Assembly: GCF_013403875.1 (NCBI RefSeq)
Contig: NZ_JACBNX010000002.1
Location: 157,889 to 189,888 of the forward strand
From: Burkholderia guangdongensis
Lineage (GTDB): Bacteria; Pseudomonadota; Gammaproteobacteria; Burkholderiales; Burkholderiaceae
Length of the DNA: 32,000 nucleotides
Direction of reading: 5' to 3'
A program made the translations under genes and the position numbers. Of the stretch, positions 1 through 32,000 are shown one piece after another (within the stretch, counting starts at the first letter, position 1; every line of letters starts with the position of its first letter). The notes under the pieces were generated by a model. That model was given only the letters and a program-made list of their open reading frames with translations, did not search any database and was not told where the DNA came from.

Positions 1-473
1 ATGATCCGCGTGCCTTCGACCGCGATCGCCTTCACGTCCTCCTTCGACGCGCCGAACACGATCCGGCGGAACGACGGGCAGATCGCGTTGTACAGGTGCA
101 CGATCGCGCGCGGCACGCCGGCGAGCGCGTCGAACGTGCGCGCGATCAGGTCTTCGCGCGACTGCACGAGCACTTCGATCGTCACGTCGTCCGGAATGCG
201 CTTTTCGTCGATCAGCTTGCGGACGAAATCGAAGTCGGTTTGCGACGCCGACGGAAAACCGACTTCGATCTCCTTGAAGCCGATCGCGACGAGCATCTCG
301 AAGAACTCGAGCTTCTGCTCGATGCTCATCGGCTCGATCAGCGACTGGTTGCCGTCGCGCAGATCGGTGCTCATCCACATCGGCGCGCGCTCGATCGTGC
401 GCGTCGGCCACTTGCGTCCGTTGAGGCGGACGGGTTCGAACGGTCGGTATTTGTCTTGCGGGTTGCGCATCAT
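1..473 (-). CDS. leuA: 2-isopropylmalate synthase, N-terminal part (gene runs off the window start)
   Basis: Not in the ORF track because it is truncated. The reverse complement from ATG (comp. 471-473) reads [107 protein letters not shown]... The DLRDGNQ and [14 protein letters not shown] signatures match long-form LeuA. The + strand ORFs 1..546 and 96..1124 are antisense shadows. Confidence 0.8.
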
Positions 474-808
474 CTTGTTGACCTCGGGTCTCAAGTCGCG
501 TGCGAAGAGGCGCGGCGGGCGCGGTCGGCGCCGCCTCGCACCGTGACGCCGGATGGCGCGCGGATGCGGGTGATCTTCGCGATTCGGCCGACGGATGGAC
601 GGACGAAAGCTGACGACTTCGGTTGTAAAAAACTGCGAGAAGGTACGACGAAAACTTCAGGAGGGACCGTGCGGATGGCACGGCGCCACGACAGCGGAAC
701 TTACGCTAGTCGTAGCGATAGCGACCGCGCTAGGCGGCCGGAGGTAATTCGGAGGGGGTTCGGAATGGAACGCATGGCGACCACTCTATGCGAAGACGCC
801 GGGGCGTG

Positions 809-1798
809 TCAAATGCCGTGTATCGGTGCGACCGGCGCGACTCGAACGATCCGCACGATCGTGTCGACCTGCCGCGCGACCGTGTCCGGCACCGGCACCG
901 CGCCGCGCAGCACCGCGTCGGTCCAGGCGGCGGTGGTCGCCGCGTCGCGCGATTCGGGCAGCGCGACGGGCGGCGCGTCGGGCGTCGAGCGCTCGGCTTC
1001 GTGCAGCGTGTCGCACACGCCGTCGTGCAGCCAGTCGACCTGCACCTGGCGCCGCGTGTCGGCGACCGCTTCGCCCTCGGTGCCGCGCGCGAGCAGCGCG
1101 CCGCCCGCCGACGCGGCCGGATGATCGTTGAACAGCCGCGCGAGGCTGTCGCGGTACGGCGGATGGGTGTAGTTCACGAGCCGCAGCCCGGCCGGCGCGA
1201 ACGGCTGCAGGATCTTCACGAGCGTGTGCGTCGAGTTGCGCACGCCGAGCACGCCGCGCATCGCGAGCAGGCGCGCGAGCTTCGGCGCGAGCGTGTCGAT
1301 CGGCGCGAACGCGGCGCGGCGCTCGGCGAGCGCGGCCTCGATCTCATCGTGCGAGCGCGATGGCGCGATCGACAGCGCGTCGAAGATTTCGGCGCTCGTC
1401 ACGCGCCCCGGATCCCGGGTCACGCCGTGCACGAGCACCGGCACGCCTTCGCGCGCGAGCAGCAGCGCGAGCAGCGGCACGAGGTTCGGCTGCTTGCGCG
1501 CGCCGTTGTAGCTCGGGATCGACACCGCGCGGAACGCGCCGTCCGGCACGCGCACCGGCTCGAACGACGCCTGCGCGGCAGCCAGCATCGCGGCGAGCTC
1601 GTCGGCGGTCTCGCCCTTCAGCCGGTACGCGATCAGCACCGCGCCAAGCTCGACGTCGGACACGCGTGCGTCGAGCATTGCGCGGTAGAGTGCGAACGTG
1701 TCGTCGGCGGACAGCGCGCGCGCGCCATGAGGGCCGCGCCCGATTTCCTTGATGAAGCGGGCGCACGGGAAGGCGTCGGAGGCGTGGGAGTCGGTCAT
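809..1798 (-). CDS. ybiB: YbiB-like glycosyl transferase family 3 protein (anthranilate phosphoribosyltransferase-like, DNA-binding type)
   Basis: ORF 809..1918. I trimmed the start to the internal ATG at 1798 (MTDSHASDAF...). The FIKEIGRGPHGARAL...IPSYNGARKQPNLVPLLALLLAREGVPVLVHGV pattern closely matches E. coli YbiB. Confidence 0.7.
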   Translation of the reverse strand: MTDSHASDAFPCARFIKEIGRGPHGARALSADDTFALYRAMLDARVSDVELGAVLIAYRLKGETADELAAMLAAAQASFEPVRVPDGAFRAVSIPSYNGARKQPNLVPLLALLLAREGVPVLVHGVTRDPGRVTSAEIFDALSIAPSRSHDEIEAALAERRAAFAPIDTLAPKLARLLAMRGVLGVRNSTHTLVKILQPFAPAGLRLVNYTHPPYRDSLARLFNDHPAASAGGALLARGTEGEAVADTRRQVQVDWLHDGVCDTLHEAERSTPDAPPVALPESRDAATTAAWTDAVLRGAVPVPDTVARQVDTIVRIVRVAPVAPIHGI

Positions 1799-2041
1799 CG
1801 AAGCGTGAAGGTGGCGGCCGGCGTCGCGGGGCGAGGCGGGCGGCGTGGTCTGCGGGAACCTGCCGAGTACACCGCATTTGCGCGGTTCTGGCAAGCACGC
1901 GTCGGCATGGTTCGCCATGCGTTGGCATGCTTCGGCGTGACGGCATGCGTCGGCGCGCTACACTCTCGACGTCGACGACGCGCGCGCATGTCGCGGTGCC
2001 GCCGTGCCGCGCGCCGATCAAGACCATGAGAGACGAGACCC

Positions 2042-2686
2042 ATGAAGCTATACAGCTATTTCCGCAGTTCCGCCGCGTATCGCGTGCGGATCGCGCTGCA
2101 TCTGAAGCAACTGCCGTTCGACTATGTGCCGGTCCATCTGCTGCGCGACGGCGGCCAGCAACTGAAGGACGACTATCGGACGCTGAACCCGGACGGCCTC
2201 GTGCCGACGCTGATCGACGGCGACATGACGCTGCAGCAGTCGCTCGCGATCGTCGAGTATCTGGAGGAGACGCATCCGGAGCCGCCGCTGTTGCCGAAGC
2301 AGCCGGCGGATCGCGCGTACGTGCGCGCGAGCGCGCTGCAGATCGCGTGCGAGATCCATCCGCTGAACAACCTGCGCGTGCTGAAGTATCTGAAGCACAC
2401 GCTCGGCGTGCCGGAAGAGGCGAAGAACGAGTGGTACCGCCATTGGATCGAATCGGGCTTCGCATCGCTCGAGGCGCGGCTCGCGCACGATCCGCGCACC
2501 GGCAAGCTCTGCTTCGGCGATACGCCGACGCTCGCCGACATCTGCCTCGTGCCGCAGGTCTTCAACGCGCAGCGCTTCTCGATCGACACGCAGCGCTACC
2601 CGACGATCCAGCGGATCTACGACCACGCGGCGTCGCTCGACGCGTTCAAGGCGGCCGCGCCCGGCGCGCAGCCCGACGCCGAGTGA
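2042..2686 (+). CDS. maiA: maleylacetoacetate isomerase (zeta-class glutathione S-transferase)
   Basis: 214-aa ORF starting MKLYSYFRSSAAYRVRIALHLK...LNPDGLVPTLIDGD..LQQSLAIVEYLEE. This is the typical GST-zeta/MaiA N-terminal motif and length. Confidence 0.85.
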   Translation: MKLYSYFRSSAAYRVRIALHLKQLPFDYVPVHLLRDGGQQLKDDYRTLNPDGLVPTLIDGDMTLQQSLAIVEYLEETHPEPPLLPKQPADRAYVRASALQIACEIHPLNNLRVLKYLKHTLGVPEEAKNEWYRHWIESGFASLEARLAHDPRTGKLCFGDTPTLADICLVPQVFNAQRFSIDTQRYPTIQRIYDHAASLDAFKAAAPGAQPDAE

Positions 2687-2739
2687 GCGGTGGATGAGCG
2701 CCGAGTGAGCGTCACCTCGCGCGCCCGCCGCGCATGAAA

Positions 2740-2763
2740 AAGGCGCCCTCGCTCGGGCGCCTT
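2740..2763. terminator. GC-rich hairpin between convergent maiA and ftsY (probable bidirectional terminator)
   Basis: aaggcgccc (2740-2748) pairs with gggcgcctt (2755-2763) around a 6-nt loop. It is preceded by an A-run and lies between two convergent stop codons. Confidence 0.5.
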
Positions 2764-2785
2764 CGATCCATCGCGCGACGCGCGC

Positions 2786-3997
2786 TCAGCCGAGCAGCGC
2801 GTCCGCGAATTCTTCCGCGCTGAACGGCTGCAGATCCTCGACCTTCTCGCCGACGCCGATGAAGTAGACCGGCACCGGCCGCTGCCGCGCGATCGCGGCG
2901 AGAATCCCGCCCTTCGCGGTGCCGTCGAGCTTCGTGACGATGAGGCCGGTGAGGCCGAGCGCGTCGTCGAACGCCTTCACCTGCGCGAGCGCGTTCTGGC
3001 CGGTGTTCGCGTCAATCACGAGCAGCACCTCGTGCGGCGCGCCGTCGTGCGCCTTGCCGATCACGCGCTTCACCTTGCGCAGCTCCTCCATCAGATGTAG
3101 TTGCGTCGGCAGGCGGCCGGCAGTGTCGGCCATCATCACGTCGATGTTGCGCGCGCGCGCGGCGCTGACCGCGTCGAAGATCACCGCGGCCGGATCGCCG
3201 CTTTCCTGCTGCACGACCGTCACGTTGTTGCGCTCGCCCCAGATCGCGAGCTGCTCGCGCGCGGCCGCGCGGAACGTGTCGCCGGCCGCGAGCAGCACCG
3301 ACTGGTCGAAGCTCTGCAGATGCTTTGCGAGCTTGCCGATGCTCGTCGTCTTGCCCGCGCCGTTCACGCCCGCGATCATCATCACGAGCGGCTGCGCGCG
3401 GCCGAGCATCAGCGATTTCTCGAGCGGCTTCAGCAGCTCGACGAGCAGGTCGCGCAGCGCATCCTTCACCTGCTGGGGATCGGTCAGGCGGTCGGCGCGC
3501 ACCTTGCCGCGCAACGCGTCGAGCAGATGCTCGGTCGCGTCGACGCCCGCGTCGGACATCAGCAGCGCCGTTTCGAGTTCCTCGTACAGCTCGTCGTCGA
3601 TCTTCGCTTTCACGAACACGTTCGTGATGTTCGAGCCGGTTTTCGCGAGGCCGGATTTCAGGCGCGTGAGCCACGACTGCTTCGCGGCGGGCGTTTGCAC
3701 CGGCGGCGGGACGATTTCGACCGTCTCGACGACGTCGCCGTTGCCTGACGCCGTCGGCGTGACCGTCATCACGACGGATGGCGTGGCCGGCGCAGGTGCG
3801 GCAGGCACAGGTGCTGCGGGCTTCGGCGCAGCCGGCGCAGGCGCGGCCGGCGTCGGAGCCGGCGCGGATGCCGGTTGCGGGACGCTCGCCGCGGGCACAT
3901 CGGCGGGCGGCGTGTCGTGCAGTGCTTCGTCGGCCGACAGCGCGTCCGCGGCCGTCGACTCCGGCGATTTCTTGAATCGTTTGAAGAAACTGAACAT
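2786..3997 (-). CDS. ftsY: signal recognition particle receptor FtsY
   Basis: 403-aa ORF with an acidic, Ala/Pro-rich N-terminus followed by an SRP GTPase domain (GVNGAGKTTSIGKLA, DTAGR, TKLDGTAKGG). Confidence 0.9.
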   Translation of the reverse strand: MFSFFKRFKKSPESTAADALSADEALHDTPPADVPAASVPQPASAPAPTPAAPAPAAPKPAAPVPAAPAPATPSVVMTVTPTASGNGDVVETVEIVPPPVQTPAAKQSWLTRLKSGLAKTGSNITNVFVKAKIDDELYEELETALLMSDAGVDATEHLLDALRGKVRADRLTDPQQVKDALRDLLVELLKPLEKSLMLGRAQPLVMMIAGVNGAGKTTSIGKLAKHLQSFDQSVLLAAGDTFRAAAREQLAIWGERNNVTVVQQESGDPAAVIFDAVSAARARNIDVMMADTAGRLPTQLHLMEELRKVKRVIGKAHDGAPHEVLLVIDANTGQNALAQVKAFDDALGLTGLIVTKLDGTAKGGILAAIARQRPVPVYFIGVGEKVEDLQPFSAEEFADALLG

Positions 3998-4212
3998 GGT
4001 CTGACTTCGGGAAGAGGTGCGAGTCGTGGCCGAGGGCGGCGCGGATCACCGAGCGACGGCGACCGGGACGTGCATTTTATCAGGCGCGCCTAAGGCTCGT
4101 TATAAGCGGGCGCAGGTACTCGTGCGCGGTGCCGCCGCGCGCGGCTGTGGTAACGTGCGCCTGTTCGGCGGCGCGCACCGTTCGCGCCCGGTCCCCATCG
4201 TCTCCTGGCTCC

Positions 4213-5444
<1,232 letters not shown>

Positions 5445-5500
5445 CGCGAACGCCGGCCGGTGCCGTCCCGGTGCCGGCCGCAGGTCCGAGCAAGTGAGAT

Positions 5501-5539
5501 CAGCATGGCTTTGACGATTACCGACGAGTGCATCAATTG
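5501..5539 (+). repeat. attL: left copy of the 39-bp direct repeat bounding the island
   Basis: cagcatggctttgaCgattaccgacgagtgcatcaattg matches 18682-18720 at every position except one (5515 C versus 18696 T). High-GC backbone lies to the left and lower-GC DNA to the right. Confidence 0.85.
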
Positions 5540-5540
5540 A
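5505..5540 (+). pseudogene. orphaned 5' stub of the ferredoxin gene (11 codons, MALTITDECIN, then stop)
   Basis: It follows the native high-GC coaD-ferredoxin intergenic region. The reading frame is broken at CAATTG|A, where the island DNA starts. Confidence 0.8.
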
Positions 5541-5613
5541 AAATTAGGGTCAAAACCTAATTTCACCGTTGGTCGAGGCTTTCCGGCATTTTCGATTGTC
5601 CGAAATCATGTTT

Positions 5614-5632
5614 TGCAACACCTATGCAACAC
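5614..5632 (+). repeat. TGCAACAC-cta-TGCAACAC tandem motif (candidate arm-type integrase binding site, P' arm)
   Basis: The 17-bp tgcaacacctatgcaac is repeated exactly at 18566-18582. It lies 74 bp inside attL, just upstream of the integrase start. Confidence 0.5.
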
Positions 5633-5644
5633 TGGGAGCAAAGC

Positions 5645-6631
5645 ATGGCCACATTCAGTCAGCGTAATAACCGTTGGCAAGTCAAAGTAACTCGCAAGGG
5701 ATTTCCTACGCAGTACAAATCGTTTTCGACAAAGGCGGAAGGTCAGGTTTGGGCGCGCTCCGTCGAAACTATGATGGATGATGGAACGTGGGTCGATCCG
5801 GCCGGCACGACCGACATAACATTCGGAAAGCTGCTGGAGCGCTACAAAGAGTCGGTTACGCAGACAAAGCGCAGCCGACGCAGTGAGGAATACCGTATCG
5901 GCAAAATGATGCGACACAAGATCGCCGAGTACAGTATGTGCAACCTCACGACCAGCGTGCTTGCGGATTATCGAGATCAACGTCTTAAGGTAGCGACCAA
6001 CTCATGCGTCTGTCGAGAACTCGCGACAATCAGCGCCGTTATCACGCATGCTCAGCGCGAATGGGGGCTTAGCATAACGAATCCGGCGAAGCTTGTGAAA
6101 CGGCCTAGATTGCCGCCCGGTCGAAATCGTATGCTGAAACCGGCCGAGGTTGATCGTCTATTGCATGAACTCAACGCAGAGCGTCACGAGTTGCGGAGCA
6201 AGTGGCTGGTTCCGCTCGTTAGGCTTGCGCTTGAGACTGCTATGCGACAGGGCGAATTGCTATCCCTGCTATGGAAGCACATTGATTTCGATGAGCGCAC
6301 GGCTTATTTGCCGATGACGAAAAACGGCAAGGATCGTTGTGTTCCGCTGAGTAGCGCGGCGCTTGCGATTCTGGAAAGTTTGGAGCGAGTTGACGAGCGC
6401 GTCATCCCGATTAGCCAGAACATCGTTTTGTGCGCATGGCCGCGCGCATGCAAGCGTGCCCGGATCGAAGACTTTCGCTTTCACGATTTGCGGCACATGG
6501 CGACAACCAGTCTCGCGAAGAGGTTGCCAAACGTGATTGAACTCGCATCGGTAACAGGACATAGCAACGTTCAGATGCTGAAGCGTTACTATCACACGTC
6601 GGCCAGCGAACTGGCGAAAAAGCTGGGCTGA
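5645..6631 (+). CDS. int: tyrosine-type site-specific integrase with N-terminal arm-binding-like domain
   Basis: ORF 5624..6631. ATG 5645 has a gggag SD 6 nt upstream. The N-terminus (RNNRWQVKVTRKGFP..KSFSTKAEGQVWARSVE) is arm-domain-like. The catalytic residues appear as ALETAMRQGE (R), HDLRH (H-x-x-R) and GHSNVQMLKRYYH (H...Y). Confidence 0.9.
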   Translation: MATFSQRNNRWQVKVTRKGFPTQYKSFSTKAEGQVWARSVETMMDDGTWVDPAGTTDITFGKLLERYKESVTQTKRSRRSEEYRIGKMMRHKIAEYSMCNLTTSVLADYRDQRLKVATNSCVCRELATISAVITHAQREWGLSITNPAKLVKRPRLPPGRNRMLKPAEVDRLLHELNAERHELRSKWLVPLVRLALETAMRQGELLSLLWKHIDFDERTAYLPMTKNGKDRCVPLSSAALAILESLERVDERVIPISQNIVLCAWPRACKRARIEDFRFHDLRHMATTSLAKRLPNVIELASVTGHSNVQMLKRYYHTSASELAKKLG

Positions 6632-6773
6632 GCCCAGATAACCTCATGTATACCGTACACACGGGAATCACGAAAAACGGACGTCTTTGAAATTGGCCTC
6701 TCTGTGACGACGTGCGAAAGAGGCCAAGACCTGCAAACGTCGGTCCAACCGACTTTTCTGCTGCGAATATTGG

Positions 6774-7028
6774 TCAGATCGGCTTGGCGTTGAGGTCGGA
6801 AAGCTGCTTTTGCAACTTCCGGATTCGGTGCGTGATGTCCGCTCGCTTGGCTGTGGTTGTCTGGCGTTTGGCCGCTTGCTTTTGTGCATCGATGCGCTGC
6901 TTCTCAAGGTCAGCGACTTCATGTAGACCAACGTGGGTCAGGATTTCATGGTATCTCATGGGCATTGCCTCTATCGTTGTGTACAGATATTTATGTGCGG
7001 ATAGAGACAGCGACTCGCTGAATTTCAA
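6774..7028 (-). CDS. small coiled-coil hypothetical protein (start uncertain; ATGs at 6965 and 6959 are alternatives to the TTG at 7028)
   Basis: It lies immediately downstream of, and overlaps by 4 nt, the T5orf172-like gene on the same strand. The C-terminal half is charged and heptad-like (LEKQRIDAQKQAAKRQ...RIRKLQKQLSDL). I recognise no family. Confidence 0.4.
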   Translation of the reverse strand: MKFSESLSLSAHKYLYTTIEAMPMRYHEILTHVGLHEVADLEKQRIDAQKQAAKRQTTTAKRADITHRIRKLQKQLSDLNAKPI

Positions 7029-7660
7029 TCAACTGTTGAGTCACCGTATTGCTCTTCTTCCATGCGGCGGCGACGCTCACCTAACGTTTCCCCTTCATAC
7101 ATCCAGTAACCCGGTCCACTTGCTGCTGGAGTGGTGTAGCCCTTGGATTGAAGCGCCTTCAATGCTGCAGCGGAAAGGCTCATTACTTCGCCCTTATAGC
7201 TCACGCGGCCACTGTCAACGACGGTACAGGTGATTGCTTCGTCGCGTGACAGCGTGAGTTCCGCGCCAGGCTTGACTCCCACTGCGTCCAGGTTGAACTT
7301 GGAGCGACGTGCCTTTGCCTTATCCAGAGCTTGCAGTTCTTCCGAATCGATATCGGTGTAGCCAGGCGTGACCTCTCTGAAATTGCCGATGCTGATTGCC
7401 AGCACGACTTTCTCGGGATCGATCTTGAAGAATTCTCGTCTGGGATTGATCCGAGTATCAGCAAATAACTGATGCAGGGCCTTTTCGAGCTTCGAGCAAT
7501 CTTCAACCTCCGCAGCGAAGTAGCACTCGAACGGGAGGGGAACGCCAGTAGCCAAGCTAAGCTGGCTGATGCGAGATTCCACGCTATCGCCATTGGTCAT
7601 CCCAATCTTGACGATATTCGGCATGGCCTCGTTGGTCAGGACATAGATAATCTGCGCCAT
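7025..7660 (-). CDS. T5orf172 / GIY-YIG-like nuclease-domain protein
   Basis: The N-terminus IIYVLTNEAMPNIVKIGMTNGDSVESRISQL...LEKALHQLFADTRINPRREFFKI fits the T5orf172 (MUG113, GIY-YIG-related) pattern. The C-terminal part (..VMSLSAAALKAL..G..GYWMYEG) resembles the C-terminal extensions seen with such domains. Confidence 0.7.
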   Translation of the reverse strand: MAQIIYVLTNEAMPNIVKIGMTNGDSVESRISQLSLATGVPLPFECYFAAEVEDCSKLEKALHQLFADTRINPRREFFKIDPEKVVLAISIGNFREVTPGYTDIDSEELQALDKAKARRSKFNLDAVGVKPGAELTLSRDEAITCTVVDSGRVSYKGEVMSLSAAALKALQSKGYTTPAASGPGYWMYEGETLGERRRRMEEEQYGDSTVD

Positions 7661-7757
7661 TGTTGTATGTGGCTGATGGTCTAGCCACTAACAATATCAC
7701 GGCGCAGATGTGAGCGGCGCGTCCCGCATGCCTACGGCCCTACTGCCAGAGATCGGC

Positions 7758-8201
7758 TTACTTGGCGACGAAGCCCGAACGCATTTGACTACTGATGGCG
7801 TCGATCTGCGTATCGAGCTCGCCGGCCTCAACTGCTGCCTTGAGCGTCTCGAGCGTCGGGATCAGCTCGGCGAGCGTGCCGACTTCGATAGCCGTCTTGC
7901 CCTTTGCAAGCTCCAGCGTTTTTGTGCCATAGCGGACCGACATGCAGACTTTGCCGCTTTCGGCGGTCCACCACCACGCACGAACGCGCTTCTGTACTTC
8001 CACGTTGCGGCGCTCGCCGGTTTCTGCATTCTTCACCGAACGGAACTTCGTAGGTGAGAACGTCGTTCCCGCTTGCTGAGCCTTCGCGAGTTCCGTTTGC
8101 TCCCAGATCTTCGCGATCAAACGGTTACGACGTTGCACGATTTGCGGCATCGAACCGGGACGCTTGGCAGCGACGAGCTTTAGATTGGTGAGCGTGCTCA
8201 T
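7758..8201 (-). CDS. conserved-looking hypothetical protein (147 aa)
   Basis: The ATG has a good aggag SD 6 nt upstream, and the sequence is non-repetitive (..RVRAWWWTAESGKVCMSVRYGTKTLELAKGKTAIEV..). It looks like an island- or prophage-associated family of unknown function, but I cannot name it reliably. Confidence 0.55.
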   Translation of the reverse strand: MSTLTNLKLVAAKRPGSMPQIVQRRNRLIAKIWEQTELAKAQQAGTTFSPTKFRSVKNAETGERRNVEVQKRVRAWWWTAESGKVCMSVRYGTKTLELAKGKTAIEVGTLAELIPTLETLKAAVEAGELDTQIDAISSQMRSGFVAK

Positions 8202-8313
8202 ATTGGACTCCTGAGTTATGTGGTGGAGTGAGGATGTAGCCGCTTACGGCTGAAATCAACAGGATTTTTTACGCTATATCGAGCGCTTCGTCGTGGTCTT
8301 GCTAAATAAGGCT

Positions 8314-8814
8314 ATGGAAAAGAACATAAACATAAAAGTAGCGACACGGGACTGGATGATTCAGTACGCGCCATATTTAACGCATGCTGTAACGCTCACC
8401 ATGAAGCCGTATCGTGAAATCATGACCAACAAGGGACTGACTACACAGCGCTTGACAGAGATCGAAGCGAAAGAGAATTTCCGACAGTTCATTCGACGCC
8501 TGAACGCAGCTGTATATGGAAATGCAGCCAAGCGATTCGGTACGAGTGTCTATGTAATTCCTGTTATCGAAGGCATCGTAACGGACAAGCTTCTGCACTA
8601 TCACTGCATGATGGGGAATTTTCGAGGCGGAGTCGATGAGGCATTGATCGCTAGTGCGATTCGAGCCGCATGGCTTCAAACGGATTTCGGCAACTTTGAG
8701 GTCGACATCAAGCCTCTGACATCGGACGGCTGGATCGACTACATCCTCAAGGAAGTCGGCATAGGCGACGCCGACAACGTGGACTACGGAAACGTCCACG
8801 TACCAAAGGACTAA
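8314..8814 (+). CDS. small HUH-motif protein (rolling-circle Rep-like or Y1 transposase/RAYT-like)
   Basis: The ORF track starts at GTG 8293; the first ATG is 8314. Three motifs occur in the order and spacing typical of HUH endonucleases: HAVTLTM (beta-strand, FLTLT-like), VIPVIEG...LLHYHCMM (HUH) and WIDYILKE (catalytic Tyr, YxxK). The functional call is by motif only. Confidence 0.5.
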   Translation: MEKNINIKVATRDWMIQYAPYLTHAVTLTMKPYREIMTNKGLTTQRLTEIEAKENFRQFIRRLNAAVYGNAAKRFGTSVYVIPVIEGIVTDKLLHYHCMMGNFRGGVDEALIASAIRAAWLQTDFGNFEVDIKPLTSDGWIDYILKEVGIGDADNVDYGNVHVPKD

Positions 8815-8835
8815 CGCTCCGATATAGAAACGTCT

Positions 8836-8872
8836 AGCTGCGTGATGACCAAAGGTCCTCGCAGCTTTTATT
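8836..8872 (+). terminator. hairpin plus T-tract after the HUH gene
   Basis: agctgcg (8836-8842) pairs with cgcagct (8860-8866) and is followed by tttatt. The loop is long (17 nt), so confidence is modest. Confidence 0.4.
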
Positions 8873-9198
8873 GCGAAGAGCTTCGTTACATGAGGTTCTT
8901 TAATGATTTCTTGCGGTTATAGATCTCAATGAATAACTCCTCCGATGGATCTTGTGACGAACTACTCGAAGAAAATAAAGACATCTATATGTGAGAAATA
9001 CGACGAACAAGGAACGGATAGAGCATGCGACAGAAAGCAACCAGATGTTCGTAGTCGAAGACACCGCATGCAGCAACAACTAGTTCGTCCACGTCCTCTC
9101 CTACTTCCTTCCCTACTACTGCTCCTACTTCAACGGCGCTACTTGCAAGCAAATTGTTCGGTTAGCGGGCAATTTCCGGCAGCGGTGCGCACATTACT

Positions 9199-9215
9199 TG
9201 TCGGTTTAACCGACA
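9199..9215. repeat. palindromic element copy 1 (TGTCGGTT-T-AACCGACA)
   Basis: A perfect 8-1-8 palindrome in the long non-coding stretch ~160 bp upstream of the short recombinase gene. Confidence 0.8.
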
Positions 9216-9378
9216 TCTCCCATCAGCAGCAAGCTAAAACCAAATGAAATAGCAAAAACATTTGGTTATCACGTAGGTGCTTGATTTCTCTGGCCTCTGC
9301 CCGATGTCATTTGGTTGTTGATCCGTATAACTAAAGAATACATCCTCTGGACATGAATTCTCTTTGTTCGGAGGGGAA

Positions 9379-9945
9379 ATGAAGCAGGCCAAGACATTCA
9401 CTGAAAAGGAACTCAAGCAGGTACTGACCTACATCTCGATGCGTCGGCATGTGCTGCGCAATCGGGCGATGGTGCTGCTGACGCATTGGGCCGGTATGCG
9501 TGTCGGCGAAGTAGCCGCATTGCTTGTTGGGGACGTGCTCAACGCAGATGGCTCGATCAAGTCGGAAATTCGACTTGCTCCTGAGCAGACCAAGGGACGT
9601 CACGCACGCACGGTCTTTCTCGGGCAGAAGTTGCGACGCGAACTGGTTGCCTATGTCGCCTGCCTCAAGAATCCGCGACCGGAGCGCCCGCTGTTCTATA
9701 CGCAGAAGCGGGCTGGGTTCACTGCCAACACGCTATGTCAGTACTTCCATTGGCTGTACAAGGATGCGGGCATTCAGGGGGCGAGCAGCCATTCAGGCCG
9801 ACGCTCGTTTATCACGAATCTGGCGAACAAGGGCGTAGGTGTTCGCGTGCTGATGTCTCTTGCGGGGCATCGGGACATTTCGACTACGCAGCGGTACATC
9901 GATGTCAACGACGAGATGCAGCGCAAGGCCGTGGATCTCGTGTGA
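9379..9945 (+). CDS. short tyrosine recombinase (catalytic domain only, ~188 aa)
   Basis: ATG 9379 is preceded by ggagggg. The catalytic residues appear as WAGMRVGEV (R), K in EQTKGRHARTVFL, HSGRRSF (H-x-x-R) and GHRDISTTQRYI (H...Y). There is no N-terminal core- or arm-binding domain. Confidence 0.8.
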   Translation: MKQAKTFTEKELKQVLTYISMRRHVLRNRAMVLLTHWAGMRVGEVAALLVGDVLNADGSIKSEIRLAPEQTKGRHARTVFLGQKLRRELVAYVACLKNPRPERPLFYTQKRAGFTANTLCQYFHWLYKDAGIQGASSHSGRRSFITNLANKGVGVRVLMSLAGHRDISTTQRYIDVNDEMQRKAVDLV

Positions 9946-10187
9946 TGAGCCGATACAGTCCTGCCCAGATAGAAGCACGTCGGCAGCTTGCCTTGGCGTT
10001 CAGGCGCGAGAGCAGGCCAGACCTGACGCATGTATTGGGTAGAGGATGGTCGCTCGGTCAGGAGGTGCGCCGACTCGACGACCGGCAGTATTTCGAGAGG
10101 GCCGTTCAGTTATTCAACCGGCGCATTGGCATTGCGAGGTTTGCGCCGTTGAACAAGGAGGACCTGTTCAGAGCAGCAGGCGTTTAG
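9945..10187 (+). CDS. hypothetical 80-aa protein, translationally coupled to the short recombinase
   Basis: Its ATG overlaps the recombinase stop (TGATG at 9943-9947). It is on the same strand with no gap. I recognise no family. Confidence 0.5.
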   Translation: MSRYSPAQIEARRQLALAFRRESRPDLTHVLGRGWSLGQEVRRLDDRQYFERAVQLFNRRIGIARFAPLNKEDLFRAAGV

Positions 10188-10209
10188 GAAACTCGCGAAG
10201 AATAAACAC

Positions 10210-10413
10210 ATGGCAATTTGTCCCGGTCGTATCCAGAATTACGCAGGTCAGCACAGCGGAAACGTCTACCGCTGCACCAAGTGCGGGGCCGTTGGCTGCA
10301 AGGATCATCGTTGCACGAACCGCAACTGGAGCAATGGCGGCGGTTGCTTGCATTGCGGTAGTCACGGAGCGATGAAATCCTTGTGGTTTCATCCCTCGGT
10401 CCAAGACGAATAG
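10210..10413 (+). CDS. Cys-rich mini-protein, paralog 1 (67 aa, 7 Cys, two CxxCG knuckles)
   Basis: MAICPGRIQNYAGQHSGNVYRCTKCGAVGCKDHRCTNRNWSNGGGCLHCGSHG... About 44 of 56 aligned residues are identical to the ORF at 12892..13068, and all 7 Cys are conserved. The DNA differs largely at synonymous positions, which supports real coding. Confidence 0.65.
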   Translation: MAICPGRIQNYAGQHSGNVYRCTKCGAVGCKDHRCTNRNWSNGGGCLHCGSHGAMKSLWFHPSVQDE

Positions 10414-10428
10414 TCTTGTAGCTATCCG

Positions 10429-10451
10429 AATTGTCGTTTTAACAGACAATT
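10429..10451. repeat. palindromic element copy 2 (AATTGTCgTTTTAACaGACAATT)
   Basis: It starts 16 nt after the stop of Cys-rich paralog 1. The outer 7-bp arms are perfect and there are two inner mismatches. Confidence 0.7.
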
Positions 10452-10601
10452 TGCACGTCGATTGCGCCGAACGCTGCGCAAGTGCTTTCTCTGGCAAGTT
10501 CGATTATCGGACCTGCGCCTGCTAAATTTCTGGCTCGCTGGTAGTCGTTGCATGTAGACTGCGAGCCCAACAGCATCGACCACACAACGCGGGGACAGCA
10601 G

Positions 10602-11729
10602 TTGAGATACAGGGGGATCGCCGCCGCTGTCAGCGGCATCGCGTTTGCGACGGCTTGCCAGCATGCTTCAGCCCAAAGTTCGGTCGCGCTGTATGGTATG
10701 ACGGAAGTCACGCTGCGCTACTTGAACAATGATGATGCTCAGAACAACGGTCGTCTGTTCATGACGAATGGGGCGATCATCAATAGTCATGTTGGGTTGC
10801 GCGGTGCGGAGAATTTGGACGAGGGCCTTAAGGCTGAATTCCAGATCGAGAGCAACTTCGATCCACAGGACGGTGCACTGAGCGACAGTGGCCGTTTTTT
10901 CGGAAGCGCGGCGAATGTCGGCCTGTCAGGTGAATTCGGAACGGTAACGCTCGGCCGTCAAGACACGCCGCTGTTTGACAAGCTGGTTACGACGTACGAT
11001 CCGCTGACCTATGCGAACTACCCGGAGAACTCATGGCTGCCATGGGCGCTCGAAGCGGGCCTTGCGGCCGACAATTCGATTAGATACACAGGGCAGTTCG
11101 GCAGGCTGTTTGTCGGTGCGATGTACTCGTTCGGCAGTAACTACGAGATAGGCGGTGCTGGTGGATTCTCGGGCCAGGTGCCCGGCCACTTTGCTGCGGG
11201 AAGTCTTGCGAACCTACTGGTGTCGTATTCCGCTGGTCCGCTTAACGTTGCGGCTGGCGTCCAGCAGGTACGCGACAACTCAAATAACCGGCAAACGGTC
11301 TTCAACGTCGATCTGATGTATGAGCTGCGTCGAGTGAAGCTTTACGCTGGTTGGCTGCATTCGCAAGACAATACGGGCCTTGTCGATATGCTGCTTGCCG
11401 AGCAACAAATCCCGGACATCAGTCGGCTGAAGGACACGAACCGTATCGATGACGGGCCATTTGCCGGATTTGCGTGGCGGATTGCTGCGCCGTTGCTCTT
11501 GTCCACTGCGTTTTATTACGATCACATGCGCAACGCTGCGACGGGCAACGGTACGTTGGGAAGCGGTAGTCGATCCACCCTTGTCGAGCTGGCTGAGTAT
11601 GAGCTTTCAAAGCGTACCGAAATTTATTGTACGGTGGATTTCAACAGGGTGACCGGTGCCGCAAGTGTGGAATTGCCGGGGCGTGGAAATCAGACGGGAG
11701 TCGCGATAGGGATGCGGAGCTTTTTCTGA
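10602..11729 (+). CDS. Gram-negative general porin (OmpC/porin_4-like)
   Basis: ORF 10548..11729. The likely start is the in-frame TTG at 10602, which gives the signal peptide MRYRGIAAAVSGIAFATACQHASA|QSSVALYG. The protein has an alternating beta-strand pattern and a C-terminal ...GMRSFF. Confidence 0.85.
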   Translation: MRYRGIAAAVSGIAFATACQHASAQSSVALYGMTEVTLRYLNNDDAQNNGRLFMTNGAIINSHVGLRGAENLDEGLKAEFQIESNFDPQDGALSDSGRFFGSAANVGLSGEFGTVTLGRQDTPLFDKLVTTYDPLTYANYPENSWLPWALEAGLAADNSIRYTGQFGRLFVGAMYSFGSNYEIGGAGGFSGQVPGHFAAGSLANLLVSYSAGPLNVAAGVQQVRDNSNNRQTVFNVDLMYELRRVKLYAGWLHSQDNTGLVDMLLAEQQIPDISRLKDTNRIDDGPFAGFAWRIAAPLLLSTAFYYDHMRNAATGNGTLGSGSRSTLVELAEYELSKRTEIYCTVDFNRVTGAASVELPGRGNQTGVAIGMRSFF

Positions 11730-11737
11730 TCTGATAG

Positions 11738-11754
11738 TGTCGGTTAGACCGGCA
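11738..11754. repeat. degenerate fifth copy of the palindromic element (TGTCGGTTaGACCGgCA)
   Basis: It matches the element consensus at about 14 of 18 positions. It lies between the convergent stops of the porin and MarR-like genes. Confidence 0.4.
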
Positions 11755-11766
11755 GATGCAAAAATG

Positions 11767-12114
11767 TCAGGTACCCTTCGTGGCCTTCGTGAAGGCTTCG
11801 GCGAGTTTGTCAAAGTGTCGGAGGGCCGCAGGCGTCAGCTCGATCTGCTTGCGACGAGCGTCTTCGGTGTCGCCGAGCATGATCCAGCCTTTGTCGCGCA
11901 TGGACGTAATGCGGGCGTGTAGCGTGGCGGGCGAGCCGAGCTCCGAATGAGCCATCATGTCCCGAACGGAAAGGCGCTCCTTCGCCTGCGTTGCACGGGC
12001 GATGAACTCCAATATCCGCTCTTCGAGCGGATCAAGCGACGGCAACGATGGCATCCCGCGCAACGCTTCAGTCAGTTGCAGGAATCGAAGGTAGATGTCG
12101 GCAGGGCGTGTCAT
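11767..12114 (-). CDS. MarR-family winged-helix transcriptional regulator
   Basis: ORF 11767..12144 has a TTG start; the first ATG is at 12114. L..EERILEFIA......LSVRDMMAHSELGSPATLHARITSMRDKGWI......DARRKQIELT fits the MarR wHTH pattern. Confidence 0.6.
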   Translation of the reverse strand: MTRPADIYLRFLQLTEALRGMPSLPSLDPLEERILEFIARATQAKERLSVRDMMAHSELGSPATLHARITSMRDKGWIMLGDTEDARRKQIELTPAALRHFDKLAEAFTKATKGT

Positions 12115-12211
12115 TGCGTATGTTCCGAACGCGACAACTTCCAAGCCGTGACAGGTCGTAGGACTATCATCCGAATCGGCCAGAACAGGGTATCCAACAT
12201 TTTATACGACA

Positions 12212-12769
12212 ATGTCTAGCTTACGTTTACATTTCTGGTCGATTGCGGGGACGGTCGTCGTGTTCATCCTGTCGTTGTGGTTGAACGAAGTGATCTTCAC
12301 GCATAGCGAGTTCGTTCGCGGCGTGAACTGGATTTACCTACCGTCAGGCGTGAGACTCTTGAGCACGCTGTTGCTGGGCGGCGATGGCGCAATCGGTCTG
12401 CTGATTGCGAGCTTGCTTGTCAATTTCTTCTACTTTTTCCCGCATGATCCGGTGCGCTCGATCGCAGGAGCAATCATTTCAACGGTCGCACCCTATGCGG
12501 TCTATCGCCTTGCAATAGAGTGGTACGGGCTTCGTGCGTCATTGACGAACCTTACGCCGAAGCGGTTGCTCCTGTTGGCGATTGCGTATTCCGTTGCGAA
12601 TCCGTTGCTTCTTCACGTGTGGTTTTTCCTGCAAGGTAACACGCACAACTTTGGCGAGCGATTGCTGGTGATGATTGTCGGTGATCTAGCCGGTGCGTTG
12701 ATCGTGCTGTATGTAGTAAAGGGGGCAATTTCGCTATTGCGAGTGCGACATAGCGCGCCGATCAATTAG
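12212..12769 (+). CDS. polytopic inner-membrane protein of unknown function (185 aa, ~5-6 TM)
   Basis: Hydrophobic segments run throughout (VVVFILSLWL, LLSTLLLGGDGAIGLLIASLLVNFFYFF, LLLLAIAYSVANPLLL, VGDLAGALIVLYVV). The gene is divergent from the MarR-like gene. Confidence 0.6.
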   Translation: MSSLRLHFWSIAGTVVVFILSLWLNEVIFTHSEFVRGVNWIYLPSGVRLLSTLLLGGDGAIGLLIASLLVNFFYFFPHDPVRSIAGAIISTVAPYAVYRLAIEWYGLRASLTNLTPKRLLLLAIAYSVANPLLLHVWFFLQGNTHNFGERLLVMIVGDLAGALIVLYVVKGAISLLRVRHSAPIN

Positions 12770-12823
12770 GCAGCGTGGAAGCGTCTTTAGTTGAGAGTAC
12801 CCATGACGCCCTAGATAGGCGGT

Positions 12824-12852
12824 CCGGATTGTCAGTTTAACCGACAATCCGG
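12824..12852. repeat. palindromic element copy 3 (CCGGATTGTCaGTT-T-AACCGACAATCCGG)
   Basis: A 14-1-14 palindrome with one mismatch, between the convergent stops of the membrane protein gene (12769) and Cys-rich paralog 2 (12892). Confidence 0.8.
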
Positions 12853-12891
12853 GATTGTTTGATGTCTTTTGTATCGGATGGCAAAGCGAAA

Positions 12892-13068
12892 CTACACGAC
12901 TTTCATGGTACCGTGACTGCCGCAGCGTAGGCAGCCGCCGCTCTGACTCCAATTATGATTCGAGCATCGGTGATCTTTGCAGCCGACCGCGCCACATTTG
13001 GTACAACGGTAGACGTTCGACGCATGCTGGCCGGGATGATTGGGGATGCGGCCGGGACAAAGAGCCAT
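12892..13068 (-). CDS. Cys-rich mini-protein, paralog 2 (58 aa)
   Basis: The ATG (comp. 13066-13068) is preceded by ggag at a 6-nt spacing; the track start at 13080 is a TTG. MALCPGRIPNHPGQHASNVYRCTKCGAVGCKDHRCSNHNWSQSGGCLRCGSHGTMKVV is paralogous to 10210..10413. Confidence 0.65.
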   Translation of the reverse strand: MALCPGRIPNHPGQHASNVYRCTKCGAVGCKDHRCSNHNWSQSGGCLRCGSHGTMKVV

Positions 13069-13110
13069 ATTTTTCTCCAAATAAATTGGGGTATTGGGAG
13101 TGCGATAAAA

Positions 13111-13365
13111 TTAAGGATTGTTTTTTAACGATTTGTATTCGACATCATCGATCAGATACGCGCTGCAAAGCTTTTCTTCCGTCAGCGCGTTACGTGTACC
13201 AAATGACGTCAGAAGGGGCGTCGATGCAGGCGCATGACGTACTCCGGCGTGCGCGCCTTCTGTGCCGGCAATAATTCCCAGCACAATAAGCGTGATCAGC
13301 CACCAAAACATTCTTCGACCAAATAGCATGATCAGCACAATTACAGCAAGTAGAAAAATGATCAT
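13111..13365 (-). CDS. small membrane protein (84 aa, two N-terminal TM helices)
   Basis: MIIFLLAVIVLIMLFGRRMFWWLITLIVLGIIAG... It starts 14 nt after the stop of the upstream TPR protein gene, on the same strand. Confidence 0.5.
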   Translation of the reverse strand: MIIFLLAVIVLIMLFGRRMFWWLITLIVLGIIAGTEGAHAGVRHAPASTPLLTSFGTRNALTEEKLCSAYLIDDVEYKSLKNNP

Positions 13366-13379
13366 TCTACGACCTGGCT

Positions 13380-15038
13380 CTACTGGAAGTTGGGTCGTCT
13401 ATTCTCGGTAAACCACGCTTTACTTGCTGCATACATATTGATCACCTCCGGATCCTTTTCCTCCGATAATTTTGAGGTGATAAAGTTGAGGGTTCTTTGC
13501 TTGTCGCTCGAGAACTGATATGCCAACCACATGGCCTCCAAGGCTTGATCTGGTCGGTGTTCTTTCGCGATCGTTACAGCTAAAGGTGCCCAAACGCTGG
13601 TTCGCCTTGGATTGAGAGTCAGCGCCAGTACGGCGGTGTCCTCGGATTTTGCGAGTTGTCCGTCAGCGGCGTAAGCATAAGACAGGTTGCTTACAATCTC
13701 CACGTCACCAGGGTCGGTCTGATTTGCTTGGGTGAGCAATTTGACTGCATCGTCCGGTCTTGAATCCTTTAGCGCGTTCAAGGCATCTACATTGAATTTT
13801 CGTGCGACTGCCTTGTCGCCGCGAGTCGGTTTGGAGAGAGAGTCAATAGTGTTCGCTGCCTGCATGGCTCCCGCGAGATTTTCCGACTTGGCGAAGGCCA
13901 GCATGGTCTTGGCGCAATCAACTGCGGTCGCGCACGTAGCAGTCTGATCTGTAGTGGCCACCTGCGTTGCTGTCGCCGATGGAGGCAAGGAGGGCGCGAT
14001 TGATGATGTTGTGACGCCATTGCTTGTAGGTAAGGGGGCGGCATCGTGCGACGCGGTGCTGGCTGGTGTGATGGTGGCGGTACCTGCTGACGGCACGCCA
14101 CTCGACTTGACCTCCGCCGGTGCGGTCGCCGCGGCGGTTGTCTCGGAATTAGTGGTTGGCGCACTGGTAGCGGTTGCGGAAGCGGACGCGCGCGGCGGGA
14201 ATGTGTCCGTCGACGCAACAATAAACTTCGTGGCAGGCTCCTCAGTCGAGGACTCCGACGTCCAGCTACCTCCCGCGCTGTGTTGCAAGTATCGTGAGAC
14301 TGAACCGTTTGCCATAATGTAATTACACTCTTTGTCTATTACGTTATGAAATTGGTCAACATAGTGGTAGTCAATAGTCGGGCCTGACGGCGGAAATCGT
14401 CTGAACTCGGTGAGCGTGGCGTATGGCCGGTCCATCGGCCAATATGCATGTTCCAGGCAGTCATCTTTATAAATTTCGTTTTCTTTTGCGATTCGAGCGG
14501 ATGTGGCAGCGCTGTTTTCAACGTGATATATCTTCGCATCTCGGACGTGCCACTGAAAGCTGTTTTCGAAGAACCCAGGCTCGTCCAAAACTCCGGAAAA
14601 TGTCACCTCTGTACTGTCGGGGGCAGATTTGTATGGTGTTGGGTCTATCCCTTTAAGCTCAAGTTTCTCACCTTGTGGAGTCTCAACTATCAAGAACTTA
14701 TTTTGTGTGTCAACTATATCGGCATGCCAAAAAATATGCTTTCCTTGGAATTTGCTGTGATCGAGCAGCGTTGAAGTGAACTCCTCCTGTGAGATCTCAC
14801 TTTTTGGTATTTCTTCAATAGGTGTATCGCGTGATCGGCGATTTGAACTGTGAAATGTTGCGCCTATAATCGGGCTCAATATGAATACGCCAATGAAAAT
14901 TAGGTAAAGCTTGCGACCTACTGGCGTAAGGTGAGAGCTTATGTTGCGTATTGAGAAACCATTCCAGTAGCTAATATTGGGTGATCGAAAGCAGGCAATT
15001 ACAATAAGCATTCCTATGAGTCCGAGCGCGGAGATCAT
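13380..15038 (-). CDS. membrane-anchored protein with Ser/Thr/Ala/Pro-rich linker and C-terminal TPR-like repeats (552 aa)
   Basis: The ATG has an aagga SD. There are two N-terminal TM segments, a globular middle region, a low-complexity region of over 100 aa (ASASATATSAPTTNSETTAAATAPA...) and C-terminal TPR-like helices (..AVKLLTQANQTDPGDVEIVSNLSYAYAADGQLAKSEDTAVLALTLNP..). Confidence 0.7.
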   Translation of the reverse strand: MISALGLIGMLIVIACFRSPNISYWNGFSIRNISSHLTPVGRKLYLIFIGVFILSPIIGATFHSSNRRSRDTPIEEIPKSEISQEEFTSTLLDHSKFQGKHIFWHADIVDTQNKFLIVETPQGEKLELKGIDPTPYKSAPDSTEVTFSGVLDEPGFFENSFQWHVRDAKIYHVENSAATSARIAKENEIYKDDCLEHAYWPMDRPYATLTEFRRFPPSGPTIDYHYVDQFHNVIDKECNYIMANGSVSRYLQHSAGGSWTSESSTEEPATKFIVASTDTFPPRASASATATSAPTTNSETTAAATAPAEVKSSGVPSAGTATITPASTASHDAAPLPTSNGVTTSSIAPSLPPSATATQVATTDQTATCATAVDCAKTMLAFAKSENLAGAMQAANTIDSLSKPTRGDKAVARKFNVDALNALKDSRPDDAVKLLTQANQTDPGDVEIVSNLSYAYAADGQLAKSEDTAVLALTLNPRRTSVWAPLAVTIAKEHRPDQALEAMWLAYQFSSDKQRTLNFITSKLSEEKDPEVINMYAASKAWFTENRRPNFQ

Positions 15039-15160
15039 TTTTTTCCTTTTTCAAAGTGATTCGGACTTTCGTCAATGTGGTAAAATGATTGTGAGGATTG
15101 AGGTGATATAGAATTATTTAGGTATTCGTGGTAAAGCCCCGGAGGATTTTAGAGTGTAAG

Positions 15161-15811
15161 TCAAAGTTTGCGTGGCGTGCGGCAATGACTGCGATCAGAT
15201 AACCGCTCGTACAAGTAGGGCCAATCGACCGCAAGCAAAGGTATGGTCCGGTCGTTTCGGGATCGGTATGCGAAGAATCGTATCCAGCCATCCAGAAAGA
15301 TGCTTTTGCCTGGACTGAGCAAGCACGGTGGCCTATCAACAAGTGGAATCGTCACAGGTGGGAATAGTGCAGCGACCTTCTCAAGCGCGTGTGACGCGTT
15401 CCTTTCCGTCTGAAGATTGCTTGCTCCGCTAAGCAGATAGCGTTGCACGGCTTCTTCGACACTGAGCGTATCGAGTTCGACGTAAGACGCACGAACTCCG
15501 CCGAGAGCGGATTGACATGTGGATCTCGTATCAGAGTGTCCCGCCATCCGACTTAGCACGGAAAGCTGGACGTAAGAAGGCAGGGAGCCAAAGTCCGTCT
15601 CGCCACATTGCAGCGTGTCTCGAAACGTGGGGTAGGCTAGGAGCCATGCGCTGATTCTGGCATGGCCTGGATGAGACCGATCGGCCGGACATGCCGGCAG
15701 GTCTGGCTGATGCGCGCGCATGGCTTCCCCGTAATTGTTATAAAAACTATAACGCCGTGCGGCGCCGCGCGCAAGACTGCAATGCACCGGCAGGCTCGCT
15801 TGCTTGCGCAC
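15161..15811 (-). CDS. hypothetical protein (weak call; GTG start at 15811, alternative ATG at 15721)
   Basis: This is the longest ORF in the segment and shares the strand of the upstream ATPase cassette. I recognise no motifs, and there are overlapping ORFs on the other strand. It could be a pseudogene or non-coding. Confidence 0.3.
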   Translation of the reverse strand: MRKQASLPVHCSLARGAARRYSFYNNYGEAMRAHQPDLPACPADRSHPGHARISAWLLAYPTFRDTLQCGETDFGSLPSYVQLSVLSRMAGHSDTRSTCQSALGGVRASYVELDTLSVEEAVQRYLLSGASNLQTERNASHALEKVAALFPPVTIPLVDRPPCLLSPGKSIFLDGWIRFFAYRSRNDRTIPLLAVDWPYLYERLSDRSHCRTPRKL

Positions 15812-15835
15812 GCCGACGGGGTGAATGATTGGCGG

Positions 15836-15856
15836 AACGTAGGTGACACCTACGTT
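15836..15856. repeat. perfect 21-bp palindrome AACGTAGGTG-A-CACCTACGTT
   Basis: A 10-1-10 perfect inverted repeat in the 109-bp gap between the ATPase gene stop (15921) and ORF 15161..15811. No T-tract follows on either strand. Confidence 0.75.
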
Positions 15857-15920
15857 TGGCAGGTTCCGAGCGACCCGCCCGAACGGTGGAACTGCCCGGG
15901 ACGGGTGCGGATTTGCTTGC

Positions 15921-16604
15921 TTACGGCTGGTAGGCGATGGCCCGAAGCTGAGCGCTGTTGTTCAGTTGATAGGCGACGTCCTGACTATTATCGAGAATTT
16001 CGCGGGGATTATTGCCCTTGGCGATAATACGGTTTCGAATGAACTTGTCGCTAATACTTCCGGCATTCGGAACGCCTGCTTCTGTAAGGGCAGTTCGTGC
16101 GAGCGGGATCCAAACATCCATATTGGACGGCTGAAATGAGATGCACTTGCTCCGCGACACCACACCGGGATCGATTCTGTCGATGTGGTTTGTGGTCATG
16201 ATGAAAACCGCATTGAATATGCTGGCGCCGTAAGTCTGGTTCATCACACTTTTCAGCTGTCTCATCGCGACAGGCGTGAGGTTGTCGGCCTCGTCAAGAA
16301 TAATGTAGTGGAACGTGCCGCTCAAGGTAGCATAGCTGATCTGAGTGTGGATCGAATTAATCAGCGCAACATCGTTATTGCCGGACATGCAGTCTTCGTA
16401 ACGGATGTTTGGCATATCGGACGAGTACTTTACTTCTATGCCTACCGGCAGAAGTTTTGCACAGGTCGTCTTTCCGGTTCCATATGGACCATACAGGATG
16501 ATGCCGTTAGTTCCATTTGCCGGAAACACGTAACACGGTTCAATGAGGCGCTTGATTGACGACTCGGTATTCGCTGAAGGAAAGGTCAGGTTGTTGATGA
16601 TCAT
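15921..16604 (-). CDS. truncated clamp-loader-like (RFC small subunit / T4 gp44-like) AAA+ ATPase, 227 aa
   Basis: Motifs: Walker A GIILYGPYGTGKTTCAK; Walker B HYIILDEADNLT; sensor-1 FIMTTN; and the SRC-like motif DPGVVSRSKCISF. Order and spacing match the clamp-loader ATPase module, but the C-terminal collar domain appears to be missing. Confidence 0.75.
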   Translation of the reverse strand: MIINNLTFPSANTESSIKRLIEPCYVFPANGTNGIILYGPYGTGKTTCAKLLPVGIEVKYSSDMPNIRYEDCMSGNNDVALINSIHTQISYATLSGTFHYIILDEADNLTPVAMRQLKSVMNQTYGASIFNAVFIMTTNHIDRIDPGVVSRSKCISFQPSNMDVWIPLARTALTEAGVPNAGSISDKFIRNRIIAKGNNPREILDNSQDVAYQLNNSAQLRAIAYQP

Positions 16605-16658
16605 GATAAGTTATCCTATATAAATGGGCGTCTAGGCCTTCCCAAACACCCGCATTGA

Positions 16659-17426
16659 TTAGTTGATGCTCAGGTTTTCGTCCGATTCAGCAGATGCGTT
16701 GGCCGATTGGGGCTGATTCGCATAGGCCGCGTACGCTCGGGTGAGTACACCTTGGTCATTAACGATCGCCCGGATAGAGACGCTGCCGTCTGGATGACAC
16801 GTGACAATCGCCGTGCGTTCGCGATCTACCTCAACGGGCGGCAAGGCATCCTCAAGCTCCTGCGAATCGACCGTGCAGAGGATGTTTGTCCCGATTCGTC
16901 TGCGACCTCGTTCGGCAAGAATTGACTGGGAGACCGGACTCTTTGCGGGGCGGGGATTGCCTTTGGCATCGTAGGTTTTCCTTACCTTCTCGATACCGCC
17001 TTCATTTTCAAGCCAGGCGCAGAATGAGTTTTCGGTCTGGCCCATCACATCAGCGGTTGTTAGCACGAGGGCATAACCGGCAGCAAGCTGCCGGTTATCG
17101 CTTACGATCAGCTTGGCCATCATAGTCAGAACACTCGTTTCCGATGTGACTCGAATTTTTTCCTGCTCGCACTTGGCTTCGAGAAATTGCTTGCTTTCGA
17201 CGCGCGCCGCATTCGGAGAATTTTTGTAGTCGCTCTGATACAGGCCGAGAATCTTGGCGAGCACTTCCCAAAGGAAAACTCTGGAGCGGGTGTGCTCGTC
17301 TTTTAGCTTGAAAACCCTGTCGAGAAAGAATGATGCGGGCGAGATATCGATTTTTCGCTGAACCGAATCGATGGGTGACGGTGTGGCAGTTTCGAAATCG
17401 ATTTCGGTGGATAGTGCTTGAACCAT
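16659..17426 (-). CDS. hypothetical protein (255 aa), upstream partner of the AAA+ ATPase
   Basis: The ATG has an aggag SD at 8 nt. It lies 54 bp upstream of the ATPase gene on the same strand. The N-terminal half looks helical. I recognise no family. Confidence 0.6.
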   Translation of the reverse strand: MVQALSTEIDFETATPSPIDSVQRKIDISPASFFLDRVFKLKDEHTRSRVFLWEVLAKILGLYQSDYKNSPNAARVESKQFLEAKCEQEKIRVTSETSVLTMMAKLIVSDNRQLAAGYALVLTTADVMGQTENSFCAWLENEGGIEKVRKTYDAKGNPRPAKSPVSQSILAERGRRRIGTNILCTVDSQELEDALPPVEVDRERTAIVTCHPDGSVSIRAIVNDQGVLTRAYAAYANQPQSANASAESDENLSIN

Positions 17427-17523
17427 GAAAATGCTCCTGTAAAGTTGAGGAAATCGCCGATCAGTGAATCGACGAAACGAACTTTATTTCGGAGCGATTT
17501 TCAGAAATATCCCACGCGCTACG

Positions 17524-18198
17524 TCACGTACGCCGTTTGCCCGCAAGCGGCTCATTTTTTCGAGCAAACGTCATACCGTCCAGCCACTTGGTGATGGTGC
17601 GCTCGGCCTGAGCTTCCGATAGATTGACGCCTTGCGCTTGCGATTCCCTGAGAATCTGGACTTTGATCGACAAAGCCGCATTTCGCTTGCTGGGATAGTT
17701 GCCCGATGCAGCCAGTTCACGCGCAAGTCGGCGCAATGGTTCATATTTTGCGTTGCGCTCTGTGGAGCCGGATTTGCTACGTGCAGAGATGACACCGGCT
17801 AGCGCTGGTTCCAGAGCGAATACGCCCTCAGCGAAACCTAGAAGGTATTGGGCGTTAGCGATGTGGGACCATCCCACGCTTTCGTGGCCTTCTTCGCTGG
17901 CGTTTCCAGCGTCGATCACATGAGCGCAGGCATGGCAGATCGCCCGCATGTAAATCACAAACGAATGCTGGGTGTGGTTCTTGAACGCGGGAACTTCGAT
18001 CCGCGCAGGACTCTGAGCCGACGACTGCGCTATGGGCACGAGGATCTCGCTTTCGAAGTCCTCGGCCGACTTGTCTGGGTTCATCACAATGTAGAGCCGG
18101 AACAACGCTTTGATGATCGCGTCGGCGGCCACGTCGATCGAATCGAAGGTGGGAAGGGGTTCCCCGATTTTTCTGGATTGGGTGTGGATGTCGGTCAT
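17524..18198 (-). CDS. hypothetical protein (224 aa), first gene of the minus-strand cassette
   Basis: ORF 17524..18303 has a TTG start; I trimmed it to the first ATG at 18198 (MTDIHTQSRK...). The C-terminal ..KRNAALSIKVQILRESQAQGVNLSEAQAERTITKWL may be a helix-turn-helix. I recognise no family. Confidence 0.5.
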   Translation of the reverse strand: MTDIHTQSRKIGEPLPTFDSIDVAADAIIKALFRLYIVMNPDKSAEDFESEILVPIAQSSAQSPARIEVPAFKNHTQHSFVIYMRAICHACAHVIDAGNASEEGHESVGWSHIANAQYLLGFAEGVFALEPALAGVISARSKSGSTERNAKYEPLRRLARELAASGNYPSKRNAALSIKVQILRESQAQGVNLSEAQAERTITKWLDGMTFARKNEPLAGKRRT

Positions 18199-18346
18199 GT
18201 ACGTGTGTTGGTAAGGCCCGTGCGGAGTTGAGCATTGCGACCGTGCCAATGGTGGCGCTTTGGCGCGTTGTCTAGCGTTGCACTTGCTTCGGCTGCAAAC
18301 CAACGCAGCTAGACGCTTGGTGGTTCTTCTGGCGAGCCGTAGCGCA

Positions 18347-18369
18347 AATTGTCGGTGTAACCGACAGTT
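18347..18369. repeat. palindromic element copy 4 (AATTGTCGGTgTAACCGACAgTT)
   Basis: It lies ~150 bp upstream of the 224-aa gene start, near the right end of the island. Confidence 0.75.
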
Positions 18370-18400
18370 GCAGGCAACCAGGGGCGCTCGGACTTGATCA

Positions 18401-18646
<246 letters not shown>

Positions 18647-18647
18647 C

Positions 18648-18952
<305 letters not shown>

Positions 18953-18999
18953 CCGGCCGGGGCGGCCGGAGGTGGCCGAGGAGGGCGCCCTGCGTCGCC

Positions 19000-19038
19000 G
19001 CCCTCGTGCCCCTCGTGTGCCCCTCGTGCGCCCCTCGT
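19000..19038. repeat. imperfect tandem array of CCCCTCGTG (about 4 units)
   Basis: gccctcgtg cccctcgtg (tg) cccctcgtg (cg) cccctcgt, in the ferredoxin-hisC convergent intergenic region. Confidence 0.8.
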
Positions 19039-19046
19039 CCCGCTGA

Positions 19047-19087
19047 GCCCGATCAGCCCGATCAGCCCGATCAGCCCGATCAGCCCA
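19047..19087. repeat. perfect tandem array of GCCCGATCA x4 plus a partial unit
   Basis: Units lie at 19047, 19056, 19065 and 19074, followed by gccca. The last full unit contains the hisC stop codon (comp. 19080-19082). Confidence 0.9.
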
Positions 19088-20147
19088 GCAGGTCGCGCAG
19101 CGCCGCGACGAACGTGTCGCACTCGGCGTCGGTGCCGACCGTGATGCGCAGATGCTGGTCGATACGCGGCAGCTTGAAGTGCCGCACGAAAATTTCCTTC
19201 TCCTTGAGCCGCGCGGCGATCGCAGCCGCATCGTGCGCCGGATGGCGCGCGAACACGAAGTTCGCGGCCGACGGCACGACGTCGAAGCCGAGCGCCTGCA
19301 GCGCGCCCGTGAGCCGTTCGCGGCTCGCGATCACCTTGCGCCGCATCCCGTCGAAATACGCGTCGTCCTCGTACGCGGCCTGAGCTGCGGCCTGAGCGAG
19401 GCGATCGAGCGGATACGAGTTGAAGCTGTCCTTCACGCGATCGAGTGCCTCGATCAGATCCGGATGGCCGAACGCGAAGCCGACGCGCATGCCCGCGAGC
19501 GCGCGCGCCTTCGACGTCGTGTGGACGACGAGCAGGTTCGGATAGCGATCGATCAGCGCGATCGCCGATTCCGCGCCGAAGTCGACGTACGCCTCGTCGA
19601 TCACGACGGCCGACGACGGATTCGCGGCGACGATCCGCTCGACGTCCGCGAGCGGCAGCGCGCGGCCGGTCGGCGCGTTCGGGTTCGGGAACAGCACGCC
19701 GCCCGCATCGCCGAGATAGTCGTCGACGCGGATCGAGAAGTCGTCCGCGAGCGGCACCGCTTCGTATTGCACGCCGTACAGGCGCGCGTAGGTCGGATAG
19801 AAGCTGTACGTGATGTCCGGAAAGCGCAGCGGCCGGTCGTGCTTCAGTAGCGCGTGGAACGCGTGCGCGAGCACCTCGTCCGAGCCGTTGCCGGCGAACA
19901 CCTGAGCGGGCGTCAGGCCGTGATGCGCGGCAACCGTCTCGCGCAGCCTGCGCGCGAGCGGATCGGGATAGCGGCGCAATGCTTCGCCGGTAGCCCCAAG
20001 TTCGCGCGCGATCGCCGCGACGACGCACGGCGAAGGCGGATAGGGATTTTCGTTGGTGTTCAGCTTGACCGGGTGCGCGAGCGCGGGCTGCTCGCCCGGC
20101 ACGTAAGGCACGAGTTGCTGAACGACGTCGCTCCAGTAACGGCTCAC
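19080..20147 (-). CDS. hisC: histidinol-phosphate aminotransferase family (class II PLP aminotransferase)
   Basis: 355-aa ORF with ...[14 protein letters not shown]..., ...FPNPNAPTG... and the PLP lysine context [15 protein letters not shown]. Confidence 0.85.
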
Positions 20148-20216
20148 CGCTTCGCTCCTGACGGTAAAAACAGCGAGCTTACCTCATGCGCGCCGCGCGT
20201 AGCGACGCACCGGCGC

Positions 20217-20819
20217 TCATCCCTGGCGATGCAGCAGCATCGTCGCGCGATCGAGTTCGCCCTTGACGACCATCGGCATCACCGCGAGCGCGCGCTCGAT
20301 CGCCGCGTCGATCACGTCCTGCTCGTCCTTGCGCGGCGGTTTCAGCACGAAGTTCGCGACGTCCGGCTTCGCGCCGGCGCGCGCGCTTTCGGGGATCAGG
20401 TCGCGCGGATGGCCGATGCCGATCCGCAGGCGCCAGTACTGCTGCGACGACAGATGCGCGGAGATGTCCTTGAGCCCGTTGTGGCCGCCGCTGCCGCCGC
20501 CGAGCTTCAGCTTCACGGTGCCGGGCGGCAGGTCGAGTTCGTCGTGCGCGACGAGGATCTGGTCGGGCAGGATCTTGAAGAAATGCGCGAGCGCGACGAC
20601 CGACTGGCCGGAGCGGTTCATGTACGTCTGCGGCTCGAGCAGATGCACTTCCTCGCCGTGCAGGCGCGCCTTCGCATAGAAGCCGTGGAAGCGGCGTTCG
20701 TCGCGCAGCGTCGCGCCGGCTTCGCGGGCGAGCTGGTCGATCAGCCAGAAGCCGGCGTTGTGGCGCGTCGCGGTGTATTCCGCCCCGGGATTGCCGAGGC
20801 CGACGATCAGTTTGATCAT
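20217..20819 (-). CDS. pth: peptidyl-tRNA hydrolase
   Basis: [25 protein letters not shown]...GGHNGLKDI is the canonical Pth sequence. Confidence 0.9.
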
Positions 20820-20855
20820 GACGTTTCGATGGCGGCTACGAGCCGCCAGGCGCGG

Positions 20856-20891
20856 AAAAAGAAAAACCCGCCGGGCGAGCCGCGGCGGGTT
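20856..20891 (-). terminator. intrinsic terminator downstream of rplY
   Basis: On the minus strand, AACCCGCCG pairs with CGGCGGGTT (9-bp GC-rich stem) and is followed by TTTCTTTTT. It lies 46 nt after the rplY stop and 37 nt before the pth start. Confidence 0.55.
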
Positions 20892-20936
20892 GCGTCGACC
20901 GTTTCGTGAAACGGATCGAGAGGGCGCTCAGACCGC

Positions 20937-21539
20937 TCAGGCAGCCGGCGTTTCGCCTTCTGCCGCCGCGACGGCGCCAGCCGGCAGAGCGGCCGAAGCG
21001 ATCACCGGGTTTTCGGCGTCGACGTGCGAGGTCAGCGCGACGCCGGTCGGCAGCGTGATGTCCTTCGCGTGCAGCGACTGGCCCGCTTCGATCTTCGACA
21101 GATCGATTTCGAGGAATTCCGGCAGGTTGGCCGGCAGGCACTCGACTTCGATTTCGGTCACGACGTGAGCGATGATCGCGCTCGACAGCTTCACGGCCGG
21201 GCTGACTTCGGCGTTCAGGAAGTGCAGCGGCACCTTCGTGTGCAGCTTCTTCTTCGCGTCGACGCGCTGGAAGTCCACGTGCAGCACGAGTTGCTTGAAC
21301 GGGTGGTACTGGACGTCACGCAGCAGGACTTGCTGCGACTGGCCGGCCACTTCGAGGTCGAGGATCGACGAGTGGAAGGCTTCCTTCTTCAGCGCGTGCC
21401 ACAGCGCGTTGTGATCGAGTTCGATCATTTGCGGCGCTGCTTCACCACCGTAGACGATACCCGTGGTCTTACCAGCGTTGCGCAGGCGGCGGCTCGCACC
21501 CGTACCTTGCAGGTTGCGCTCGAAAGCGACGACTTTCAT
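20937..21539 (-). CDS. rplY: 50S ribosomal protein L25 / general stress protein Ctc
   Basis: ORF 20937..21677, trimmed to ATG 21539, which is preceded by ggagaaatac. [32 protein letters not shown]... is the L25/Ctc N-terminus. Confidence 0.9.
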
Positions 21540-21709
21540 GTATTTCTCCATTGACTGCCCGCGACCAGGCAGTGAAACGGACCGCCGATGCGGCGGCCCC
21601 GATGAAACGGCCGGGGTTTCGTACGTCCCGGCCGATTGTGCAAAAAGCGAAGCGTCGCCGCTTCGCTTTCCGCGCATACTTCGTGCTTCGCTATCCGATC
21701 AGGTGTCGA

Positions 21710-22666
21710 TCAGGAATCCGCGAACAGCGACATCACCGAATCGCCGCGGCGGATCCGCGAGAACGTCTCGGCGAGCAGATCGGCGCTGGTCAGCGCGCGG
21801 ATCTTCGGGCACGCGAGCGACTCGGCGGACAGCGGAATCGTGTCGGTCACGACCAGCGCGTCGAGCTGCGATGCGGCGATGCGCTCGGCGGCGCCGCCCG
21901 ACAGCACCGGATGCGTCGCGTACGCGAACACCTGCTTCGCGCCGCGCTCCTTCAGCACTTGCGCAGCCTTGCACAGCGTGCCGGCGGTGTCGACCATGTC
22001 GTCCATGATCACGCAGGTGCGGCCTTCGACTTCACCGATGATGTTCATCACTTCGGCGACGTTCGCCTTCGGACGACGCTTGTCGATGATCGCGAGATCG
22101 CAGTTGAGCTGCTTCGCGAGCGCCCGGGCGCGCACGACGCCGCCGATGTCCGGCGACACGACGAGTAGATTCTCGTAGCCCTGCTTGCGCACGTCGCCAA
22201 GCAGGATCGGCGTCGCGTAGATGTTGTCGACCGGAATGTCGAAGAAGCCCTGAATCTGGTCGGCGTGCAGATCCATCGTGATGATCCGCTCGACGCCGGC
22301 GATTTCCAGCATGTTCGCGATGACCTTCGCCGAGATCGCGACGCGCGCCGAACGCGGGCGGCGATCCTGACGCGCATAGCCGAAGTAGGGGATGGCAGCG
22401 GTGATCCGGCCGGCGGATGCGCGCTTCAGCGCATCGACCATGATCATCAGTTCCATCAGGTTGTCATTGGTCGGCGCGCACGTGGATTGCAGGACGAAGA
22501 CGTCCTTGCCGCGCACGTTTTCCTGGATCTCGACCTGGATCTCGCCGTCGGAGAAACGGCTGACCATTGCTTTGCCGAGGGGAATACCGAGAATGTCGAC
22601 GACTTCACGGGCGAGCGCGGGATTCGCGTTGCCAGTAAAAACCATCAGGCCGTCATGGCTGCTCAT
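21710..22666 (-). CDS. prs: ribose-phosphate pyrophosphokinase
   Basis: ORF 21710..22822, trimmed to ATG 22666 ([16 protein letters not shown]...). The motifs ...[10 protein letters not shown]... and ...[10 protein letters not shown]... are present. The upstream extension reads through the tRNA gene. Confidence 0.9.
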
Positions 22667-22710
22667 CGTGCACCTGCGTCGGGCTTGGGCGGGAAATGCG
22701 GGAAAATTTG

Positions 22711-22787
22711 TGGCAGGGGAGGAAGGACTCGAACCCTCGCATGCCGGAATCAAAATCCGGTGCCTTGACCAACTTGGCGACTCCCCT
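22711..22787 (-). tRNA. tRNA-Gln (anticodon UUG), CCA encoded
   Basis: The reverse complement aggggagtcgccaagttggtcaaggcaccggattttgattccggcatgcgagggttcgagtccttcctcccctgcca folds as a cloverleaf. The acceptor stem is aggggag/ctcccct, the anticodon stem ccgga/tccgg has loop ttTTGat, and the T arm is gaggg/ccttc-like. It is collinear with E. coli tRNA-Gln. Confidence 0.85.
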
Positions 22788-22838
22788 ACGCTTAACCTGA
22801 ACTCTGTCGGACGGTAGGACATCCGGCAAAGTAAAACT

Positions 22839-23720
22839 CTATGACGCGAAAGCGAAGAGCGGATGCTCGTTCAGGCTCTCGGCAACTGCGCCGTTCCAGC
22901 CGGCGGGCAGTCGGGCTTGCGCCGCTTCTGCCTCATGTTTGCTGCGAAACGCGGCAAACACGCTTGCTCCAGAACCGGTCATCCTCGCGGGGGTCACATC
23001 ATAAAACCATTTGACCACCTGCGCAACTTCCGCGTACTTGCTTGTCACAACCTGCTGCATGTCATTCCGGCCGAAACTGTCTGGCCATCCTGCGTTGCGG
23101 CTTTGCTGTGCAAGAAAGTCCGTAATTGTGACGGGTTCCGAATCTCTTGTCAACAACTCGTCCGAAAAAATTTCGGCGGTCGGGACATGAACTCGCGGCG
23201 TCACAACCAGGAACCAGCGAGTCGGCAATTCTACCCCAGCTAAATCTTCTCCGATACCCTCCGCGAACGCATTTTTTCCAAACACGAAAAACGGCACGTC
23301 CGCGCCGAGCTTCACCGCGAGCGCCTGCAGCGCCGCGCGCGGCATGTCGAGCCGCCACAGGCGGTTCAGCGCGAGCAGCGTCGTCGCCGCGTCCGAGCTG
23401 CCGCCGCCGAGGCCCGCACCCATCGGCAGGCGCTTGTCGATTTCGATGTCGACGCCCGCCGTCGTGCCCGTGTGCGCCTTCAGCAGATTCGCCGCGCGCA
23501 CGACGAGGTCAGTCTCCGCCGGCACGCCCGGCACGTCGGTGACGCGCACGACCCGGCCGTCGTCGCGATGCGTGAAGTGCAGCGTGTCGCCCCAGTTCAG
23601 CAACTGGAACACGCTTTGCAGGTTGTGGTAACCGTCCGCGCGGCGGCCGGTGATGTGCAGGAACAGGTTCAGTTTCGCGGGCGCGAGGCAGTCGCGCAGC
23701 GAGCGGGGCGAGTCGGTCAT
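22839..23720 (-). CDS. ispE: 4-diphosphocytidyl-2-C-methyl-D-erythritol kinase
   Basis: 293-aa ORF with [20 protein letters not shown] and [17 protein letters not shown] (GHMP kinase motif). Confidence 0.9.
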
Positions 23721-23749
23721 GCGTGTGTCGGAGAGGTTGGGCGCGCGTG

Positions 23750-24406
23750 CTACTGGTCGAGCACGAGCTTGATGTCGAGCGGCGGCGTCGCGCGCACGAT
23801 GTTCACGCGCTTCACGCCGGTCGCGGGCGCGTCGGCGTACGCGACGTAGTCGATCGTCCAGCCGTCCTGGCGGATCTGCGTGATGCGCGTCGCATCGGCG
23901 GGGTCGCGCACCGTCGTCGCGGGTGTCGCGGGCGCGGGCGTCGGCAGCAGCCAGTAGCGCAGGCCCGCGAGCGGCAGCGAAAAGCCGAGCGCGTGCTGCA
24001 TCAGGTCGCCGACGTCGGTTGCGTATTGCGGCTGGCGGTTCGGCAGTTCGAGCGACGCCGTCCGCGGCGACGCCTTCACGATCGCGAGCGTCTGGCCGAG
24101 CGGGCTGCGCAGTTCGACCGACACGTCGTCGCCGTGCTGCTGCCAGTCGAAGTTGCCGTACACGTTGCGCGCATTGCCGGACTGGTCGCTGTACCGCACC
24201 GCGAAGCGGCCGTGATACGCGTGCGTGCCGATCGCCTGCGTGACGGCCATGTCCGGCGCCAGCTGCAGCGGCGGCGGCTTCGTGCTCGCGCAGCCGCCGA
24301 GCGCGAATGCGGCCGCAGCGGCTGCCGCGGCGGTAGCCGCGCGCGCGGTGTGACGCGGGATGCGCAGCGGGATGTAAAGCGGGAGGCGCATCGTCGGCAT
24401 GCGCAT
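23750..24406 (-). CDS. lolB: outer-membrane lipoprotein LolB
   Basis: These are the last 218 codons of the long ORF 23750..25822. [12 protein letters not shown]...AAFALGGC has a lipobox, followed by LolB-like ...[10 protein letters not shown]...FDWQQHGD... The ATG overlaps the stop of the upstream TPR gene (TGATG). Confidence 0.8.
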
Positions 24407-26253
24407 CAGAGACCGTTGACCTGCAGGCGCTTCAACGTCTGCTGCAGCGTGTCGTTGTCCGGCTCGAGTTTCTGCGCGGCACGCCACGCGGAGCGCGCGT
24501 CGTCCTGCGCGCCGCTCTTCCACAGCACTTCGCCGAGATGCGCGCCGATTTCGGCGTTCGGCTGCAGGTCGTACGCGCGCCGCAGGATCTTCGCCGCGCT
24601 CGCGGTGTCGCCCATCCGGTACTTGACCCAGCCGAGGCTGTCCATGATGTACGCGTCGTCCGGCGCGAGCTGGATCGCCTTCTCGATCAGCTTGCTCGCT
24701 TCCGGCAGCCGCTGGTTGCGGTCGGCGAGCGAATAGCCGAGCGCGTTGTACGCCTGCGGATTGTCTGGCTGCGTGCGGATCAGCTCGCGCAACTCCTGCT
24801 CCATCGTCGCGTAGTTCGCGTCCTTCTCGGCCGCCATCGCGTAGTCGTAGCGCAGGTCGGGATCGTCCGGATAATCCTGGACCGCCTGCGCGAGACGCGC
24901 TTCCGCTTCCTTGTAGCGTTTCGCGGTGAACAGGATCGATGCGTCGGTGCGCGCGATGACCGCCGCGTCGTGCGGGTCGCTGACCTGCAGATCGTCGAGA
25001 ACCTTGCGCGCCTCGTCGGTCTTGCCCTGCTTCTCCAGCAACTGCGCGCGCGTGACCTGCGCGGGCAGGTAATGCTGGCTCGCCGGGCTGACCTTGTCGA
25101 GCCACTGCGTCGCCTGCGCGTCGTTGCCCTGGTCGATCGCGATCTGGGCGAGGTAGATGTAGCCCTGGCCGGCGTCCGCGCCGGGCGTCTTCTCGCCGAT
25201 CTGCACGTACTGCTTCAGGTAGCCGGTTGCGTCGTCGAGCTTCTTCTGCTGGATCTTGATCAGCGCGAGCGCCATCAGCGGCGTCGGATCCTTCGCGTCG
25301 AGCTTGCGCATCGCTTCGAACTGCTTCTGCGCGTCGTCGAGACGATTGTCGGACAGATAGAGCTGCGACAGCGCGAGCCGCGCGTCGCGCGACTTCGGAT
25401 TCTGCTGCACGTATTTCTCGAACGACACGATGCCGGCCGCGCGATCCTCGGGGCTCATCTGCGACAGCATCAGCGCGGCCGGCAGGTAGTCCGGGCGGAT
25501 CTGCAGCGCGGCCTTCAGCGACTGCGACGCGCCCGCCTTGTCGTCGGCCGCGAGCTGCTGGCGCGCGATCGCGAGCCGTGCCTCGGGGCGGTTCATGTCG
25601 TTCTTCAGCATGTCCTGCAGCACCGCGAGGCCGCCGGCGCGATCCGGGCCGCGCGCGATCAGCGCCTGCAGCGCGAGGATCGCGGGGCCGCGCGAATCGC
25701 CGGTCGCGCGCGCGAGCTCGTGCGCGAGCATCGGCTGAGCGTCGGCCGGCTTGCCGGACAGCACGAGCAGCGCGGCGTCGACCTGCGATGCGCGGTTCGA
25801 GTCGGGTGCGTACTCGTGCCACAGATTCGCGGCGGCCAGCGCATCGGCCGGGCTTTGCGCGGCGAGCGCGATCTCGGTCGCGCGCTGCGCCATCCGCGGA
25901 TCGCGCGTGTCGCGCGCGAGCGCGAGATAGGTCTGGTACGCGGGGGCGGGCTGGCTGCGCTGCAGCGCGACTTCGGCGGCGAGCACCTGATAGACGATCT
26001 GGCTCGTCAGCGGCACGCCCGGGAGATCCTTTTTCTCCGCGGGCAACATCGAATCGAACGTATCCTCTTGCGACTCGGCGCCGTCCGTCGCGGGATCCTG
26101 CGCGTGAGCCGGGAGGGCGGTGAAGGCCCAGGCGGCGAGCAGCGCGGCGCCGATCGCGCGGCGGATCGGAACGGCGGGGACGGCGGAAACGGCACGCGAG
26201 CCGCGCGCGCGGGCGACGGGGCGCTTGTGAAGCAGCTTCGAGGGCAAGGTCAT
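24406..26253 (-). CDS. periplasmic tetratricopeptide-repeat protein (615 aa)
   Basis: It has a signal peptide (..[15 protein letters not shown]|QD) and many TPR-like repeats. It occupies the conserved position upstream of lolB-ispE in betaproteobacteria. Confidence 0.75.
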
Positions 26254-26341
26254 GGAAATCCGATCGATGTTTCAGCCGATTGTAACGCGGTCGCTACAAT
26301 ACGCGCACAATCGTCATCAATGAATTGAGACCCATGAAAAC

Positions 26342-27172
26342 ATGCCAGAGTTGCCGGAAGTCGAGGTGACGCGACGGGGCATCGAGCCCTTTGTCGCGGG
26401 GCGCCGCGTCGCGCGCGTCGACGTGCGCACGGCGATGCTGCGCTGGCCGGTGCCGGCCGGGTTCGCCGAGCAGTTGCGCGAGCGCGAGGTGCTGCGCGTC
26501 GAGCGGCGCGGCAAGTATCTGCTGTTCGAGGTCGACGCCGGCTGGTTCATCGTGCATCTCGGCATGACCGGCACGCTGCGCGTGCTGCCGACCACCGGCG
26601 AGCCGCCCGCGGCCGCGAAGCATGATCACGTCGACTGGATCTTCGACGGCTTCGTGCTGCGCTTTCGCGATCCGCGCCGCTTCGGCGCGGTGCTCTGGCA
26701 TCCGCGCGAGGCCGGCGACGTGCACGCGCATCCGCTGCTCGCGGGCCTCGGCGTCGAGCCGTTCTCGCCGGCGTTCACCGGCGCGCTGCTGCATGCGCGC
26801 ACGCGCGGGCGCACCGTCGCCGTGAAGCAGGCACTGCTCGCGGGCGATATCGTCGTCGGGGTCGGCAACATCTATGCGTCGGAGAGCCTCTTTCGCGCCG
26901 GCATTCGTCCGACCACGCCCGCCGGCAAGGTGTCGCTGCCGCGTTACGAGCGGCTCGCCGACGCGGTGCGCGCGACGCTCGCCGCCGCGATCGAGCGCGG
27001 CGGCAGCACGCTGCGCGACTTCGTCGGCAGCAATGGCGAGAGCGGCTACTTCCAGCTCGACTGCTTCGTCTACGATCGCGCGGGCGAGCCGTGCCGCGTG
27101 TGCGGCACGCCGATCCGTCAGATCGTACAGGGCCAGCGGTCCACCTACTATTGTCCGAATTGCCAACGCTAA
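26342..27172 (+). CDS. mutM: formamidopyrimidine-DNA glycosylase
   Basis: It has the [10 protein letters not shown]-terminus (catalytic Pro2) and a C-terminal zinc finger CRVCGTPI...YYCPNCQ. Confidence 0.9.
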
Positions 27173-27197
27173 CCTCTCAGACACCTTCCTCCACACC

Positions 27198-28388
27198 TTG
27201 AAACCGCCTCGCACCGCTCCCGCTCCGTACCCCGTCACCGATCTGCACCGCACGTTCGCCGCGCGCCTCGTCGCGTGGCAGCGCGAGCACGGCCGCCACG
27301 ACCTGCCGTGGCAGAACACGCGCGATCCGTACCGGATCTGGCTGTCGGAGATCATGCTGCAGCAGACGCAGGTGTCGACCGTCATCCCGTATTACGCGCG
27401 CTTTCTCGAACGTTATCCGAGCGTCGCCGCGCTCGCGGCCGCGCCGCTCGACGACGTGATGGCGCTGTGGGCCGGCCTCGGCTACTACTCTCGCGCGCGC
27501 AACCTGCATCGCTGCGCGCAGGCCGTCGTCGCCGAGCACGGCGGCGCATTTCCGGCGACGCCCGACGCGCTCGCCGAGCTGCCCGGCATCGGCCGCTCGA
27601 CCGCGGCGGCGATCGCGTCGTTCGCGTACGGCGCGCGCGCGACGATTCTCGACGGCAACGTGAAGCGCGTGCTCGCGCGTGTGTTCGGCGTCGAGGGTTT
27701 CCCGGGCGAGAAGCGCGTCGAGAACGACATGTGGGCGCTCGCCGAATCGCTGCTGCCTGGTGTGGCCGATGCGGTGGCCGATGCGGTGGCAGATGCGGCG
27801 GCCGATACGGTGACCGGCGCGGCGGCCGATGCCGACGAAGTGAGCGCGTATACGCAAGGGCTGATGGATCTCGGCGCGACGCTCTGCATGCGCGGCAAAC
27901 CCGATTGCGCGCGCTGCCCGTTCGCGGGCGACTGCGTCGCGCAGTCGACGGGGCGCCAGCGCGAACTGCCGGCCGCGCGGCCGAAGAAGGCGGTGCCGAC
28001 GCGCAAGACGTGGATGCTCGTGCTGCGCGACGGCGACGCGGTGTTGCTCGAGCGGCGTCCGCCCGCGGGCATCTGGGGCGGACTGTGGAGCCTGCCGGAA
28101 GCCGACGGGGAACCCGCGCTCGCCGAGCGCGCGCGCCGGCTCGGCGGCGCCGGCCCGGTGCCGCTCGCGCCGCTCACGCATACGTTCACGCATTTCCGGC
28201 TCGAGATCGAGCCGCGGCTGAGCGATGTCCGCGAATCGGGCGCGGCGGTGCCCGGCGCGGGAGCGCACGCGGTTCACGAGGTGCACGACGCCCAAACCGC
28301 GTGGGTGCCGCTGTCCGGGCTCGATGCGTACGGCGTGCCCGCGCCGGTGCGCAAACTGCTCGACGGATTGACCGGCACGCTGCTTTGA
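27198..28388 (+). CDS. mutY: A/G-specific adenine DNA glycosylase
   Basis: The frame is that of ORF 26874..28388. No ATG precedes the conserved LPWQ..RDPYRIWLSEIMLQQTQV motif, so the in-frame TTG at 27198 is the proposed start. It has an HhH motif, a 4Cys cluster loop (C..GKPDCARCPFAGDC) and a NUDIX-like C-terminus. Confidence 0.8.
   Translation: MKPPRTAPAPYPVTDLHRTFAARLVAWQREHGRHDLPWQNTRDPYRIWLSEIMLQQTQVSTVIPYYARFLERYPSVAALAAAPLDDVMALWAGLGYYSRARNLHRCAQAVVAEHGGAFPATPDALAELPGIGRSTAAAIASFAYGARATILDGNVKRVLARVFGVEGFPGEKRVENDMWALAESLLPGVADAVADAVADAAADTVTGAAADADEVSAYTQGLMDLGATLCMRGKPDCARCPFAGDCVAQSTGRQRELPAARPKKAVPTRKTWMLVLRDGDAVLLERRPPAGIWGGLWSLPEADGEPALAERARRLGGAGPVPLAPLTHTFTHFRLEIEPRLSDVRESGAAVPGAGAHAVHEVHDAQTAWVPLSGLDAYGVPAPVRKLLDGLTGTLL
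27762..27833 (+). repeat. in-frame degenerate 12-bp tandem repeat inside mutY (GTGGCCGATGCG-like, about 4-6 units)
   Basis: gtggccgatgcg gtggccgatgcg gtggcagatgcg gcggccgatacg gtgaccggcgcg gcggccgatgcc encodes VADAVADAVADAAADTVTGAAADA. Confidence 0.85.
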
Positions 28389-28459
28389 TGCGGGGTTGCC
28401 GCGCATTCAGCGGCGAACGACGGGAAGGTGACACGCGCGCGCAGCCGCCGCGCGCGCGC

Positions 28460-29095
28460 TCAAAGCCAGCCGTGCCGGTTGAGCACGTGATGCACGGCGT
28501 CGATTCGCGCGCCGACGTCGGGAAACTCCATCAGCTTCTGCCGCGCGCGCAGGTCGAGCGGCAGCACTTCCGATAGCCGGTTCGACACCCAGGTCGGATC
28601 GTCGAGCCTGAACGGCTCGGCGAACGGCAGCTCGCAGTTCTCGGTCTTGCGCAGCGCCGCGATGATGCGCTCGAGCACTTCCGCGCACGCGCCGAACTGC
28701 GCGAGCGCCTGCTCGCCTTCGAGCGGAATGTCGTCGGGCAGCGGCTCGGCGATGCCGACGAGCAACCCGTTCGATTCGGTCCGGTGCGACAGCAGCTCGA
28801 AGCGCTGCGTGCCGACCGCCTGCAGATACAGCATCCCGAACTCGCCGGTGTCGCACGACACGATGCGCGCCATGCAGCCGATCGTCTCGGGCACCGACAC
28901 CGCGCCTTCCTGCGCGACCTCCGGCCCGCTCTTCAGCAGGCAGACGCCGAACGGCGCGTCGTCGCGCAGGCATGCGCGCACCATGTCGAGATAGCGCGCC
29001 TCGAACACCTTCAGCGGCAGCGAGCCTCCCGGGAACAACACCGTATGCAGCGGAAACAGCGGCAAGTCTACTAACGTGGTCGAAAGTGATGACAT
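28460..29095 (-). CDS. LON N-terminal (substrate-binding) domain protein
   Basis: ORF 28460..29164, trimmed to ATG 29095. LPLFPLHTVLFPGGSLPLKVFEARYLDMV... is the typical LON/PUA-like N-domain start. Confidence 0.75.
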   Translation of the reverse strand: MSSLSTTLVDLPLFPLHTVLFPGGSLPLKVFEARYLDMVRACLRDDAPFGVCLLKSGPEVAQEGAVSVPETIGCMARIVSCDTGEFGMLYLQAVGTQRFELLSHRTESNGLLVGIAEPLPDDIPLEGEQALAQFGACAEVLERIIAALRKTENCELPFAEPFRLDDPTWVSNRLSEVLPLDLRARQKLMEFPDVGARIDAVHHVLNRHGWL

Positions 29096-29117
29096 GGCGC
29101 GGACCGAAGGGTGGGCT

Positions 29118-30011
29118 CTAGGTGACGAGCCGCGACGACGCGCCGACATCCACGGGCGCGTCACGATGCCGCACGATCACGTTCGCCTGGCGCGCGAGGC
29201 GCGTCGCGAGCGTTTCCGCGATGAAGACCGAGCGATGCTGGCCGCCGGTGCAGCCGATCGCGACCGTCAGATAACTGCGGTTGTCTTCGCGGAAATGCGG
29301 TAGCCATTTGTCGAGGAACGCATGGATGTCGTCGATCATCCGGTGGACGATCGGCAGTGCGTCGAGAAACGTGATGACCGGCTGGTCGAGCCCGGTGAGC
29401 GGGCGCAGCTCGCGGTCGTAGTACGGGTTCGGCAGCGCGCGCACGTCGAACATGAAGTCGGCGTCGAGCGGCACGCCGCGCTTGAATCCGAACGACTCGA
29501 ACATCAGCACGAGGTCGTCGTTGGCCAGCTCGAGAAAGCGCTTGACCCACGTGCGCAGCACGTTCGCGCGCAGGCTGCTCGTGTCGATCTGATGGCCGAA
29601 CTCGGCGAGCGGTGCGACGAGGTCGCGCTCGCGCTCGATCGCCTCTTCGAGCGACGTCAGCAGCCCGACGTCCGCGTCGTGCGACGGCGAGCCGGACAGC
29701 GGATGGCGGCGGCGCGTTTCGGAGAAACGCTGGATCAGCGACTGCGTGCTCGCGTTCAGGAACAGCACGCGCACGTCGTGGTCGCGCGACAGCGTGCGGA
29801 TCAGCCCGGGCAGCTCGTCGAGCGATGCGCTCGAGCGCGCGTCGATCGCGACCGCGAGCCGGCGCTGCCCGGCCTCGTCAAGGCAGCGGGTCAGCTCCGG
29901 CAGCACGTGCGGCGGCAGATTGTCGACGCAGTAGAAGCCCGCGTCCTCGAGCGCGTTCAGCGCAACGGACTTGCCGGAGCCGGAAATGCCGGTGATGAGG
30001 ACAATGCGCAT
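29118..30011 (-). CDS. rapZ: RNase adapter protein RapZ (YhbJ)
   Basis: [33 protein letters not shown] is present, with the C-terminal ...[11 protein letters not shown]... Confidence 0.9.
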
Positions 30012-30096
30012 GGGGAAGGGCAGAAGGCTGACGTTTCATCATAGCACCGGCCAGCCGCGCCCGCGCCCGACTTGGGGGCCGGCCGGCCGGTGCAGG

Positions 30097-31065
30097 TCAT
30101 ACGAGCTTGCCGGGAAACTGGCTGTCGGGATCCTGCATCGCGAGCCGCTGGCGATCCATGAAATCGCGCAGCGTGTCGATCCCGCGAAGCTGCAGGATCG
30201 TGTTGCGGACCGCCGCCTCGACGAGCACCGCGAGGTTGCGGCCGGCCGCGACCTGGATCGTCACCTTGCTGATCGGCAAACCGAGCACGTCGACGGTCTG
30301 GCTTTCGAGCGGCAGCCGCTGGAACTCGCCGTCCGGGCGCCGCACGAGCTGCACGATCAGCTTCAGCTTCATCTTCCGCCGCACGGCGGTTTCGCCGAAG
30401 ATCGTCTTGATGTCGAGCAGGCCGAGGCCGCGCACTTCGAGCAGGTTCTGCAGCAGCGGCGGGCAGCGCCCTTCGACGAAATCGGGGCCGAGGCGGACGA
30501 AATCGACCGCGTCGTCCGCGACGAGCCCGTGGCCGCGGCTGATCAGCTCGAGGCCGAGTTCGCTCTTGCCGAGGCCGGAGTCGCCGGTCAGCAGCACGCC
30601 CATCCCGAGGATGTCGAGGAACACGCCGTGCAGCGTCGCGCGCGGCGCGAGGATCCGCGACATGTAGAGCCGCAGGCTGTCGATCACCGCGGCGGCCGAC
30701 ATCGGCGTCGTGAACAGCGGCGTCGACGAGCGCGTGCAGCGCAGCACCAGCTCCGGCGGCGCGGCGGCCCCGCCGGCGACGACGAGGAACGGCGGCTCCA
30801 GCGCGATCAGCTCGGCCATGTGGCGCGAGCGGTCTTCGTCGGTTTGCCGCTGGTAGTAGTCGATCTCGGCCTCGCCGAGCACCTGGATCCGGTTCGGGTG
30901 GATCAGGTTCAAGTGGCCGACGAGGTCGGCGCTCGACGTCGCGTTCGCGACGGTGTCCGCGGAAAAGCCGCGTTCCCAGCCTTCATGCCCCGTCAGCCAG
31001 CTCAGCTTCAGCATGGCGGCGTTGTCGTCGAAGATGCTCTGGGCGTTGATGCTGGACGTATCCAT
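30097..31065 (-). CDS. hprK: HPr kinase/phosphorylase
   Basis: 322-aa ORF with ...[38 protein letters not shown]... Confidence 0.9.
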
Positions 31066-31186
31066 GAGTCCGTCACTCCTAAGGTCCGGCGCGCGGGCGG
31101 CGGCGAGTGGACGTCGCTGCGCGGGCCGGCGCCGGGCGGCCCCTGCCGCCCGGTCGGGCGAACAGGGCCTAAACGCCCGAATCAGC

Positions 31187-31642
31187 TCAAGGTTGCCACT
31201 GAGTGAGCAGGCGATGCAACTCGACCTGATCCGTCTCGGTGTGCAGGCGATCGCGCGCGTCGCGATCGGACAGCAGTTGCGCGATCTCGGACAGGATCTC
31301 GAGATGCTGCTGCGTCGCCTGCTCGGGAACGAGCAGGAAGATCAGCAGGCCGACCGGCTGGCCGTCGGGCGCCTCGAACGGAATCGGATCGGCAAGCCGC
31401 ACGAACGCGGCGAGCGGATGCTTGAGGCCCTTGATGCGACCGTGCGGAATCGCGACGCCTTCGCCGAGCCCGGTCGAGCCGAGGCGCTCCCGCGCGAACA
31501 GATTGTCGGTCACGGTGCTGCGGGCGACGCCGTTCTGATTTTCGAAAATCAGCCCGGCTTGTTCGAAGACGCGTTTCTTGCTGGTGACGGAGAGGTCGAC
31601 GACGACGTTCTCGATGGGCAGGATTTTGGCTAGGCGATTCAT
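31187..31642 (-). CDS. ptsN: PTS IIA-like nitrogen regulatory protein (EIIA-Ntr)
   Basis: 151 aa with ...[19 protein letters not shown]... (the phosphorylatable His context). Confidence 0.9.
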
Positions 31643-31833
31643 GTTGGCATGCGAATGGGGCGGCCTGGGGTCTCTTCGCGGCGGCAGACGGACGCATCGA
31701 CATCGACGCGTCGGGCGACACCCGAACTGCTGCGTACGGCGAACCGTTTATCGACGCCCCCCGGCAATAACCGGAGCATTATAGAACACTGCCGAGCGCA
31801 TGGCGCGGCGCGCCCGGACGCGCCCGGCACTCC

Positions 31834-31860
31834 AAAAAAAACGCCCGGCGAACCGGGCGT
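31834..31860 (-). terminator. intrinsic terminator after hpf
   Basis: On the minus strand, ACGCCCGG-ttcg-CCGGGCGT is followed by T8. It lies 24 nt after the hpf stop. Confidence 0.7.
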
Positions 31861-31883
31861 GGCTTGCATGCGTCGGCACGTCG

Positions 31884-32000
31884 TCATTGCGGCGGCAGTT
31901 CGATCTGCTCGACGGACGGCTGGAGCTTGATCGGGTCGTGCGCGTGCGTCTGCAGGCGCTCCATGTGCTTGACGACCTGGCGGTCGAGTTTGTCGATCAG
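31884..32000 (-). CDS. hpf: ribosome hibernation promoting factor, C-terminal end (gene starts beyond the window)
   Basis: The reverse complement reads ...LIDKLDRQVVKHMERLQTHAHDPIKLQPSVEQIELPPQ*. The position upstream of ptsN-hprK-rapZ is the conserved rpoN-cluster order. Confidence 0.75.
   Translation of the reverse strand: MIDKLDRQVVKHMERLQTHAHDPIKLQPSVEQIELPPQ

Follow-up and report, generated by a model that had tools for sequence, protein, structure and literature searches.

Which process places near-identical palindromes at several positions within one genomic island? In the window, the 32,000-nucleotide stretch of Burkholderia guangdongensis DNA analysed here, an earlier note had described five copies and offered three explanations, namely recombination sites bounding cassettes and served by an adjacent short tyrosine recombinase, REP-like hairpins serviced by an HUH protein, and operators of a MarR-like regulator or hairpin terminators. 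According to our analysis, the palindromes are real copies of a site at the joints between swappable modules in many Burkholderiales islands. We posit that the site is a putative crossover site for conservative site-specific recombination that exchanges these modules, with the short recombinase as candidate enzyme, and we assign this reading a probability of about one half.

Island layout and palindrome copies

The low-GC island measures 13.2 kb (5501-18720), sits in the 5' end of a ferredoxin gene and holds every copy. Its left boundary, where the GC drop begins, is 97% identical to 18682-18720 (direct-repeat family D7). The consensus of the palindrome is TTGTCGGTTWAACCGACAA, and the name PAL is given to the conserved 19-21 bp site T-TGTCGGTTWAACCGACA-A. 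The features are as follows:

5501-5539, attL, left boundary: 39-nt direct repeat with the original ferredoxin 5' end
5624-6631, + strand: island integrase, full-length tyrosine recombinase (Pfam PF00589, 5.6e-29)
6738-6754, PAL0: CGTCGGTCCAACCGACT, degenerate, between the integrase gene and the next gene
7758-8201, - strand: DUF6641 protein (Pfam PF20346)
8314-8814, + strand: small HUH endonuclease (motifs VTLT, HYH, YxxK)
9152-9174: AATTGTTCGGTTAGCGGGCAATT, degenerate second palindrome, 44 nt upstream of PAL1 (direct-repeat family D2)
9196-9218, PAL1: core 9199-9215, TGTCGGTTTAACCGACA, perfect 8-1-8 (consensus search)
9379-9945, + strand: short tyrosine recombinase, 188 aa (PF00589 over residues 6-179)
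9945-10187, + strand: 80-aa ORF, its start overlapping the recombinase stop codon
10210-10413, + strand: Cys-rich protein, 67 aa, last gene of the rightward recombinase operon
10429-10451, PAL2: AATTGTCGTTTTAACAGACAATT, two changes against the consensus
10548-11729, + strand: porin, cargo (PF13609, 5.8e-39)
11738-11754, PAL3: TGTCGGTTAGACCGGCA, two changes against the consensus
11767-12144, - strand: MarR-like regulator, cargo (weak PF12802 and PF01726 matches)
12212-12769, + strand: MASE1-like membrane protein, cargo (PF05231)
12824-12852, PAL4: CCGGATTGTCAGTTTAACCGACAATCCGG, 14-1-14 with one mismatch (folded)
12892-13080, - strand: second Cys-rich paralogue, in inverted orientation, closing the long leftward operon (inverted repeats I1 and I3)
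13111-18303, - strand: leftward gene set (84-aa, TPR, 216-aa, clamp-loader-like AAA ATPase, 255-aa and 259-aa proteins)
18347-18369, PAL5: AATTGTCGGTGTAACCGACAGTT (consensus search)
18682-18720, attR, right boundary: inside the 5' end of the intact ferredoxin gene (18686-18952); family D7

All five palindromes of the earlier note are present where it had placed them, and in the gene contexts that it gave. With up to 3 mismatches allowed, the 23-mer consensus yields 6 strand matches at 4 sites versus 0.00 in 100 shuffles, and the 15-base core yields 13 strand matches against 0.62 +/- 0.89 expected (shuffle maximum 4), so that a chance origin of the window copies is excluded. The high-GC backbone (1-5500 and 18721-32000, 18.7 kb) holds no copy at up to 3 mismatches, as had been claimed; TGTCG-N7-CGACA at up to 1 mismatch finds just 3 further matches there, which is chance level. 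The count of five overlooked two weaker island copies, PAL0 and the one at 9152-9174, and both positions are kept in related islands (PAL0 at 5448-5464 in L003 and 9723-9739 in L230; the other at about 9774-9800 in L003).

Read from left to right, the island consists of the integrase module, PAL0, variable genes with the DUF6641 and HUH genes, and PAL1; then the recombinase, the 80-aa ORF, the Cys-rich gene, PAL2, the porin and PAL3; and then the MarR-like and MASE1-like genes, PAL4, the leftward operon, PAL5 and the island end. Two copies are upstream of genes: PAL1 by 164 nt (short recombinase) and PAL5 by 44 nt (259-aa protein, last of the leftward genes). PAL5 is also 77 nt inside the conserved end of the island. 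PAL2 is found 16 nt past the first Cys-rich gene and PAL4 40 nt past the second, while PAL3 and PAL4 each lie between convergent stop codons. The two PAL2 changes fall on core positions 6 and 13, where they disrupt two inner pairs without compensating each other.

Many of these elements have counterparts elsewhere. The integrase is 88% identical to that at the same coaD-fdx site in B. cenocepacia (L003), whose single Cys-rich protein shares 74% identity with the 67-aa one. The 80-aa ORF is kept in L003, L005 and L230 and had no family match in profile searches, the porin is 70% identical to its P. elongata homologue (L131), and the AAA, 255-aa and 259-aa genes belong to the backbone of related islands. 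An identical PAL1 core stands at the identical distance from the recombinase in B. cenocepacia and B. gladioli islands, and PAL3 is matched in position by copies in L131 (6276-6292, perfect) and L240 (11432-11448). PAL4 forms the right edge of the porin/MarR/MASE1 module; its equivalent in L131 follows the MASE1 gene and is itself followed by unrelated genes.

Distribution of the site and variation at its junctions

The same 19-mer, typically in one to four copies a locus, was found again in related islands from at least eight genera (Polynucleobacter, Janthinobacterium, Duganella, Massilia, Cupriavidus, Paraburkholderia, Magnetospirillum and Sphingorhabdus). Its neighbours are homologues of the DUF6641 protein and of the 188-aa tyrosine recombinase, the latter just 37-75% identical to the window's in those eight genera. 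Across 122 unique instances, many of them chosen by a perfect 19-mer so that conservation is partly by construction, the value is 93% or higher at every position between -8 and +8, and 74-81% at -9/+9. At the centre, 136 of 142 sites have T or A, with switches between the two from one orthologous junction to another, and the PAL alignment contains no covarying stem beyond +/-10. Gene 3' ends are the preferred context, with 38 convergent versus 11 divergent arrangements.

The 120 genome stretches with matches represent 120 different contigs, and the REP-like abundance that the earlier note had weighed against restriction to islands was never seen. Matches outside the island family lie mostly within long ORFs, and about 10 of some 20 intergenic matches have island proteins in the same 8-kb block. 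PAL is confined to islands, and the palindrome is neither strain-specific nor REP-like.

At PAL, sequence relationships change abruptly. Alignments show that homology stops at the palindrome: among 135 sites, 454 pairs have only one 100-nt flank in common versus 123 with both, and one flank family is joined via PAL to 13 different partners. A homology breakpoint occurs within 40 nt of 50% of PALs, whereas for other intergenic gaps the share is 27% (odds ratio 2.7, p = 1e-5). In L003, island homology ends just before PAL2, the blastn alignment stopping at window position 10376.

Three comparisons of filled and empty sites show modules of 0.45-2.6 kb between two copies where relatives have a single copy. 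L182 carries 1.5 kb with two genes between two PALs, whose outer flanks are joined by one PAL in L178, L202 and L045; a 455-bp Cys-protein unit lies between two PALs in L196, with one PAL between the same flanks in six loci; and the single PAL5 of the window corresponds to two PALs enclosing 2.6 kb between the same neighbours in C. pauculus (L048). The duplicated sites of the two metagenome cases (L182 and L196) are in direct orientation, and the possible crossover interval there spans about 30 bp including PAL. The 166-aa gene of the L182 insert also lies between two other PALs in L172.

Proposed crossover at the site and competing explanations

These breakpoints and PAL-bounded modules make recombination sites the best supported of the three earlier explanations. 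Excision or inversion of 10452-12823 and 9216-18346, which the earlier note had envisaged, was found in no relative compared. No inversion or reciprocal-exchange sets were found either, with zero 4-cycles in the junction graph, and a search for a circular cassette contig found none. The variable cargo without PAL boundaries in L003 and L230 also counts against crossover at PAL, as does the repeat around PAL that reaches 45-90 bp in some lineages, since RecA-dependent recombination between such repeats could yield the same variants.

We nevertheless favour a site-specific over a homologous mechanism. PAL would consist of two 6-bp arms (TTGTCG and CGACAA) around a 7-bp overlap (GTTWAAC), an anatomy of 6-7-6. 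Circular DNA with one PAL might integrate at an island PAL, and a segment between two PALs could drop out; by such integration and loss, islands would gain, lose and swap modules at PALs. The closest analogues are the dif modules of Acinetobacter and integrons, and the PAL system failed the membership test for either.

The strongest competitor, which we consider unlikely, holds that PAL is bound by a dimeric island-encoded protein, with DUF6641 as prime candidate. Such a protein would insulate or regulate transcription units, much like KorB at the operators scattered over IncP plasmids, and the mosaics would be secondary, via homologous recombination between repeats. The symmetric A/T centre and the conservation of sequence at all 19 positions are what a dimer site on double-stranded DNA typically shows. 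DUF6641 is the island protein most often near PAL (26 of 75 palindrome-selected metagenome loci; 31 loci in the clustering), its gene is directly flanked by PALs in L035 and L236, and its N-terminus is invariant and basic (K-R-P...R-R-N-R). A regulatory role would also fit the PALs retained in an island without the short recombinase (L172), a conserved TTGACA about 20 nt beyond PAL in freshwater islands, and a PAL about 42 nt upstream of the MarR-like gene start in five loci (L125, L201, L204, L212 and L220). However, gene 3' ends are the wrong place for operators, the AF2 model of DUF6641 (pLDDT 81) has neither a recognisable DNA-binding fold nor a structural match, and the three perfect PALs of L172 occur without DUF6641. 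Shared sequence of 17-23 bp is too short for efficient RecA recombination. The window copies share just that much, yet PAL5 marks an insertion/deletion relative to L048, and the narrow crossover intervals of the filled and empty sites likewise speak against a homologous origin.

It is more doubtful still that the palindromes are RNA hairpins, acting as terminators or RNA-stability elements at operon ends and travelling with the modules. PAL2, PAL3 and PAL4 lie 9-61 nt past stop codons, 3'-end contexts predominate across loci, and the hairpins fold at -8.9 to -21 kcal/mol, but three of the five are not significantly stabler than shuffles (z -1.2 to -1.6). Among the window copies only the degenerate PAL0 has a T tract and, with its A run, stem and T run, scores as a terminator. 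None of the five copies has such a tract, so that termination fails as a general explanation, and the consensus flanks (T before the palindrome, A after it) are opposite to those of a bidirectional terminator. Conservation is moreover in sequence rather than structure, PAL1 and PAL5 lie upstream of genes, Rfam gave no match, and a terminator would leave the identity of the sequence across genera unexplained.

Hairpins of REP-like or IS200-like type, nicked and serviced as single strands by the 8314-8814 protein in a REPtron-like arrangement, are very improbable and already disfavoured by the distribution data. This protein is probably a Rep-like initiator, as its motifs are invariant and its model bears a weak resemblance to circovirus Rep, a RAYT and ISDra2 TnpA; it has no match to Pfam Y1_Tnp. 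Its gene lies between PAL0 and PAL1 in Burkholderia-type islands, but a link to the palindrome is not supported. A homologue search yielded only 14, and those with a name all belong to Burkholderia or Paraburkholderia. PAL is present without the gene in islands of many further genera, and L220 has no room for it, with only about 330 bp from DUF6641 to the recombinase. Besides the lack of a covarying stem and of abundance in any sampled genome, no nick site can be exposed in a loop of only 1-3 nt, and the one PAL kept at empty sites is the signature of conservative recombination rather than of HUH peel-and-paste transposition.

MarR proteins bind palindromes of 16-20 bp, and in the window, L131 and L240 PAL adjoins the 3' side of the MarR-like gene, as well as lying upstream in the five loci named above. 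An operator of this regulator nevertheless fails as a general explanation and is the least probable reading, because the gene occurs in only 5 of the 75 loci and is missing from islands with perfect copies (L003, L230 and L095), and the nearest window copy sits past its stop codon, not at its promoter.

The short tyrosine recombinase as candidate enzyme

If PAL is a crossover site, the enzyme is most likely the island's 188-aa recombinase, as gene proximity and catalytic residues suggest. This protein is a catalytic domain alone, without a core-binding domain, to which the short arms of PAL would be suited. It aligns to residues 103-273 of a 292-residue XerC-like protein (4a8e), and its best stretches against XerA and XerD are likewise in the catalytic region. 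Residues R41, K72, H138, R141, H164 and Y173 are all present, as read from the sequence, and more than 7,800 homologues exist, mostly of 188 aa. The large integrases vary between islands (335, 411-433 and 477 aa) and use different att sites while PAL stays constant, so PAL is not their site.

Some evidence stands against this part of the earlier explanation. L172 carries its three perfect PALs between its integrase and the adjacent murein-transglycosylase-like gene and has neither the recombinase nor DUF6641, and in the palindrome-selected loci the recombinase is near PAL in just 8 of 75, versus 26 for DUF6641. Canonical PAL is absent from L001 and L008-L017, whose recombinases are 92-94% identical to the window's; the palindromes that they do have share the GGTTWAACC centre but not the arms. 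No PAL was found near distant homologues on Legionella and Azospirillum plasmids.

Seven recombinase lineages of Burkholderiaceae and Oxalobacteraceae were fetched by protein, not by motif, and in five of them a canonical PAL occurs no more than 1 kb away, three times at exactly 164 nt upstream. In several freshwater lineages, PAL lies 7-44 nt past the recombinase stop codon. A cluster upstream of the Magnetospirillum recombinase keeps the TGTCG...CGACA arms while the 7-bp centres differ, as expected for arms plus an overlap region.

The island and its palindromes

In the window, G+C content falls from about 64-73% in the backbone to about 47-59% between about 5.5 and 18.7 kb, and this low-G+C stretch is edged by a 39-nt direct repeat whose two copies are 97% identical. 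The repeated sequence corresponds to the 5' end of a 4Fe-4S ferredoxin gene located downstream of coaD, and a tyrosine integrase gene lies directly inside its left copy. Given the drop in G+C, the direct repeat and the integrase inside the left end, the stretch is a 13.2-kb integrated island. Its features are as follows, with PAL standing for a conserved palindrome of 19-21 bp:

5501-5539 and 18682-18720, 39-nt direct repeat
6738-6754, PAL0, degenerate palindrome 3' of the integrase gene
7025-7660, T5orf172/MUG113 (GIY-YIG-like) gene
7758-8201 (-), DUF6641 gene
8314-8814 (+), HUH-like gene
8815-9380, 567-nt non-coding region
9152-9174, degenerate palindrome, 44 nt before PAL1
9199-9215, PAL1
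9318-9350, conserved non-coding block
9379-9945 (+), 188-aa tyrosine recombinase (short recombinase)
10210-10413, Cys-rich (zinc-ribbon-like) gene
10429-10451, PAL2
11738-11754, PAL3
12824-12852, PAL4
12892-13080, second, diverged Cys-rich gene
18347-18369, PAL5
18686-18952, ferredoxin gene

We compared the island with contigs of B. multivorans, B. cenocepacia, B. gladioli, P. caledonica, Massilia and soil metagenomes that encode close homologues of the short recombinase, a protein with more than 7,800 homologues, most of them 188 aa long as well. According to this comparison, the island is a member of a large family whose core is conserved and whose cargo varies. The left part runs from an integrase and a small gene through variable genes to the DUF6641 gene, the HUH-like gene (a slot filled in Burkholderia and Paraburkholderia only) and the short recombinase, with or without an 80-aa ORF and a Cys-rich gene. 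It is followed by variable cargo, a 137-144-aa protein, a clamp-loader-like AAA ATPase, two proteins of about 250 aa and the island end. The cargo includes EcoRV- and BstXI-type restriction-modification, SIR2-HerA, RES, PLD, DEAD helicase and OLD-like ATPase genes and, in the window and its relatives, porin, MarR-like and MASE1-like genes. The coaD-fdx insertion site is common to islands of four species. The first variable slot, occupied by the T5orf172/MUG113 gene in the window and by an OLD-like AAA_15/DUF4435 protein or a 750-aa protein in relatives, is probably a second cargo hotspot. In three JGI soil metagenome contigs (comparison loci L008, L011 and L012), island genes are tandem or circularly permuted (for example 144aa-AAA-...-Int-...-recombinase-RM-144aa-AAA), which suggests tandem islands, an episomal or concatemeric state, or an assembled circular form.

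The five palindromes claimed by an earlier note, PAL1 to PAL5, are all present in the window, and none was found in shuffled sequence. Their absence from the backbone also holds, even with the pattern relaxed to TGTCG-N7-CGACA. The two weaker island copies, at 6738-6754 and 9152-9174, had escaped that note. B. cenocepacia and B. gladioli have an identical PAL1 core, which precedes the recombinase by exactly 164 nt, as in the window; the DNA around it is only about 75% identical. In PAL2, two changes break two inner pairs; a compensatory change was considered for this copy and rejected, since both changes disrupt pairing. Rfam gave no match at E <= 1 around any PAL copy.

Apart from the palindromes, the non-coding region that separates the HUH-like gene from the recombinase holds several conserved blocks. 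One of these, TTGATCCGTATAACTAAAGAATACATCCTCTGG (9318-9350), lies just upstream of the short recombinase and is near-invariant (3 substitutions) in four islands with flanks only about 70-75% identical; it has no Rfam match and may be a promoter, a leader or the site of another protein. Each of the two Cys-rich genes ends a long island operon and is followed by a palindrome, and freshwater islands carry another small Cys-containing gene about 60 nt from PAL. Such genes may be functionally paired with PAL.

Sequence and distribution of PAL

Among 122 unique instances of PAL, conservation is at least 93% at positions -8 to +8 and 74-81% at -9/+9, values biased by the requirement for at least one perfect site per locus. 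Pairing at +/-10 amounts to 52% versus 32% expected and is at chance beyond. At the centre, 72 sites have T, 64 have A and 6 have C or G, with switches between T and A within orthologous junctions. Because outer pairing is at chance and the centre flips, PAL is a conserved sequence rather than a conserved hairpin. A long covarying hairpin was rejected on the same 122 instances, although a few copies have arms of 12-14 bp.

Two loci without canonical copies (L001 and L008) hold palindromes at the homologous positions, with the same GGTTWAACC centre and other arms. Island loci totalling 192 kb contain this 9-mer 12 times, with about 8 independent occurrences, versus 1.5 expected. In a Magnetospirillum cluster upstream of the recombinase, TGTCG and CGACA are kept around differing 7-bp centres. 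Arms and centre can therefore vary separately. Core sites of tyrosine recombinases consist of inverted arms around an overlap of 6-8 bp, which is identical between partner sites, and the PAL consensus fits a 6-7-6 reading of this kind, TTGTCG-GTTWAAC-CGACAA. A distant recombinase subfamily (35-37% identical) has two palindromes about 104 nt apart, upstream of the gene at a constant spacing of about 1.25-1.45 kb, at these positions:

L073, 969 and 1073
L180, 1899 and 2003
L197, 6989 and 7095

One genome per species was scanned with TTGTCGGTNNAACCGACA, and at least 120 stretches with a match were obtained, each on a different contig and together a sample rather than a census. Among the matches listed, most are single matches within long ORFs of unrelated phyla, which we take as chance, and TTA/TAA-centred ones are enriched. 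The latter are mostly short-ORF, apparently intergenic matches from Burkholderiales, plus Magnetospirillum and Sphingorhabdus, and about 10 such blocks hold homologues of the window's DUF6641, recombinase, AAA ATPase, 259-aa protein or porin/MarR/MASE1 genes. A metagenome scan with the 19-mer found 75 loci, many with 2-4 perfect copies. DUF6641 was near PAL in 26 of these loci, the recombinase in 8 and a MarR-like gene in 5; most loci in the whole comparison are short metagenome contigs of few, related freshwater lineages, so that counts are not independent. PAL is a conserved feature of this island family, and the 19-mer offers a cheap annotation marker for the family and its module boundaries. 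No PAL was found near distant recombinase homologues on Legionella or Azospirillum plasmids or on one IMG/VR contig. Among the journals covered by our search, no paper with the PAL motif or DUF6641 was found.

In IMG/VR, the PAL core has 17 matches, several of them downstream of C4 or sRNA-Xcc1 RNAs. In five (L138, L141, L148, L149 and L153; 28-66% G+C) the 17-mer lies inside phage Bro-N/antirepressor genes, where it encodes G-V-G-L-T-D, and in L138, L149 and L153 it lies downstream of one of those RNAs. A phage link was rejected, the palindrome being antirepressor coding sequence in the matches examined, some of them by sequence and several others by reading frame. Most genome matches outside Betaproteobacteria are likewise coding. 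The viral-contig matches are a coding coincidence and a trap for motif searches.

Module junctions and candidate proteins for PAL

Among pairs of the 135 PAL sites, 454 have one 100-nt flank in common with the other unrelated, and 123 share both flanks. Alignments are conserved up to the palindrome and show several unrelated continuations past it, with about 25 more conserved bases on one side in the freshwater lineage. The end of the DUF6641 module forms one flank family that is joined via PAL to 13 partner families. A blastn homology breakpoint lies within 40 nt of 50% of PALs versus 27% of other intergenic gaps, and breakpoints within 30 nt amount to 7.2% at PALs versus 1.8% at random positions. 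These alignments indicate that PAL marks module junctions.

Filled and empty sites were found at several of these junctions. In L182, two direct PALs enclose a two-gene segment of 1.5 kb, and L178, L202 and L045 have the same outer flanks with one PAL; the 166-aa gene of this insert lies again between two PALs in L172. Similarly, a 455-bp unit with a small Cys-containing gene lies between two PALs in L196, and six loci have one PAL between the same flanks. PAL5 of the window is single, while in C. pauculus (L048) a PAL-2.6 kb-PAL arrangement, with genes for a ParA-like ATPase and a 327-aa protein, is located between the same ferredoxin-side and 259-aa-gene flanks. The porin/MarR/MASE1 module recurs in P. 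elongata (L131) with copies at the PAL3 and PAL4 positions and different neighbours, and in the spacer after the MASE1 gene PAL is the sole element shared with the window, the rest being unalignable. In P. caledonica (L240 10630-10800), the porin gene is 5'-truncated and a 113-nt duplicate of the 3' end of the MarR-like gene lies beside a degenerate palindrome, 63 nt after the recombinase, which looks like a rearrangement scar at a PAL.

Since empty sites keep one copy of PAL, we posit conservative site-specific recombination. To the reading of PAL as a recombination site as a whole we assign a probability of about 0.5. The earlier note had envisaged excisable or invertible cassettes. Modules that are present or absent at PALs agree with the first of these, but no inverted variant of any PAL-bounded segment was seen, the junction graph of 140 sites (a small, fragmentary sample) contained no inversion-type 4-cycle, and no circular cassette contig was found.

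All island-encoded recombinases are of the tyrosine type. The large integrases differ between lineages in size (335, 411-433 and 477 aa) and in att site and are therefore unlikely to be the PAL enzyme. The short recombinase aligns with the catalytic domains of XerC-like, XerA and XerD proteins, is without a core-binding domain and, as read from its sequence, has R41, K72, H138, R141, H164 and Y173. A PAL usually lies near its gene, in freshwater islands 7-44 nt downstream of it. Judging from Cre and Xer structures, arms of 6 bp could be covered by a catalytic-domain-only protein. The link loosens in places, because the recombinase is near PAL in 8 of 75 loci, L172 has three perfect PALs and no short recombinase, and the canonical arms are gone from islands whose recombinase is 92-94% identical to that of the window. 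We consider it possible, at somewhat less than an even chance, that the short recombinase is the PAL enzyme. The stop codon of its gene overlaps the start of the 80-aa ORF (ATGA, 9942-9945), and its homologues on Legionella plasmids (37-42% identical; L247 5570-5571) have a small ORF immediately 3' and parB alongside, which hints at a two-protein unit with plasmid-resolution ancestry.

A further-reaching proposal, which we hold to be less likely than not, is that PAL and this recombinase represent a new, so far undescribed cassette-exchange platform, similar to integrons and dif modules but differently built. Such a platform would use a symmetric double-stranded site of 19-21 bp in which 6-bp arms enclose a 7-bp overlap, and no core-binding domain would be needed to recognise it. 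Via PAL, the islands of Burkholderiales would put together and exchange modules for defence, restriction-modification and regulation, and even integrase modules. Should PAL be a recombination site, the islands, whose cargo across hosts includes SIR2-HerA, RES, PLD, OLD-like ATPase, restriction-modification and T5orf172 genes, would be built of exchangeable parts with one universal connector. This would account for the fast cargo turnover and for islands with the same core in combination with different integrases and chromosomal sites. It would also add a third natural cassette system to integrons and dif modules, and the very small recombinase (188 aa) and very short site might be of interest to tool builders.

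The main rival explanation holds that a DNA-binding protein, with DUF6641 as the foremost candidate, binds PAL. DUF6641 is the protein best associated with PAL, and a regulator's site would provide the first functional handle on this family. Its confident AF2 model (pLDDT 81), however, has no known DNA-binding fold, and the bias of PAL to gene 3' ends speaks against operators: with heuristic gene calls, 38 copies lie between convergent, 43 between tandem and 11 between divergent genes, PAL thus preferring operon ends over promoters. The idea of DUF6641 as an obvious DNA binder was dropped, as neither fold nor sequence gave a PDB match. Homologous recombination between PAL-containing repeats could mimic the variants in those lineages in which the repeat extends over 45-90 bp; in L182, copy differences confine the possible crossover to about 30 bp including PAL. 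Where PAL precedes the start of its gene by 42 nt, the MarR-like regulator may act locally, but with this gene in 5 of 75 PAL loci it is too rare for a general partner, and the earlier suggestion of MarR operators fails as a general explanation.

Also suggested before was that the HUH protein services PAL copies as REP-like hairpins. The protein is real, with invariant VTLT, HYH and YxxK motifs and an AF2 model (pLDDT 88) that has weak fold matches to circovirus Rep, a RAYT and ISDra2 TnpA. Only 14 homologues were found, however, and PAL thrives in islands without such a gene and without room for one; most PAL-bearing islands lack the gene, and a REPtron-like arrangement is not supported. With the conserved 567-nt non-coding neighbour, which may be the origin it uses, the HUH protein would more likely initiate replication of the excised island than act on PAL. 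As intrinsic terminators, proposed for the five copies as well, they lack the combination of GC stem-loop and T tract: the tract is present in 0/5, the consensus 3' flank is A-C-T-T, hairpins of 3/5 are no more stable than shuffled sequence, and a terminator scan flags the degenerate copy at 6739-6753 only. PAL as an integrase att site was rejected, because the ferredoxin att core has just an ACCGAC half-site in common with it, which we judged to be chance.

Known systems and minor features of the island ends

Modular exchange at short recombination sites is by analogy of a known general kind, and the closest functional analogues of PAL are the dif modules of Acinetobacter plasmids and integrons. 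Modules bounded by dif sites (pdif modules) are present or absent between related replicons, with the site left behind (PMC13141974, PMC9947245), and modular excision at an 8-bp palindrome is known from the Streptomyces island PAISt (PMC4057263). PAL modules resemble dif modules in that short conserved sites edge one to few genes and in that these modules occur in varied contexts, with one-flank homology, 13 partners and filled and empty sites. PAL differs in being near-perfectly symmetric and 19-21 bp long, with no similarity to the 28-bp, 11-6-11 XerC/XerD dif; read by eye against the dif consensus, it has no dif-like arms. Its carriers are integrated chromosomal islands instead of Rep_3 plasmids, they often encode their own catalytic-domain-only recombinase instead of relying on host XerCD, and the alternation of site orientation was not seen among PALs.

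Like integrons, PAL islands have a tyrosine recombinase gene beside an array of units separated by palindromic sites, these sites lie mostly at gene 3' ends, and the genes carried are adaptive ones, here for defence, restriction-modification and regulation. Unlike attC, an imperfect palindrome of 57-141 nt with conserved structure that acts as folded single strands, PAL is short and conserved in sequence. PAL modules are often multi-gene and in either orientation, and the recombinase lies inside the array rather than at one end. PAL is no attC site, and the short recombinase is no IntI-type integrase, which would be a full tyrosine recombinase with an IntI-specific insertion; NCBIfam integron integrase models score the short recombinase at 46 bits (cut-off 265) and 25 bits (cut-off 435).

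In its size class (about 190-200 aa) and in having several sites of about 19 bp per locus with the gene beside one of them, the recombinase is similar to FimB/FimE and the Rci shufflon. The FimB/E-type model NF007370 gave a weak near-full-length match (29 bits versus a cut-off of 221) and NF007371 scored 23.5 versus 222, which does not place it in the FimB/FimE invertase family. In addition, the segments are whole gene modules and not promoter or gene-tail segments, and inverted variants of them were not found. Cre/loxP, ResD/rfsF and XerS/difSL are further pairs of a single recombinase with a site right beside its own gene, and the parB neighbourhood of the Legionella plasmid homologues and the permuted metagenome copies, a hint at an episomal form, are likewise reminiscent of multimer resolution. 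For resolution a single site suffices, and additional ones would lead to loss of DNA; PAL islands have several sites per element, at module joints and tied to structural variation.

REP/RAYT (REPtron) systems and IS200/IS605 ends share with PAL a family of imperfect palindromes near a small HUH protein. REP elements occur in tens to hundreds of copies across the intergenic regions of a genome. Such abundance was not seen for PAL in the sequence sampled, with 0 copies in 18.7 kb of backbone and each of the at least 120 stretches on a separate contig. In most islands PAL also occurs independently of the HUH gene; it lacks a conserved tetranucleotide at its flanks, and one copy stays behind at empty sites. 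The HUH model matches RAYT 4er8 at E 0.07 and TM 0.35, weaker than its circovirus Rep match, and the protein lacks the Pfam Y1_Tnp match expected of a RAYT-type transposase.

Further repeats were noted at the ends of the island. A 70-nt inverted copy of ferredoxin codons (18434-18503 versus 18715-18784, 94% complementary) lies within the island close to its end, some 210 nt before the intact ferredoxin gene, and is also found in the B. cenocepacia (L003) and C. pauculus islands. It could mediate RNA pairing with the ferredoxin 5' end or be a relic of an inverted att event. The 17-mer TGCAACACCTATGCAAC forms a direct repeat (5614-5630 and 18566-18582) about 75-100 nt inside both island ends; its right-hand copy is kept in L003, and the repeats may be arm-type binding sites for the island integrase. 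In the backbone, about 5 copies of the 9-nt tandem repeat CCCGATCAG (19039-19086) lie between the ferredoxin and aminotransferase genes.

Follow-up and report, generated by a model that had tools for sequence, protein, structure and literature searches.

A widely conserved and previously undescribed gene module, consisting of the AAA+ ATPase gC, its obligate partner gB, and a third gene that varies, lies on an integrative island of Burkholderia guangdongensis in the window (the whole stretch of 32,000 nucleotides that was analysed). Tentatively, gB and gC are interpreted as an island-linked two-protein accessory for ATP-driven DNA handling, which would form part of the inherited backbone block of the island. 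A literature search on DUF6641, clamp-loader-like ATPases of islands or defence systems, and Burkholderia satellites gave nothing relevant. The module and the elements adjoining it are located as follows:

15161-15811, minus strand: gD, 216 aa (186 aa if started at the ATG of 15721); rejected as a gene
15751-15766, minus strand: terminator-like hairpin followed by a T-run, inside gD, about 155 nt past the gC stop
15836-15856, no strand: perfect 10+10 palindrome AACGTAGGTGACACCTACGTT, single copy, 65 nt past the gC stop
15921-16604, minus strand: gC, 227 aa, AAA+ ATPase of the RFC/gp44 clade with base and lid and no collar
16626-16651, minus strand: gB-gC intercistronic hairpin, an 11-bp stem followed by ATTTAT, in the 54-nt spacer
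16659-17426, minus strand: gB, 255 aa, obligate partner of the ATPase
17524-18198, minus strand: gA, 224 aa (WP_179401219.1), all-helical, variable upstream member of the module

An earlier note on this DNA had described a cassette of four ORFs. Its minus-strand coordinates and the gaps of 97, 54, and 109 bp are correct, but the fourth ORF, gD, is not a gene. The coding signal of gA, gB, and gC is clear (e.g., an in-frame codon score of 0.27 for gA), and all three are included in the protein collection, which holds neither version of gD. The in-frame score of gD is -0.006, with its three frames nearly alike, compared to 0.18-0.42 for well-supported genes; the 80-aa ORF next to the short integrase scores 0.03. 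Lacking a coding signal, having no homolog across the sister islands, and containing a terminator-like hairpin, gD was rejected, and its stretch is non-coding sequence 3' of gC. The palindrome AACGTAGGTGACACCTACGTT, located in the same region, is expected 0 times by chance. A search against Rfam gave zero matches in the gD stretch or the rest of the island, and a promoter scan found fewer matches than in shuffled sequences. One of the two strong aggag-type Shine-Dalgarno sequences reported earlier is confirmed, as an exact AGGAG is located 8 nt upstream of the gB start; gC has AGGA instead, and gA has no Shine-Dalgarno sequence.

The ATPase gC and its partners

The motifs read earlier from the sequence of the ATPase, namely Walker A (GPYGTGKTT), Walker B (IILDEAD), sensor-1 (TTN), and VSRSKCISF, were all found in gC, together with an RFC-box N-terminus, an S-R-x arginine-finger helix, and a sensor-2 arginine in the lid. 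Among 26 relatives, residues K45, D104/E105, T137/T138/N139, R151, and R201 show no or almost no variation. As had been proposed, the protein ends after the lid: hhalign matches its residues 5-218 with the base and lid of gp44-like phage proteins (probability 99.9%, E 3e-36). However, the description of gC as truncated should be replaced by short by family design. All of its relatives have 208-266 aa, compared to 311-382 aa in the phage gp44-like proteins, and the missing collar is therefore a family trait. A family that has no collar and yet is catalytically complete, and that relies on a partner of no known fold, suggests that the clamp-loader motor can be assembled and used in another manner.

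The placement of gC within the clamp-loader clade is supported by its matches to the phrog_168 clamp loader (E 1.3e-17) and to the RFC small subunit profile (E 7.6e-11), and by its top PDB sequence matches, which are RFC3, RFC5, and gp44. It falls below the curated cut-offs for the RFC small subunit (41.6 vs 303 bits), dnaX_nterm (37.8 vs 250), and DNA_pol3_delta2 (24.3 vs 27), and some of its relatives bear the JGI names 'RarA' or 'delta prime'. Matches to the DnaC/initiator clade are poor (phrog_50, E 0.025; phrog_3277, E 0.38), and a DnaC/IstB-type helicase loader was rejected on the comparison of these two matches with that to phrog_168.

Clamp-loader ATPases are pentameric machines held together by collars. 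T4 gp44/gp62, the RFC small subunits, and Pol III gamma-delta' share their AAA+ clade with gC, which differs from them in the absence of the collar domain (domain III) and in its location on an integrative island beside recombinases; moreover, none of the more than 50 neighbourhoods of gC contains a clamp, gp62, or delta gene. The collar is not supplied by gB, which is unrelated both to gp62 and to the gp44 collar (probability <1%) and matches gp62-like proteins with an hhalign probability of 0.1-0.2%; both gB and gA were rejected as a gp62-like subunit or a collar acting in trans (<1%). Short or re-purposed AAA+ relatives of replication ATPases are also known, small proteins of base and lid whose targets are replication proteins and which are not ring-forming loaders: Hda, a member of the DnaA clade with a clamp-binding motif, and RarA/MgsA, of which RarA has a C-terminal tetramerisation domain. 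In contrast, gC has neither the motif nor the domain and relies on a dedicated partner gene. The idea of a stand-alone collarless enzyme of the clamp-loader clade with dedicated, unrecognisable partners is supported.

The partner gB is composed of a helical N-domain (~30-151) and a small alpha/beta C-domain (~167-236) between disordered termini (model pLDDT 74, and ~90 across residues 50-160). It is located upstream of gC in all 46 of 46 distinct pairs, which come from Burkholderiales and a few Sphingomonadaceae, and an intact gC without gB was found in zero cases wherever upstream sequence exists. The C-domain is restricted to gC-bearing loci (C-domain vs gC presence: 46/5/0/7, Fisher p 2.6e-6), while the N-domain is the best-conserved part of the protein, even where gC is absent. 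The two proteins co-diverge (rho 0.75). The invariant residues of gB (Y, V, A, and G) are structural and none is catalytic. Fold searches with gB against PDB and BFVD gave nothing better than E 0.3, a profile search against PDB sequences came back empty, and Pfam gave nothing informative for the gB variants from gC-less islands.

Translational coupling of gB and gC was ruled out, as the ORFs overlap in 1 of 47 pairs. The spacer forms a hairpin of -18.8 kcal/mol (z = -3.6 relative to dinucleotide-preserving shuffles), a comparable one being present in 40 of 44 distinct gB-gC spacers (mean z = -3.4); the control regions inside gC and past its stop gave z = -0.33 and z = -1.79, respectively. The hairpin probably serves for attenuation or for stabilising the mRNA.

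The third gene is far less constant. gA, with an AlphaFold2 model of pLDDT 92 and a family of 194 representatives, precedes gB-gC in the window and in six further loci (L001, L004, L006, L014, L126, and L132); in L130 and L131, gA-gB is present and gC is absent. In most lineages the slot is occupied by C4, an unrelated gene on the opposite strand, which was considered as a relative of gA and rejected, since no relatedness was found. E. coli YfjH, encoded at the same alpA-adjacent position, gave no match either, and P4-like/CP4-57-like islands hold only distant gA relatives. Both gA and gB diverge fast; between islands whose short recombinases are 91% identical, gA is 25-29% identical.

The partners had been called unplaceable in any family by eye and devoid of an effector motif, and both statements hold: gA and gB have no match in Pfam, NCBIfam, PADLOC, or PHROGs, nor in PDB at the level of sequence or fold, and neither an effector domain nor conserved catalytic residues. 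Pfam gave zero matches for 55 members of the gA family, and the fold search with gA against PDB gave no match (E >= 1.3). C4 likewise has no PADLOC match, and gA, gB, and C4 contain no detectable domain of a DNA-binding protein, nuclease, primase, or helicase. Nothing informative was obtained with Pfam on C4, C6, and C7 or with NCBIfam and PHROGs on the backbone genes.

The island family and its short recombinase

The island spans 13.2 kb, and its insertion site is the 5' end of a ferredoxin gene. Its integrative nature, suggested earlier, is evident from the GC content, which drops from ~69% to ~52%, from a 39-bp flanking direct repeat, and from a tyrosine integrase. Its features outside the module are:

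5501-5539, no strand: attL, left copy of the 39-bp direct repeat
5624-6631: large integrase gene
9199-9215 and 10432-10448: palindromes S1 and S2, on either side of sInt
9364-9945, plus strand: sInt, 193 aa, tyrosine recombinase that has only the catalytic domain
12830-12846, no strand: palindrome S4, TGTCAGTTTAACCGACA, at the other edge of the block with a TPR gene and gC-gB-gA
18350-18366, no strand: palindrome S5, TGTCGGTGTAACCGACA, 152 nt upstream of the gA start, at the block edge on the ferredoxin side
18682-18720, no strand: attR, right copy of the 39-bp direct repeat, overlapping the start of the ferredoxin gene
18686-18952: ferredoxin gene (fdx)

The insertion site on the fdx side is also occupied in B. 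multivorans, B. gladioli, and a Paraburkholderia. A copy of the module is present in B. multivorans ATCC 17616, which is genetically tractable and whose island is located at 548-565 kb of CP000868.

The short recombinase sInt matches Pfam Phage_integrase (E 9e-27), and its catalytic R, H-x-x-R, H, and Y are invariant. The gC-gB-gA block is bracketed by a family-specific 17-bp palindrome, TGTCG-N7-CGACA, which also brackets other cargo blocks (e.g., a porin and MarR-MASE1). An equivalent of S5 is present upstream of gA in L001, S5 adjoins the rearrangement breakpoint of L006, and both orientations of the block relative to sInt were found. These palindromes are candidate recombination sites, but could be operators instead. 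The gB-gC pair co-diverges with the tyrosine recombinase of ~190 aa and with a divergent gene of ~300 aa; for gC, the Mantel rho is 0.51 with sInt, 0.50 with C4, and about 0 with the large integrase. Even the most distant lineage retains C4, gB, gC, sInt, and DUF6641 as a set, with identities of 24-28%.

The genes co-occur far beyond this strain, and the doubt that they might form a set here only is thereby removed. The conserved set comprises three genes, not four, and within it only gB-gC is universal, gA being often swapped. All occurrences of the module fall within one island family: tblastn searches gave no match for gA, gB, or gC in 72,556 plasmid records and none for gA, the one protein searched there, in 50,697 phage records, and IMG/VR contains a single contig with a true relative, which carries gB-gC. 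The module also marks an undescribed family of islands, frequent in freshwater and soil Betaproteobacteria, whose characteristics are the miniature recombinase, the signature palindromes, and an exchangeable cargo, with SIR2-HerA and restriction systems among it. The P4-like/CP4-57-like satellites are recognized by an integrase in combination with an alpha-type primase (DUF3987), AlpA, and psu/sid/delta. The window and the canonical loci have an integrase, but DUF3987, AlpA, and genes for capsid redirection were not seen in them.

Within the family, gB is wholly absent from 18 of the 47 informative sInt islands (~40%), and in 13 further ones a gB-like gene is present but gC was not detected. 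The island can therefore do without the module. Six of these 13 have room for gC, to which L176 and L182 are added, where C2 closes the island. In islands without gB-gC the slot is filled by ordinary cargo, defence cargo being located elsewhere, and a swap for alternative replication genes was rejected, as none was seen.

Possible roles of the module

In the tentatively preferred interpretation, the backbone block would comprise gB-gC, sInt, and a regulator-like upstream gene, which is mostly C4 and here gA. gB would act as an adaptor, its N-domain directed to an island-specific function and its alpha/beta C-domain docking gC, and the intercistronic hairpin might hold gB in excess over gC. gC retains all catalytic residues of clamp loaders, including the trans-acting arginine finger, and would therefore have to oligomerise to hydrolyse ATP; as it has no collar, its assembly would rely on gB, DNA, or a target protein. 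The pair probably serves a DNA transaction of the island: it may aid recombination at the family palindromes, or handle a ring protein of the host (beta clamp or DnaB) on the element after its excision. We infer that gB and gC form a complex, that its target is DNA or the replisome, and that it plays a role in the life cycle of the island.

The restriction to one island family and the co-divergence with sInt lead us to lean towards the alternative named in the earlier note, an island maintenance module, or a module for DNA transactions, although this co-divergence could stem from tight physical linkage alone. That the nearest relatives of gC are clamp loaders of DNA replication agrees with such a task, whereas the dispensability of the module, the lack of replication and DNA-binding domains in gA, gB, and C4, and the lack of iteron-like repeats speak against it: a repeat scan for iterons or an origin near the module found only short two-copy matches. 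A comparable layout is known from the initiator and loader pairs in replication modules of phages and satellites (e.g., lambda O/P, or DnaD-like with DnaC/DnaI-like proteins), in which a family-less protein of ~250 aa is likewise followed by an ATPase of ~230 aa near an integrase. The differences are that gC lies outside the DnaC/initiator clade, that no origin-like iterons were found, and that the islands without gB-gC have no substitute replication module.

The alternative that survives best, which we regard as possible but doubtful, is a cassette for anti-phage defence or for conflict between elements, present as cargo of the island. In such a cassette, gA or C4 together with gB would sense an invader and the ATPase would disrupt replication, for example by sequestering or mis-handling a sliding clamp or the clamp loader of a phage. 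Defence systems commonly combine an ATPase with fold-orphan partners, and the optional presence of the module, its bracketing by the palindromes that also delimit the porin and MarR-MASE1 blocks, and the fast divergence of gA and gB agree with such a role. So does its surrounding: SIR2-HerA and type III restriction-modification genes adjoin the module in sister islands, and the window contains a PDC-S57 candidate. TRIP13 of CBASS and IetA are likewise ATPases encoded with accessory genes on defence-bearing mobile islands. However, the PADLOC matches of gC to them are weak and at the level of the P-loop (E 4e-4 and 4e-3, respectively), and the partners fit no defence model. The missing effector domain in gA and gB, the confinement to a single island family, and the co-divergence with sInt down to ~25% identity, unlike that of freely exchanged cargo, also argue against this alternative. 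Either outcome would be useful, as the module would represent a new accessory for DNA transactions of mobile elements or a new defence mechanism directed at replication.

A more specific proposal, which is unlikely on present grounds, assigns gB-gC to a previously undescribed cassette-shuffling platform, where sInt would act at the TGTCG-N7-CGACA sites and the ATP-driven accessory would remodel or activate the recombination complex. The sites would delimit blocks such as defence genes, porins, and regulators, and the collarless ATPase with its novel-fold adaptor might act much as FtsK does on XerD. Integrons, shufflons, and the pdif modules served by XerC/D resemble the island in having a recombinase beside many block-delimiting palindromes, and the island blocks vary in order and orientation between elements; they differ from it in that sInt has only ~190 aa and in the 17-bp candidate recombination sites. 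If true, this would constitute a new partnership of an AAA+ protein with a tyrosine recombinase and an integron-like system of Burkholderiales.

Unlikely, too, is an addiction or stabilisation system with a toxin-antitoxin-like logic, in which gC would be a harmful rogue ATPase kept in check by an excess of gB. The gene order and the hairpin do predict that the upstream protein is made in larger amounts than the ATPase encoded behind it, a C-domain found only alongside gC would suit a neutralising domain, the disordered termini of gB fit the same scheme, and gB-like genes survive without gC, whereas intact gC never occurs without gB. Yet gB exceeds the usual size of antitoxins, conservation is highest in its N-domain, also at loci without gC, and spacers of ~60 nt with terminator-like hairpins are atypical for type II toxin-antitoxin operons. 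Moreover, we know of no toxin of the AAA+ clamp-loader type. Finally, a decaying remnant of phage replication, with gC as a truncated gp44-like pseudogene amid debris, would account for the phage clamp loaders among its nearest relatives and for the missing C-terminal third, but is effectively refuted by the coding signal of gA, gB, and gC, by the invariant catalytic residues of uniformly short relatives, and by the conservation of 46 distinct gB-gC pairs across orders.

The integrative island and its minus-strand genes

The low-GC segment at roughly 5.5-18.7 kb of the window (~52% GC versus 66-72% GC in the host), with its direct repeats and integrase, is a 13.2-kb integrative island:

5501-5539 and 18682-18720: 39-bp direct repeat, overlapping the ferredoxin gene start
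5624-6631: tyrosine integrase, inside the low-GC segment

The same ferredoxin-adjacent site holds homologous islands in B. multivorans ATCC 17616, B. gladioli and a Paraburkholderia. The 5' coding sequence of the ferredoxin gene, into which the island inserts, recurs at the island end as an inverted 70-nt copy (94%; 18434-18503 and 18715-18784), and the region 18430-18800 is ~93% conserved among sister islands, far above adjacent genes.

Four minus-strand ORFs on this island, spaced 97, 54 and 109 bp apart, and the motifs of an ATPase are present as described in the earlier note, which had joined the ORFs into one cassette. Three of the ORFs are genuine genes: gA (224 aa, 17524-18198), gB (255 aa, 16659-17426) and gC, the ATPase (227 aa, 15921-16604). 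Their products are 100% identical to annotated Burkholderia guangdongensis proteins, and their in-frame codon scores reach 0.27-0.32 with clearly discriminated frames. The fourth ORF, gD (15161-15811), has no coding signal (codon score -0.006, three frames nearly alike); its homolog is absent from every sister island, where an unrelated 141-148 aa gene is found instead, neither version occurs in the protein collection, and a terminator-like hairpin falls within it. As for the two strong aggag-type Shine-Dalgarno sequences reported previously, exact AGGAG is present only at gB.

The gC ATPase and its partners

Profile searches place gC in the clamp-loader clade (phrog_168, E 1.3e-17; RFC small subunit, E 7.6e-11), with RFC3, RFC5 and T4 gp44 as the best PDB matches and scores far under every curated family cut-off. 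Comparison of 26 relatives shows no or almost no variation at Walker A (K45), Walker B (D104/E105), sensor-1 (T137/T138/N139), the arginine finger (R151) or the lid sensor-2 (R201). Profile-profile comparison with 40 phage gp44-like proteins (99.9% probability, E 3e-36) aligns gC residues 5-218 to the gp44 base and lid only; the phage proteins have 311-382 aa, whereas all gC relatives have 208-266 aa. The protein thus ends without a collar, as noticed before, but is not truncated: the short length is common to the whole family. As an arginine finger works across subunits, gC would have to oligomerise by means other than the collar.

Neither gA nor gB matches anything in Pfam, NCBIfam, PADLOC, PHROGs or, by profile search, PDB sequences, in line with the earlier failure to place them by eye. 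The AlphaFold2 model of gA (pLDDT 92) is all-helical with one 60-residue helix; that of gB (pLDDT 74, about 90 over residues 50-160) consists of a helical N-domain and a small alpha/beta C-domain. Structure searches of the PDB with these models returned nothing for gB (best E 2.0) or gA (best E 1.3), no viral model matched gB (best E 0.32), and no resemblance to gp62 or to the gp44 collar was seen for either protein. In gB, the residues that do not vary (Y118, V121, A125, G144 and G214) are structural, not catalytic.

The gB-gC pair extends far beyond this strain: in 46 distinct pairs, gB is immediately upstream of gC wherever upstream sequence exists, the sole exception being a truncated gC remnant in the related locus L042. 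Hosts include Burkholderia, Paraburkholderia, Limnohabitans, Polaromonas, Rhodoferax, Polynucleobacter, Propionivibrio, Noviherbaspirillum and a few Sphingomonadaceae. Some islands encode a gB-like protein with the N-domain only and no gC. Presence of the gB C-domain coincides with that of gC (46/5/0/7, Fisher p 2.6e-6; of the five discordant cases, two are artefacts of coordinates), and on this pattern the domain is likely a docking domain for gC. Several gC-less gB-like proteins (L176 11637-12677, L182 1890-2897, L131 933-2234, L134 11448-12941) keep the N-terminal helical domain and differ in their C-terminal parts; their genes likewise lie with C4 (or gA) on one side and the integrase on the other.

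gA joins gB-gC in just two lineages, that of Burkholderia/Paraburkholderia and one that includes L126 and L132; L130 and L131 carry gA and a gB-like gene without gC. Elsewhere its position is occupied by C4, an unrelated gene on the opposite strand (~300 aa, without family match). Distant gA relatives in other islands adjoin AlpA and DUF3987 primases without gB-gC, which marks gA as a general island gene. The phage- or satellite-like contig L127 (163-2275) has two tandem gA-family paralogs (356 and 312 aa) directly upstream of an AlpA-type gene.

The gB-gC spacer has a median of 62 nt (17-90 nt in 45 of 47 pairs; one pair overlaps) and contains a strong 8-15-bp hairpin, about 10-20 nt past the gB stop, in 40 of 44 distinct spacers (mean z = -3.4). 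The window copy is:

16651-16626, minus strand: gB-gC spacer hairpin

Twelve diverse spacers gave z of -2.1 to -6.3 against dinucleotide-preserving shuffles; controls were much weaker (-0.33 inside gC, -1.79 past the gC stop). The hairpin sequence varies by lineage, and T-runs follow several. It looks like an internal attenuator or mRNA stabiliser, which would yield more gB than gC.

The island family and the role of the module

Neighbourhood clustering and 80 metagenome loci sampled via the short tyrosine recombinase sInt define the canonical order: DUF6641, the Rep-like C7, sInt, C4 (opposite strand), gB, gC and the large integrase C2. sInt (about 190 aa) comprises a catalytic domain only, with every catalytic residue kept. 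C2 matches the XerD model at E 1.9e-5, and IntA matches the C2 profile at E 2e-12. Backbone and neighbouring genes in the window are:

7758-8201, minus strand: DUF6641 backbone protein (phrog_31551, E 2e-26)
8293-8814, plus strand: 173-aa backbone protein with an HYH motif and a weak inovirus-type Rep match (PF23343, E 0.004)
9364-9945, plus strand: sInt, 193 aa
9945-10187, plus strand: conserved 80-aa ORF

sInt has at least 578 metagenome hits and is 91% identical in the B. multivorans and B. gladioli islands, where other genes are 25-57% identical.

At 24 loci with all five genes present, gC pairwise distances correlate with those of gB (rho 0.75), sInt (0.51) and C4 (0.50; all p = 5e-4) and are uncorrelated with those of C2 (rho 0.03). 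The most distant gC relative (24-28% identity) is still accompanied by C4, gB, sInt and DUF6641. Hence sInt, C4, gB and gC form one inherited block, and the large integrase is exchanged independently. By tblastn, gA, gB and gC are absent from 72,556 plasmid records, and gA, the sole query there, from 50,697 phage records; a true relative in IMG/VR is found on one contig only. We tentatively favour an island-linked ATP-driven DNA-handling accessory, given that the module stays tied to sInt over very deep divergence, is confined to one island family, has clamp-loader ancestry and shows no effector motif.

Among 47 informative loci, 16 carry gB and gC, at 13 a gB-like gene is present and gC was not detected, and 18 have neither. 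In module-less islands the slot holds an OMP barrel, autotransporter, glycoside hydrolase or methylase, and no replication genes. Elsewhere, family members carry SIR2-HerA and a type III restriction-modification system among their cargo, and the window encodes a 211-aa T5orf172/MUG113 (GIY-YIG-type) protein (7025-7660, minus strand; PADLOC candidate PDC-S57, E 9e-76). A conflict or defence cassette, raised in the earlier note, is a rather doubtful alternative that would suit the dispensable module, its cassette-like bracketing, the fast-evolving partners and the defence-rich surroundings. An addiction-type module is improbable; it would agree with gB being predicted to outnumber gC and with intact gC never occurring without gB. 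A decayed phage remnant is excluded by the coding signal, the invariant catalytic residues and the 46 conserved gB-gC pairs. No description of the module, DUF6641 or the island family was found in the searchable literature.

SIR2-HerA (E 4e-75 and 4e-159) and type III restriction-modification genes adjoin the gB-gC block at L004 (10623-13630) and L011 (1190-5933). The C-terminal third of a 552-aa TPR protein (13380-15038, minus strand) shares 71% identity with a 491-aa protein from the corresponding position of the B. multivorans island; the N-terminal parts differ, and the gene looks like mosaic cargo.

Palindromes, repeats and rearrangement

The 17-bp palindrome TGTCG-N7-CGACA has 110 copies in 1.18 Mb of related loci (e.g., L001, L011, L016, L017, L138, L175, L195, L205 and L206) versus 1.35 in shuffles. 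Copies occur between the divergent C4 and gB, close behind sInt (2-10 nt past its stop) and gC (7-60 nt past its stop), and next to DUF6641 and C2. All five copies in the window lie within the island (10 strand matches versus 0.04 expected):

9199-9215: TGTCG-N7-CGACA
10432-10448: TGTCG-N7-CGACA
11738-11754: TGTCG-N7-CGACA
12830-12846: TGTCG-N7-CGACA
18350-18366: TGTCG-N7-CGACA

They mark off four blocks: sInt with the 80-aa ORF; a porin; MarR with MASE1; and the TPR gene through gC-gB-gA. The last copy, 152 nt upstream of gA, adjoins the breakpoint of the Paraburkholderia gA-gB-gC inversion, and the orientation of the module block relative to sInt differs between loci. The architecture of the motif, 5-bp inverted arms separated by 7 AT-rich bp, is compatible with a core site for a tyrosine recombinase; a candidate recombination site and a candidate operator are equally possible.

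In Paraburkholderia sp. USG1 (L006, 6067-8814), gA-gB-gC is inverted relative to the ferredoxin gene, and a 93-bp stretch located ahead of gA in the window (18253-18345) is found behind gC in that island. A 2.5-kb segment with the porin, the MarR-like gene and the MASE1 membrane protein, adjoining the short recombinase, is flanked by a 130-nt inverted repeat (75% complementary; 10261-10390 and 12888-13017) that sister islands also have; this segment may be invertible. A perfect 10+10 palindrome, AACGTAGGTGACACCTACGTT, lies at 15836-15856, 65 nt past the gC stop; it occurs once in the window, and its sequence is unrelated to TGTCG-N7-CGACA.
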